DNA of 64,000 bases, from positions 248,001 through 312,000 of the forward strand of contig RSEE01000024.1 of the NCBI GenBank assembly GCA_003971905.1, written 5' to 3'. Positions 1 to 64,000 of the stretch are shown here, one piece after another. Numbering within the stretch: the first letter of the stretch is position 1; every line of letters starts with the position of its first letter. This DNA is from Moniliella sp. 'wahieum'. Taxonomy: Eukaryota. The translations under genes were made by a program, and so were the position numbers. The notes below the pieces were generated by a model. It made no database searches and was not told the DNA's origin. It worked only from the letters and a program-made list of their open reading frames with translations.

Positions 1-472
1 GATGCCAGCCGCGCTGTTCTTCCACCAGAGAGGGCTGAGCCTCAGCGCTGACTCGCCCAATTGATCGTTCACATCATTTTATCCTCGTCTTGCTAAGCTC
101 CCGTGCAGACGTGGTAGTAAAATCGCTGTCTTCCATAGTGTGAACGATCTTTCTCAGCTATTGGAAATGCGTGGCTTGGCGTGAATACCCGCTCAAGCGA
201 AAGCATCTACGACTCTTCTTGTGTGGGTTCTCCGGAATGAGCCCGTGAGGAAAAGCTCTCGAACAAGCACACCGACAAGTGCGGGGGAGAGGACAAACGC
301 TCATTGTGTCGGCTCGTACCCAGAGCAGTGAGAATCGAGTTTCTCAACACCAAGCGCAACAAACGAATCCTAGTTGATCCAGCACTACAGGGAGCAAAAG
401 TGGGGGCATCGGGTAAAGCAGAAGCGGCTGCAACAGAAGGACAAGCATGCAAGCAACATAGCAGCCGTCGGT

Positions 473-1567
473 TCACCACGTATGCATCTGCCGCTGCGCC
501 CACTCGACCGCGACAAAGGTGGCTGCATTGGCAAAGGGAGCGCGCACCAGGGTGGGAACCAAGCCACGGAAGAACCCCTTGACCCCGGTCTCGTGGTAGA
601 TGGCCCGGGCACAGGCGGTCATTCCTGCGTACTTGCGTTCCGCGGGGAGACAGCGTCGGTTTGCATGCGCGATTTGATTACGCTTGGAACCCACACCCGA
701 ATCAGTTGCCAGCTCATCATCGGAACAAGAAAGGAATGGGACGTACTCAATCGGGTACACCATGGCCCACAGTGCCACGCCAGCCGAGGCACCAGCGACC
801 ATAGCAGAGGAAGCACTAAGTTGGTCCCGCGGTTGACCCTTGAGGATGTGCTGGACGATTTCTTCGTACGTCCAAAAGTAGACGCCCATCCCATGTCCTT
901 CTCTCAAGATCGTCGGCCACAAGCCATGGAACACCCCACGAATGCCACCGGCCTTGAAGATTTGGCGGAGCGCATCCATAGGACCCTTGTAGGATTTGTG
1001 CAGGGCCACCTGCGCCTGCAACCGGATTCGTACATGTTCCACAGGCGAAGCAACAAACGAGTTGGCTATGCCGGCCACTGCACCGGACAGGTACAGTTGC
1101 GTTGCAGTAAGCGGACCTGGTTTTCCATGTGTGAAGAGCCGCTTCATCTCCTCCACCACGCCGAATTGGATGGACACGCAGGCACCAACACCCAACAGGG
1201 GGGTGAGTGTTCCCTGAGGATATGTCAGTCTGCGTGCATACACAGCACAGCCACAAGAGGGGAATGGCGAAGCGGGATCGGGGGGGCACGTACCTTGTAG
1301 AACCCAAGCGGGCCTTCCTTGACAAGAATTTGCTTGGCACAGTCCACTACGCCTAGAGGGTGGGAGGTACGTCGACCGTCAGCGGTGGGCTCTGCTGGGA
1401 CGTGAATCGGGAGAGCGGAAGGGGGGAGCAGACGTACCTTTGTACATGCCCTCGGGGGCGGTTTGGAGGCGGACCTTGACAATGTCAAACGGCTGGCCCA
1501 CCAGCACCTGGGCCACTCCACCTGTCGTGCCTGACAGCACGTCTTTGACCGGCTGCGAGAGACCCAT
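473..1567 (-). CDS. Mitochondrial carrier family protein (YMC1/carnitine-ornithine carrier-like), intron-containing
   Basis: N-terminus MGLSQPVKDVLSGTTGGVAQVLVGQPFDIVKVRLQT; carrier signatures PFDIVKVR, PVEHVRIR and YPI(E/D); introns at about 1355-1436, 1217-1293 and near 690-743. Confidence 0.9.
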
Positions 1568-2663
1568 TCTGATCGATGCCTCACGGGGAAGGGGGGCGGA
1601 GGCAGGAAAGGGAGCGGACGGAGGCGGAGGCAAGCGAGGAGCACAGGGTGGTGCCCAGTGGGGAACGGATGGACAGACGAAGTGGAGGGATGGAGGACGC
1701 GTCAAGGCGTCGAGCGTGCAGGCGTCCAAGGAGCAAACGCCAAAGCCGGCCCCGGACAAAAGATAACAAATTTCTCAAATCGTCTGCCTTGCGGAGACAA
1801 GCGCCGGCCCACCGCAAATCCCCGCCGCCATCGCAGCCGCCGCGCCAGCAGTGCGCGCCAGTGCCTGCCAGTGCGCGCCAGTGCCCCACCCAGCAGGGCA
1901 AACGCCCACACAGGCCCCACGCCGATCGGAGGCACGACAGCCGCCCTGTGCCGTGCTCGGTCACCGGTCATCGGCCGGTCATCGCTCGATCATCAGTGCA
2001 TCAGCGCTCAGCGGCCCATCGGCCTCAACCTTCAACGTTTCAACCCGGCCCAAACCAACGTCATCGATCATCGACATATTGCCTCCTAACGGATACCCGG
2101 TAACCCACGGGTAGTCGTCACACGTCTCGTGTTCACGTTCATCAATCCTCGCCAATCGACCGCCGGGGCAAGCAGGGCGGGGGATCCGATCGAGCGTCTC
2201 TCTTCTTTCTCATTCGCAGTGATTAGTGAGGGGTGGCGCTGGGTCCATGGCGCCGTGTACGCGTGCCAAGAAGGAGAAAAACGAGGGAGCAGGGTGCGTA
2301 GATTCATCGATCATCCGGGACCAAGAGCCGTGTGGTATCGTCCGAGTACAGAGGATGGAGGGAAGAAGAAGAAAATGATAGGGGAAGGGAAAGCGCAAAG
2401 GAAAAGGGAAAGGCGTCCAAGGGAAAGGGAAAGGGTGAGGGGAGATGAGATCAGGATAGGGATAGGAATCGTGGAACACTAGAGTTGTTACCGATTATCC
2501 CACTCCGTCCGTCTGCCCCGCACGAGCTCGTGGGGGCACTCTCGAAAGAGACGTAAGCGTAAGCGCAAGCACTAAGCAAGATCCAACGTGCCAGGGCAAA
2601 CCACACCCCCATCAGCCCCAAAACCGCATCCGCACCTCACCTCCCCCCCTTCCCACGGCCCAC

Positions 2664-5600
2664 CTACGCGGCACGCAGGCCGCGCGCCGGATCGTACTCG
2701 TACTCGCCAAAGATGGGGAGGACGTTGGACCAAGTGGGCTGGTTTGGGTCCTGGGCCGAGGAGGAGGAGAGACTTTTCGCGTGCGCCAAGGCCGAGGCGG
2801 AGCGGGGGTACAGGCCCTTGAGCTGGCCCGATCGCTCACGTTCCGCCCAGTAGGCCGCGGTGGCAGTGGTGCGCATCTCGTTGGGGGTGGTGAGAGCGGT
2901 GGGACTGGGCCTGGGACTGGGACTGGGACTGGGACTGGGACTGGACTGGGAGGGACTGGGATGTGACGCGGGAGGAATGAGAGGAGCGAGAAGGTGATCG
3001 AATGTGGCTCGCTCGGCGGAGCGGTTGACCCGACGCATCCGACGCTGTTGCCGACGCTGGTGCCGACGCTGACGCAGCTGACGCGGACGCCGCCGGTGTA
3101 GAGTAGGAGGAAGGGGCGAAGAGCGGCCGCCAAAGGACACTCTGCGAATCAGGATCGGAAGACCGTTCGAACCAGCGCGGACGGTGCGGTGCCAGCTCGC
3201 CCTGCTCGACTTGTCTGCGTCGAGCACGCTGGAGCTGTTCAAGGGCATACTTGAGTCCCTCAGCCATGTCGAACTGGCCCGACTCGAACGCGCGCAAGTC
3301 GGGGCGGAGACGCGAGTCGGTCGGCGGCAACCACGGGTGCAGCCCAGCAGGAAGATCGTTCAAGGTCGCAGCGTAGGGGGGTAAGTTGAATGCCGCCGGG
3401 GGCTTTTCCGAGTTGGTCCAGAGTACCACTGCTGCGCCCGTTTCAGCACCCCCGTCCGCGCCCGCACCCGGTTCGGATCGATGAGCACGCGCGACTAACT
3501 TCTCGCTCCATTTACCGGCAATGTCCCATGTGAGCTGGCCTCGCATGTCGTACACGCCACCCGTGATACCAAATGCGTCCTTGCCGCGCCAGCCACGCGG
3601 CTTGAAAGTGAGCACGCACCGGTCGCCCGTCTGGTGGTTGACCACCTCCATCTCGCCATAATGGTCAATGGTGGTCTGGCCCAAAAGGAACCCGCTGACA
3701 CAGGTGGTGACCTTGTTCCACGTATAATGTTCGAGCACATGAGGTTCGTCCCCGGCGGCCTGCAGCGGGAACGCCGGTTGCGCAGGCGACAGGGCCACGT
3801 GGGCGTTGTGGCCATGTGGCAGGGCGGCCACTTTGGCATTCTGTCCCGGTGCGAGTGTAGGTGTGCGCACCCACTTGGCGGGCACTTTGAGATGGGCATG
3901 GGCCATGCCCGTCGGTCGGATCTCAAACGTGCGTCCGGTGAAACGGTTTTGGGCATCCACCGAGCCAAAGTATTCCCACCGCGGACTTTCGGCAAAGCAG
4001 GCCGAGATGGGCGGGTGGTGGGAGACTTGCTCGCTATAGTAGCGGTACTGTCCTTCGATCGACACGTACTCAAACTAGTATCAAACAGGGAGTTAGCCAC
4101 CTCTCAGCACACCACACCGCACCACACCACACCAGATATCCCACAACCACATGACGCGATACGACACTGGGGGGTGCAAACCGTGGCGGGGAAGAACGAA
4201 CGGAACGTACAGTTTCGCCCAAGAGCGGGTTGAAAGGTTTGGCAATGCGGCCAATGGTGGAAGAATAGTTGGACATGGCAAAGGCAGCGACCAAGGCGGT
4301 GCGCAAGCCAGCATCGCGGGTTTGACTCGCCTGGTCGAGGCACGAAGCGAATTCCATATCCTCCGCCATGCGCTGGAGCATGGAAGTGGGTTCGTTGAAG
4401 GAGACGAGGGGAAACTGATCTTGGTCAGATCTTTGCCAATGTTGTTCTTCAGTACAGACCAGAGCGATATATGGGGTCGCTCGTCGACGCCAATGGGGAA
4501 ACGGGTGCGCAAGTGCGTGTAAGGACCGTAGGCGTCCCAGGCACCTATCTTCTCCATCACAACCTCGTCCAGCGGGGCCAAGGTCGGAGTGGGCGCTACC
4601 GCGCCAGCGGGCATAAGACCATGCTCCACCGCATCGAAAAACTCTTCTTCGTGCGACCCCGGATCGTCCAATTGCTGCAACTCACGCAACACTTCCTCAG
4701 GGATGATGCCCACCGTCCCATTCGCCGCCGTCGCGTGAGAACCCGACGGCATGGCTCCAAACTCATCCACTGTGGTCGTCGCCTTGGTCGCAGCAGCCGA
4801 AGCTGAAGCCGAAGCCGCAGGCAAAGCCGAAACAGGTGTGCTGCCGCTGCTGCCTGGGGAGACGACAGCGGGTACCGCACCCAACCCCCCGCCAACACGA
4901 CGGAGAGACTGGTGCAACCGACGAAGGGTGGCGCGTCGAACGGTATCCTGTGCCTCACGTGCGCGCAACGTAGCTTCTACCGTATCGTACTGTTGGGCCA
5001 ACAAGGTCAAGTTGCGTTCCCACAGGTGACGCGCCTGGACTTCGTGTGCATACCGTAGCGCAAAGAACGCTTCGCGTTCTTGGGCCATGCTCAGATGCCG
5101 TTGGACCAACATCCGAATTGCCGCCACGTCCTTGGCCAACGCTTGGGCCGCCAACGGATCCGAAGCGTCATGGGCAAGCGCCGCTGCCAACTCCTCTGCA
5201 CCGCCGAGCGCGTGGCCAAGCAGGCAGAGGAAACTAGCGGGAAATCTTCTTGGTACGGCAGGTAGCCAACCTTCCTCCTTTTCATTTTCGTCCGAGTGTG
5301 GTGAGCACCTCGGCGCTTCGTCTTCGTCGGCGGGGGGCACGGCGGTGGGGATGCCGCCCAAAGAGGGTTTGGGGAGGGGCGTAAGAGTAGTGGCGGTGGA
5401 GGTGAGCAGGTCAGAACCAGAAGAACCCGCGGACCAAGGTGGGGTATTGTAGGAGCCACCTAGCCCCGTCAAGGAAGAAGTAGCGTCGGCGGTCACTTTG
5501 GACCGGGGCAGACCGAGCATCGACGTCTCCTCTTCCGAACCCTGTGGGCCAGGACTAGGACCCGTGCCCGGGCCAGCAGATCCCGATCCCGATCCCGACC

Positions 5601-7779
5601 TCGAGCCCGAAGCCGAAGCCGAACCGGACAGGCTGGTGGACAGGCCCTGGTCCGTGGCGGGCGCGAGAACCGAAGCTGAACTGGATGAAGCGGTCCAGGA
5701 GGTAGGGAGGAAAGGGGACGACGACGGTGGTTCTTTTCCGTGAGCGACCAGGGCCGAGCGAGGAGGCAGACGGGGCAAGGCGGGCAGGGCCGCTGGACCC
5801 TCGGACCCGGATCCAGTCCCCGATCCGCCCGCGGCCGCCGCCCCGGATCCGGCCCCAAGCAAAGGTAGGTGCAGTTGCGAAAAGGAGGCTACCGAGAGAC
5901 GTGCGAGCGAGGTGGGCGGGGCAACGACGGTGGCCGTGTCGTCGGCGACGTTGGTCGTGCTCTTGGTCGCGTCCGGGCGGGTGGGAGAGGCAGGTTGTTG
6001 GTGACGAGTAACGAGCCGCGACGGCTCGTGCTACCTGGACTGATGGGCGGGCTGGCGGCCGAAGGGTCGTAGCTTTGGACCGGAGCCAGCGGGTCGGCCA
6101 CCTGGGCTTGGCGCAAGGCCTGGAGCCACCGTGTGCGGTCGGAAGGACGCGCACAGCGCATCACTAGTCGCACGCCTGAGTGACGGACAGGATGGAGACC
6201 GCGCACATGAAAGCGGGTGCCGTCCACTGGGTCGGCCAAAATGTGCGCCGTGCGTACATCCACACACCCAGCACTGGCATTGGCAATGTTATTGATCCAC
6301 GATGCGCTGTCGGCACTGGTCAGCACGGGCTCGTCAGCCGGATCATGATAAAAGGCAAGAATGCCTTGTGCGAGCGCAAACCAACGCGTCTTGAACCGTC
6401 GGCTGGGGAAACCATAGTATTTGGTCAGGTACCCACGACAGATGGGAGCTGCCAGCTGGATTGCCCCGCTTCCACTTTGGCTCGGCGGCGAAGGAAGCTC
6501 GTCCGGGGGAGCCAAGGAGCGATGGGAGGAACCAAGTTGGTCCAACAGGGCACGGATCGAGGGCGGCGCCACATCCGCCGGCGAACGACCGCGCGCATCA
6601 CGAATGTACACGTTGCCACATGCCTGGCCAATCATCTTGACCAAGCGCGCATCGCCACGGGCGGAAGCAATGTGCAACAGGGTGCCGCCTTGGGTGTTGG
6701 TAAGCGGGCGGTCGAGGTCAAGGTCGTGCATGATGGGACGAGCCAAAAGGGAGAGGAGTGTGTTGCGCACCGTGCCATCCTTAGGCTGGTCGACGTAGGC
6801 CTGGGAGGCTTGCTGCACCTGCGTCTGGAGGGCAGAGTAGGTGGTCCAAAAGACCTGGCCAACGGCTGGCGAGGCAGCAACCTCGCTGGCCGTCTGGCCC
6901 TCCTTGTTGCGCACCGTCACGTCCACCCGAGGCTGGGCGAGGAAGAGGGCTACGACATCAGCGCGGCCCAAGGCCGAGGCCAGGTGGAGCGCCGTGTTGC
7001 CCGTGTCGGCATCGGGCAGGTTCAAGTCGCGCGGACGGAGGGTGAGGACGGCTTGGACGATGCTGGGCTGGGCGGAGCGGACAGCGAGGTGGAGGGGCGA
7101 GATGAGTTGGTGGGGGAGAGCGGAGGAAGGGGGGTGGGTGACAGCGGCGTGGAGGGCCTGAGGGTCGCCTGTCTGGAAGGCCTCGAGAAGGTGGAAGGAG
7201 TAGAGGGCCTGGTGTACGGATGCGTTGGCCTGGTGCGCCTGGGCCGCGATGGGGTCTTGGGGGGGCGTGGCAGGGGCTGGGGCAGGGACAGGGGCAGGGG
7301 GGAGAGGAGGCCTCGGGCGCGGCAGCGGTGGAAATGGGGCCGAGGCGGGTGGGCTGGCTGAGGCTGCGTGGGCGCGCGGAGGGGCGGGGCTCGCGGAAGG
7401 AGGTGGGCGGGGGCGGGAGCGGGGGCGGGGGCGAGGGCGTGTGCGCGTGCGGCGGAGGTCGTGGGAAGAGGCAGAGGCCGAGACCGATGCGCGGGAGACG
7501 TGCTTGGAGAGGGCGCGGAGCTTGCGCGCAGGGAAGGCGGCGACGGAGGTGGCGACGGAGGCCGGGCGGCCGCGGCGCGGGGTGGCGAGCGTGGGCGAGC
7601 TGGCGGAGGCGCTGGGGGGCGCGGGCCAGGACGGAGCGGCTGGTGAGGTGGGCGCCGCTTACGGCCGGTACGCCCGCGCCGCCTGCGCCGAGTGCGGCGT
7701 CGCGCGGGGCGGCGATGGCGATGAGGGGGATGGCGCTGGCGACGAGGGCGGGGGCGGTGATGGGGGGGGGCGCGTCCAT
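2664..7779 (-). CDS. Oxysterol-binding protein-related protein with ankyrin repeats, PH domain and ORD (Osh1/Osh2-like)
   Basis: Ankyrin [12 protein letters not shown] and [10 protein letters not shown]-like [19 protein letters not shown]-like [12 protein letters not shown] motifs [30 protein letters not shown] and EQVSHHPP. Split across frames by an intron (~4075-4208) and several indels. Confidence 0.92.
2901..2960. repeat. (GGGACT)n hexamer microsatellite encoding an SQ/SP tract near the OSH C-terminus
   Basis: Tandem gggact units, two imperfect, visible directly. Confidence 0.85.
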
Positions 7780-8043
7780 GGGGGGGGGTGGTGGTGGGGG
7801 GCGGAGGAGGCGGGAGGGCGGGTCAGCAGACGGGCGTGGCGGCGGGGGGGCGGTTGGGCGGTCACGCGGACGGGAGCGTTCAGGCTGAGCGCAGGGAAGC
7901 GGAGCACTGCCGCGGCGCCCCAGTGTGTGCGCCGCGGAGCGTGGCTGGCTAGGGTTCTGCTATACGGCTACAACTTTACCCTGGGTCGATTTGTCAACAC
8001 GCCACTCGAGCATCCTCCACATCATCATCATCCCAGTCCCCCC

Positions 8044-9858
8044 TCAGCGCAGCGTCTTCGCCCGGTACAGCAGCAGGTACGCCACCGAGTCTTCCCCCCC
8101 GCCGTCCAGCTGGCCGATCTTGTCCAGCCCCACCACACCCACCTTGTCGTCGTTGAACTGGTACCACCCTCGCCCTCGCCCCCCGCCTCCCCCCCGTCCG
8201 CCGCCGCCTTCTTCACCCACGACATGTAGTGCCCGCCGTCCGCCATCGGCCCCTTGTGCGTCACGATCCCCACCAGCTCGTACAGCCCCGTCGCGTTCGA
8301 CCCCACGTCCGCCGCCAGCGTCGGGTCCACGGCCGCCGCCACCTCCGCCTCCTCCTTGGCCCGCAGCGCCTTCTCCGCCTCGGGCGACAGCACCTCCCCC
8401 TCGGCCGCCCCGGCCATCTGGTCCTTTTCCAGCGGCGCCTCCGCCTCCGTCCCGGTCCCGGCTTCGCTCAGGCTCGTCGGCCGCGGCCCGTCCACCGCCT
8501 CGTTCCAGGTGCGCGCTTCGAGCTGGCGCTGGGCGGTGCGCTCCTTGACGCGCGCACGCACCTTGGCGCGTTCCTGGCGCGCCTTCTCGACCGCGCGCAG
8601 GGTATCTGCGGCCTTGCGTGTCTTTTTCTGCAGCGTTTCCGTAAGCAGATCAAATGTATCTAGTTCCAATGGGAAGCGTACTTTGCGCATAATCTTCGTC
8701 TTGCGTTCCACGTCCCGCCGCCAGTAGAACCGAACAAAGTGGCAGGCCAAGTAGGCTGGCAAGCGCGCCACCCTGCGTTCTTCTGCGTACGCCGCCGTAC
8801 GGCCCAACGTGGGCGAATGTTTCTCAATCTCTTCGGTGAGACCGGCGAGCAGGCCCTGCGTCATCTCGTTCGTCTTGACAGTAATGTTGCAGGACAAGAG
8901 CGAGAAGGGTTCCAGCGTCTCGCTGGCAGGCTCCTCGGGCGCTTCGGGGCACGAACGTCGAATGGCCATCTGCCCCGACATGTACTCCGACACAAAGTTG
9001 TGCTCGGGCAGCGCAGCACCTTGCGCTTGGCCCGTCGCCGTCAGCGGTGGCAACGACGATGCCAACGCGTTCGTGATGCGCACCCAAGCCTCTTGCGCAT
9101 CTTGCTGCGCGTACCCACCGCCTTGCGCCGCGGGCACCCGCTCGGCAAATTGCGGTGCCACCTGGCGCAGCAGCTGCACCGTCACCACGACCACCACCAC
9201 AATAACAATAACAATAACAAGAAGAAGAAGAAGAAATCCCAATCCATGTTAGCCTCATCCACACAAACTCGAGCAGTCATAGAAAGAAAAAAGAAGAAAC
9301 AGAGGAAGAAGAAGCGGAAACACGTACCGAAAGGAACGCGAGCGGGGGGAACGGCTCGGTGGTCTCGGCCATGCTCTTGTACAGATCGCGCAGCGCGGCG
9401 GTCAAGTTGTGTTCGCCGTCGCTCGATCCCAGTCGGCCAGGGTACTGTTGCAGCGCGGTCTGCAGTTCGGGAATGGCGCGAAGCACTTGCAAGGTCGAGT
9501 TGAGGTAACACGTGTTGCCCAAATTGATCAAGCCAACGTGTTGCTTTTGGGCCAGGGCCAAGTCCTTGTCGGACATGTCTTCGAGGAAGGTGATTTTCTG
9601 CGTAGGCGCCTGCGGCAAAGGTCCAGCCGTACCAAGCAGCATGAACACTTGTCCATTCTTAGCCCCGAGCGTGGCGAGGTCAGTCGTGTCCTTGAGCATG
9701 CCGCCTTTGACCATGACCTTTTGGCGCTCGACCGGCACGCCCGTCTGGGCATAGATGGCCTCTTTGAAGGCGCGCGCCAGCGTCGGGTCCAGCACAACAT
9801 CGTGCACCTTGCCGGCGTGCTTGATCTTGACGTTCAAGGGAGCCGCCATCTTGCCCAT
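8044..9858 (-). CDS. UBP6: Proteasome-associated ubiquitin C-terminal hydrolase (Ubp6/USP14)
   Basis: N-terminal UBL domain (VKIKHAGK..TGVPVERQKVMVKGGMLKD), Cys box GLINLGNTCYLNSTLQ, QQDAQE, His box THKGPMADGGHYMSW; intron at about 9174-9328. Confidence 0.95.
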
Positions 9859-10415
9859 CGGCTGTGGTGGGAGAAAGAAGCAGCGTGGGGGGAAGCGCCG
9901 AGAAGAGAAGCGCACCGTGGGCCGGGGACGCGTGGATGCTCGCCCGCCCCCGATGGGCGGAACACACCGCCGGGCGGAACGCGATGGGCAATGTTTAACG
10001 TTTAATGTCCACTGCCACCCGCGGAATGGCTGATGTAACCCGTCGCACATTTACCCCGCTGCATCACCCCAACCACAGCCAGCCTGTCTGCCGTAGTGCG
10101 TGTGGGCATGTGTGGCGTGCCCTCGGGTTCCCTCCTCTGATGGCCGTCAGAGCGGCCAGCTCGGGTCTTGCGGAGTAGTTACCCAAAGGGAAGGAGATGA
10201 TGATAACAAAGCCACCTGCTTCATGTTTCTCTCGCCTATAGCACGCACAAGGTGTTTAAAAAATCATGTATTGGGTAAGGTGCTGTACAAAATAGGAAAA
10301 GCATTGCAACTGTACCATCTCATGTACCTACTACCAGTCCCAAGGCTGACGTTCCGGCCGCATTGCCCATTCCTTCCCATCTTCCTGAACTTCCTCGCGT
10401 CCGTAGCGACTGCCC

Positions 10416-12317
10416 CTACCCCGACTGCTCGGACGTGGGGGGCAAAGCGGCGGCGCGAGCGACCAAGGCACCCACAGTCAACACGCAGTTCGGCGTGCTT
10501 TCCCGCTTGCTCTCTGTTTCCGTTTCCGTTTCCGTCTCCGTCTCCGTCTCTGGTTCCTTCTCCGTCTGCGTGCCCGCATCTGACTTCGTATCCTGCTGCA
10601 TCTCCTCTTGAGCCATATCGAGAAAGGCCAAGAGGGTAGAGCGCAACGTGGGTCCCAACCTGCGCTGCAGGCGCTCTTGCAACGCAGAGGTGTACCGACC
10701 GGTGCGCAAGCCAACACTAAGGCACAGCGCATCACCTGCCCCCGCCACGTCCAGGGTCACCCCCGGTCCACTCGGTTGCGGTGCTTGCGCCCACGCCAAT
10801 AGGTCCACACCATGCACCACGCCTCCCGATTCTTGCCCCTCTGCGGCACCGCCAGGGTCGCCCGCTAAGCCACCGAGGTTGGACACTTCCAATCCAATCC
10901 CCGGTGCGCGACCTCCTTGGCAGCAAAGAACGTTTCCCATCCGGTGGGCAAGGCGGGTGTCGGCGGGGCAGAGGGGATGTAGGCTAACATGCCAAGCGTT
11001 TGTAGTGACTCTTTGGCTGTCGACGGCGCGCGGAGTAAGTGTTGAGTTGCTGTGCCAAAGGCCAAAATGCCGTCGTGGACCCGATCTGTGCAGAGGAGGG
11101 GCGGGGAAGGGGTCAGGAGAGGAAGCGAACAAGGGGAAGGGACACAAGGGACACAAGGGACACAAGTGGAACAAGGGGAACAAGAGGAAACAAGGGGGAA
11201 CAAGAAGGAATGAAAGGGGAAAAAAAGAACAGAAAAAAAAAAAACAGCGCGGGGGAGAGCATACCTCAGCGGTCCATTCAAGCGAAGCCACAAAGTTGCC
11301 CGTCGTATATGGCAGCGGTTCCGACGCCAAGGCCTTATCGCGCACATTGATAGCAATGGCCGAGGTGATGCGATGTGGATTCTGGGCGTTGGGAGGCAGA
11401 GCGACGGTATGGAGGGCAACGAGGGCAAGGGCGTGCAAGACCGCGTGTAAACCGACGATACCATGAGGCTTGGCCACCGTTTTGAGTCGCGCGAGCACAT
11501 GCGGGATAAACAGGGTTTGCAGGAAGCCCGGATCATGCAGGTGCGATCCCAGGTCCGGGTTCATTGCCTCATTCCCAGGCCAGAGCGGGGAAGGCGAGCG
11601 AGGGGAATGTGTCCAGGCGGACAGCCAATGGGAAGAAAGGATAAGGAGAGACACGGTTGGATCCGTGGCCAGACCAGCTCACGTACTACCACCTGGCTCA
11701 GTCGGGCCAACGAAGGAGCCATGGGCAACACCGTATCGGACGCCGGTGGCAAAGCGCCGCCGGGGCAGAAAGGGGCGCATCCAGCCTACAGGGCACGGAA
11801 AGAGAGCAACTGGAACAGACGGAAGGTGCCTGTACCATCGCTGATCGTATGGTCGCACACTAAGCTCACCCACACCGCACCGGCCTCTTGGTCGGGCGCA
11901 ACGGTCACCAGCCACAGCGGCGCGTCCTGCTCAGAGGTGGCGCGGGACCAGGCGGTCCACTCGGCATGCTGGGCGCGAATCCAAGTGGCAGCCAAGGTGT
12001 CCGCACCCGAGCCGGGAGGCAGCTCGGGCCGTGGCACCAGCTGCACCACCTCCTCGGCCGCCGGCAGCGGGAGCATGCGCCAGCGCGGCGCGTCAGAGCG
12101 TGGGTGGGCAATGCCAGCGCGCAAGAGCGGGTACTGGGCAAGGGCATGAAGGGCGCGGACGCGGGTGCGAGCCACGAGCTGCTCCACGTCCTCCACGCCC
12201 GACGCGCCAAGGCGCAGCTTGGCCACACACACATGCGGGGAACCCGAGGTTGGCGCGCGAGAGGCAGTAGCGCTCGTGCAGCCCCAGCGGACGCAGCTGC
12301 TCAGATGCGGCGGCCAT
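10416..12317 (-). CDS. CoA-dependent acyltransferase, alcohol acetyltransferase-like (HxxxDG)
   Basis: LRPLGLHERY N-terminal motif, VCDHTISDGTG catalytic motif, AINVR..GNFV and EVSNLG C-terminal motifs; frameshifted, with a probable low-complexity intron at about 11.0-11.26 kb. Confidence 0.7.
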
Positions 12318-13033
12318 GCTGCTCGGGATCGACGCCGGCACCACGGTCGGGAGGAGGTGGGGGGGGGGAGGGCTAGCATGCGGTTCAGGCTGAATGCGGC
12401 GGGCGGGGGCGGCCACGTGACGGCCACGCCGGGGCGGAGAGCGGGCACGGCGATTTGAAATGTCGCCTGCCGGGTGGAGAGCACGTGATGGGATGAACGG
12501 CGTGTGATGGGTGTGATGTGCGTGTGATGTGATCGTTCGGCGGGGGGAGCGCAGCTAAGCTAGCGCTAAGCCTTAGCGCTTAGCTCGCTGCTGCGCAGGG
12601 CCAGGCACGGCCGAGAAGCCGGGGGGACGCATGATGTATGATGCATGGTGCATCATGCATGATGCCTGTCAGCCGCACCAGGCCAGCGGCCCAATCCCCG
12701 CACCTGAAACAGCCCGCTGCGCCCTGCCCCCCCCCCCACTGGTGCTGTGCGCCCGATCCCCTCCACCTGTAAGACAGGCAGCGTGGAGGGGCAGGCAGAC
12801 TGCTGCGCGGCTGCCCCACTGGTGGGATGGGAGGTACGCAGTCTCCGCACCAGCAACGCGTCCAACCCAATATAACCAGCAGCCCCCCACTCGCCCGTCT
12901 CCATCCTCCATCCTCCATCCTCCAACACCCCCAACGGCCGGCTGCCTCCGTGGGCCGTACCTGCTTCGTCTCCTCCCCCCTCCCTCCTCCACGCCGGCCG
13001 TGGCTCGACACTGGGCAAACACGCGCTGGAAGC

Positions 13034-14478
13034 ATGCATCTGCCCTCTGTCCTCCTCCTCGCCCTCGTCCTCGCGCTGGCCGCGAGCAGCAGCAGCCGCG
13101 CCGCCGCTGCCGCCCCCGCTTCCCAGCCCGTGCGCTTCCGTCCCCAGCGCCGGGCGCGCAGTGCCACCACCCCGCTCTTCCGCCGTCGCCACCAGCCGCG
13201 CACGCCCACCGAAGTCCACGCTTTTGCCCACCGCGAACTGGCCCGCATCCAAGCCCGCTATGGCGCACCCGCCCTGCCCCATGTGCGCCAATCCGCCCCG
13301 CTCACAAACGCCAACCAAGATTCGTTCTGGTACACCACGGTCCAACTCGGCACGCCGGCCCAGTCGCTTGCCACGCTCTTGGACACGGGCAGTGCCGATA
13401 CGTGGTTCCTCACGCCGCTGTCCAACTGTTCCGACTGTTCTGGTATTCGCCGCTTCCAGCCTTCGCACAGCTCCACCTACCGTGCGAGCGGGCACTCGTT
13501 TAGCCTCGCCTATGGTTCCGGCGGCTTGCAAGGCACGGTGGCGACGGACCGGATGGCGCTGGCTGGTACCACAGTGTCCAATGCGTCCGTTGGCATGGCA
13601 GTCACCGTGCAGGCCAGCACACTGTCGTCTCCCACGTCGGGGATTATGGGGTTGGGATTTCCCGCTCTGAGCGCCGAGGGTGTGACTCCGTTTTGGCAAG
13701 CTGCTTCGCTGCCCGAGTCGGTCTTTACGTTTTCCCTGCGCTCTGTCACCTCCAGCACAAGCCAGAACGGGGGCACGTTTACCTTGGGCGAGGTGCCTAG
13801 CCAGTACACGTCGTTGATCAACTGGGTCGAGCTCGACCCGTCAACCCATCAGCAAGGTTACTGGGCCGTGCCGTTGGACAGCCTTTCGGTCGGCGGTAGC
13901 TCCATCGCTCCCTCGCCAGACCAAGTTGCCGCAACGTGGGACACGGGCACAACCTTGATCATTGTCCCACCCAGCATTGCCCAGCAGGTGTACGCCAACG
14001 TCCCCCAGTCCAGTGCCGCCACGGGTTACGCCGAGGGATACTACCAGTACCCTTGTTCGTACGCGATTGATTTCAAGGTCCACATGGCCGGCAAGGCGTA
14101 CCGCATTGCCTCGGACGACTTGAATGCCGGCGCGATCGATTCGAGTGGATCAATGTGTCTCGGCGCGGTCGTCGGACTCGCCACCGGCACCTCTACGCCC
14201 CCTTACATTTTTGGCGATGCTGCCATCAAGGCGTTCCCTATGGTCGCCTACCGCGCCAATCCAGCTGCGATTGGGTTTGTTGCTCCGGCGGATTCCTTGG
14301 CCAACTCCACTTCCTCCCCTTCCTCCACGTCTTCCTCGTCCTCCATTACCCTTTCTTCCTCCACTTCCTCCTCTTCTACGGCCTCCTCCACTGGAGCGAA
14401 CGCTGCGTCCCGCTCATCCCCCAGTCTGTCTTCCTCTACCAGTTCCTCCTTCCTCACCTCACCTCTCTCTCTTCTCCT

Positions 14479-14510
<32 letters not shown>

Positions 14511-14768
14511 CTCCTCCTCCTCCTCCTCCTCCTCCTCCTCCTCCTCCTCTCCTCCTCCTCCTCCACCCTTGCCTCATCTAGGTCTGGAAGTATCGCCACT
14601 TCACTCGCCTCCTCGGTTCCACCCCCTCTGGCCAACTCCAGCCCCGTTGCAGCGCACGCACCCAGCGCCTCCCTCAGCACAAGCACCACGTCCCAGGCTA
14701 GTCGTACGTGGCATCCTGCCCTCGGCCTACCCCTTTGCTTGGTTGCGGGACTAGCTCTCTTCTGGTGA
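13034..14768 (+). CDS. Secreted pepsin-like (A1) aspartic protease with Ser-rich stalk and probable GPI signal
   Basis: Signal peptide MHLPSVLLLALVLALA; catalytic DTGS and DTGT; YGSG flap; IFGD; poly-Ser tail, then hydrophobic end LGLPLCLVAGLALFW* after a frameshift in a (TCC)n tract. Confidence 0.92.
14465..14565. repeat. (TCT/TCC)n trinucleotide microsatellite (poly-Ser)
   Basis: Seen directly inside the protease tail. Confidence 0.9.
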
Positions 14769-15214
14769 GACCCGTGAGTGTTACTGGTGTTCCCCTTCGC
14801 CGCGCCTCTCTTGCTCTTCCTTCCTCTCCCCCTTATCCTATCTACCCCTTAGTTGCTCCCACATGTTACGGACCCTAGGATTGTCTTCTCCTTTTTACCT
14901 CATCCCTCACTATTGCATTTGCATTTGCATAATCTCTCATCATTAATCATTCAACCTTCTCTATGTCTCTCTCACTCATTCGGATCCCCCCCTCCCCCGC
15001 CCTCCGGCTCGTAGCCCCTAACCTAGCACCAGTACGGGAAAATGACACGATCTTGAGCATTCCCTTACGCCTCGCGTATCTCCAGGCCTTGTCGGGATCG
15101 CGCCGGGCTCGGGCCTTACCTCGCCACAGGGCCCAATAAGGAACAACAAGCCAACGAGCCAACACGGAAGGGAGCAGGGAGCAGGGACCAGTTGCCGCGC
15201 CTTTTTGGCCGCGG

Positions 15215-18200
15215 TCAAAAGAAGATCGAGAGGGGCATCAACAGATCGCTCTGCCAGGTCAACTGGGACGAGAAACTTTCCTGTTCCAACCAGCGGGTGG
15301 GGAACTCGACGAGGTGGCCCTGCGTACTTTGCAGCAACCCTTCGATCGCGCGCAAGTCGTCACGGGAAAATTCGGCGTCTTTGCCCGTGCCGGGTGGCGG
15401 ACGCGGCACAGCTTCTTCCACCGCGGCAGGTCGATGGGGCGAAGGCGGGAAGGCTCCGGGTGTGAGTCGTGCGCGGGCGACGGGTCGAGGGAAGAAGGGT
15501 GCGGAGGCGGGGTTGGGTTCGGGCTCGGATGCGGTTGCGCGGGAAGGGGCGAGCTGTGGGGTAACAGGTCCGCTTGGGCTTTGGCCAAGCGCTCGGCGTA
15601 CGCGCCAAACCATTTGTATTCGCTCCACGTCTTGACCGTGTCGTCGGGGACGACGCGCAAGGCGCGACGGTAGAGCAACGTGTTGCGTTCGGCCACCGCG
15701 GCCACACATCGTAATAAAACGTTTCGCTCACCGGGTCGGTAAGTCGTCGGGACCAAAGGAGATGGGCGGACTGGGCTGGGCGAACCGCCCCGCCGGCGCT
15801 TTACGACGACGGGACGAAGCGGGCGGTGCACCCGCTGGCTCTTTGGGAGCCGGAGGCGTCACTTGGTCCACGTCCTCCACCACCGCCGTCGTAGAGGTAC
15901 CGGTCTGGGGCGAACGGGGCAAAGGGCCGTGCAACGCATCCACATCCAGGCCCAAATGTTCTTGCATCAACTTGATCCGAAGTTCATGCGGCATCTTGCC
16001 TACCTTGAACGGTTTCCCCGCCATGTACGAATCCACCATGTCCGTATCCCCAGCACCACGGCCAATTCCGAATCGCGATCGCCGCGCTGGGATCGTTCGT
16101 TGATGTTGGCCGAGCCACAGATGACCAGGCGGTCATCGACGATGCACAGTTTGCCATGGATGTACACTTGTTCGGTCGTGATAGCGCCGTTGCGCAGGCG
16201 ACCCCAATTGCGCAACCCATAAAACGAAATGTACTCGGCCGGGTCCACCCCACGCGCTTGCAACCGGGCAAAATCGAGTGTTTGCCACGACAAATAGTGC
16301 GGTACTGGGCTTCAACAATCAGACGGACACTGCTTGCGTCGGGGTGATCGATGGGCAAGGGGAAGCCCGGGATGAGGGGCATCATGATGATCGCACGGAA
16401 CGGCGTGTCGTCCTGGTAAGCACGAAGGATACGGTCCACCAAGGCATCGCCAATGTGGTTTTCAATTTTGGTCGTCTCCACAACGGTGGAGGAGAGGAAA
16501 ATTGGTTCTCAATGTAGACAAAGTGTTCGGCATTTTCAATCGCTTTCAAGTACGCATTTTGGATCGAATGTTCGACGCGTTGCGGCGTGCCCAAGCTCCA
16601 CGGCCCGCCCGAACGACAAATTTGCGCTTCGCACGTCCCGCGCAGTCCAAACGACGTGAGCTCCTCCGGACTAAAGTCGGCCGGCGGAAGAAGAAAGGGC
16701 ATTTCGCGCGTATGGTTTTTGATGCGCAACAGGTAATTCCACCGTTGGATAAAGTGACGCGCCAAATCGCGAGCGGGCTGGCCAACCAGCTGAACCCCCA
16801 CGTCGTGCCATGGCATCCGTGGGAACTTGTCCCGTTCAAACAAATCTTCCTCGGGACGGTTGAGCACAGTCCACTCCTTGACACGCTCGTTGGCATAGTC
16901 CTGGCCGGGCCAGATGTGGGCCTCGATCGTGCCAGAGGGGGTATCACGCACAGGACCAAGGAAGCGCGGATCATCAAACTCGTGCCGTACCCCAGTTTGG
17001 TCCGGATCGGCATGAATATCGTCGGTGAGAATGTGGGCCGGGGTGTCCCACCGACCAAAGCACAGGTCCAATCCCCCCATAAACGCAATTGTCTCGTCTA
17101 CCACACACATCTTTTCATGATGCGCCCAGTAAAACGTGCCGGTCTGGAAGTGGGAGGGCGAACGCTGGACCATGATGTTTTTGTGCAGGTTGATTAACCG
17201 CTGCTTGCTGTAGTTGGAATCGGTAGGGGTCACGTTGTTGGATACTTCATTGTAAAGGATAACAAAAACCTTGACCCCTTCCTCGGCCTTTTGACGAAGG
17301 ATAGTGTCCAGGCGGAAGCCCGGTTGGCCCGGGCGGCGCAAGTACAGCTCCTGCACACGGTCAGCATTCTCACTCTACCTAGTACAGTTTCTAGGTCACG
17401 AAAGGAGGGGGAAGACGCACAGGAGAGAGCCACCAGTCGTGAATCATGATGCGGTCCTTGGCACGAGCGAGGGCCTTGGACACTGCCCAAAAGTAATCTC
17501 GACCATCGACAAGGGGGGTAGCGTTGACATGCAGACGAATGGGAGCAAACGAATCAAATCGGTTGGGCCCGGCGTACGAATTCCTCCGAGCTACATCTTG
17601 GAGCGAAGCAACAAACTGGTTCATCTGTCGTTCGTTGTGCGCCACCAATTTGAGCTTTTGGTGCGAGTTGGTGAGGTAAAACGTGTGCGCCGACACGCCA
17701 TGAGCGTGCTGCTCAATGTCCTTGCCCTCTTGCATGTTGGTAAACTGTCCGCCAGTCAAGAGCGCCGTCATATCTTCCCTTTGTCCATGTGGCAGGGCTT
17801 CCCCCACCCCCTCCTCCTCCTCGTCTCCTTCTCCTCTCTCCTCCCACTCCGTTGGGCTTGGGACGGTGAATTGGGTGGCGATAAATCCGCTTGGGCCGTG
17901 TGATACGAAAGTCCATATCAAACAAAACACATCTGCCACCTTGAGCCCACCCAGTTGCTCGGCAATGATCAAGTACGATTCGCGCACCATGCACCAATGT
18001 TGGTTCTTGTGGGCCAAGAAGCGCAGCGGCGTGGGCGGGTACGAACCTTTCCTCGATATGGGAGAATGAACACCAAGGAAGCCCTGTTTGCCCTGCACGC
18101 CCGGCCGGCCGGACAGAGCCAGGGCCAAGGCACTGATCTCGAGGAACCTACAAGCCGATTCGCATCCGGTCGCAGCGCTGCTTGTCGACACACTTGGCAC

Positions 18201-19262
18201 AGCCACAGTTCCAGTTGCGCCCGGAGCGAGCGCGCGGCGGCACGACGATGGCTCGTGTCTCTGCCCCAGAAGGTGGTGTGCTTGAGTTTGGGCAAGGCGG
18301 GATGGAAGTGTCTTCGCTGCTAGCCATGGTACCAGTAAGTCCCTCGGGCTTGGTGATGCCCAGCCGGCCGCGTAAGGCAGCAGCACGGTAGTGGGTATAG
18401 AGGTTGATGAAGTCACGCATTTCGCGGTAGATCACCCCGGGTCAGACCATCGCCATACGACAACTCGATGCGGAAGATGGCATGGCCTGCCTGGGCGCCC
18501 GCCTCGAGCGAGTCGGTGACCTTGACGCGGATGGTTGAGAAGAACAGGCACCCTTCGGTCCCCTGTCTCGTCCTTCTCCAGCCCCATCTTGCAGCATGAA
18601 GGGCAACACGCCGAGCGAGAGTTCCTGGGTGAGACTGGGGTTCTGTGGGACTTTGGGTTCGGAAGGACGGGTTTTGCGGGCGGCAAGACGTTTCTTGAGC
18701 GCCTGCCAGCGCTGCTGAGCCATTTGCTGCGCGAAGCCCGACGTGCCCGGGGCGGGCTCGCCTCAGGCTCGTGTTCGGGGTCTGGTCGTCGTCGACCCAG
18801 GATGGGTCGTGGGCAGTGACCGGGGCCGAGGCAGGAGGGGGTAGGTGGCCCAGAACAAGACGGCCGAGATGGTGCTTGCGGCGTTGAGGCTGGACGAGGG
18901 TGGTGGGTTCCGGTGACGGGGGGGCGGTCAGAGGCGTGGGTATGCTGTCGCCGGCGGGGTTGGGGAGGGACATGGCACGGGGTGGAAGGAGGGAGGGAGG
19001 GGGGAGCAGTCCACGGCCACGGAGGCGCGCGGGCAGCTGCTTCTGAGCATGCGGGGCAGTGGGCAGAGCGGGTGCGGCAGTGGGTAGAGCGGGCGCGGCA
19101 GGCACGGCTGGCAGCACCGATGTGCCGAGGCCGGGGGCGCGCTGCCTGGCGCGGAGGCGGGCTCGTGCGGGCTAGCGGAGGAGGATGAGGGAAGTGGGGA
19201 GGCGAGTGTGGCCGTGGGCTGGTCCGTGTCGACGGGAGGGCAGGCCCGGCGGCGGTGGCCAT
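15215..19262 (-). CDS. SPO14: Phospholipase D1 (PX-PH-HKD-HKD)
   Basis: Two HKD motifs, HHEKMCVVD and IHGKLCIVDD..GSANINERS; NRFDSFAP, IHDWWLSP, RMPWHD and YIENQF; PX-like FRIELSYG..IYREMRDFINL. Several indels and an intron near 17355-17420. Confidence 0.93.
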
Positions 19263-20579
19263 GCGGCCATGGCGGTGGTGGTGGTGGTGATGGCGGTGGG
19301 GGTGGGTGGGGGTGCCGGCGTGGATGCTAAAGTACGTACGGACGCAGCCCCCCACTCGGCCAGTGCGCCCGTAGTCACTAGCGCTAGGGTTGGGGAGCGC
19401 ACACTTCCCCCGTGCTGCGCGCCAAGCAGCGCGCGCCACCGCCCCACCCAATCGGCAGGCAGGCGGGCGCGGCAAGTTGGCGCACAGCAACAACGACGCC
19501 TGACACGAGCCAACCAGGACCAAGACCGTTGCTGCGGCCACGGTCAACACGCCCGCAGGGTGCCGCTGGCGCGGCAGCTGGCCCATCCCTCGGCCACAAC
19601 CAGGTCCACGCGCTGCACCACGTTTGACACGGGCATTGTCTGTCGGTTCTGCGCATCCCCCCATCGCGAAGGCTATACGAGGACGAGGTGCTGTGTAGGT
19701 GCTGCCCAGTGCGCATCACAACCTCAGTCGTATCGCTTTTCTCCCGTCTTTATTACGGTCGGCACTACGTGAGCTGCAGGTGGGGACCTGTACCCCCCTA
19801 GGACCTCCGTCAGGACAAGCTGGACCAATTGGATCTGGAGGGCCCACCCACGGCACCAGCGGCAGGGGGGAAAGGACCAATATCGCCTCGGAGCAGTCGC
19901 AGGAGATGCCGAGGTGACGCGGTTGCTATGGCGCAGAAGGAACGGCGTGCGTGCCGAAGTGCGGTCAGCGCTCAGCGGGGAAGGAGGGGGAGGAGGTGTT
20001 CCAATGCACGGTGTTGGGTGGCCGCGCACGTGACTAGTGACTCTGGGGGAAAGTTTTTGGACCAGTCCTGATGCATGAGGGTTGCACCGTGACGTGTGAC
20101 TAATGAGTGGTGACCGGTGAGCGTGCGCGCGGCAACCGGTGAACCAAGACAATTAGAACGGCACCCCAGTGGGCAGCGGCGTGGGCCGAGTGTTGGCGAG
20201 GAACACTGGCGCCGGCGCGGCGCGCGGGGTGGCGTGGAGCGCGGGGTGGAGCACGAGGCGCGGACGGGGGCTGTGTGTGCTCTTTTGCAGGGCCTGCGGC
20301 CCAGCCTGTCGAGAAAGCAGGCGCGGGGGCAGCGGGGGCGGCAGCGCGCCGGTGTGGGCGCAGGCGGGCGCCCAGCGCAGGCCAGCAGTGCCAGTGCCCC
20401 TGCGATCGCAGCACCGCAGCCGGGCAGCGCTCCCGCCCGCCTTGGCGGTGGGGTTGTCTTCGCCGTGGCCGTCGCCTCGGCCGTCGTCTCGGCCTTCGTC
20501 TCCGTCCTCGTCCTCGTCCTCGTCCTCGTCGCCGTCTCCATCCCGCCCACGCCGCCCGCCACGCGCATCGCCGCGTTCC

Positions 20580-23500
20580 ATGGCCATCACCTCCCTCCTG
20601 CCCTGGCGGCGCACCCGCGACCCGCCCCCCACCTCCGCCCCTCGCCCTCGTCCTTGCCCGCGCCCTCGCCCTCGTCCGCACCCCGCCCCCCCCCCCACGC
20701 AGCCCCCTGCCCTTTTCCCTGCCGCTCCCGCAGTCCTCGGCGCGCCACGCCGCCAGCAGCCTCCTCTCCCCCCCCAGCAAGGCCAGCCGCCACTCGCACG
20801 CCAGCGCCCACTCTCCCCTCCCGCATCCCCACCCCCATCTCCCCACCGACGGCATCCGTCTCGCCCGCTCCCGCTCCCGCCTCCGCACCCCACCCCCGCC
20901 TCCGCCCCGCCCCCGCTGCCCTCGACCCCCCTCCCCTCCGATTCCCCTCGTCTGTCTCCGTCCGGCTCGGGCTCCGGCTCGGGATTTGGTCTTGTGTCTG
21001 CCTCTGGCTTTGGCTCCGGCTCCAGCTCGAGTTATGGCTACACGCCTGCCTACCTGGCCGTTGAACTGACGGCCTCCCAGGTCGTTGCCCTCCTTGCAGC
21101 CGTGAGCGATGCGATTGTGCTGCGTGGCCTGCAGACCCCGCTTCTGTTCTCCTCGCTGTCCTTGGCCTTGACCGCGCTCGGTCCCTCGAGTCTGATCCGC
21201 GCCTACCTTGGCCCGGGGCGGACCCCCCCCGCCGGGCGCACCGGTCCCAGCGGCGTTTGTCGCCGAAGCGCAATTTGCTTCCCCGAGCGACCTGGCGTGT
21301 GTGCTCAAGTGGGCGCTCGGCCGCATTGTAACCCACATTCCTTCGCCCGATCCGAGTGGAGAAGGCGAACTGCGCGTGCGCGGCTTCCTCTCCCTCGACA
21401 CGTACCTCGTCTGGCGCAACGAGGAGCAGGTAGATGGCTTCCCTGCCACGTCGTACTTGGAGATGAAAGAGCGTGTGTCGCCCGAGGTGGGCGAGTTGTT
21501 GACCCAGCTCCTCTCGCTCTTGTCCAGTGCCGGTGCGTACGCCATTGAAAACGGCATGACCATCGCCCGTCTCGCCCGCACGTTTGGACCCTTGATCTTT
21601 GGCTTGCCCGAAGACGACACGTTTGGCAAGACGTATCTGGCCTATGTGCGCGCCACCAATGCCACCGAGCACCTGCTGCTTGCCTACCTTCGTCATCTCC
21701 AAACTACTCTCCAAGCCAAGGGATCCGCCTTGCCTCTTCGTCTCACCCAGGTCATCCAGGGCTATCCATCCACCTTGGCAGCCAACCTCGACGTCCTCGC
21801 CGCCGGGTCGGGCAAGACGGTCCCCCTGACCATCCTCGAGCGTAGCGTGCGCACTTACGCCCCCGACCTCCTCGTCCACGCCTTGACATTCGAACTTCCC
21901 TCCAAGGGAAAAGAGTGGGACGCCTGCCATTTGTCTGACAAGGACGCGCGACACGGTTGCCTACCCCAGTTCACTCCGCGCTTCCGCAAACTGATTCACT
22001 ACCAAGCCGGTGTCCAGGTCGCGCCCGTGGACCGGTTCAGTTCGCCCTCGCCCTCCTCGCTGCCGCGCACGCCGATTGACGCGCACCCGCCTCGTGGGCC
22101 GGACCCCAATGCGCCCCAGTCGTTGGCGGACAAGGTATGGGGCGACTTTGTGTCGGGTGGGTTTACCGAGGCCGACTCGTCCAAATTGGCATTTGATATG
22201 CAAGAAAGTGCGCGGCGGGACTGGGCCACATCGCAGCCAGCAGCGAGCCAAAAGCAGTGGGGCGAGTTTGCCGCCAGCGGGTTTGAGCAACCTACTTCGC
22301 TCTCGGCCGCCTTGGCGTTTAGTGAGCCGTTTCCCTCTCGTTCCGAGGGCGACAAGAGCGAAGAAAAAGACGCGCCGCGCAAGAAGAAGGTACCGCCAGC
22401 GCCTGCCTTCCCATACGACTCGAAAGCTCGTGTCATGGCCAGCCCGACCATGTCGTCCGTAGCGCGTACCACGGCGCGCGACCCGCATGGGTCCATCGCC
22501 TCCTCCACCTCCCTTTCGCTCGCCCGTTCGCCAGCCGCAGCGCTGGCTGCCAGCATGGACGAAACGTTTGCCGAGGTCTGGGCCGATTATCTGTGGTGTG
22601 GCGGCTGGTCCCATTTTTCGCCGCTGACGCCGCCGCCGACGGGAGAGGAGGATCAACTGGTGTATATGTTGCTAAGCCGTCGACGAGCCATGAGTTGGGT
22701 CCTGGTGCAGTACAAGTCGCGCCCGAGCAAGTGGAGTGTGGGCGAAACGGCGCCGACGCTGCTGGGGCAGGGGGAGGATCCGCGGACGGACGCGACGTAC
22801 TTTATCGTGTCAGAGGTAGTGCCGGAAGCGTATCGGGCGGCGATGGAGGCGTACGAGGCCAAGCGGGCAGCAGGTAAGTGGGGGAGGGTGCATGCACTGT
22901 TCAAGCGCAAGGGGGGCAAGACGTTTGATCCTGCCTTGACTGCGCAGGGCGGGGAAACGGGCAGCATCGCCTCCTCGTCGCGCAAGTTTGCTGCGTGGGG
23001 CGGGTCGGCAGCGGGGAGTGTGTTTGGGAGGAAGAAGGTGGCGCCGTCAATCGGGACCGACTTTGACGACCCGGATGACCCTTTCCGCCCCGGTCGCGGC
23101 GGCACTACACGACACACCCTCGCCGCCACCACCTACGATCGTCCGGAGGAGGAGGTGGAAGAGCTGAGTGCGCCCGTGGTCGGGATGGGGAACGAGATGC
23201 CCGCCGCACCTCCGCCTCTTGCCCGCTCTACTTCCTGGAGCGGCCACTCCCGCCCCGCGGCCTCGCCTCTCGGTACCCCAGCCGCACGTTCTCCCGCTTC
23301 GGTCCAGCTCGGGCGCGGCGGCCAGCTGCCTCTGCGCGGAGCAAGCGAAGGCCGCGCCGCCTCGGCCGACTCGGGCAAACTGTATACCTCCACCCCTCCT
23401 ACGCCCCACCCAGACCCCAAGGAAGATCGCTTGTCCCAGTCCCTGTCTCTGTCCCGCCCTGACTCGCGCGCCTCCCCCGCCTCCAAAACCTCCCACCTCC

Positions 23501-23942
23501 GCCACCCTGCCCCTTGACGGAGGAGTCGGCCCAGTCTCTGTCCCGCACCCCGTCCCGCACCTCGCACCCATCTCGTACTTCCCCTTCTCGTCCCACCTTT
23601 CGCCCTGCCTCCCGCCCACCCTCTTCCCCCAGGGTCCTTTGCCCCCCAGCGAAACTAGCGTCCCGCCTGTCCCGCCCGTACCTAGCTTGCCTGCCCCCGG
23701 AGCGTCGGGGCCCGGTGACGACTGTACCTTGGGCCCCGCTCCTGTTCCCGCCGCTACCCCTACTCCCCCCCCACCCCGTCCCGCGCGCCTGCTCCCTCCC
23801 CTGCCCCCGCCCCCCCCCGGCTAGCTGGGACTTGCACGGGGGCGGTGCCTCGAGCTCTTCCTTGGTTTCGGGGCGGTTCGCCACTCCTCAAGACCTGTCC
23901 CCCGCCTCGTCCGATTCGGTCCACAGCTGGGCCGACGCGTAG
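20580..23942 (+). CDS. Msb1/Mug8 (DUF1708)-like RhoGAP-fold protein with Pro/Ser-rich termini
   Basis: RGLQTPLLFS, DLACVLKWALGR, YLVWRNEE, NGMTIARLARTFGPLIF and ATEHLLLAYLR resemble the DUF1708 pattern; 769-aa core ORF plus frameshifted ends. Confidence 0.7.
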
Positions 23943-24538
23943 GAACCTGATCTGCTCTCCTCCCTTTTTCTACCCCTCTGCCTTCCTGTACCTCTCCCTT
24001 CCTGCGCCTCTCTCACCCTCGCCCCCTCCCTCGGCTTCCGCCTCCCCTTTTCCCTCTTTCTTCTCATTGGCTTGTCTTTTCTCTCTTTGTTGACTGAGTT
24101 CCCTGCCCTCTCTTACAACGCTCTCTCCCTCGTGCTTTTTGCTCTCGGAGCCACCGGCTCATCCATCATCCTTCCCTCCCTCCCTCCCCCTCCTTCCCTC
24201 TCCCTCCTGTTGCCTCCGTTTGGTCCGGACCAGTATACCGCCACGCGTGCGTGGAACCCACCACTCGTTCTTGCTATGGAACCGATCTGCACGTCCTTCT
24301 CTCAGAGCTCCGATCTCGCATCTCACGGGCCACCCGCCAGTGGCAGCTGGCCGCGCGCAGGAGGTAGCAAGCCAGGGTTATCAGTTACTAGCCTGCTTTA
24401 TCGATCATCGATCATCCATCTGCGGGGCCAGCAGTGCACCAGGTTACGTCAGCCCCTTTCGCACCAGGCCAGCCAACGTCCGCTGCTGGCCTTCACTGCG
24501 GCCTAGTGCCCTGATCTCAGTGTGCTGGCAGCTCCCCC

Positions 24539-24630
24539 GTCACGTGGTTGGGCAGCGCAGGCACGGGACCTGTCACGTGGCTTCCGCACGGGACCAGTCA
24601 CGTGGTGCGGGCACGGGACGAGTCACGTGC
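24539..24630 (+). promoter_or_regulatory. Cluster of four GTCACGTG (CDEI/Cbf1-type E-box) sites
   Basis: GTCACGTG at 24539, 24572, 24597 and 24622; the last three sit in a 25-bp tandem unit about 120 bp upstream of the CBF1 ATG. Confidence 0.75.
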
Positions 24631-24747
24631 TGGGTGTCCCCGTGCGCCCTGGGCTTAGGCCTTAGGGTCCGCAGGCTTTTCTGGCGTGCTGTGCTGCCAC
24701 CACGTTGCTCCTGCGCGTCCACGCCCCGCCCACGCCCAGCCTCCGCC

Positions 24748-25717
24748 ATGACATCGCCCGCGCGCCCCCGGCTCCGCCCCCGGCCCGCCACTTGCATCCG
24801 ACTCCGTGTCCCACGCGCTCCCGCCCCCGCCTCCCGCCACCGACTCTGACCGCGCCGCGGTGCCAGCGCCAGAGTCCACCACGGCTCCCCCCCCCGCCTC
24901 CCGCCCCGGTTCCTGCTCCGGCCCCTGCCCCTGCCTCCGCACCTGACTTTGCCCCGGGCATCCATCCTGCCTCCGCTCCAGCCTCTGCCCCCGCGCCCCC
25001 ACTGGTTCCAGCCCTCGATGTGCCTGCTGGCCCCGACTCGAGCTGGGCCGACACGACACTCGCCCAGGTGGTGAACAAATCCGAGTACTCGCATCGACGC
25101 ATCAGTCACGTACGTACCGGTACCTCTTTCCTTTGCCTGACCCAAGCTCACGCGTTTTCCTACAGAAAGAAGTCGAGCGTCGCCGTCGCCAGACGATCAA
25201 CAATGGCATTGACGCCTTGGCCAAGATCGTGCCCGGGTGTGGTGTGGCGGGGAGACGGAGTATGGGCCAGAACGACGGACGACAGTGGTGAACAAGGGCT
25301 TGGTGCTGAGCCGGCGGTAGACTACATCAAACAACTCAAATCCAACGAGGCGGCCAACATTGAAAAGTGGACGGTGGAAAAACTGTTGATGGACCAAGCC
25401 TTGTCCGATGCCGGCGCGCAAACCCACGCGTTGTCCATGGAACTGGATCGCATCCACGTTGTCGCCCACAACCTCGGCTTCTCTCATCTTCTGGACCCTC
25501 GAGCCGACTCAGCCTCCCTCGTCCTCCCGGACCATCTGCGCCAAGGGGCGTCGGAACCGACGGGGGAACCCGCCCGCAAACGGAGGCGGCACCGGCAGCT
25601 ACTACGCCCGCCGTCCCCCCCGCGCCCGATGCGACACCCGTCAACGTGGTGGACCCGCGCAAGCGCGCCGCCTCCACAAGCGAGGACGTAGCGCCAAACA
25701 AGCGAACCAAAGAATAG
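24748..25717 (+). CDS. CBF1: bHLH-zip transcription factor Cbf1 homologue
   Basis: Splicing out intron 25110-25165 (GTACGT..TACAG) gives SH|KEVERRRRQTINNGIDALAKIVPG; downstream AVDYIKQLKSNEAANIEKWTVEKLLMDQA matches the Cbf1 NIEKWTLEKLL signature. Confidence 0.88.
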
Positions 25718-26108
25718 CCACTACCCTCCTGAACTGCTACTCTTATAGCCACTCGCCCCACCGTTTTTTTTGCTGTCCTAGGCGTTCTGCCTGTTGTGCG
25801 TTGAATATACATTGCCTCCAATGAATCTGAATCGGTCCCATGCAAGGCGGGATGCGCGCGCGAGGGCTGGGGCTCGTGATGCTGCGCGTCGGCGAGCGGA
25901 CGCACAGGCCGTAGCGCGTCAGGCGGGACGGGGCTTTAGTTAGGTTTGGCTTGATATCCAGCGCGTTACGCGTGGTGCGCCGAACGGCAAGTGGCTGGGG
26001 CGTGTCGGTGGGTCGGGTGATCGTCACCGCATCATCGGTGAGGCGAGGAGTAGTACCAGCGCAAATTTTGGATCTAACAGGGCAAAGAACACGAGCGCTC
26101 CCCATCCC

Positions 26109-26195
26109 GGGCGGATAGCTCAGTTGGTAGAGCGCACGCTTTGCATTATCACTGTGCGTTGCGTGAGGTCTGGGGTTCGATTCCCTATTCGTCCA
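26109..26195 (+). tRNA. tRNA-Ala(TGC) with 14-nt intron (26146-26159)
   Basis: Acceptor stem GGGCGGA/TTCGTCC with G3:U70 Ala determinant; D arm TAGCTCAGTTGGTAGAGC; anticodon stem CACGC/GCGTG with TGC at 26142; T loop GGTTCGATTCC; T5 Pol III terminator just downstream. Confidence 0.96.
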
Positions 26196-26520
26196 GATCT
26201 TTTTGCTCTCGGCTTGTGGCTGCGCCTTGCCGTGCACAGACCATCGATCCAAGTGGGAGATCCGTCTGGCCTGAGGCCTGAGGGCGGGATACCAAGCCGA
26301 CTCAGCGCACAGGTAGCAACGTGTCCGTCAGAGATCTGGGTAGGGGCACCATTCGGAGCCGGGATTGCCAGTTCCACATTACTAACTACGCATCTCAGTA
26401 TTCTCAATCGCCGTTCCACAATTGGGATTCTGAGATCTGAGAGTCAGATCTGAGCGAGCCTCTTGCGCCCCGCCTATCACACCCCTTCGCTCTCTGCCCG
26501 TCGCGACGCCTCTCCCCGCC

Positions 26521-27479
26521 ATGCGATTGGCATTGCCACGTGCGTACGTCCCCACCGCCGCATCCACTTCGCGCCTGGGACGACTGTACTCCACCACCGC
26601 CCGCGCCCGGGCGGACGAAGCGGCGGCGCAGCTTGTAGCGCAATTGGATGGGACCAAGGTGGTGCGCGAACGAATCGAAGCGACGCAGCTGCTCCATCTG
26701 CGCCAGCTGGTGGGGGCCATGGTACCGCTCCCTGTCTCTTCCGACGCGTGGAATGGGGAACAGATACCGCCTGTGGGCACGGCCCTGGTACCCGGCGAAC
26801 ACTTCTGCTTCTTTCTGCCGCGCACGCCCACCGCTCAGCTCGGACCCGATGGCAGCGACATCTTCACCACGGTGTTCCCCCGCCGCCGCTGGGCCGGAGG
26901 CGAAATGACGTTCCACCACCCCCCCTGCGTGTGGGGGAGGAGGTGGAGGAACGGACGTGGGTAGAGAGTGTGGTACCCAAGACGGGCAAGAGCGGGGAGA
27001 TGCTGGTGTTGCGTCTGGGCAAGGAGCTGTGGACCGAAGCTGGAGTGGCAGTGACCGAACGACGAAGCTGGGTCTTCTTACCGCCATTTACGGGGTCGGT
27101 AGAAGAGCCCACTGTACGCCAACCGGATGTGGTCGGGGCAGGCCAGGAGGCAGCGGTGGAACTGGAACTGAATTTGCCTCACCTCTTTCGATACTCGGCG
27201 CTGACGTACAATGCACATCGAATCCATTACGACGCGAAATGGTGCCGTGAAGTGGAAGGGGTACGAGCACCGGTTGTGCACGGTCCCCTGCAGATCGCCC
27301 TCCTGCTTCGGTTAGCGTCTCGTCAGGAGGCAGTGGCGGGCATCGAATACCGTGCGTTGCGCCCCATCTGCATCGGAGAACGATTTGCGCTCCGTCAGCA
27401 GGGAGGAACGTTGGTCGTGTCGCATGGGCAGGAGGACGCGATGCGCGCTACACTCGTCCCGGCTACGAAGGAAGGTTGA
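26521..27479 (+). CDS. Hot-dog fold hydroxyacyl-thioester dehydratase (Htd2/MaoC-like), probably mitochondrial
   Basis: LGPDGSD, RRRWAGGEMTF, LFRYSALTYNAHRIHYD and VVHGPL; Arg/Ser-rich presequence; one frameshift near 26925. Confidence 0.88.
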
Positions 27480-28777
27480 GGGGGAGAAGAAGTGGTGCTC
27501 GCCGCCACGCCGCCACGAGAGAGAGGTTACCCAGCGAGGAGTATTAGGATCGCAAACCCTCTCCCTCAAACACATTCTTCCATGCCGATCGCACCCTTCG
27601 CCCTTCCTCCATCTGTCGCGTCCAATCCCGTGAGTACTGAATGTGCATGCTACACATGGCGTATGCTTCCCGCGCCAACTCATCCGCCCACGCACGAGTC
27701 CTCGCTCGCTGCTGGTGCCGCCCGAGGCCTGAGCATCGAATACCTGATGATGTAGCCTGGGTGAGCTGCCGCCACTCGTTCGTACATTGGGAAGCATAAA
27801 GAGTAGGGATTGCGCTCGGGCTCGCTGCGTTTACTGGCAATCATCTCGATAATCCACAGCAAGTTTCGAGCCACAAAACGCTACACAGACGTTACTAGTA
27901 CTAGCTACTGTTTGTATGTGCGATGAAGACCAGCCACTGCACAGGGGATGGCCCATGCAGGCCACATCGAGATAGGCGACCCAGTCCACATTGCATTGTT
28001 CCGGAAGCTGCTCCTCTTGGCTGCGGAGCGAAGGTAAAGATAAAACGCGACTGCCTTTCCTATATATGAGTGCTGTGCTGTGCGGTGCTCGATGCTCGAT
28101 GCTGGATACCAGGTATGCTTATAACTCCGCTTGGAACGTAAACCGAGTACAGCCCCCCCCCCTGGCAGGCGCGCCCAGGCCAAGCAGCATGAGTAGGAGG
28201 AACGCCACGTACTTATAGGCCTATAGCATCTGCCTTCCTTTTCCTCTCCTCTCTGCCCTCTTCCTTTCGAGTGGATAGATGACAGAGGAGCACTATGGAG
28301 CCACCAGGAAGACGCCGCGTCCGCGTCCTCTCCCCTCCACCCCAAACCCCTTCGCCTGACCCTCTTCCTCCACACTCCCACCCCGCACCCATCTAGTTCC
28401 CCCACCTCCTCCAGCACATGGCACATCCGATGCTACCCCTGCCCATGCAACACACACACACCCCTCCCGGTCCCGAGCTGCGTCATGCTCCCTCCACGTG
28501 GTCCCGTGCCCCCATCCCCCAGACTTTCCGTGACGAGCTGGCCAGGTCTCTTTCCGTCCACTCCATCTCATCAGCGGTTCTCTCCAGACATCCCAGAAAG
28601 AGTGCAGATATCACCATTCGCCCATGCGCCCGCACCCACACCCATACCCACTGCCCCGACACCTTCCATACCCGGACGGGCTATGCCTCTGCACTCTCTT
28701 CGCCTACCGTTTCCCGACACACCAACCAGGCCTCCCTTGTGTGCAGCCAGACGCTTCCCTTTACTCCGGGTACCCGT

Positions 28778-28957
28778 TGTCACAGTCGGGGCTAAGGCGA
28801 GGGAGACCAGGATCGGACTAGGCCAGGGGTGTAGCAATCGTTCGTGGGGAAGAAGCAAGAACAGAGGACATGGTGCGAAGTGGAAGGAACAGGAAGGAGC
28901 GAGACGCTCGACGACGAAGAAATTGGAAATGGGAGCGAGATCAGCCAAACTATGACA
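28778..28957 (-). repeat. 3' LTR (180 bp), TG...CA
   Basis: Direct repeat of 34371-34551; terminal inverted repeat TGTCAcAGT/ACTaTGACA. Confidence 0.97.
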
Positions 28958-28970
28958 TTGCCCCCTTTCA
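28958..28970 (-). other. Polypurine tract TGAAAGGGGGCAA
   Basis: Abuts the 3' LTR; its first triplet is the pol stop codon. Confidence 0.85.
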
Positions 28971-31900
28971 GACCTCATCTCCCGGGCGGCGACGAAGGCG
29001 AGAGAGGGCGAGTCGGCGGGCATGGGAGACAGGCTTATCGGGGTAGAGGGCGTGGAAACGAACCACTGGCTCGGCGTCATGAGACATGTCCGCAGCGGGT
29101 ACCCACTCCCTCTCGTGGACAGGATAGCCCCGGAAGTGAACAAAGTACTCAATGCGGCCTCCACGACCCTTGCGGCGAGAGTCGAGGACATGCTCGACCT
29201 CGTGATGAACCGCACCATCATCAGCAAACTCGGGGAGAGGAGGCGGGGGCTCGATCAAGCGGGCAGGGACCACGTCACCAGGGGTGTAGGCTCGCAAGCG
29301 GGACACATGGAACACGTCATGGAGGTGTAGGTAGTCGGGGAGGCGGACCTGGTACGCGGCGCGGCCCACGGCGCGGACAATGGGAAAGGGGCCGAGGTAG
29401 CGATAGTCCAGGCCGTCAGAAGGCCGCTGGCTGGACACATACCCGTCCCGACGGACCAAAACAGGCTGGCCGGCAGTGAAGGAAGCCGCCTCGGTGCGCT
29501 GCTGATCGGCATAATGCTTGTAGCGTTCTTGGGCCGCGGCGAGCGTGCGGCGGGCCACCGCCTGGGCCGAACGCAAATCCTCCAGATATGACGCAGCATC
29601 GGGCACGGGCGAAGTGGAGGGCTCCAACTCCCCCCGGGGGAGTAACCATAGGTGAGGACAAAGGGGGACTGGTGGGTGCTCGAGTGGGAGGACGAGTTGT
29701 AGGCGAATTCGGCCGTGGGGAGGAGATCGAACCAGTTGGACTGCTGCTCGTCGAGGTAGCAGCGGAGGTACTGTTCGAGGATCTGGTTGAGTCGCTCAGT
29801 CTGGCCGTCCGTCTGGGGGTGGTACGCGGTGCTGAGGCTCGACTTGATGCCCAAGTCGGCACACAAGGCTTGCCAGAAGTGGCTTGTGAAGGTCGGTCCC
29901 CGATCACTCACCAGATCCCGGGGAAGGCCATGGTAGCGAAAGACCTGGTGTACAAACTGGCGTGCGAGCTGGGGCGCAGTGTCCGTCGTGTGGGCGGGAA
30001 TGAAGTGACCCATTTTGGTAAAACGATCCACCACCACCAGAATCGCGTCGTAACCATTGGATCGGGGAAGCTGGGTAATGTGGTCCATCGTCAAGTGGGT
30101 CCACGGGCCTTGGGGAGGGGAAAGGGGCTGAAGGAGTCCAGCGGGTTGGTGGCGAGGCGCTTTGGTCCGTTGACAGCGGTCGCACGAGCGCACGTAGGCC
30201 CACACGTCGGCTGACAGGCGGGGCCACCAATATTGAGCGCGGACACGGGCCAACGTCTTGTCGCGCCCTTCATGGCCCGCCAATGCCGAGTCGTGGGCTT
30301 GGTGGAGAATGGCAGCGCGGATCGGCGGGTCGCTGGGACGTATACCTGGTTTCCGTGCCGCAAAAGGCCGTCGCGGACCGTCAAAGCATGGCGGGGTGGG
30401 CGTGGAGCCGTAGCAAGGGACCAACGAGGGTCACGAGGCAGGAGTTGGCGGATGCGCTGTCGAATCTCGTCGGCAGACACTCGCCCCACCACCGGTGTAT
30501 CGGGGTCCGCCGCCATGAGCTCGAGGGCGGCGGCAGAACGTTCGGACATGGGCTCCACCAGTACTTGAGGTGCCGCGTCAGCGGGCCGGGGCCCCTCAGC
30601 GAGGTCGGGACGGCGCGACAACCCGTCAGCCGCACCATTCTTCTGCCCGGCACGGTACACCATAGCAAGGCGGTAGGGGGACAGGGTCTGGCGCCATCGG
30701 CCCTGGCGGCGGTTCAACAGGCGGGGACGGCGGAACGTAGCAATGGCCTCGTGGTCCGTAAGCACTTGGACAGTCTCAACACTTTCGACGTAATGGCGCC
30801 ACACCTCCACGGCGGCCACGATGGCCAGCACCTCCTTTTCGGACGTAGTATAGTTCAGCTCGGCCGCGGTGAACTTGCGAGAATGGAAGGCGACCGGCCG
30901 CCAACGACCGTGAACATCCTGCTGGGCGAGCACCGCACCAAGCGCCGCGTCCGACGCGTCAGTCTGCGAGGCGAAGGGGGCGAGTGGGATCAAAGTGGCA
31001 GAGGAGGTGGGGCGAGGCAAAGACGCGCTTGAGCTCGGCAAACGCCTCTTCGCAGGCTGGGGTCCAAAAAACGCTGGTCCTTGCGTGTCAGGTCGGACAG
31101 AGGGGCTGAGATACGGGCAAAAGAACGGACGAAGTGACGGTAGTAGTTGGCGAAGCCGAGGAAGACTTGGACTTGGCGAGGGGTTCTGGGTGTTGGCCAC
31201 GACCGAATCGACTCAACCTTGGACGGGTCCATCCCGATCCCGTCAGGCGAAACGACGTAGCCCAGGTACTCGGTGCGGCGTGTGTGGAACTGACACTTGT
31301 CGGGGTTGAGGTAGAACTTGGCCAGCTGCAGACGCCGGAGGACCTCGGCAACGTGGCGCTCGTGCTCCATCTCATTAGTCGAAAAGATGAGGATGTCGTC
31401 GAGGTATGCCAATACCGAGACGTCGAGGAGGTCACGGAGGAGGTCGTTCATCACAGCTTGGAAGGTGGCAGGGGCGTTGCAAAGGCCAAACGGCATAACA
31501 AGGGATTCAAAGTGTCCGTACCGAGTGCGGAAGGCAGTCTTACTCTCGTCGCCTTCTCTCACCCGCAACAAGTTATACGCCCCACGGAGGTCAAGCTTGG
31601 TGAAGATGCGGGCCCCCGAGAGGCGGTCCAACGAGTCACTAATCAGAGGCAGAGCCAACCGGTTCTTGATCGTAACCGAGTTGAGCGCACGATAGTCCAC
31701 GCACAGGCGCAACGAGCCGTCCTTCTTTTTGACAAACAGGACGCCCGCGCCGAAGGGAGACTTGGATGGACGGATGAACCCTGCAGCCAGGTTCTCCTTG
31801 AGCCACTGGGACAAGGCCTGCATTTCGCCCGTCGACAAGGGGTAGAGGCGAGTGAAGGTGGGGGCGGCGCCGGGGACAAGGTCGATGGCGTGATCGGCGG

Positions 31901-33030
31901 CACGATGGGCGGGGAGCGTCTTAGCCCCTGACTTGGAAAAGGCGCTAAGGAAGGAGTGGTAGCGGGGAGGGACTGTCTGGCGGACGTGCTCGAGGTACTC
32001 GGGTGTGTCACACTCGTCGGGAAACATTGGCTCGGGACCGCCAGCGACCGCGACGGACGAGACGGCCAACTCGGGCTCAGGGGGAAATGCGACGTTTACC
32101 ATGGCCTCGGGTTCCTTGACCACCTCGAGCTCAAACTGCTCCAGAGAGAGAATGTCAATAGGCGGTCCAGACCGAGAAGGCAAGGAGGGACCCGGGCCAG
32201 AGGGCGCCGAGGAGGGGGTGTGGGGAAGAGGCTGCGTACCGCGCGACGGGGGGTGGGACGAAGTGGGTAAGAGAGGGGAGGAGGGGACGGGCTGGGAGGG
32301 AACCGAGGAGGGAAAAGGAATCGAGTTGACAGAGGGGGGCGAGATGGGGTTAGATGGGGAGGTGGACTTGGGCCGGGGCCCGGGCGAGTGCTGGTGCTGG
32401 TGCGTAGTCTTGGTCTTGGGCTGGTCTTGGTGCTGGGGCTGGTCTTGGTGCTTGGTCTGGTCTTGGTGCTTGGGCTGGTCTTGGTGCTTGGGCTGGTCTT
32501 GGGGCTTGGGTGGGGGTTGGGGCTGAGGCCGGGGTACAGTCGTGGAAGGCATATGGTGATCACGGCACTGCACCTTATCAAAGTAAAGGGTGTGCGAGGG
32601 GTAGTCGGTGCTGGGGTTGTGAGTCTCAAGGAAAGGGAGGCCGAGGATGAGGGGGTGATGGAGGGAAGTGAGGAAGAACTCCTCAGTTGAGACATGGGAG
32701 CCGATCACGACAGGCGCCTTCACCGCTTGGGTCACCAGACCCGAGGAAATGGGACGCCCGTCTACCACCCTGACGACCACAGGCGACGGCAGCGTGCGAG
32801 GAACCAGGCCATGCTGGCGGGCAAAACCATGGTCCATGAAAATACTGTTCGCACCAGAGTCGACCAAGGCGGTGACCGGGATCGGGGAAAAGGGAGACGG
32901 AGACGAGGGGCCAGGATGCAGATGGGCGAGTACCGTGAAAGACCGAGAGGAGGGGGGACAGGGCCCCACTGCCGCCTCAGACAGAATCAGCGGCGGGGCC
33001 GAGGAGGCGGCGGGGAGACCTGGACGTGGG
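28968..33030 (-). CDS. pol: Gypsy Pol polyprotein (protease, RT, RNase H, integrase, chromodomain)
   Basis: ALVDSGA; LRLCVDYRALN, KLDLRGAY, YLDDILI; TDASDAALGAVL; HHCC zinc finger, HPQTDGQTER, GPF; EVEHVLDSR..YFVHFRGY..EWVP. Several 1-bp frameshifts. Confidence 0.95.
32400..32505 (-). repeat. 18-bp tandem repeat (about 5 copies) encoding (PKHQDQ)n in the protease-RT spacer
   Basis: Repeated ctggtcttggtgcttggg units. Confidence 0.9.
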
Positions 33031-34329
33031 GCACTCGGCAATGAGGTGGTCACGGGAACCGCAGTAGAAGCACGCACCTTGAGCGCGGCGCTCGGTGCGC
33101 CGTGCCGCCGCTTCGGCGGTGGCGGTGGCTGCGCTGAGGTCCATGGGCTCGGCTTCGGGCGACGAGGGCCGAAACCAATGATTGCCGCCCGATCCCGGGG
33201 AGGTTGCGGTACCATGAGCGCCCAACGATTGCGATTGGTCGATGTCAATGGCCGCTGTGCGCAGTTGTTCGAAACTGATCCGTCCAAAGTGAGCCGACTC
33301 GCCGCGGGAGGCGATTGCGTCACGCACCCGCGGCTTCAAGCCGTACAGAAAGTGATAGTAGCGGTCCTCATCCGACGCGTTGGGGTTCCAGCGACGCAGC
33401 AGAACCGTGAACGTAGCGGCAGATCCCGTCTGCCGAAGACGACCAAACTCCTCAAACGCCTTCAGCGCCGGGTTGCGCTCGCCCCACTGCTCCAGGAAAG
33501 CTGCGCGAAACGCAGGCCAAGACCGGAGGGCGGGTGTGGTGCGCGCCTCCAGGGGAAGGGCCACCTCCGAACCGAACTGCTCGACCCAAGTGAGGGCCTC
33601 CCCCTGCAGCAGGCCCATGAAGCGGTCGATCCATGCCGCCGCGCCCAGATGCGTGAGGGCGACGCGCGCGTAAATCTCGAAGGAGGTGACGACGTGCTGG
33701 GCCTGGACCCGGTCCCGAGAGTTGGGATTCGCACCAGACGACGGGCGGAAACGAACGGGCTCGAACATCTTCGGCTCTTCCGACACCTTGTTCGGGATGG
33801 CGGTCAGATCACCATAAGGCCCAGGGGCGGGAGCGGGGGCGGGGCCCGAGGACACCACGCCAGTTTGAGCCTCCCGTACCGAGGCGGCCAACCGGGCCTC
33901 TTCCGCGGCGAGCGCCGCCTCCTCCCGCCGCTGACGGAGGCGGTGCTCACGGCGCTTCGCCTCTTGCTCATCCTCGAAAGCGCGGCGCTGGTCCTCCTGG
34001 GCTGCAAGGTAGGCCTGGTGTTCCCGGGCCTCCGTCAACAGAAGCTGGCGCATTCTGCGGGCCTCATCGACCCGGCGCTGAGCGGCCTCGAGGTCCAGGC
34101 CGGACAGGTCGGAGGCAGGCAATGTATACCCCGGGGGCGCGGGCGCAACAGACGGAGCTGCATGGGGGGGTTCAGAGGGGCCAGCCGGGTGGAACCACTC
34201 CGGGCCATCGTCGTCGAACGGAGCGTCAGAGGGGGGGTCGGACGGGGGTCGGATCGGGCCGCGCCGCGCGATGGGGTGCGGCGCGCTAGGGTTACTGGGG
34301 TCATGGGGGTTGTCGTGGATCGAGGACAT
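32977..34329 (-). CDS. gag: Gypsy Gag
   Basis: LQGEALTW, LRQTGS, FLYGLKPRV, EPMDL and zinc knuckle CFYCGSRDHLIAEC. Confidence 0.93.
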   Translation of the reverse strand: MSSIHDNPHDPSNPSAPHPIARRGPIRPPSDPPSDAPFDDDGPEWFHPAGPSEPPHAAPSVAPAPPGYTLPASDLSGLDLEAAQRRVDEARRMRQLLLTEAREHQAYLAAQEDQRRAFEDEQEAKRREHRLRQRREEAALAAEEARLAASVREAQTGVVSSGPAPAPAPGPYGDLTAIPNKVSEEPKMFEPVRFRPSSGANPNSRDRVQAQHVVTSFEIYARVALTHLGAAAWIDRFMGLLQGEALTWVEQFGSEVALPLEARTTPALRSWPAFRAAFLEQWGERNPALKAFEEFGRLRQTGSAATFTVLLRRWNPNASDEDRYYHFLYGLKPRVRDAIASRGESAHFGRISFEQLRTAAIDIDQSQSLGAHGTATSPGSGGNHWFRPSSPEAEPMDLSAATATAEAAARRTERRAQGACFYCGSRDHLIAECPTSRSPRRLLGPAADSV

Positions 34330-34370
34330 CTCTGGTCGGGCTCGCCTGTTGACGGTTAGACGAACGATAA

Positions 34371-34551
34371 TGTCACAGTCGGGGCTAAGGCGAGGGAGAC
34401 CAGGATCGGACTAGGCCAAGGGGTGTAGCAATCGTTCGTGGGGAAGAAGCAAGAACAGAGGACATGGTGCGAAGTGGAAGGAACAGGGAAGGAGCGAGAC
34501 GCTCGAGACGAAGAAATTGGAAATGGGAGCGAGATCAGCCAAACTATGACA
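34371..34551 (-). repeat. 5' LTR (181 bp)
   Basis: Differs from the 3' LTR by only three 1-bp indels; no substitutions seen. Confidence 0.97.
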
Positions 34552-37500
34552 CCCGTCGTCCTTGGCCAACAGCAGGCACCTCTCAATTCGCCCCTCCCTT
34601 GCACCAGTCCTCGGTTAGGCACCGCATTCACACCTTGCGTAAGCATTCGGTGGACTCACGGCGGCCTGTTTCTTGGAGCCCGTCATCTCTTCCCTCCCCA
34701 GCGCCACCCCCTGTTCCCCCGGACAGGCCAGCAGGAGGGAAGGCTCGCTTCGGGTCGATGAGCACTCCATTGCCTCCGCACACGACGGCTATCAATCCAC
34801 CTCATGTTTCGGGGGGAGCAGAGAGCTTGTCATGCTTGCGAGCACCGTCTCTCCCCCGATGTTACTCCAACGGCAACGGTCCTACCGTGCGAGGGACTAC
34901 CGATGGACAACTTTGCCGAGGCGTTGGAACACGTACGTCGAACCGTGCCGGAAGGCTATTGGTCTGCGGCGGCTCACCTGGGTGAGAGTGTGATACGCAT
35001 GAACGACGATCTGAAGCAGATTCGGGACGACATGGTAGCGTGGGGGGGAACCCGACCACGGTTCCTCTGTATTGACTCGAGGGAACTTGCCTGGCCCGTA
35101 TGATCGACAAGCTAGTCGAGAAACTAATGCATGTGCTGGGCCTGAGTCCCGTCTGCTCACTTTGGCTACGGACCTGGCTCGTCTCGTCGAATGGAGCATG
35201 GACCAAGCGCGTCTCGTGACTGAGACGTTGCTCCTGCTCGTTCCTCCCACTGCAACGCCCTCTTCGTCCCTTTCGTCCTCTGCCATGAGTTCGGGCATGT
35301 TAACGTCCGGCTCGGCTTCAGGTTTGTTGGAACGGTCGACACTACTGGTACCCTCATCCACACCTTCTGCAATGGTACCAGAGTCCAGAACCAGAGGATG
35401 TCCAACAGCACCTGAAAGACACTCTTTTACCACCCCTCCTTCTGACCATCATCTCCTCCCGTCCTTCGCGGTTCACTCGCCCCCATTACCTTCTCGGCTG
35501 CAACCTTCCCGCCCCACGCTGCGCCACTCGATTCGCACCGAAAGTACGTGGCGCACACGTCTTCACCTTCGGCAACAACGTACCCCCACCACCCTGCCCC
35601 TTGGCACGCCCCCACCCGCGGCACACCTCCGGCATATCTCGCGCCCAAACACCCGTCTCACCACTCCTGTCCACCGCGAGAGGATGGCGACTTGGGATTG
35701 GGGACGTAAAGAGGATGAGGATGCGGGAAGGCACTACACAGGGTGGATGTGGTACATGTGAACAAACGGTATGTGAAAAAGAGGTAGATCAATCGATGGT
35801 ATTCCAGTGCTTGTGGACCGGAGGGGAGAGCGATATGTCTTGAGCTGAAGGTTCTGTGGCTCTTCGATCACCGTCCCTCCAGTAGTCGAGCGATATGTAT
35901 ACTATGTGGGGCATCAGGTTACGATACTCCAATGCCTCTGGACTTCACCTCAGAATTTCCAATTCATTCTTGGGCGAGATCATCTCTCTCGCATATTTTC
36001 CTCTTTTTTGGCCATGTTAATTGTGTCCCGTTCAGATAGATTTGTGGGTACAATCCTTTACCTTCACAAGGAGTGTCCTCACGCCTTACTGGTTGGGCTT
36101 TCCATCTACCACTCCGTAGTCATAGAGGAGAGACAGCATTGCCATTGGCCAATCGGCCAACCTTGGATCGGGATATTATTCCCCTTGTAGGCGGGCCAAC
36201 ATGGCCCGTTTGCATCCTTGGGAATAGTAGTTATCAGGGGGCCGGGTGTGGAACTCGATCACGACTACTAGGGCCTCATCCCCCCTGTCGTTTTGACAGG
36301 TACCAATTGCTCTCCGACTCAGGGAAACCGACGAAGGAGCCAATGTACTGGAACTGGCGAAGGTAGCAAGGGGCCGAGGATCCGCTTCACCAATCAGTGC
36401 TCCTCGTCCCGGAGGCGGCTTATTCGGGCTGGTACCGCATTGAAACGGTACGGGCAGGAACGTTGACCACCGGATGGAACTTGATTGAGGGGGGGGGGGA
36501 AGAAGATCAACCACAAAGGCCCCCTTGTGCAACACCGTCTTGATTTTGAATGGCTCACAAGTACCTGCGCTTCAACGATCCACTTGGCCAAATCGACGGC
36601 ACCCTCTCTTAATCGACCAGTACCCAATCTCGCACGGTCAGCTCCAGCGCCTCACTCCGCAGCCGATGAGCGGCATGATAGCGCTTCCAAATGTCCTTGG
36701 CCGCATCAGTTGCTTAAGCCCGAGCCAATTGATGTTCTTCCTCTGACCCACCCGACCGCCCGGTCACCTGGTTTGAGCGGCTGAAACCTATGCATGATGT
36801 ACAACGGAGACAATTCTGGTGAGGCTGACTGGCAGGCAGTGTCGAGCGCACAGGCAGCTGATGGCCGCTATTCGGCCCAATCCGACATTATATGGTTACC
36901 GAAAAGGCGCAGATACAGTATCCACTGAGATTCCCTTGCTTTAAACTGTTGAGTGTGACGTCACCTGCGGCCCAGCCCACTGTTCAGACTCCGGTTTATT
37001 TCGGAGCAGATCTTCCCGAGGCTTCTGCCCCCAGTAATTCATTCCTTAGTCAACCATCTCCCTTCTCACCGGTAGCAGACCGCTGGGCAGATCTCCTCCG
37101 ACATAAACACATTACCAAAGGGCCTAAGGTGAGCCGGTCCCTTTTTTCATTCTCCTTCTTCGCGCCATCGTCATTTTGGACAATCATTGGACGTCGGTGC
37201 ACAGTTCCGGCTGTTGAAGTGTAACAACCAGATCGACGGACTAGATTTACTTCTTAATCTCCCGCCATTTTTGTTTTGTCCATCGGGCTTTGTCAGTAGA
37301 GAACATTCCTAACCAGAATACGAATTCTAAGGCCAAATGTGGAGGTAACAAGCTGCAGCCGAAGCCACTTCACAATTGATGGGCAACAATGGGAGGCCCA
37401 CATCGGATGCATTTAAGATCAGTAGTGTATAGGTCAGGTGGCACCGCCCAGGAGACTAATTTGATGTAATCTTAGGAGTCAGACCAACTCTCGTGAGAAT

Positions 37501-40500
37501 TGCGAAGGGGGATCGTTGGCACAACGTAGCCCATCCTTCCGTTCTCTCCCATGGCAGTAGATAAACTACCAATTCTGTTCCAATACGATTCTGCGGCACG
37601 GAAATGCCGCAGAAGTCATGTAAATAATTATAACCCTTGCCAAATTGCGGTACATGCAATGCCCACTCGAAGATCACTCACTTGAAGCCAGTCGATTGTG
37701 GTGGACTTTGACTTTTGAATTCGTGGCACCATTGGTCGGTCATCAACAATCCAGACAGGAAAGTTCCATTGGATCATTATGTACGTTTCGGAAATCACAA
37801 CAGTTTAAAAGAGGGGGAATGTACATTCAGGTTACCTACTCGGCAGTTGCAGTCAGATTTATTTGCTATCTACGAGGACTGCCGGTTTAAAGGAGGTGCA
37901 GGAGTATTATTTTTTTTGACAGAGCACCGATTAGACCCAAAAATGCCTCGGTCACATTCGCTGGCTATCCATCAATGAATTAAAATTCGAATGGGGTTTC
38001 CACTACAGCACGTTTTTCGTTACTGTCAGTACATGCGCCTTCATCGAATGATGTATGTAAATTCACTTCAGAGTATCAAAGTTGTAATAAAGTTGACGCT
38101 TGGAGCCATCTATGCGGGAAAGAAAAGTTTCTATGTCTGAAGTATTGGCCTCGCTACTACCACAGGATGTGGGCACTAAACGTCGAATTGGACTAAGGCG
38201 CCTCTCCCACTAATCATCCAGAAGACTGGTGCGAGCTCGGAAGGAATAAAAACTCATACCGGTCTTGAAATTGACAGAGGTGAGGCCTAGCGTTGAAGTT
38301 GAGGCCCCCTGTACTAAAATCACTTTTGGTGCTTGCGGTGTGTTTGCGATGTGGCATGAAATTTGATTGGTATTGATACAAACCGGAGCACTTCTAAGAA
38401 TTTTGCTTCCCAGAGGACCGTCAATGGCAAGGAATACTTCCAAGAGTCCCGAATATATTTGCTAACTGGAAAGACGAATAAATATTGAACTTGCCTACCC
38501 ACTCTAGCTCATGAATACCGAGATGAATGCGAGTTCATGGCAGGTTACATCATGAGAGACACCCATTTCATCACAACTGGGTCGCGACTCTAGTACGCAT
38601 TGAATGTCAGACATGTGCCAGGAGAACGCAGCCAATCAGCTAGAGTCTTAGATCGTACAAAATGATTCTCTAAGTGCAAACTGTAGCTCTCAAATCAACG
38701 TGATCTACACAAAGATGTGGTACAATCGAGACACAGAACTAATTCAATTGTCTTCCTCCTATTATTCAGGTTGTCATGGCCCAGCATGGCCATTGGAATT
38801 GTCAGGTGCGTGACACCGTAACCGACATTCAATGACACTAACAGCACAATGCTATGGCCAAGTCTAGATGACTGTGGCTTTATTCGTTGGTCATCATTCC
38901 CTCGTCCGGTAAGGGTTTACACTTATTATCAATGGCTCCAGATACAAAACATCAGGTAGTACGTTCGTGTTGAGCCCAAAGACAAGAACAGATGTCACGC
39001 ATGGTGCCCCAGTGCATGTAGCAGGTGTTCTGTTTCCGGTCGACCCAAAATTGCAGTAATAAACAAGAGGAAAGCAACGGAGTGATTCGACCACGAGGGA
39101 AGGTGTACGACAATGTCTCATCCGGAGGCTGTCACCCCATTCATGAAGTGATAAAGAGAATGTTACCTGCATTTTGCCGCGAGGCCAAGTATCATACCAC
39201 GTAATGACTGACTATCCACGTGTTTTGAAGAAGCCATTACATGTTCACCCGGCGAGATGATGCATGAGAATCCCCGTGACAAGTAACACACATCCGACTG
39301 CATGCGAAACAGAACAACAAGCAAGATTGCCCCCTCGAAACAACACAGCCGCTACTTTCTAAAGACAAGTTTGCGATGTTGCAAGATAGGTCATGATTTT
39401 TTTTATAGATTGTGGGATGGTACGCCTAGAGGGTTCCCCCACGGTCCTCGTATGATCATGATCACGACGCTCACTTAGCCGAGCGGAAGAGTTGTTCCGA
39501 CAGGCTGCGCACGCTCGCTACATCTGCCTACTCTGTCTCCTGTCTCATTCACTTCAGATGTTGCATGAATGTGGTTGACCATTTTGCCTGCACGTATTCG
39601 CTCATGATGCAGCCGATTCACAGGATTTGCAGTGTTTCCCAATTTATACGCTAAGAAGTAGTCAAGACAGGTGTTAGCGACGTTCTATGGTATATCGGTC
39701 CATTGTATATTACGGGTGTGTACAGCTCGTTAGGTAATTAAAATCGAGCCACGAGGCAAGCTATAAGAAAAAGAAATTCCGTTGCAGTGGGAACAGCCCA
39801 TAACCGCGAGGCACAGGAATGTTTTCACAAGATCTGATGGAGCTAGTCACATCAGCAATGTAAGGGCCATGGCTTTTACGTCTGCATACTACTCATGCAT
39901 GCAGAGTGTATAGCCGCAAGTGGAACATTGCCATAATAGAGCGGGCATTGGCACCAGGATCAACTTACTGAACTGGGTGGGCATACACCTTTTTGGAATG
40001 TGATCAATTGGGCTCATAGATGTAGTTCTTGTCGGTGATGTGGATGGAAATTGTGCGTGCTTTGGAGAAAATTCAACTACTAAGGAGTCGACTTGGCATT
40101 AGCATGCCAATGGAAACCGAGTCAGTGTGCCTATCAAACGCTAAATCGAGAGCCTGACACGAGGAGAAGCTGATGAACGAACGCAGGAGTGGCGCCCAAA
40201 AGGCGCGTGCATGGCTCTGGAAAGTGCCAAACACAACCGATGGGATTGGAGCTGGATGCGGCAATTCAAACAACATATCTGCGTTACTACTCTCAATGTT
40301 GACGAGGGTGAGAGAAGCGTGCTATAGGCGCTTGGAAGTGGACGACATGAGAAGCCCGACCATGGTTAGTTATTTTAGAGTTTTGGTAGTAAAGAGGTTA
40401 GTAACTTTCAAGCAGGTGCACAGCAGATGGTGTTGTCAGTGAGACCTATACCCGGTGCCATAGTGAACACTTGAAGTTCACTTCGACGAAAATGCCAGTT

Positions 40501-41759
40501 TTGTAATAGCTGCCACTCGTGACGCGCATGGCAGTAGATCTCAAAGAAGAATGCCAGTCCGCCTCCCGCCCGCCCTCCGAAAAAAAGGAAACCGGCTTCA
40601 GGTGGCCATGGCCATGTTTCTAACCCCACTCTCACTCTCCTGTAACGGTTTCCTTTTATAGATCGACTAATAGCCGGTATGCTCTCGATTGACTGGGGGG
40701 GGGGGGTTCGTTCGTCTCCTTCGTCAATGCACAAAGCAGTGGGGACTAACTAAAGGGAACACCTCTTCTTACGAGCGTGTCCTTCTCTCTTCGCCCTTTT
40801 GTCTTTCAGCTACCCATTTTGCTCAGCTCCCAGACTACCAGCCTTTCCGTGCTCACTGGTTTTTCAGCGTCCAGTCTCACTCATTGGGTGATCCCCGAGG
40901 TGGGGCCGGCCCCTGTTGTTTAAGGGCAGTGCAAGCTCTTGGACGGCCAACGGAGCCACGTACGGTAGTATGTTCGACTTCAGAACCTGGTCCATCAATA
41001 ACCGAGTGCGTGTAGAAGGGATGGAGAGACCCATTAATTTAAGTAGCTGTCTACTGCAAAGGCTGCTTCATTTAGGGACTTCCCACGGATGGAGCAGCAT
41101 GCGCAGGTCGCGAAGACCCGTTGAATGAGACCAGGTATGCTGCGGTAACTTGGCTAACTTGGCTGCTTGTTGGTTACCACCGTGGTGGGTGGGCGTGGGG
41201 GCCAACGGAGAGTCGTTAGCGTCGCCCATCTCGGGGGCGACTGCGTTGGACGCAATGACACGTGTTTGGCAGCTGAACATGGTGTAGTAGGGGGGGCTAG
41301 AGGGGCGGAGAGATGTGCCAAACGAAAATGGGGTCTGGTTGGGCTGAAAGCCGGAAGGTTGAGTGGAATCAAACTTAACAGATGAAGAGGGGGGTAAGGA
41401 TGAGGATCATATTCATCGAGGAGAAATGAGGCGAGGTAATGATCTGTACATTGGAGAAGATAACATGAGAGCTGAGTCACACGAAGAAAGAAAAGGGGAA
41501 TAGGCAAAGGGGAAATAGGGTCTACAACAAATCAGGGTTCTTTCTGCAAAAAGCTGGTGACTATGCATATGACCAGGTGAGTCTGATCCCGACACTCATC
41601 GACGCCGTAGCAGTATAGACAAAAACAGACGGAGGAGTCTTAAAGGCGACGGAGTCAAGAAAGGTGTAAAGGGAGAATGTGGAAGGGCCGGTGAACCGGG
41701 TGCCAGACAAGTCCAGGTGTAATTGAGGAGAAGTTGTGGTCTTGGTAAGCACCAGGATG

Positions 41760-43882
41760 GTCGATCACATACCCAGCAGTGGACACAAGAAGGGGCCACA
41801 GATGTAGAGGAATTTGCCCATCAACACGCCAGGCCGTGCCATGGTAACCAATGTCCGATTCAAGCGCTCAGCTTTCCCATTTGCCTCGGGAGTGTAGGGA
41901 GGACTGACCTCATGAACAATACCCCGCCGAGCAAGTACTCGCTCTGACGCGCTGCTGACATATTGGGACCCATTGTCCGTACGGAAAAACTTGACTTCCT
42001 TGCCCTGCTGCGTCTTGACCATGGCCATGAATGCATCAATCAACTCCGCAAGGCCTGCTGTGCGCCAATGTGTACACCCAACACTTGTTGGAGAAATCAT
42101 CGAGCATTGTCACCACAAACCTCGCCTTCCCCACTCCACTGGGGAGGGGTCTAACAATGTCTGAGTGAATGCGCCAGCCCGGCTCGCTCGCGGCAGAATC
42201 ATGCACACGGTAGCTTGGTTGCCTTTGCTGCCATGCACGCATCGCACGACTCGACAGTAGCTGTGCGCGCCGGCAAGTTGTACACCGCCCGAGCCAACTC
42301 CATCGCTTTCTGCCCAGGGTGGCCCAAGCGCTTGTGCCACAGGTCATCGGTTCCGGCACCAGCCGCAAACGTGACGAGGGCCTTTTCCTCGTCAAACGGC
42401 TACAGGACCAGAACTCCGTGGTCAAGGCACGCCCGCATCGCAAACTCAGCTCCCGCTCCAGGTGGGCACAACACGATCGTGGTACTTTTGCTGATCATGC
42501 GCCAACCTTCACGAAGGAGGCAGCCAAATGTCACCAGATTGACCTTAGATGACATGCCTGGGACCCAGAGAACCTTGTTCAAAACCAACGTGGTTGACCC
42601 TACTTTGATATTGATCCGACCTTGGCCCGCCGCTCGAAGTGGGTCTCCTCCAACAGGGTACACTGTCACCCCGTTGGGCCCATATCTTTAATCAGGGTGC
42701 GATCACTTGTCATGTGGAATGTGGCTCCGCTATCCAACAGAAACGGCACAGCATGGTCCACGGCCTCCCCGCCCTCATTCACCTTGACATGGGCACAGAA
42801 CGCTTCTGTGTGGGAGGTAACGCCACGTTGTGCAACAGCGTGACCAATCTCATTGGCCAGGAGGCCACCCTCATTGGTGACCATGGGACCACCCTCAGCG
42901 GTGGCCATGCTACCATCACTGGCAGCCACAATGTCGACCTTCCCCTCGGCTAGGGGGACCACATTCTCCTGATTATTCTGCACCCCAATAGCAACGTGGG
43001 CATACGAACGGAGGACAGGATCTTCCATCGCCAACGCAGCAAACACCGACGCCATCGGTGTCGCAGAACCCTCGTCCGACTCGGCTGGAGCACGCTGGGG
43101 ACAGGCCCGAGCAAGATGCGTGCTCTTGCCGCACACATAGCAAGACCGCTTATGCTTACTGCTGGACGCCTTCCCGACGATCTGGCCGGGGCAGCCAACA
43201 TCTTGGCAACGTTCTTCTCTTCCTCAAGGCGTTCATTACGCTTGAGCAAATTCTCGTGAATCAGCAGCCCCGATATGGCTTCTTGCCGCGTCAGAGTTGC
43301 TTCACGCCGACGGCAGGAACTGACCACTTCGATATACTCGCCTGGCAGACCGTTCCACACCAAAGAGAAGTACAAAATCTTGTCCGTGTCGTATTCCGCA
43401 GTCTTCAGCTGCCCGACGTAGGAGTCAAGACGGTCGATGTACTCATTGATCGACTCAGTTGACTCCTTGCGAATGGCCAACATCTCCGCCATCAGCTGGA
43501 ACACATTGGCCTTGGCAGTACCGCAAAACTTTTCGCGCAGCTTGCATAAACAATATGCGGATACTCCATAGACTCAATGAGCGTGTTCTGCAAGTGAGGG
43601 CTCAAAGATTCCATGATGATATTGGCAACCGGGGTCCGCTTCTCACCATATCGTCGGCGAAACTTTCTTTGGGAGACTCGAGCAAATAACCAAGGCCCCG
43701 AGGCATGAGAAAGAGCTTGAGGCGCGCTTCCCACACAGGGAAATCCGTCCCATCCTTGAGGATCGGGAGCTTAGTCTTGATCTTGAGTTCTTCAGACATG
43801 TCGTTGGCGAAAGAGGGATAAGCAATGGGCTTCACAACCTATTGTGCAGCTAAGTGGGGATGGAGGTGGTAAAGTCATAACA
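41760..43882 (-). mobile_element. 3'-truncated Ty1/Copia retrotransposon (gag, protease, integrase; no RT/RNase H seen)
   Basis: Gag LPILKDGTDFPVWEARLK and ESINEYIDR..GLPGEY; knuckle CGKSTHLARAC; protease FLLDSGATFHMT; WHKRLGHPG; integrase RTDNGSQY and PYTPEANGKAERLNRTL. Similarity ends near 41760; outer LTR boundary uncertain. Confidence 0.93.
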
Positions 43883-45032
43883 TCATTTCACTGCATAGCC
43901 CACAAGAGCTATGCTCCCATTCGCAAGAAGGAAAAAGAAGAAAGATAAGAAACTACTGCTGCAGTGCCACTGGTCGCATGTCGCCAGTATAGCGCGCAAT
44001 TCATCCACACAACACCGTGGACGGGCCTCTCACATGCCCACTACCACTGGAGGAGGGGCGGGCACGCTGGCCCAGACCAATCGCGGGACTGTACAGGAAC
44101 AAACGGATGAACCTCTCCCCAATTACAAAAAGCAGCAGTCTCATACTGTATTCTTCCTCAATGGGAACAGTGCAGTTGGCGGGGTCAGTGAGATCGGGGG
44201 AAGTATAGAGCGCCCGCTGACATATCGATCCTCTTCCTAGCATCTATGGCATCTATGATTGCAGCCGCTTCCAAGACCACGTTGGCATCCTCGGCATCTG
44301 TGGAGCGGTGCTGCTCTTGGCTGAAATTCTTGACCTCTTCTCTATCCATGGTCGAACAAGGGCCATTGCCATGAGCGGAGCGCGAACATAGGAGGCCAGG
44401 CGTGCTGAAGTCGTCAGGCAACACTACGGACGGAAGACCGACGGTGGAGTGGATGGGGCCAGGTCACGTGCGCTTGCCGAGCGCCGTGTGGGTTGGCAGG
44501 TCGCCTAAGACGATCTGTGTTGGATGCGCTCGGAACGGAGGCCGGTGGCAAGTCATGTGACTCGCTGCGCTCGTCGCTGGGTAGTCACTAACCCGACCCA
44601 TGCGTGATCCACGCGGCAATGGCTGATCGCGGATCGCGTGGCCGGCAGCCGGCGGGCACAGGGGCAGTGCCGCGGCCTGACTGCGCCCGTGCGGGGGCGC
44701 GGCGCGGGGCGAGTGGGCGGGTGGTTCTGGTGCGCTAGGGTTGCGCCCTGCCGCGGCCGGGCGGCGGCAGGTGGGGCAAGCGAGAGCGGCACGGGGGCAG
44801 TGGCGGGCGCGCACCCCCTGGCGGCGGCAAGGAACTTTTTTTTGGTTGCGTGCTTGGTTGCGTTGTGCTGCCACTCGTCTTCTCAGCCTCAGCTCAGCTC
44901 AGCCGGAGCTCCTCCAGTCTGCGTCTGCGTCTGCGTTGCTGTCTCCACTGCCATCGCCTCCGCCTCCGCCACACCCACCACCACACCCACCACCACAAGC
45001 ACCACCACCACCACAACCCCCCCCCCCCCACC

Positions 45033-46468
45033 ATGGCCAACGCGTCTGTGTCGTCCGTGCGCGACGCCCCCAGCATGCCGTCGGCTGCGTCCTCCGTACG
45101 TCCTGCGTCTCCCCCTGCCCCCCCCCCGCTCCCCTGCTCCCCGTAACAACACGCCACCTTGTCAGGCTGAAGCCAGAGCAGCGGTGACTTCACCAGCGCC
45201 CATACCCACGCTGCACCGAGCACCGCGCGCTGAGCGTTGAGCTTGTGGACGCCCGCATTTGCATTGGCGCACCCCTCGCTCACACTCGCCCTCTTGTTCT
45301 CTTGTTTGCCTCTCCAGCCCTGTCCGCCGTCGCTCCGTCCCTACTCGGATCGCCCTGCTCCGCTGCCCGTGCCAGCGCCGCGCTACGTTGCCCCCAGCCG
45401 CAGGGAAAGCCTTGGCACCGCACGCCGTCGATCGGCCGCCACCATGGCCGCCAGTGCCGGCGGCACTGCTCACTGGGGCCGAAGACCATCCTGGACCCCC
45501 GCCGGCCCTGAGCAGTTCAGCCGTTCGCTCAGCGCCTTGGCCCACCAGCTTGCTCCCGCGCCCAGCGCAGCGGCAACATCAGCCTCCGCCACTGCCGCTG
45601 CACGTACGGAACCATCAGCGCCGTATCACTCGGGCGGGGGCCACACCCACTTTGGTGCCGAGTGCGTTCCCTCGTCGTTGGACGCCAAACTGGTGGATGT
45701 GCCTCCTTCGGCGGCTGCGTTGGCTCAGCTGCGTGCGCAGGCGGAAGAACAGGAGGATGCGCCGCGCTCGGTTCCCCGAAGCACGCCGAGCAAGGATGGC
45801 AAGGAAGGCACGTTGCATCGGTGCGAGTCGTGTGCCAAGGTGTATCGCCACCCGTCCTGTCTGATCAAACATCGTTGGGTACGTTGCGCCTGTTCCCCTA
45901 TCCCAGGTCGGTTTTACTTGGGTTGATCGATGCTAACCTCGTCTTTACTTGCGAAGGAGCACACGGTGTACTGGAAAGAAGCATCCAAGTTCCTCTTGTC
46001 TAAGCACCAGCAAGTCCAATTGCTGGAAGCTGCTGCGATTTTAGTTGGGATGGACACGCATGCCACCAGTTTGCCCGAAGAGAAGGCGCTTTGGCCCGCT
46101 GCTGTTTCGCCCCTCGCTCGGGTCTCCTTGGCAGCGATACATTCAACTTTGATCGTCTGATGGATGCACGTGCCCGTCGCGCTTCCGCCTCCGCGCGGGG
46201 AGGGTCCGTAGCTGGTTCGTTGGGAGCCAGCACGGGCCCCGTGGGCTCCCTGAGCTCCTTGGGCCCCATGGGCGCTGTACCCGACAGCACGCCGACAGGA
46301 CGGTGTCCGAGTGGAGATTCGCTGGCTACCGTTGTCGTATCTGCTGCGCGGGAGAGCAACAAAAAGGTGGAGGAGAAGGAAGAGGAAGAGGAAGAGGAAG
46401 AGGAGGATGAGGTACTGCCTGATGCGGCGGAAGACCATGTGTTTGGCGACTTGGTCATGGACGAGTAG
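45033..46468 (+). CDS. C2H2 zinc-finger protein
   Basis: HRCESCAKVYRHPSCLIKHRW|EH joined across intron 45879-45956 (GTACGT..GCTAAC..AAG), then SKFLLSKHQQVQLLEAAAIL; acidic C-terminus; 5' exon structure uncertain. Confidence 0.82.
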
Positions 46469-47430
46469 ATTGACGTTGACGCACTTTCTCCTCCCTCTTT
46501 GGGACAGAAGAGAATGCATATATATCTAGTACCTCGGCTTCAGCCGAAGGCCCAACGCAAGCCTTGCCCAGCCCACTCTCCTAACCAGGTCGACCCAGCT
46601 TGAGGGAGCAAGAGACACACCCCACTCTATGTAGATTGAGCTGGGGCACACCATTGGATCATTGGACTTAGGCCCTGATACGATCGTGGCCCCAGCGCAG
46701 AGATGTGGGCGTATACTTGATGAGGCTTGTTAAACATTTCCCCATGTGTGGATGGACCGGCCCGCGGCGAAGCTGGTGAAGCTATTGTTTCAACGCGGGA
46801 GAGACTCGCACTAGTACGTCCCAAAAGGCCAACACCGCGATGCATCTTTGCCCACCTATATGGTTGTCTTGGGAACCGACTTTCGGCCTCACCGTTACAC
46901 CGCCTAGAACACGGGAATGAATTCCGGCCCGGGACTCTCCTCTGTTGACGCAATGGAAAAAATTGCCCCGGGGGGCCAGGCCAGGGGGTGGGAGATGGAT
47001 GAGGGGAAAGAGGGGAAGAGGGGAAAGAGGTTCCCCCGTGTTAGTAGTGGTCCTAGGCGGACGGTGGGACAGACGATGAACCAGTCGATCACGTCACGTG
47101 CGGCTGCGTCCGGAACTGCCGTGGTCATCCATCCGTGCCGTCATGTATCCGTCACTGGTCATCGAGGGTCTATCCGACGGCTGTCTGTCCACCGGCCTTC
47201 AAGCTTCACCTGCCGCCACCGCTGTCGCCTACACGCCCAGACAGAACACAATGGCACACTTCCTTCCTCTCCTCCTCCTCCTCCTCCTCCTTCCTCCTCC
47301 TCCTCCTCCTCTTTCTCGTCCTCCTCCTGCTCATCTTCCTCCGCACCACCACCACCACCACCACCTCTCGGCTCCTCTTGCCCGCCTCTCCATGCCCCGC
47401 CTCGCCCCCAGCAAAGCTAAGACGGCCAAG

Positions 47431-49610
47431 ATGCCGAGCTGGCGCTGGCATGCCATCCGTCGCATCCTCTTGCTTGCTTCATTACCCATGCATATCACCG
47501 CCCATTCCCCACCCCAACCCAGCAGCCCCCGCTACTTGTCTGGTACGCCCCTCTCCCACTGGAGTACATCGAGGTCGACAGACGAAAACAATGGCTGATC
47601 CTCATCGGCTCTCCCCGCAGATCTCCGGGTGGATGCACTGAAACGTGCCGAGCTGCTCCAATCGGCTCAAACGGAGCACCACTCGTCCGACTGCTACTAC
47701 CACACCTCCACCTTCATCAGGACGCACCTGCACTCCCATGTCACCTCCGACGTGCCAGGCGATTGGGCATTGGGGGCGAGCAAACAAGCCACGCGTCTGG
47801 ACCGGATGCGAGCCAGTGTGTTGAGCTAGCGCGGTGCGAGATCGAATTGGCCGGCCTGTCTACCCCAGCCGAATGCCAAGACCTCCCGCTTCTCCCTGAT
47901 CCCAGTACACATCCTGACCAGGACCGAACCGGTTCTTATCCGCGCCTCCTCCGGCGTTGCATAGAGTACGTACGTGTTCACCTACATTTTCTTCTTTGGC
48001 CCCTGACCCCCGCTCCTTCTGCACCTTTAGATCCCTTTCCCGCTCTCCCCAACTCTGGACATCCTATGTTACGGCCAGCCGTGACTTTGACGTGCATTGC
48101 ATCCAACTTCGTCAGGCGCAAGGGGTGGACCAAGCGCGGGATACGTGGCGCACCGCGTTGGAGGAACAAGCGCAGCTAATCCACGTTGTGCAACAAGGCC
48201 TGGAACGATGGAATGCGGTGTACGCCGTCCAAACGGACCAACTGCATGAACTGGCTGCCGCGCTGCAACAGGACCTGGACGCCCTTCGGGCCGAGCATGC
48301 CAATCTATCCCGCCAGACGCAACATGCCGTCGAGGAACAGCTTGCGTCGCTTACCGACAGATCGGACCAAGCTCATCAGCACGTACTGGTAGCGATGGAA
48401 GAGCGCTCGCGAGCGTTGGATACCGACCTTCACATTTTTTTGGCTGAGCAGGCGGAGACCCTGCAAACCCAGTTGGATTCGCTGTTGCGCACCACCATCC
48501 ACGCGTTGGACCGAGAAGTGACCAATCTGTTGCACCCGGTGCAGGAGGAAGTGGGCGGGCTATCCAAGGAGATGCATACGCTCAAGTTGAGCGCAATGGA
48601 AGTGGGCACAGACCTGCTGAGCGCGCGCCACGGCTTGCGCGCCCTAGACACCCATCTGGATTCCTTGCACAGTCACATTGACCTTGTTTTGGCGGATTGG
48701 ACGCGGATTGCCGAGCAGACAACACTGGCGGTAGAAGGGAGCGAACGGATGACCCAGTCGTTGGTCCAGCTGGACCAGATGACCCAACGCAAGACGGCTT
48801 CGATGGCTGCACTGCTCGATCGAGCATTCGGGTCCCGGGCAGTGGTGCTCGAGTCGGCGGTACGTTTCACGCTCCTCTATGCCCCCGAGGTGATCAAGTC
48901 CCTGTTGGTCCCTCTGGTGGCGATGAGCGTGCGGGGAACGTGGTCGTTGGGTGCGCTCGTCATGTGCGCTCTGGGTCACGGTATGGTGGTCCTGTTGCGA
49001 TGGTCACGCGGGGGGAGGGTGGTATAGGATCCGGCGCGAGCGGGGTCTCATGCTTGCTTCCCTTGCTTCCCAAACTCGCCTTGATCCGCCACCTCCTTCT
49101 CCCGTCCCATCTTCCGTTCCTTCGATCTCAGAACAAGCTCTCTTCGCCCCCCCCGTTCCCTCGCCAATTGAATCCGAATTGGACAATGTGCACCTTGGGC
49201 CAACCGATGCTTGCCCACCCGTCTTTCCCTATCCCCTCCCCTGTTCTTCTCATCCAGGGTGGGGGCGCTCAAGTTCTCTTCGCCCAGCTGCACAGCGTGC
49301 TAGCACGCCTTCCAACCTATTTCCGAACCGATTCGACGACGCAGGGGCTGTCGTGCCCAAACCCCCATGTGCACCCCGATCGACCTTGAGTTTGAGGTTG
49401 ACGCCAGGGCCCCAAGTCTGGGCCAACCGACGTGAACCAGTGGAATGGGGCGAGGCGGCAAGGGAAGGAGAGGCGGTAGGGTGGCCTGTCGCCAGTGCGC
49501 AGGGGTCGGACGCAGTGGATCCGGTGGAAGCCTGGCGATCCACCGTGGCTTCGTCCCAGGATGCGCCGACGGAGCTGTCTGAAGCCTACGAAGTGGAGAT
49601 TCTTGTCTAA
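47431..49610 (+). CDS. KAR5: Kar5/Tht1/Gex1-like nuclear fusion protein
   Basis: Signal-like N-terminus; Cys-rich domain ELARCEIELAG..PAEC..RCIE|SLSRSPQLWTSY..C; long heptad coiled coil; hydrophobic C-terminal segments. Confidence 0.72.
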
Positions 49611-49681
49611 ATATCGGTTGGTTTGGGCAAGTAAGTCTGTCCCCCCCTCCCCTCCCCTCTTACATTCACATGGCCATGACC

Positions 49682-49975
49682 ATGAACCTCAAGATATCCA
49701 TCCGTGGCTTTTGTTTGCTTGTTCTTTTGGTTGGCCAGTTTCAAGGATTCCAATGTGCACTTCACATGCTTGCCTGCATCGATTTTGATCGCCATCTCAG
49801 CTCTGTGGATCGGATTGTATACCGTTTTTACCGTCCCCCTGCTTTGAATATAGAATCCAACTCTTTGTTCATGCCATTTCGCGCTGGAGAACATCCATGG
49901 AGTCATCGACATAACTTCATCTCTGTCCGGAAGATCGTAAGAACGGGTTTGGGGCCCTCGAGGTCGGAAAGATAA
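49682..49975 (+). CDS. Possible small secreted protein (orphan)
   Basis: MNLKISIRGFCLLVLLVGQFQG resembles a signal peptide; lower GC than neighbouring genes; no family recognised. Confidence 0.2.
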   Translation: MNLKISIRGFCLLVLLVGQFQGFQCALHMLACIDFDRHLSSVDRIVYRFYRPPALNIESNSLFMPFRAGEHPWSHRHNFISVRKIVRTGLGPSRSER

Positions 49976-50403
49976 ACAAAAATGATGCTGGAAGCAGGGG
50001 TCTGGGATAGAAGGGCGGGGTTCGAGCGAGGCGTCCGTGCTGTGTGAGGATGCGGGGAAACAGTGCCAGGCGCCTCAGAAGTGTGGAGGATGGCGGGAGG
50101 GAACAGCCACTCTCTTCTGATTGAGAGTCATAGGGCCAGCTAGTCATATTAGATCCTCGGTGGATCTTGTGGTATCCGCTGTTGGTCACCTCGATCACCC
50201 CTGCGGAGAGTCATATACTGCCACGGAGTCGCACAGCGTAACACTACTACCGCCAACCGCTCAAGCCGCTGGCAAGTTCGAAGAAATCCAACGGAGATAA
50301 ATTTCATCTCGGTTGGATGTGCTGGATCCGCTCCAATCCGTTCGCCTCCCTCGCCTTCGCCTTCGCCTCCGCTATTCCCCGACCACCACCTCTGCCACCG
50401 ACG

Positions 50404-51875
50404 ATGCTCCTTCTTCGTCCTCTGCACGCCGCCACGCGGTCCTTCAGCACCTCTGCCCTGCGCAGCTCCGACAAGGCCAGCCGGTTTGTCCGCCCCGTGG
50501 CCAAGGAGATGCTGCCCAAGGGCTACGCCGTGTCTGCCACCTACGCCGGCATCAAGGCTGCCATCTCGCCCAAGCTTACCGCGCCCTCTGCTGCGGCCAG
50601 CACGCCCAAGCCCGATCTGGCCTTGGTCGTGTCTGCCTACCCTGCCTCGGTCGCAGGCACGTTTACCCAGAACGTGTTCCAAGCTGCGCCGGTGCAGTTT
50701 GATGCGGCGCTGCTGAGCCAGGGGGTGCAAGCGCGTGCGGTGCTGGTCAACTCGGGGTGTGCGAATGCTGTGAGGGCGAGCAAGGGCTTGCAGATGTCAA
50801 GACGTTAACGGAGCAAGTCAGTACGCTTCTCGCGCCGGCCAAAGGGCTGGGCAAAGCACCGTCCACGCCCGAGGCCGCGACGCTGATGATGTCGACCGGT
50901 GTGATTGGGGTCCCCTTGCCGCTAGGCACGATCCAGCGTGCGCTACCGCACTTGGCTTCGGGTATGGTCTTGCGTAACGATCCCGAAGCCTGGGACGAGA
51001 CCAGTCGTGCGTTCATGACGACCGACACGTTCCCCAAGCTGCGTGCGCGTACGTTCCAAGTTGGTGGCCAGACCTGTCGTTTGGTCGGGATCTCCAAGGG
51101 CGCCGGCATGATCCATCCGAGGATGGGCGCACCAACGTCGTTGCATGCCACATTACTTTCGCTTGTAGCGACCGATGCGCCTGTGGCGCCTGAAGCGCTG
51201 CAGACGGCGCTCAACCACGCTGTCAGTCGTTCGTTCAACTCCATCTCGGTCGACGGCGACATGAGCACCAACGATACTGTTCTTGCCTTGGCCAATGGGG
51301 CTGTGGATCGTTCCGCGCCGCTTTTGACAGAAGGTGATGCGGACTTTGCCACGTTCCAACACCACCTTACTTCGCTCTGCCTTGAACTTGCTCATCTTCT
51401 CGTCCGCGACGGCGAGGGCGCTACCAAGTTTGTCCAGGTGAGCGTGACGGGGGCTCCGACTAGGGACCAAGCTCACGCCGTTGCTCTTCCATTTCCACCT
51501 CGGCGCTGGTCAAGACGGCGTTGCATGGTTCGGATGCGAATTGGGGGCGCATCCTCTGTGCGGCAGGGTACGCACCTTTGCCCCCTTTACGCCGAAGGGG
51601 GAACGTGTGCAAGCGGGCCAAGCGCCCTGGCGCATCAACCCGGCCAAGGTCAGTGTCACCTTCTCCCTCCGCCCGGGGTGGAGGCAGCGGCGCCGCTACC
51701 CGTGCTCAAAGATGGGGTACCGCAGGCGGTGGATGAGCAGGCAGCAGCAGAGTTGTTGGCCCATGAAGATATTGTCATCCGGGTCGACCTGCAAGAAGGA
51801 GAGGCCAGTGCGGACTTTTGGACGTGCGACTTGAGCAAGGAGTATGTGGCGATCAATGGCGACTACCGTTCCTGA
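50404..51875 (+). CDS. ARG7: Mitochondrial ornithine acetyltransferase (ArgJ)
   Basis: [77 protein letters not shown] and [18 protein letters not shown]. Confidence 0.96.
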
Positions 51876-52313
51876 AGTGCAGGCCTCCGTCTGAGGGGCC
51901 TGCGGCCTGAGGCCTGATCGATGATCCCAGATCGTTCTAGCTTTCTGGCTTTCTGGTTCCATCAAACTGAACCCATGTCTACTGCCTACCCCCACCACTG
52001 CCGCTACGAGCCAACCCATAAACCCACTGTACACAGAGATCCACCAGTGAATATAAGGATCCGCGAGGCTCAACGCAACGCATCCGAAACAGCCCCGATG
52101 AGCAGAAAGAGAAGTAAAAATGGCAAGGGAGGGGGGGTGGGGGGGGGGGGGAAAGCGCTTAACGCGAACCTAGGCGAGCTCGACCAATATCCAAATCCGA
52201 AGGCAGATCATCCGAAAGGTCCGACTTGAAAAGGCCAAGCGGCATAAGCGGGGATTGAAGTGCAGCCCTCTGTCCTTCCCTTCCCCCTCCTGGCCGAAGA
52301 TCCGTGATGGGCG

Positions 52314-53949
52314 TCATGCCCACCGTTTGTCTCGGGCGGCACGAGCGCGTGCAGAGACGATTCGGTCCCAGTTCACTGCACTTTCCCGAGGCGCATCTGC
52401 CGTCGCGCCTCGCCACATCCAATCGGGCAACTGACGCGCCGCCTGCGTCGCAATCCAGTTCCCCCCTTCTCGGATGCTGGGCGTAGCGGAAGGACCGCTG
52501 GTTCCAGAGGTCCGCAGTGAGTAAGGGTAGGATTCGGGCGCCGAAGTACGCGCCCGACCGACCCGTTCTGCCCACCCAGACGGGGGAGACTCGGCCACAG
52601 TGTCCCCTAAGCCCTGGCCCACCGAACGATTTCGTTCCCGCTCCGAGATGGATGGGGTGCGTGTGTGCCGAGCGAGAGAGGCGGTAGATGCCCGTGCAGA
52701 ATGGACAGAGGGTGTGGCCACCCGGTTCGATCGCGACCCATCCCGGTCGGAATAGAGGGAAAGGGTGCGCCCTCGTGCCGAGTGGAGAGGCATGGAAGGT
52801 GAGCGGGCCCGTACGCGGCGGGCAGAGGTAGAATGATAGCTTCTCAAACTGCTAAAGGAGGAAGATTTGTTGTGCCCACGCGAACGGGCCGATATGGGAT
52901 GCGGGTGCGGATGGGGGTGCCGCCCCAGGTCCAGGTCCAGGTCCAGGTCCAGGTCCAAGTCCAGGTCCCTCGTCCCGTCCTCCTCCCATGCTTCCGACAG
53001 GACCTGGGACCCATGCTCCCATCCGATCCCAAAAGAGGCACGTTGCAGGCGTGCCGAGGGGGTCCAGGAATAGCTCATTTTGGAGCAGGTGGAAGGCCGA
53101 GCGGTGGAACTAGAATCGTTGCTTTGTTCGCTCCTGGGCCGGGGGGATCTAGACCGGCGTCGCCGGGAACTGGACGAAAAACGGAACAGGGGGCCGTTGA
53201 TTCGCTCGTGATCCCTTGCCTGCCTCTCGCGGTCCAACAAGGACCCACGAATGGCGCGGTCAATCGAAGATGTGTCGGTTGCAGATGTGGCGACAGTCGG
53301 TGGGGGGAGCAGGTCTCTGCTTCGGCCCACCTCAGCGGTTGGGGGAAGCCAGGCCAGGCCTGGCACAGGCGTATCTTCCCGCACTCGGGTGCGTGAACGC
53401 GGTAGGAGTGCAGGCTGGGGCCGTGGGGTCAAACTTTGGGAATCGCGCTGACGCGAGTGGGCGCGGTCGCGCTCGACGGCTTGCACCACATCGTGGATGA
53501 GGCGGAGGGCGTTTAGCCGTCCGGGCGGGGTGGGCGACCTAGTTGGTCCCACCGTCTCGGCCAAGGCAGATGGGGACGGTATCTGGCTGGGGCGCAGGCG
53601 CAGGCGCAGGCGTGGGGATGGACGTCGGGGTGGCTAGGCCGCTCGAGGGCCGGCGCCAGGGCTGCGCGCCGGGCGGGAGGGTGCGGTGGAGGGTGCGCGG
53701 GTTGAAGGTCTGCTGGCGTCCCTGGTCGGGGCCGCAGAGCCAGCACACGCGGTAGACGCCTTCGTCGGCCAGCTCGCCGAGCGTGGAGGCGCGGGCGTTC
53801 TTGGTGGCGTAGACGGAGCAGTACGCGTCGCCGCGCTCCAGCGCCGCGCGCGCGGGCGCGAGGAGGAGGTGCTCCATCTGCCGCACCGCCGCGCGCTCGG
53901 CGGGCATCGGCGCGTACACGCCCGACGCGTCCGACGCGTCGTCGGCCAT
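52314..53949 (-). CDS. Hypothetical Arg/Ser-rich protein
   Basis: Coding-like N-terminus MADDASDASGVYAPMPAERAAVRQMEHLL continuing by frameshift into a 416-aa ORF with a (DL)n tract; family not recognised. Confidence 0.5.
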
Positions 53950-54009
53950 GGCGTGTGGGGGGGTTATCGACAACCCAAAGCTGGCCGTCTGGCGGCAGTG
54001 CACCCTGGC

Positions 54010-54043
54010 ACGCGTGTGCCGCCGCCTGCGCGCTGTGACGTCA
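54010..54043. promoter_or_regulatory. MCB-like ACGCGT and CRE TGACGTCA in a short divergent promoter
   Basis: Exact motifs at 54010 and 54036 between ATGs at 53949 (-) and 54288 (+). Confidence 0.3.
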
Positions 54044-54287
54044 TGATGCTCGGCCATGCAGCGCACACACACGCACCCGCCGCACCACGCCAGTGCCCAT
54101 GCGGCGCACCCCGCCCGCCCGCACGGCGGCAGCGTCGCGCCGCCGCCTGGGCCACCGCGCCTTCCGCCCAGCCGCGGAACGGCGCTCCCAGCCTCGCTCG
54201 GCTGCCCACCCGCGCCCCGCCACGACAAGGAGAAAGCCAGCCCACCTACCTACACCCCAGCGCATCTACGCGCCCCCCACCTACACC

Positions 54288-55995
54288 ATGGCCGCCGTCG
54301 AGGACGACGCGCCGCCGCTCTCCCAGACGGCGCAGAGGATGCTCGACGCGCTCCAGAGCGACTCGTCGCCGTCCCCTCGCCCCCCGCCTCCCCCGCTCTC
54401 CTACCCCACTCCGCCCTGCGCTCCGACCCGACACAGCGGCAGCAGCCACCGCGACCCCCTCTGCGACCACGACAGCGACGACCCTTCCTCGCCCCGCCTC
54501 GCTATCCCATGCATCCCAGCCCCTCCCCATCACCGGCGCACGCCGACGAGCCCGCGGACCCTTCGCCCGTGTCTGAGCCGGCGACACCGGCCGCCAAACG
54601 CCGCAAACTGCCTCCGCCCAACCCCCGACGAGCCAAAGGCAAGACGCGCCCCCCACTCACCCAGTCCCGCCCCCCTCATGCCAGCCTCTCGCCTGTCTCC
54701 TCTCACCCGACCAAGATACCAGCGGCGCAGCGCCCGATCCCAAGCCCTGCGCCAAGCTCAAGTTGGTTCCCAAATATGCCTTTGACGAAGCCCGCCTGGA
54801 GGAGGTCATGGCCGACTATGGCGGAGTCAAGGGACTGGAGGAGTTGGCGCTCAAAAGCCAATCCGAACGTAAGACCTTGGTGTGCGTCCTTCTCCCTCTT
54901 TCTGCTTGACTCTCTTCCGGTTCCCGTTTCCCGTTTCATTTTTCCCTTTATCCCTGCCCCCGTTTTTTCCCTTTCTTTCCATCCCTGCTCTAGTGCCTCG
55001 TGCTCACCTGCTTCGGCTACAGGAAGCATGCGCGTCAACAGCGCCGCTTGCCCCAAGACGCAAGCAAGTTGAAAGTCTGTCCGTTTTGCCAGGAGCCCCT
55101 GCCACGAAAACCGACCGCTGTGCTGATCGCGCTGCTCACGCCTTTGCTTGCTGCTTGTGCCAATGGCACAGTAGGGGACCAAGCGCGTGTGGAATGCTGT
55201 GTCCGGCACCGCGTCGAGCGAGACAACATTGGTGCCCGCTGCGCGGCGACGTGGGTGGCCAAGTGCGGTGGACCCGGCAGCGCTGGTGAGGCGGTTGACT
55301 TCTCCAGCCATCTGGGCCGAGATCCTGCGCTCGGCGCTGCACCCAGAGCAGCACAGCTTTCTCTTCCCCATTGTGCGTGCTCGTCTGGCAAATAAAGAAG
55401 AGGACGTGCTGGGGCGTTGAATCGGATGACGACCGAGCAGGCTGGGTACATGGGGGAGGTGGGGTGGAATGCGATCTATCAACTGTTGATGCGTCACCTG
55501 CACAACCTCGCTGATCCCCGCAAAAATATTTCTCTCCTCACTGGGATGGTCCTTCGGCGCGGACCTTGCGCTGCGCATCGCGCCCCTGAGCCCGGGAGAA
55601 CTGATCACGTCGGTTCTGGTTCCCGAGGCGGTGGACCGGTTGATCCAACTGGACCTGTTGGAAGGCGAGTGAAGCGGCGGCGTACCCCTCCACCCGCCGC
55701 CCGCTCTGTCCGACGAGGCACGAGGAACCGTGCCTTGGCCCGTACGCCTGAGCCTGAACCCGAGGAGAAGAGCCCACGCCAGGCCCTGAGGCCGAGACTA
55801 CACTGTCTCCAGTACCTCTCTCCCTCCGCTGACGGACGCAGCTGGGGAACCGCTGTCTGCGGAAGCGGTGAAAGAGGCTTGGTCTGCACTCTACCAAGCC
55901 GAGCAGCAGGGCAAATCACCCTCCTCCAAGCGGATATGATTCGGCTCCAGTCATCAGTTTATGGAGCATCCATGTTCCCCATGCCCAACTCGTGA
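54288..55995 (+). CDS. RTC4-like domain protein
   Basis: CPFCQEPLP, C.RHRVE, AGYMGEVGWNAI and terminal SSVYGASMFP fit the fungal RTC4-like pattern; intron at about 54869-55022. Confidence 0.65.
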
Positions 55996-56365
55996 CTTGC
56001 ATGCGCACGCTTGCTTGCTTGTCCATTGATTGCAATGAAAACAGAATAAACCTAAACTCACCTATGCTTCCTGATAATGTTTCTCTCCGAACTGGTACGG
56101 GAGACAGAGACATGAGATACGTCCAGGTCCTCCGTCGGCTGCGTTTTCCGGTCAGGAGGAGTAGAAGCTCCGGGAGAGGGTGGGCACCGCAGGTATTTGG
56201 GTGTGCCACGCCAATCGACGAGAATGCTGCGCAGTACGTAATCCCAGCCACCTGGCTGTCCAGCAGAATCGGGGTCCCAAGGCCAGTAATTAATAACTCA
56301 TCTCCTCTCTCCTCTCTTCCTCCTTCTCTTCCTCCTCCTCCTCCTCCACTCCCTCCCTGACCAGC

Positions 56366-57537
56366 ATGCTCGCGCCGCGCTCCGCCATCCGCAGTCTCGC
56401 CTGCAGGCCCCTCGCTATCCGCTGCCTCTCCACGACCGCTGTGCCTCCCCCCACGATCCAAACCGTCGCACTGGACTACGAGCACTTCCCCGTCCCTCCC
56501 CTTGCCCGCGCGGTCCATCACCCCCATCCCCACCACCCCCCGCACCCCGAGAGCAGCGGACCGCAAGCCGCGCGCGCGCCCATGTCCAGGCCGTCGTCAT
56601 TGCCCATGGTCTGTTTGGGTCGAAGCAGAACTGGCGCAGCATCGCCCGCAGGATGGCCCAACGGTGGCGCGTCGACATCTACACCCTCGACTGCGCAACC
56701 ACGGTGACAGTCCCCATTGGCAGGGATGAGCTATGCAGCGATGGCGGCGGATGTGATCCGTTTCTCCGCACCCCAAGTGCTGCGCGATGTGCTGGGTGGG
56801 ACACTCGATGGGCGGCAAGACGATGTTGGCAACCGCGTTGGATCCGACTGTGCGCCCGCTGCGCTAGCTGGTGTGGTGAGCTTGATATGTCTCCTGCACG
56901 AGGTGCTCTCAGCACCGAATTTGACGTACGTCCCTGATCCAACCGCACCATACTCCCTTTCCTCCCCGTGCTTTCCCCCGCTGACTTGTCAATGCAGGCC
57001 TACTGAACGCCATGATCGAGATTGAGGCGGCGAAGGTCAAGACGCGCAAGAAGCCGATCAGATGTTGGCCCGGATCGAGTCGTCGTTGAGCGTGCGTCAG
57101 TTCCTGCTGACCAACCTGGAGAGGAAGGAGGGCGACGTTTTGGTCGTTCCGCATCCCGTTGGGGATTCTCAAGGATAGCATTGGGCAACTGGGAGATTTC
57201 CCCTACGCGCCAGGGGAGAGGACGTACGATGGCCGGGCTCTGTTCATCAAAGGGGCGAAGAGCAAGTATTTCATCCGATCTCTCTATCACGCCAGGGCGA
57301 GATTCGAGTTGGAGAGCTGACACGAAAGGAACGACAGGTACATCAACCATAAGAAAAATCCCTGTGGCCAATGCGCTGTTTCCCACCCACACCCATGTTA
57401 CTCTGGATACGGGGCATTGGGTCCAGGCTGAAAGACCGCATGCAGTAATTGACGCGATTGAACAATTTATGGCCGCCGGTTCCAGAGCCCCAATGGCATC
57501 CCAATGCAGCGCTGGCCTCACAAGTACGCTACCTTAA
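56366..57537 (+). CDS. Mitochondrial alpha/beta hydrolase (ABHD11/Imo32/Eat1-like)
   Basis: Presequence MLAPRSAIRSLACR; HGLFGSKQNWRS, LRNHGDSPH, GHSMGGK, LDMSP, RQFLLTNL, LFIKGAKS and TGHWVQAERP across frames. Confidence 0.9.
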
Positions 57538-58153
57538 ACGTTGCAAGGACCCATTGGCATTGCATCGTGGTGGCGCCCACCCCCGTTTCCCGATACTTGA
57601 CACCAAGCTCAACCAGAGCGCAGAACTCGCATTATTAATCAATCAATGTATTCCACCATCCACCAGTATGCCGCACCACACACCACAACACCACCACGCT
57701 TGTGCAAGCAAGCAAGATACTCGCTCGATCAGCACCCCTTTTAATCATGCACCAAGGGACTACATTGCGATCGATGTATCCATATGCACTTTGTACGTCG
57801 AGAATGCAAGATCAATACGACTGAAGAGGCGGTTGGAACTAAGGCAAATCAGGACCTATGTGGCAGAGAACGAAACAGATGAAGGGAGAAAAAGAAACAT
57901 CAATCAGATGCACGAGGGCATCATCTAAGGAGAAAGAAAGGAAGAAAGGAAGAAGAGGGAAAGGCTAGAGACGTGGGGGAACCAGTGGCCATGACAAAAG
58001 AGGAGGTGAGGGGGGGGGGGCAATAATTGGGAGGAAACGAAAGTGGATGAGAGAGGATGGGAGAAAGGAGAGTGAGCTTCTCACCGGAGCAAAAATGAAG
58101 GTGGGGCGAAGCAAGTGGACAAAGGAGAGGAGAGGTGAAAAGGGAAGATGCGC

Positions 58154-61100
58154 TTAGCAGTCGTCCGAGCCTTCGCCTTCGCCGCTCCCGCCCCAGCTAC
58201 CGTCGCCATGGCCGTTCCAACCCCAGCTGCCATCGCCGTGGCTGCTGCCGCCCCAGCTGCCATGACCGTGGCTACTGCCGCCCCAGCTGCCGTCGCCATG
58301 GCCACCCCAGCCCCAGCTGCCGTCACCATGGCCACTTCCACCCCAGCTGCCATGACCGTGGCTGCTGCCGCCCCAGCTGCCGGCGGCGTGGCCGTTCCAA
58401 CCCGAGCTGCCATCGCCATGACCGTTCCAGCCCCAGCTGCCGTCGCCATGCCCGTTCCAGCCCCAGCTGCCATCGCCATGACCGTTCCAGCTAGAACTGC
58501 CACCGCTGTGACCGTTCCAGCCCCAGCTGCCGTCGCCGTGGCCACCCCAGCCCCAGCTGCCATCACCATGACCGTTCCAGCTACCAGCACTGTGGCTGTG
58601 GCCGTTCCAGCCCCAGCTACCGTCGCCATGACCGTTCCAGCCCCAGCTGCCGTCGCCATGCCCGTTCCAGCCCCAGCTGCCGTCGCCGTGACCATTCCAG
58701 CTAGAACTGCCACCGCCATGGCCGTTCCAGCTGCCGGCACCGTGACCGCCACCTGAAGCGCTGGCGCCACCAGACTTGGAAACGCCGCCGCTGGCACCGC
58801 CGTGGCCCGAGGCGCTAGCGCCACCCGACTTGGAAACGCTCCACGACTTGGAAGCACCGCCATTGCCACTGCCGTTGTCGCTGCCGCTGCCGTGGCCGTG
58901 ACCGGTCGCACCACCAGACTTGGAGGCGCTCCACGACTTGGAGGCACCACCATGGCCACTCTCATTGCCGCTGCCGCTGCCGTTGCCACTGCCGCTGCCG
59001 CTGCCGCTGCCATGACCATGACCGCTGGCTCCGCCGGATTGAGAAGCACTCCAGGACTTCGAGGCGCCCCCATGGCCGCTCTCATTGCCACTGCCGCTGC
59101 CGTGGCCGTCACCGCTAGCTCCGCCAGACTGGGAAGCACTCCAGGACTTGGAAGCACCACTATGGCCGCTCTCATTGCCGCTGCCACTGCCACTTCCGTG
59201 ACCGTGGCCGCTAGCGCCGCCAGACTGAGAAGCGCTCCACGACTTGGACGGGCTGCCGCTGCCACTGCTGTGACCGTGACCGCTGGCGCCACCAGATTGG
59301 GAGGCGCTGGCCGACTTGGAGGCACCGCCGTGGCTGCTCTGGTTGCCGCTGCCACTGCCGCTGCCACTGCCACTGCCACTACCGCTGCCGTGACCGTGAC
59401 CGCTAGCACCGCCAGACTGAGACGCGCTCCACGACTTGGACGGGCTGCCGCTGCCGTTTCCACTGCCGTTGCCGCTGCCGCTGCCACTTCCACTGCTGTG
59501 ACCGTGACCGCTGGCTCCACCAGACTGGGAAGCACTCGCCGACTTGGAGGCACCGCCGTGGCTGCTCTCGTTGCCACTGCCACTACCGCTGCCGTGACCG
59601 TGGCCGCTAGCGCCGCCAGACTGAGAAGCGCTCCACGACTTGGACGGGCTGCCGCTGCCACTGCTGTGACCGTGACCGCTGGCGCCACCAGATTGGGAGG
59701 CGCTGGCCGACTTGGAGGCACCGCCGTGGCTGCTCTGGTTGCCGCTGCCACTGCCGCTGCCACTGCCACTGCCACTACCGCTGCCGTGACCGTGACCGCT
59801 AGCACCGCCAGACTGAGACGCGCTCCACGACTTGGACGGGCTGCCGCTGCCGTTTCCACTGCCGTTGCCGCTGCCGCTGCCACTTCCACTGCTGTGACCG
59901 TGACCGCTGGCTCCACCAGACTGGGAAGCACTCGCCGACTTGGAGGCACCGCCGTGGCTGCTCTCGTTGCCACTGCCACTACCGCTGCCGTGACCGTGAC
60001 CGCTAGCACCGCCAGACTGAGACGCGCTCCACGACTTGGACGGGCTGCCGCTGCCACTGCTGTGACCGTGACCGCTGGCGCCACCAGATTGGGAGGCGCT
60101 GGCCGACTTGGAGGCACCGCCGTGGCTGCTCTGGTTGCCGCTGCCACTGCCGCTGCCACTGCCACTGCCACTACCGCTGCCGTGACCGTGACCGCTAGCA
60201 CCGCCAGACTGAGACGCGCTCCACGACTTGGACGGGCTGCCGCTGCCGTTTCCACTGCCGTTGCCGCTGCCGCTGCCACTTCCACTGCTGTGACCGTGAC
60301 CGCTGGCTCCACCAGACTGGGAAGCACTCGCCGACTTGGAGGCACCGCCGTGGCTGCTCTCGTTGCCACTGCCACTACCGCTGCCGTGACCGTGACCGCT
60401 AGCACCGCCAGACTGAGACGCGCTCCACGACTTGGACGGGCTGCCGCTGCCGTTTCCACTGCCGTTGCCGCTGCCGCTGCCACTTCCACTGCTGTGACCG
60501 TGACCGCTGGCTCCACCAGACTGGGAAGCACTCGCCGACTTGGAGGCACCGCCGTGGCTGCTCTCGTTGCCACTGCCACTGCCACTTCCGTGACCGTGGC
60601 CGCTAGCGCCGCCAGACTGAGAAGCGCTCCACGACTTGGACGGGCTGCCGCTGCCACTGCTGTGACCGTGACCGCTGGCTCCACCAGACTGGGATGCACT
60701 CGCCGACTTGGAGGCACCACCGTGGCTGCTCGAATGGCCGGTGGCACTGCCTCCGTTTGATTTGGACACGGCACCGGTGTTGGAAGCGCCGCCATGGCCG
60801 CTCCAGCTTCCCTCGCTGTGGCCGTGACCGGACCAGCCCCAGCTGCCGTCGCTGTGGCCGCTCCAGCTGGAGCTGCCATCACCGTGCCCACTGCCGCCCC
60901 AGCTGCCATGGCCGTGGCTGCTGCCGCCCCAGCTGCCGTCGCCGTGACCACTCCAGCTGGAGCTGTCGCCGTGACCGTTCCAACTGCCGGAGCTGCCATT
61001 GCCATGTCCATTCCAGCTGCCGGCACTGTGACTGTGCCCAGACCAGCCCCAGCTGCCGTCGCTATGGCCGCTCCAACTCGAGCTGCCATCACCGTGACCA

Positions 61101-63356
61101 CTGCCGCCCCAGCTTCCATGGCCGTGGCTGCTGCCACCCCAGCTGCCGGCACCGTGGCCGCTCCAGCTCGAGCTGCCATCACCGTGGCCACTCCAGCTGC
61201 CGCTGCCATGACCGCCACCGGAAGCGCTAGCGCCGCCAGACTTGGTCACACCGCCGCTGGCACCGCCCGAGCCACCGCTTCCACCGGAGTGAGAACCACC
61301 GCTGGAACCGCCACCGGCCGACTTCGAAGGGGCACCGCCAGAACCGCCCGAAGGGCTAGAGGCAGCAGACTTGGAGTAGCTCCTGGTGGCGCCACCCGAA
61401 GATCCGGCCCCACCCGACTTCGAGTGCCCGCCATTGCCACCCGACGGGCTAGCACCGCCTGACGATCCGGCACCGCTGGAGTGAGAGTAGCCGCTACCGG
61501 AACCGTTAGACTTGCTGGCGCCGCCCGAGGATCCGGCACCGCTGGAGTGAGAATAGTTGCCGCCAGACTGGCTAGCGCCACCCGAAGATCCGGCCCCACC
61601 CGACTTCGAGTGCCCGCCATTGCCACCCGACGGGCTAGCACCGCCCGAGGATCCGGCACCGCTGGAATGCGAGTAGCCGCTCCCAGACCCGTTCGACTTG
61701 CTGGCGCCGCCGAGGATCCGGCACCGCTGGAGTGAGAGTAGTTGCCGCCAGACTGGCTAGCGCCACCCGAAGATCCGGCCCCACCCGACTTCGAGTGCCC
61801 GCCATTGCCACCCGACGGGCTAGCACCGCCCGAGGATCCGGCACCGCTGGAATGCGAGTAGCCGCTACCGGAACCGTTCGACTTGCTGGCGCCACCCGAG
61901 GAACCGGCACCGCTGGAGTGAGAATAGTTGCCGCCAGACTGGCTAGCGCCACCCGAAGATCCGGCCCCACCCGACTTCGAGTGCCCGCCATTGCCACCCG
62001 ACGGGCTAGCACCGCCCGAGGATCCGGCACCGCTGGAATGCGAGTAGCCGCTACCGGAACCGTTCGACTTGCTGGCGCCACCCGAGGAACCGGCACCGCT
62101 GGAGTGAGAATAGTTGCCGCCAGACTGGCTAGCGCCACCCGAAGATCCGGCCCCACCCGACTTCGAGTGCCCGCCATTGCCACCCGACGGGCTAGCACCG
62201 CCCGAGGATCCGGCACCGCTGGAATGCGAGTAGCCGCTCCCAGACCCGTTCGACTTGCTGGCGCCGCCCGAGGATCCGGCACCGCTGGAGTGAGAATAGT
62301 TGCCGCCAGACTGGCTAGCGCCACCCGAAGATCCGGCACCGCTGGAGTGAGAATAGTTGCCGCCAGACTGGCTAGCGCCACCCGAAGATCCGGCCCCACC
62401 CGACTTCGAGTGCCCGCCATTGCCACCCGACGGGCTAGCACCCCCGAGGATCCGGCACCGCTGGAATGCGAGTAGCCGCTCCCAGACCCGCTCGACTTGC
62501 TGGCGCCACCCGAGGAACCGGCACCGCTGGAATGAGAGTGGCCGCTACCGGAACCGTTTGACTTGCTGGCACCGCCCGTGGATCCGGCGCCGCTAGAGTG
62601 CGAGTGGCCGCTGTTGCCGCCAGACTGGCTAGGACCGCCGGAGGATCCGGCACCGCTAGAGTGCGAGTAACCGCTGCCCGACCCGTTGGATTTGCTGGCA
62701 GCGCCCGAAGAACCGGCGCCACTGGAGTGGGACCCGGTGGCGCTTCCACTCACACTCCCCGTGGCCCCACCATTGCCGCTGTGACTGCTGTTGTCACTCC
62801 ATGATTTGTTTGATGCGCCACTTGCGCTCCATCCCCAGCTCCCGGACCCACCCCTGCTGTTAGACGCGCTCCCGCCCCCGGATTTAGACCACGATCCTCC
62901 GGAGCCATTGTTTCCGGATTTACTGGCACCCCCGGACTTGGAAACGCCACCGGAAGCCCCTCCCGAGCCACTTCCATTGCCCGAAGCGCTTGCACCTTGC
63001 GATTTGGAAGCGATGCCAGTTGCAGCACTGCGACTTGCACGGGATCGGCTCTTCTTGGCGGCGCAGCCGCCTTCGGCCGAACCCTGGAAGTGCCCGCCGG
63101 CGCTGTAGCCACCATTGGCACCGCCGCTAGCACCCCAGTTCCAACCACCGTTACCGCCGTTTCCGTTACCGTTCCAGTGCCCTCCTTCGCTGAAACCGGC
63201 ACTGTAGTGGTCGCTGTAGCCCCATTGGCCGCTGACTTCGTCGCGCTTGGCTTGGTTGCGGCGATCAGGCGCAGGCGACGGTAGTGTGTATGCTTCAACC
63301 GCGACGGCGCCGACGAGCGCCGTTGCCAGAAGAGCGAATGAAGGTTGGAGTTGCAT
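58154..63356 (-). CDS. Giant secreted Gly/Ser/His/Trp-rich modular repeat protein (about 1,730 aa after correcting two 1-bp deletions)
   Basis: Signal peptide MQLQPSFALLATALVGAVAVEA and dibasic KR. Deletions near 62443 and 61711 are evident against neighbouring repeat copies; restoring them joins the ATG at 63356 to the 1031-aa ORF ending GSDDC*. Confidence 0.88.
58190..62720 (-). repeat. Coding minisatellite arrays: ~30-bp units (58190-58750, 60790-61230), 396-bp higher-order repeat (about 59220-60400), 186-bp units (about 61390-62460)
   Basis: Periods read from recurring anchors at 59221/59617/60013 and 61762/61948/62134. Confidence 0.93.
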
Positions 63357-64000
63357 CAAAATGCCAGAGTGCGCTGCAAATGAGTGTTGCGCGCGGCAAG
63401 AAAGAAGAGGAAGGAGGGTGCAGAGGACCAAGAGGTGCAGCGAGGCAAAAGAAGAAGAATTATATACTCCCAGGGAGATCACATATTTGGAACGAATGGC
63501 AAGACTGGCGTTATGCGTGTGCTGCGGGGGAAAGGGTCGCATTTTTGTTTTTTCCTTTGTCGACGTTGAGGCACTACAACAGCCACCCCTTATGGACCTG
63601 TTCCACGTATTCCTACCACCAGGTACTTGAGCCAGCGCAAGGCCCATTTCGGTTCCAGGGCCCCGTCAGGTACCCCCGTCACTCAACCACATGCACAAAC
63701 ATACCCTCGAGCACATATACTACCCGCCGCGCCCGCAGACACAGCATGGGAACATATCACCAGTGTGTCATTCTGTCCTAATAGACAGTTACCTGATCTG
63801 AGATTTGGATAGTCGAGAAGCACCCTGGACACTTCACCGTGCCGTCGAGGCATTCCAGCGCAACCCAAGGTATTTCCAAGGGGGGATGGGGTGATATAGG
63901 CACAATCGGACCCTATGCCTCATCTGTAGCTCAGTTTTCAGGCTTCAAGCCATCCCCCACCCAGCGTGTCGGGGGGGGGGGGGGGGGGGGGGGCATACAT

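Follow-up and report, generated by a model that had tools for sequence, protein, structure and literature searches.

The Ty3/Gypsy element described here, a copy of what we call family A, works with a probability of roughly nine in ten like Tf1. It would then be a self-primed chromovirus of the Tf1/sushi type, and a set of short fold-back inserts scattered over the same genome would stem from its plus-strand strong-stop DNA. Tf1-type self-priming had been proposed in a first-pass annotation of this DNA. It is supported by the clade of the element, by covarying primer/PBS pairs, by a helix between U5 and the leader, by the fold-back inserts and by the lack of a tRNA match in a partial tRNA set. 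The mechanism as such is already known, and family A is an ordinary new example of it. The fold-back inserts are the new part and are worth following up.

A chromovirus with a PBS complement in its LTR

The window, a 64,000-nt stretch of Moniliella sp. 'wahieum' DNA, contains a whole Ty3/Gypsy chromovirus of 5774 bp on the minus strand (28778..34551; all features of the element given below lie on this strand). This is evident from the domain order with a C-terminal chromodomain, the TG...CA LTRs, the polypurine tract and the 5-bp target-site duplication, ACGGG, found at 34552..34556 on the 5' side and at 28773..28777 on the 3' side. The 5' LTR measures 181 bp (34371..34551) and the 3' LTR 180 bp (28778..28957). 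They differ by three single-base indels and by no substitution, and for this reason the copy is young. The gag ORF (32977..34329) encodes a CCHC knuckle near its C-terminus and has no Pfam match. The pol region (28968..33335) encodes protease, RT, RNase H, integrase, SH3 and chromodomain, with Pfam matches in the order protease, RVT_1, RT_RNaseH, Integrase_H2C2, rve, SH3_Tf2-1 and Chromo. It is spread over four reading frames as assembled. Homopolymer indels are frequent among the assembled family A copies, so some of these frame breaks may be assembly errors. The best PDB matches are Ty3-type RT entries (E ~1e-60). The polypurine tract GAAAGGGGG, followed by C-AA (28958..28969), also precedes the 3' LTR in other copies.

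The interval between protease and RT holds an 18-nt tandem repeat together with a proline/serine-rich spacer (32367-32540), and a 6/12-nt repeat lies near the RT of a related element (family B, locus L072). Elsewhere in the window, the minus strand carries long Gly/Ser-type tandem repeats with periods of 30, 186 and 396 nt (58079-63665), in which there are open frames of more than 1000 codons. An Msb1/Mug8 domain was found in a host gene, as suits a fungus.

The 5' LTR is followed by TT (34369..34370), which mirrors the AA before the TG of the 3' LTR, and then by the PBS ATCGTTCGT (34360..34368). The first-pass annotation had remarked that this site cannot pair with a tRNA CCA end, and there is indeed no TGG in the 30 nt past the LTR end on the minus strand. 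It had also pointed to an exact PBS complement inside the LTR. We could confirm this complement, ACGAACGAT, at 34439-34431, 60 nt from the LTR end; a second copy lies in the 3' LTR at 28845-28837. The 9-mer is the putative self-primer, predicted to form nt 1-9 of the mRNA with a C-A boundary at -1/+1. The presumed U3 upstream of it (34440..34551) ends in a C/T-rich tract directly before the primer and is the portion that is found inverted in the fold-back inserts.

In the window, the 9-mer occurs four times versus 0.32 expected from shuffled sequences, and three of the four occurrences belong to the element, one in each LTR and one at the PBS. By arithmetic from the shuffle rate, the chance that a 181-nt LTR matches any of six PBS offsets is ~0.003. 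A genome search with the LTR-PBS region, in which 40 of 458 candidates were scored, returned 22 family A 5' LTR-PBS copies, all of them with both 9-mers intact. Taken alone this conservation is weak evidence, since the copies are close kin.

Covarying pairs and the fold of the leader

Covarying pairs are found among related families. We searched 30 of the 32 RT-bearing loci of the genome for LTR pairs, the remaining two being family A copies, and found such pairs in families B, C and D only. Family B, with an RT 89% identical to that of family A, has kept both 9-mers but has changed in the bases that follow the primer and the PBS. Family C (locus L067, which has the same LTR as locus L062 with its RT of 56% identity) pairs AAGCCGCCGACCAT with ATGGTCGGCGGCTT over 14 nt. 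The two lie ~335 nt apart and are unlike the family A pair, and a TATAAAA sits 40 nt upstream of the primer. Family D (RT 43%) falls into two subfamilies, one with ACCCTCCAT/ATGGAGGGT in four of four loci and the other with ACCTTCCAT/ATGGAAGGT in five of six, the sixth being a decayed copy. The two differ by a C:G to T:A exchange that affects primer and PBS alike and sits at one and the same position of the LTR, a clean compensatory change. Such a two-sided change is expected if every cycle copies the PBS anew from the primer. Throughout families A-D, the primer starts at a C-A boundary and the pairing ends there.

Metagenome data yielded 80 further loci. Of these, 26 long ones were screened for paired LTRs, and eight elements other than L214, L217, L223 and L231 were read. 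Among these relatives (RT 52–55%), five of the eight have exact pairs of 10–12 nt in three different sequences: AGTCTGAAAT in L167, L189 and L205, AGTCTGTAAATT in L222 and ATCTAGTTCT in L182. Each of the five primers lies ~33 nt after a TATAAG. L228 matches at 11 of 12 positions with one mismatch, as judged from its 3' LTR, and the 5' LTRs of L224 and L226 are truncated. Altogether, complements of 9–14 nt with differing sequences occur in three related genome families and three metagenome families, and the exchange in family D is a compensatory change of the kind that the first-pass annotation had asked to look for.

Two further features of these loci may be mentioned. After a 2-nt spacer (TT, TA, GT or GA), the PBS opens with AT in families A-D, L189 and L222; L182 is the exception and opens with AG. 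In L217 and L231, two LTR copies stand in tandem, ~600 nt apart, upstream of the RT.

The primer-PBS duplex of family A comprises only 9 bp. An imperfect extension of the pairing, TGCTACA with TGTGACA, had been suggested as well. It is present in the sequence and in the minimum free energy (MFE) fold, but it is not conserved: family B has CTTGCCT at this place, which abolishes the pairing, and we rejected the extension as a conserved helix. A 100-nt fold including the primer closes the 9-bp helix in the MFE structure with a z-score of -0.60, which is no better than shuffles.

In primer-free folds of the R-U5-PBS-leader region, a helix between U5 and the leader downstream of the PBS forms in families A, B and C (z-scores -1.97, -1.81 and -0.93). 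No clear U5-leader helix is seen in family D, and the full set of z-scores is modest (-1.97, -1.81, -0.93, -0.37, -0.69). In family A, the U5 arms CCTGGTC (34404-34398) and CTCGCCT (34394-34388) face the leader arms GACCAG (34337-34332) and AGGCGAG (34347-34341), respectively. By eye, family B keeps the pairing with matching changes, CTTGGTC/GACCAAG and CTCGTTT/AGACGAG; its MFE fold contains the first of these two helices only. As modelled by these folds, the extra helix that is conserved is not the TGCTACA extension but the one between U5 and the leader downstream of the PBS. It would match one of the flanking duplexes in the pretzel structure described for Tf1 (PMC10085805). Of the pretzel duplexes, families A, B and C have the predicted primer-PBS and U5-leader helices, and A and B do not share the third one, all with modest z-scores.

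Fold-back inserts in the genome

In the genome search with the LTR-PBS region, we noticed four places at which an LTR and its PBS are followed by the LTR again, this time reversed. The inverted arm covers positions 50-170 of the query in this search and, in comparisons with the element, its positions 1-121 (U3 and the 9-mer). The part of the LTR that lies upstream of the 9-mer follows as its reverse complement, joined exactly through the 9-mer. A search for this junction gave nine matches in family A and four in family B. The family A matches represent eight sites, because two of them (C145 and C190) have common flanks. About 12 sites in families A and B hence carry inserts composed of LTR, TT, PBS and inverted U3, ~300 bp long in the intact cases. 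For comparison, 26 exact normal 5' LTR-PBS junctions were found in both families, plus two variants.

Five of the 12 sites are bordered by exact direct 5-bp target-site duplications (GTCGT, GGCCT, CTCCG, CCCCC and GACAC), with unrelated flanks and in two families. The other seven comprise two near matches (C39 and C16) and five decayed or truncated cases (C5, C44, C50, C20 and C159, the last two with common flanks). A polypurine tract precedes the insert in none of the 11 junction matches with a visible left end, which argues that the inserts derive from LTR-only DNA. The LTR as it stands today is matched in full by the young inserts (100% over 192 and 121 nt). In old ones, whose arms have diverged, both arms show different LTR variants, and these variants point to a repeated origin. 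Folded as DNA, a plus strand ending in the PBS pairs with itself with z-scores of -2.54 (A) and -1.47 (B).

Family C shows a fold-back junction in one of three PBS matches (L096:1260-1570, C106); this locus is rearranged, has no clear target-site duplication, and its left part is an inverted U5 piece. The family D junction search gave no clean insert and one decayed case (L105:645-1535, C109), in which an old family D LTR, spacer and PBS are followed by 8 nt of inverted U3 tip, flanked by GCTAA and GTTAA.

Some other arrangements may be mentioned as well. A full-length family A copy (L032:943-6707, C48) has its 3' LTR inverted, with the polypurine-tract side joined to the U5 end. Both outer ends are therefore U3, and they are flanked by TACTC and TACCC (4/5 identical). 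Two family B inserts with a truncated left arm and flanks in common (L085 and L087, ~1290-1680) adjoin sequence resembling the end of a family D LTR; the two may have multiplied jointly as part of a larger repeat. The region around C190 (L023) and C145 (L025) is present on two contigs as a haplotig or an assembly duplication.

Judged by this structure, the best reading of the inserts is that they would be plus-strand strong-stop DNA that folded back, was extended and was then inserted by the integrase. They could instead be template switches of host replication at the 9-bp inverted repeat, or artefacts of long-read assembly. The assembly is rich in homopolymer indels, palindromes pose problems for sequencing, and one site does occur twice (C145 and C190, 99% identical over 2.2 kb). 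A switch or an artefact would, however, run on into the inverted upstream flank, and the arm stops at the LTR tip. Together with the direct 5-bp repeat after the arm at five sites with unrelated flanks in two families, and with the diverged arms of the old inserts, this makes such an origin very improbable. Somewhat less far-fetched, and still improbable, is a single origin in each family, after which the inserts would have multiplied as a non-autonomous, MITE-like element. It would suit the terminal inverted repeats of ~110–120 bp and the number of inserts, ~12 sites versus 26–28 normal 5' LTR-PBS junctions. Against it, young inserts match the present LTR, and in old ones both arms are of other LTR variants; the ends of the inserts and their 5-bp duplications are those of this element's own integrase. 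The inserts cannot be reverse-transcribed in the normal way, since they lack a polypurine tract and a second R. The fold-back inserts are not recombination relics and, on present evidence, not a replicating family.

Proposed mechanism and relation to known elements

The following sequence of events can be proposed. The mRNA of family A would start at or very near A34439, with its first 9 nt annealed to the PBS and U5 paired to the leader. The element's own RNase H, a domain recognised by Pfam, would cut after nt 9, releasing a primer that the RT would extend over TT, U5 and R. Integrases of retroviruses generally trim a terminal dinucleotide, and the TT beside the PBS may be removed in this manner. 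Plus-strand strong-stop DNA would end in the primer copy, i.e. ATCGTTCGT. This 3' tail, meant for the end of the minus strand, would also be complementary to the R start of its own strand, ~60 nt away. Inside the particle, the tail may fold back onto it, and the RT would copy U3, giving LTR-TT-PBS-inverted U3 with two U3 (TG...CA) ends. The integrase would insert this two-U3-ended product with a 5-bp duplication. The second strand of the insert might come from a U3 strand primed at the polypurine tract that switches onto the hairpin arm, or from two hairpin ends that integrate together, followed by repair.

Self-priming may be right and the mRNA may still start upstream of 34439, or at several sites, in which case the primer would be longer than 9 nt or be cut out internally. 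Tf2 has alternative start sites (PMC5341516), and the LTR of family A shows no visible TATA box. The fold-back junction is compatible with any primer 5' end within U3 and leaves the start site unfixed, because a primer with extra U3 bases gives the same junction. Nevertheless, the pairing ends exactly at the A of the C-A boundary in each of the four families, a TATA-like box, where visible, stands at a steady 33–40 nt from the primer, and the Tf1 primer consists of the first 11 nt of its mRNA (PMC7175516). We therefore regard a different start as unlikely. That a host tRNA or a tRNA fragment primes reverse transcription, with the LTR complement being incidental, seems barely credible. The PBS of families C and D does contain TGG one base in. 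Of 2133 candidates in an Rfam search of the genome for tRNAs, 63 were scored, most of them copies of Ala, and spliced tRNAs would escape a genomic exact match. Still, families A and B have no TGG, and the host tRNA matching the PBS that might have contradicted the first-pass annotation was not found in this partial set. The 8-mer ACGAACGA is absent from all 42 tRNA-gene matches that were fetched. The genome holds 32 occurrences of the 12-nt complement shared by families A and B; of these, 28 are PBS copies of the elements, and at the four others there is neither a tRNA nor another Rfam family. A tRNA primer would moreover leave both the joint change of LTR and PBS and the fold-back junction unexplained. 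As to the tRNA matches themselves, there are none in the 64,000-nt window. About 40 equal-scoring ones are scattered over many contigs (L114-L136 and others); the one that was typed is a tRNA-Ala(AGC), and they are possibly a tRNA-derived repeat.

Priming by the 5' end of the own mRNA, which the first-pass annotation had taken as established for Tf1, is documented for Tf1: the first 11 nt of its mRNA anneal to the PBS, and RNase H cuts directly behind these 11 nt (PMC7175516). In about 50% of Tf1 cDNA, the PBS at the 3' end stays single-stranded (PMC11042837). Self-priming has been proposed for Tj1 (PMC4600332), the Tosmo elements (PMC10085805), Tcn1 of Cryptococcus (PMC7175516) and the plant Tcn1 clade (PMC6317226). 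As far as the available text of these sources goes, bench proof is confined to Tf1, and elsewhere the mechanism is predicted from complementarity. SM-Tcn1, a Tcn1-clade element, showed signs of neither priming mode (PMC2864245). The survey by Neumann et al. (PMC6317226) required complementarity of at least 10 bp and would for this reason miss the 9-bp case of family A; its additional files list predicted self-primers and may bear on the question of novelty.

Family A shares with the Tf1/sushi group a PBS that has no complement to a tRNA 3' end and is complementary to a stretch within the 5' LTR; this likeness to Tf1, sushi and Tcn1 elements is one of features. The Tcn1 element of Cryptococcus neoformans and the Tcn1 or Tf1-sushi group are likewise fungal chromoviruses for which self-priming has been proposed from their sequence (PMC7175516, PMC6317226). 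Compared with Tf1/Tf2 of Schizosaccharomyces pombe (and with Tj1, Tosmo1-3 and Tcry1), the duplex is 9 nt long instead of the 11 nt of Tf1, a 2-nt spacer precedes the PBS, and one flanking helix is conserved; for family A, all of this is known from sequence alone. A further difference is that integrated fold-back products exist here, and we found none described for Tf1.

Solo LTRs and TRIMs have TG...CA ends and a 5-bp target-site duplication, and MITEs have terminal inverted repeats. The fold-back inserts resemble them in being short and non-coding, with TG...CA ends and a target-site duplication, or with inverted repeats. Unlike all of these, they have two inverted U3 ends joined by a PBS and no polypurine tract. 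We found no description of PBS-joined inserts of this kind in the literature searched, which comprised titles and the beginnings of abstracts, with few subscription papers and without supplements.

We lean slightly towards a more general view, namely that self-primed LTR retrotransposons repeatedly shed MITE-looking elements of the structure LTR-spacer-PBS-inverted U3, inserted by their integrase with a 5-bp target-site duplication, the cause being that their plus-strand strong-stop DNA, with its terminal primer copy, folds back. Such elements would be a built-in cost of self-priming and a fossil that proves the mechanism; their integrase would accept two U3 ends, and they are possibly undescribed. 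With the inserts, sequence alone allows a test of whether the copied PBS really encounters the R start while reverse transcription is under way, and every genome that harbours Tf1/sushi-type elements could be screened for them. They would also account for some of the small elements with inverted repeats that might be classed as DNA transposons by annotation tools. More speculatively, their perfect hairpins of ~120 bp might feed small-RNA silencing of the family.

Follow-up and report, generated by a model that had tools for sequence, protein, structure and literature searches.

The window, that is the whole stretch of 64,000 nucleotides analysed, carries on its minus strand a gene, here called gene A, which runs from an ATG at 63356 to a stop codon at 58156-58154 (5,203 nt in total). 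The long secreted repeat reading frame proposed for it is real: with an X placed at each of two one-base breaks, a product of 1,734 aa is obtained in which the signal peptide, the KR site and the predicted blocks A to D are all present. Its features are given below, with repeat counts that depend on a noisy assembly.

63460..63466, minus strand: TATA-like box, 110 nt upstream of the ATG, with a pyrimidine-rich leader after it
63291..63356, minus strand: putative signal peptide, aa 1-22, hydropathy peak of 2.39 at aa 10
63243..63290, minus strand: propeptide, aa 23-38, RR-x3-KR, Kex2-type site
62721..63242, minus strand: aromatic Gly/Ser head, aa 39-212, with Cys98 (63065-63063) and a basic patch (aa 101-110)
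61379..62720, minus strand: block A, aa 213-660, 22 subunits of 19, 21 or 22 aa
62442..62445 (near 62443), minus strand: frame break 1, in a repeat unit that is a single base short
61709..61712 (near 61710), minus strand: frame break 2, again in a unit a single base short of its siblings
60785..61207, minus strand: block B, aa 718-858, about 14 His/Trp decapeptides, preceded by the family motif
58799..60712, minus strand: block C, aa 883-1520, 20 units of 24, 30, 32, 36 or 40 aa
58187..58744, minus strand: block D, aa 1539-1724, with the family motif ahead of its 19 His/Trp decapeptides
58154..58183, minus strand: acidic tail ending in Ser-Asp-Asp-Cys, plus the stop; same end in paralogue B

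The signal peptide and its cleavage point were assessed by eye. Residues V20 and A22 of the signal peptide and R32, R33, K37 and R38 of the propeptide are invariant in the four aligned copies of the family, and a Kex2-like gene is present in the genome. Dibasic pairs were found at positions 32 (RR), 37 (KR) and 101 (KK) and nowhere else in the protein. Boxes similar to the TATA-like one lie upstream of the paralogues described below, at -126 (B), -137 (C, a weaker variant) and -159/-167 (D); the strict motif has a frequency of 0.02 per 400 nt in the window.

The product contains 32.9% Gly, 31.8% Ser, 8.7% Ala, 6.9% His, 4.2% Asn and 3.7% Trp, Gly and Ser making up 65% of the protein and Ser, Gly and Ala 73% together. 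Thr accounts for 0.6% and Pro for 1.2%, 38 N-glycosylation sequons are present and the GRAVY is -0.92. As predicted, the cysteines are confined to the neighbourhood of the two ends (Cys98 and Cys1734, no others). The family motif, GGASGG(V/I/F)SKS, occurs for the first time in the head. Block A, whose higher unit is 62 aa long (22+21+19), contains neither Trp nor acidic residues. Blocks B and D are 73% identical where aligned; the register of the former shows one 11+9 slip, immediately repaired, and the 30-nt register of the latter is unbroken across its 19 decapeptides. In block C, Trp and Ala unit variants alternate within a higher repeat of 132 aa (24+32+36+40), the copy number of which is uncertain because the 396-nt units are 97% alike. 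The absence of a GPI signal and of a globular domain was also borne out: the hydropathy of the last 25 windows of 11 residues peaks at -1.05, and Pfam gave no match in the two pieces of the gene A product that were scanned, on either side of a 244-aa middle piece.

Frame breaks, selection and paralogues

Both one-base breaks fall inside block A. When 13 sibling units of this block were aligned in register, the frame shifted twice, in agreement with the two deletions first claimed; an intron at the breaks is ruled out, as the repeat units continue with one base missing. A duplicate contig, compared with the window over about 9.8-10 kb, differs from it by 108 one-base gaps and 79 substitutions. 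Single bases are missing at 37 places in the window and at 71 in the duplicate, and the neighbouring hydrolase gene is also affected. Because of these 108 gaps, both frame breaks look like assembly errors.

It is most improbable that gene A is dead, its breaks being genuine, or that a long array has been mis-assembled. Such a reading draws on the two breaks and on the 7-13 frame switches called in each of paralogues C, D and D', calls that are heuristic and of which the first one or two in each copy are artefacts of the method. It also draws on the near-identity of the 396-nt units and on the end of the duplicate contig within the gene, 18 nt inside its 3' end, the last codons and the stop being identical to those of the window. 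Against it, the break rate in the gene (2 in 5.2 kb) is lower than the gap rate between duplicate and window, no in-frame stop occurs in the X-bridged frame, paralogue B is intact and the unit-to-unit differences show a synonymous bias. Synonymous differences amount to 14 of 21 in the core of block A (28% expected) and 19 of 30 in that of block C (24% expected), with a weaker bias in block D (9/31, 18% expected, p = 0.09). Counts in the mirror antisense frame are raised as well (12/21 in A, 15/30 in C and 12/31 in D, the last above the read frame), which is expected since third positions are shared. Long alternative frames rich in Ala, Val and Thr were rejected: they have neither start nor signal, and a synonymous excess appears in the mirror frame only. 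The best explanation of these sequences is a real gene under selection, whose product should be a secreted structural protein.

Four further copies are present in the genome (paralogues B, C, D and D'), of which B is intact, and the copies have in common the signal, the propeptide, the repeat motifs and the tail. This family count of five excludes 6 + 2 weaker pattern matches. The pattern matches C79, C3, C32 and C116 were checked and are not family members, and in the C67 match the second codon is a stop. Genes A, B and C form a cluster. Paralogues D and D' carry different numbers of repeats, with lengths of about 590 and 890 aa, respectively. Paralogue B has cysteines at positions 159 and 581; paralogue C has a single one, which closely follows the KR site, and lacks any at the C-terminal end; no Cys was found in the well-framed mature parts of D and D'; and the inner cysteines of the copies sit at non-equivalent positions. 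Since the terminal Cys is kept in only two of the five copies (gene A and paralogue B), the disulfide chaining originally suggested may occur in these two products and is not general in the family.

The two-residue register

When residues 718-1724 were sorted by odd or even position, a strong split was revealed: His 89:1, Asn 35:3, Asp 19:2 and Ser 283:40 on one parity, and Trp 1:55, Lys 0:24, Gln 0:21, Gly 66:274 and Ala 6:66 on the other. The counts are also given separately for block C (Ser 217:16, His 48:0, Trp 0:12, Lys 0:22, Ala 0:59) and block D (His 22:0, Trp 0:28), and the register spans three different repeat types and their linkers. The register score lies between 0.56 and 0.87 in all nine windows starting at aa 739-1539; for comparison, no best-scoring window exceeded 0.48 in a set of 91 other ORFs from the 64,000 nt or 0.45 in 120 phospholipase D homologues. 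In the in-frame pieces of the paralogues, the same split (Ser/His/Asn versus Ala/Trp/Ile/Val) was found in 4 of 4 for C, 4 of 5 for D and 6 of 6 for D'. Among the 44 distinct Trp-to-Trp spacings of copies A to D, which are not independent, six are odd. A global register is lacking in block A (aa 213-660), and in the intact paralogue B the register is only local (whole-chain p = 0.71).

Read from the translation, the parity split of His against Trp and Lys is the pattern of two-faced β-strands. Alternating polar and non-polar residues fit amphipathic β-strands and favour amyloid-like structure, according to PMC2680634. Against this reading, tandem copying of even-length units together with six-base Ser-Gly slippage yields parity cheaply; under a null model letting each unit length flip parity, the observed score was reached in 1.8% of 5,000 trials. 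The 'non-polar' face is also more than half Gly and is weakly hydrophobic.

Searches and comparison with known proteins

Although low-complexity searches are weak, none of the collections searched yielded a homologue, and no search run placed the protein in a described family. Composition filters weaken repeat searches, and the nearest relatives of the fungus are known from contigs of 4-7 kb only. The N-terminal profile gave two matches among 1.84 billion representatives, one of them an ORF of tandem repeats and the other a receptor phosphatase containing numerous fibronectin-like repeats, both dismissed on reading; against longer proteins it gave 0 of 8,000 candidates. With block D, none of 3,687 candidates was retained and ESM Atlas returned no usable match. 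None of 171 and none of 435 pattern matches in metagenome contigs was confirmed, nor any in prokaryote genomes (0/112) or viral contigs (0/42), and Pfam gave no match on the frames of paralogues B, C and D. In the PDB, four WD40 chains (best E 0.0003) match the Gly-His/Trp spacing of a chain without an aliphatic core and were rejected. AlphaFold models were obtained for block D (pLDDT 39) and for part of D' (pLDDT 44, the final third showing strands of low confidence), and neither is counted as evidence; the four-copy prediction for a 64-aa piece of block D scored 0.03. A hydrophobin search of the genome gave no match, but neither did its control. In the open-licence literature, no 150-kDa unanchored fungal chain with silk grammar was found.

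Several known fungal classes do not accommodate the protein. Flo/Als adhesins are GPI-anchored, with a hydrophobic C-terminal signal and a folded N-terminal adhesion domain, neither of which was found here. Hydrophobins have an eight-cysteine pattern; gene A encodes two cysteines and has no Pfam match. The collagen-like fungal fimbrial protein is made of Gly-X-Y triplets, whereas the period here is two, with 1.2% Pro and no Pfam match. Rust GSRE effectors are described in the available text of PMC9321418 as small secreted proteins with homologues confined to rusts (PstGSRE4: 232 aa, 13% Gly, 19% Ser), unlike this 1,734-aa protein.

Closer likenesses were found by composition and description. 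According to PMC5485732, the lacewing egg-stalk silks MalXB1/2 and ChryC1-3 are secreted, with a Ser/Gly/Ala-rich repetitive core, as here, and a C-terminal Asp/Cys motif. ChryC1 and ChryC3 end in Ser-Asp-Asp-Cys-Ser-Cys (read by hand from the cloning primers of that paper), and genes A and B in Ser-Asp-Asp-Cys. Their core, however, has a single 16-residue period, compared with 10, 19-22 and 24-40 here, and the Trp and His blocks and the KR propeptide belong to the fungal protein. Convergence is assumed, since the gene sits among fungal genes and has fungal paralogues. With the Bombyx fibroin heavy chain, as presented in part of PMC6947416, it shares long two-residue alternation, blocks and very large size. 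It differs in having Gly at 274 of about 504 positions of its parity, a partner face of Ser, His, Asn and Asp, and no Pfam match.

According to PMC3133707 and PMC6339444, the Rep1 repellents of Ustilago maydis and the fungal KEX2-processed repeat proteins are likewise pre-pro secreted repeat proteins, here in a smut-related fungus; smuts deploy such proteins as surface amyloid, the role proposed for Rep1 (PMC3133707). The class is defined by KEX2 sites between repeats (PMC6339444), and Rep1 is cut between its 12 repeats, whereas the present protein, with no dibasic pair after aa 102, would stay one chain. Barnacle Gly/Ser cement, squid-beak HBPs, NVJP, MTP and velvet-worm slime have similar low-complexity blocks, as described in PMC5099703 and PMC9999432, and the slime proteins carry Cys at their ends only, as here; these animal materials use Tyr and Phe, not Trp.

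Proposed role and alternative readings

New here are the paralogue family, the two-residue register and the presence of the terminal Cys in two of five copies. The extracellular structural polymer of the original prediction is still the best reading, and the register and the family are what support it beyond that prediction. On balance we favour a secreted, self-assembling β-sheet film or fibre, which would work like lacewing silk and the smut repellents while being a member of neither family. After signal and Kex2 cleavage, a chain of about 149 kDa would leave the cell unfolded and assemble outside into β-sheets with two unlike faces. One face (Gly, Ala, Trp, Lys, Gln) would pack or meet air, wax or another sheet; the other (Ser, His, Asn, Asp) would stay wet, carry any glycans and perhaps bind Zn or Cu. 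Block A, without global register, may be a flexible segment. Strands could alternatively fold back at Gly-Gly and Asn-Gly in a cross-β meander, which would distribute the residues over the faces in another way and place Trp opposite His. The two cysteines may cross-link the gene A product further and would not be essential to the family design. The resulting film or fibre might cover hyphae, spores or an attachment site, a job done by the Rep1 amyloid in Ustilago maydis.

A true fungal silk, in which a lineage-specific family of large secreted proteins would have reached the cross-β design independently of insects and be laid down as threads or films, is conceivable but unlikely. The design would consist of two-faced Ser/Gly/Ala strands and an Asp-Asp-Cys end; Trp blocks would pack, His/Asp arrays would be hardened by metal, and members with two, one or no cysteine would set the degree of cross-linking.

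It is also doubtful that the product is a disordered, heavily glycosylated mucilage or hydrogel, forming a hydrated coat or spore matrix with weak Trp/His stickers and no ordered β-sheet. The 65% of Gly and Ser, the near absence of aliphatic residues, the 38 sequons and the GRAVY of -0.92 are compatible with it. Ser-rich fungal secreted proteins undergo O-mannosylation, and the sequons and 32% Ser could leave the chain glycosylated and disordered. Gly/His/aromatic repeat proteins of squid beak and bloodworm jaw phase-separate, according to the accessible text of PMC9999432. Disorder, however, needs no two-residue register over 1,000 residues, nor in paralogues with other repeats. Fungal mucin-like stalks are moreover usually rich in Thr and Pro, which stand here at 0.6% and 1.2%.

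Rather less plausible is a host-facing effector or hyphal shield at the plant interface, like Rsp3, Magnaporthe Rbf1 or rust GSRE, and not a material. The source organism is placed in Ustilaginomycotina, and the length variation between D and D' parallels Rsp3, which, in the available part of PMC5923269, is an unprocessed repeat protein without GPI anchor that coats hyphae, with several repeat types, a processed N-terminus and variable length. The Gln/Pro and Cys-rich regions that follow its signal are absent here and the composition differs. Rbf1, according to PMC5053420, is secreted, 658 aa long and Gly/Ala-rich. No homology to Rsp3, Rbf1 or GSRE appeared in searches that included named smut and other fungal proteins.

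A metal-binding scaffold, in which His/Asp arrays with Cu or Zn, as in bloodworm and clamworm jaw proteins, would harden or melanise the spore wall, is very unlikely; it is compatible with the β-sheet reading. His makes up 12-13% of blocks B and D, on the same parity as Asp; according to PMC9999432, Nereis NVJP-1 forms amyloid-like fibrils with Zn and Glycera MTP lies within a Cu-melanin composite. These jaw proteins contain 27-40% His in that source, compared with 6.9% in the gene A product and 1-2% in paralogues D and D', and no oxidase was found among 75 (of 141 listed) neighbouring ORFs or among 16 ORFs of the window.

If disordered mucilage were the answer, gene A would encode an ordinary orphan repeat protein. 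Fungi are known to coat their surfaces with three kinds of polymer, namely hydrophobins, repellents cut by Kex2 and adhesins with a GPI anchor. If the β-sheet reading holds, an unanchored chain of 150 kDa with silk grammar would be an additional fungal way to make extracellular material, and fungal Trp/His decapeptide blocks would be of interest to protein-materials work.

Gene A and its two-residue register

The original prediction of a silk-like block protein was borne out on the minus strand (63356-58154), where gene A extends over 5,203 nt and one base is missing in each of two block A units. Placing X at each break gives a product of 1,734 aa that contains 65% Gly+Ser and carries cysteines solely at positions 98 and 1734.

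Repeat unit lengths (residues) in the gene A product
Block A (aa 213-660): 22/21/19
Blocks B (aa 718-858) and D (aa 1539-1724), His/Trp decapeptides: 10
Block C (aa 883-1520): 24/32/36/40 (also 30)

In the read frame, inter-unit differences are mostly synonymous in block A (14/21) and block C (19/30), and less often so in block D (9/31). As judged from the sequence, selection acts on the protein, which bears predicted secretion signals, no anchor and a two-residue register.

The register was analyzed by sorting residues into odd and even positions. Between aa 718 and 1724 (blocks B, C and D with both linkers), one parity holds 89/90 His, 35/38 Asn, 19/21 Asp and 283/323 Ser, and the opposite one 55/56 Trp, 24/24 Lys, 21/21 Gln, 66/72 Ala and 274/340 Gly; the sole off-register Trp lies within a unit of 11 residues, the next unit having 9. 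The register score is 0.56-0.87 in this stretch; neither 91 other ORFs of the window nor 120 globular homologues exceed 0.48. With a similar score, residue shuffling reached a maximum of 0.13 versus 0.74. The fair null, less favourable to the register than the other controls, allows a free parity flip per unit length, and gene A's score was matched in 1.8% of its trials. Over copies A-D, 6 of the 44 distinct Trp spacings are odd. A global register is absent from block A, and in paralogue B the register is local only. Such alternation suits amphipathic beta-strands and seldom occurs in natural proteins, probably since it favours amyloid (PMC2680634); fibroin employs two-residue alternation (PMC6947416).

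Paralogues, comparison with known systems and proposed assembly

A search with the gene A N-terminus gave 4 matches among 11 candidates and led to three further genes; another query led to a fourth.

Paralogues of gene A
B: C24:324587, head to head with gene A, 13 kb apart
C: C24:329218
D: C84:194087
D': about C52:319870

All copies share the signal, RR-x3-KR, a TATA-like box, the motif GGASGG(V/I/F)SKS, Gly-Trp repeats and a related tail, and a Kex2-like gene is present in the genome. Paralogue B is intact (581 aa) and ends, as gene A does, in Ser-Asp-Asp-Cys. D and D' belong to a 10-kb duplication whose copies are 89-91% alike; they differ in repeat numbers and may be alleles. The family is real, undescribed and lineage-restricted, consisting of putative secreted Gly/Ser repeat proteins of silk-like two-residue design, whose function we infer.

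Searches of Pfam, profile, PDB, ESM Atlas, metagenome, prokaryote and viral collections found no homologue. Rep1/KEP proteins, Rsp3 and rust GSREs were each rejected on their defining tests, as were GPI adhesins and hydrophobins on their general defining features.

The gene A protein would work most like lacewing cross-beta silk, described in the cited text as Ser/Gly/Ala-rich with a terminal Asp/Cys motif (PMC5485732). Cloning primers in that source, read by hand, give Ser-Asp-Asp-Cys-Ser-Cys as the end of two lacewing proteins, close to the end of A and B, a likeness spotted post hoc and uncalibrated that rests on paper text and primers. The 16-residue period of lacewing silk is absent from the gene A protein, which is therefore no member of that class.

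In the proposed mechanism, Kex2 would trim the secreted chain, whose extracellular assembly into two-faced beta-sheets could then yield a film or fibre. Block A would serve as the soft segment, a His/Asp face might bind metal, and disulfides would be optional. Structure prediction gave low-confidence models for block D (pLDDT 39) and a piece of D' (pLDDT 44). Chaining through two cysteines, as originally proposed, suits A and B; C, D and D' do not fit it, given their Cys content. Glutenin-like chain extension offers a comparison, and O-mannosylation belongs to the general background.

Assembly quality, lineage and neighbouring sequences

Window 48410-58171 recurs in contig C221 at 95-98% identity, with 108 one-base gaps, additional longer gaps and 79 substitutions. 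The contig stops 18 nt inside gene A, confirming the last codons and stop. The two breaks per 5.2 kb of gene A fall below this one-base-gap rate, and the adjoining hydrolase gene is broken in both copies at different places. This gene (window 56367-57500, plus strand) is alpha/beta hydrolase-like by eye, its one-base gaps differing between window and C221; two fragments gave no Pfam match. A second duplicated pair, also ~10 kb each, joins G000:C52:311001-321000 and C84 around 193000-202000. Both pairs (89-98% identity, many one-base gaps) read either as haplotypes left uncollapsed or as duplications, in an assembly rich in errors.

The genome comprises 69.5 Mb in 223 contigs, and the window lies in it at G000:C24:248001-312000. 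ORFs adjoining gene A are ordinary eukaryotic genes (Pfam matches in 8 of 16 scanned); no Pfam family was found among 16 ORFs scanned in the 13-kb A-B interval. A phospholipase D fragment is no more than 75% identical to any named smut-fungus protein and matches three further proteins at 87-93%. A 34-row tree, with 33 rows picked from 120 matches, puts it within Ustilaginomycotina on a long branch shared with those three only (100/100) and in no firm position among named orders. The lineage is thus sparsely sampled, which weakens any claim of orphan status.

Long spacers between family genes (L005 and L006, G000:C24:311357-324586; L006:5400-8200) hold 7-base palindromic arrays as well as a tandem repeat of 36/55 nt. 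Two loci, G000:C217:3204-3278 (L069) and G000:C11:164088-164162 (L070), each contain 75 nt that match the D-type repeat (20/25 residues); this stretch is embedded in longer sequence common to both and looks like part of a gene picked up by a repeated element. An element resembling an LTR retrotransposon, with matches to protease and reverse transcriptase, lies at window about 28970-34410 (minus strand). Unassigned ORF pairs at window about 52300-54250 and L010:5059-7599, downstream of paralogue D, have wording in common, gave no Pfam match among the ORFs scanned and are possibly a repeated element. At L053 (G000:C3 about 191500-191800, minus strand), an ORF resembles by eye what we take to be a diverged PCNA N-terminus.
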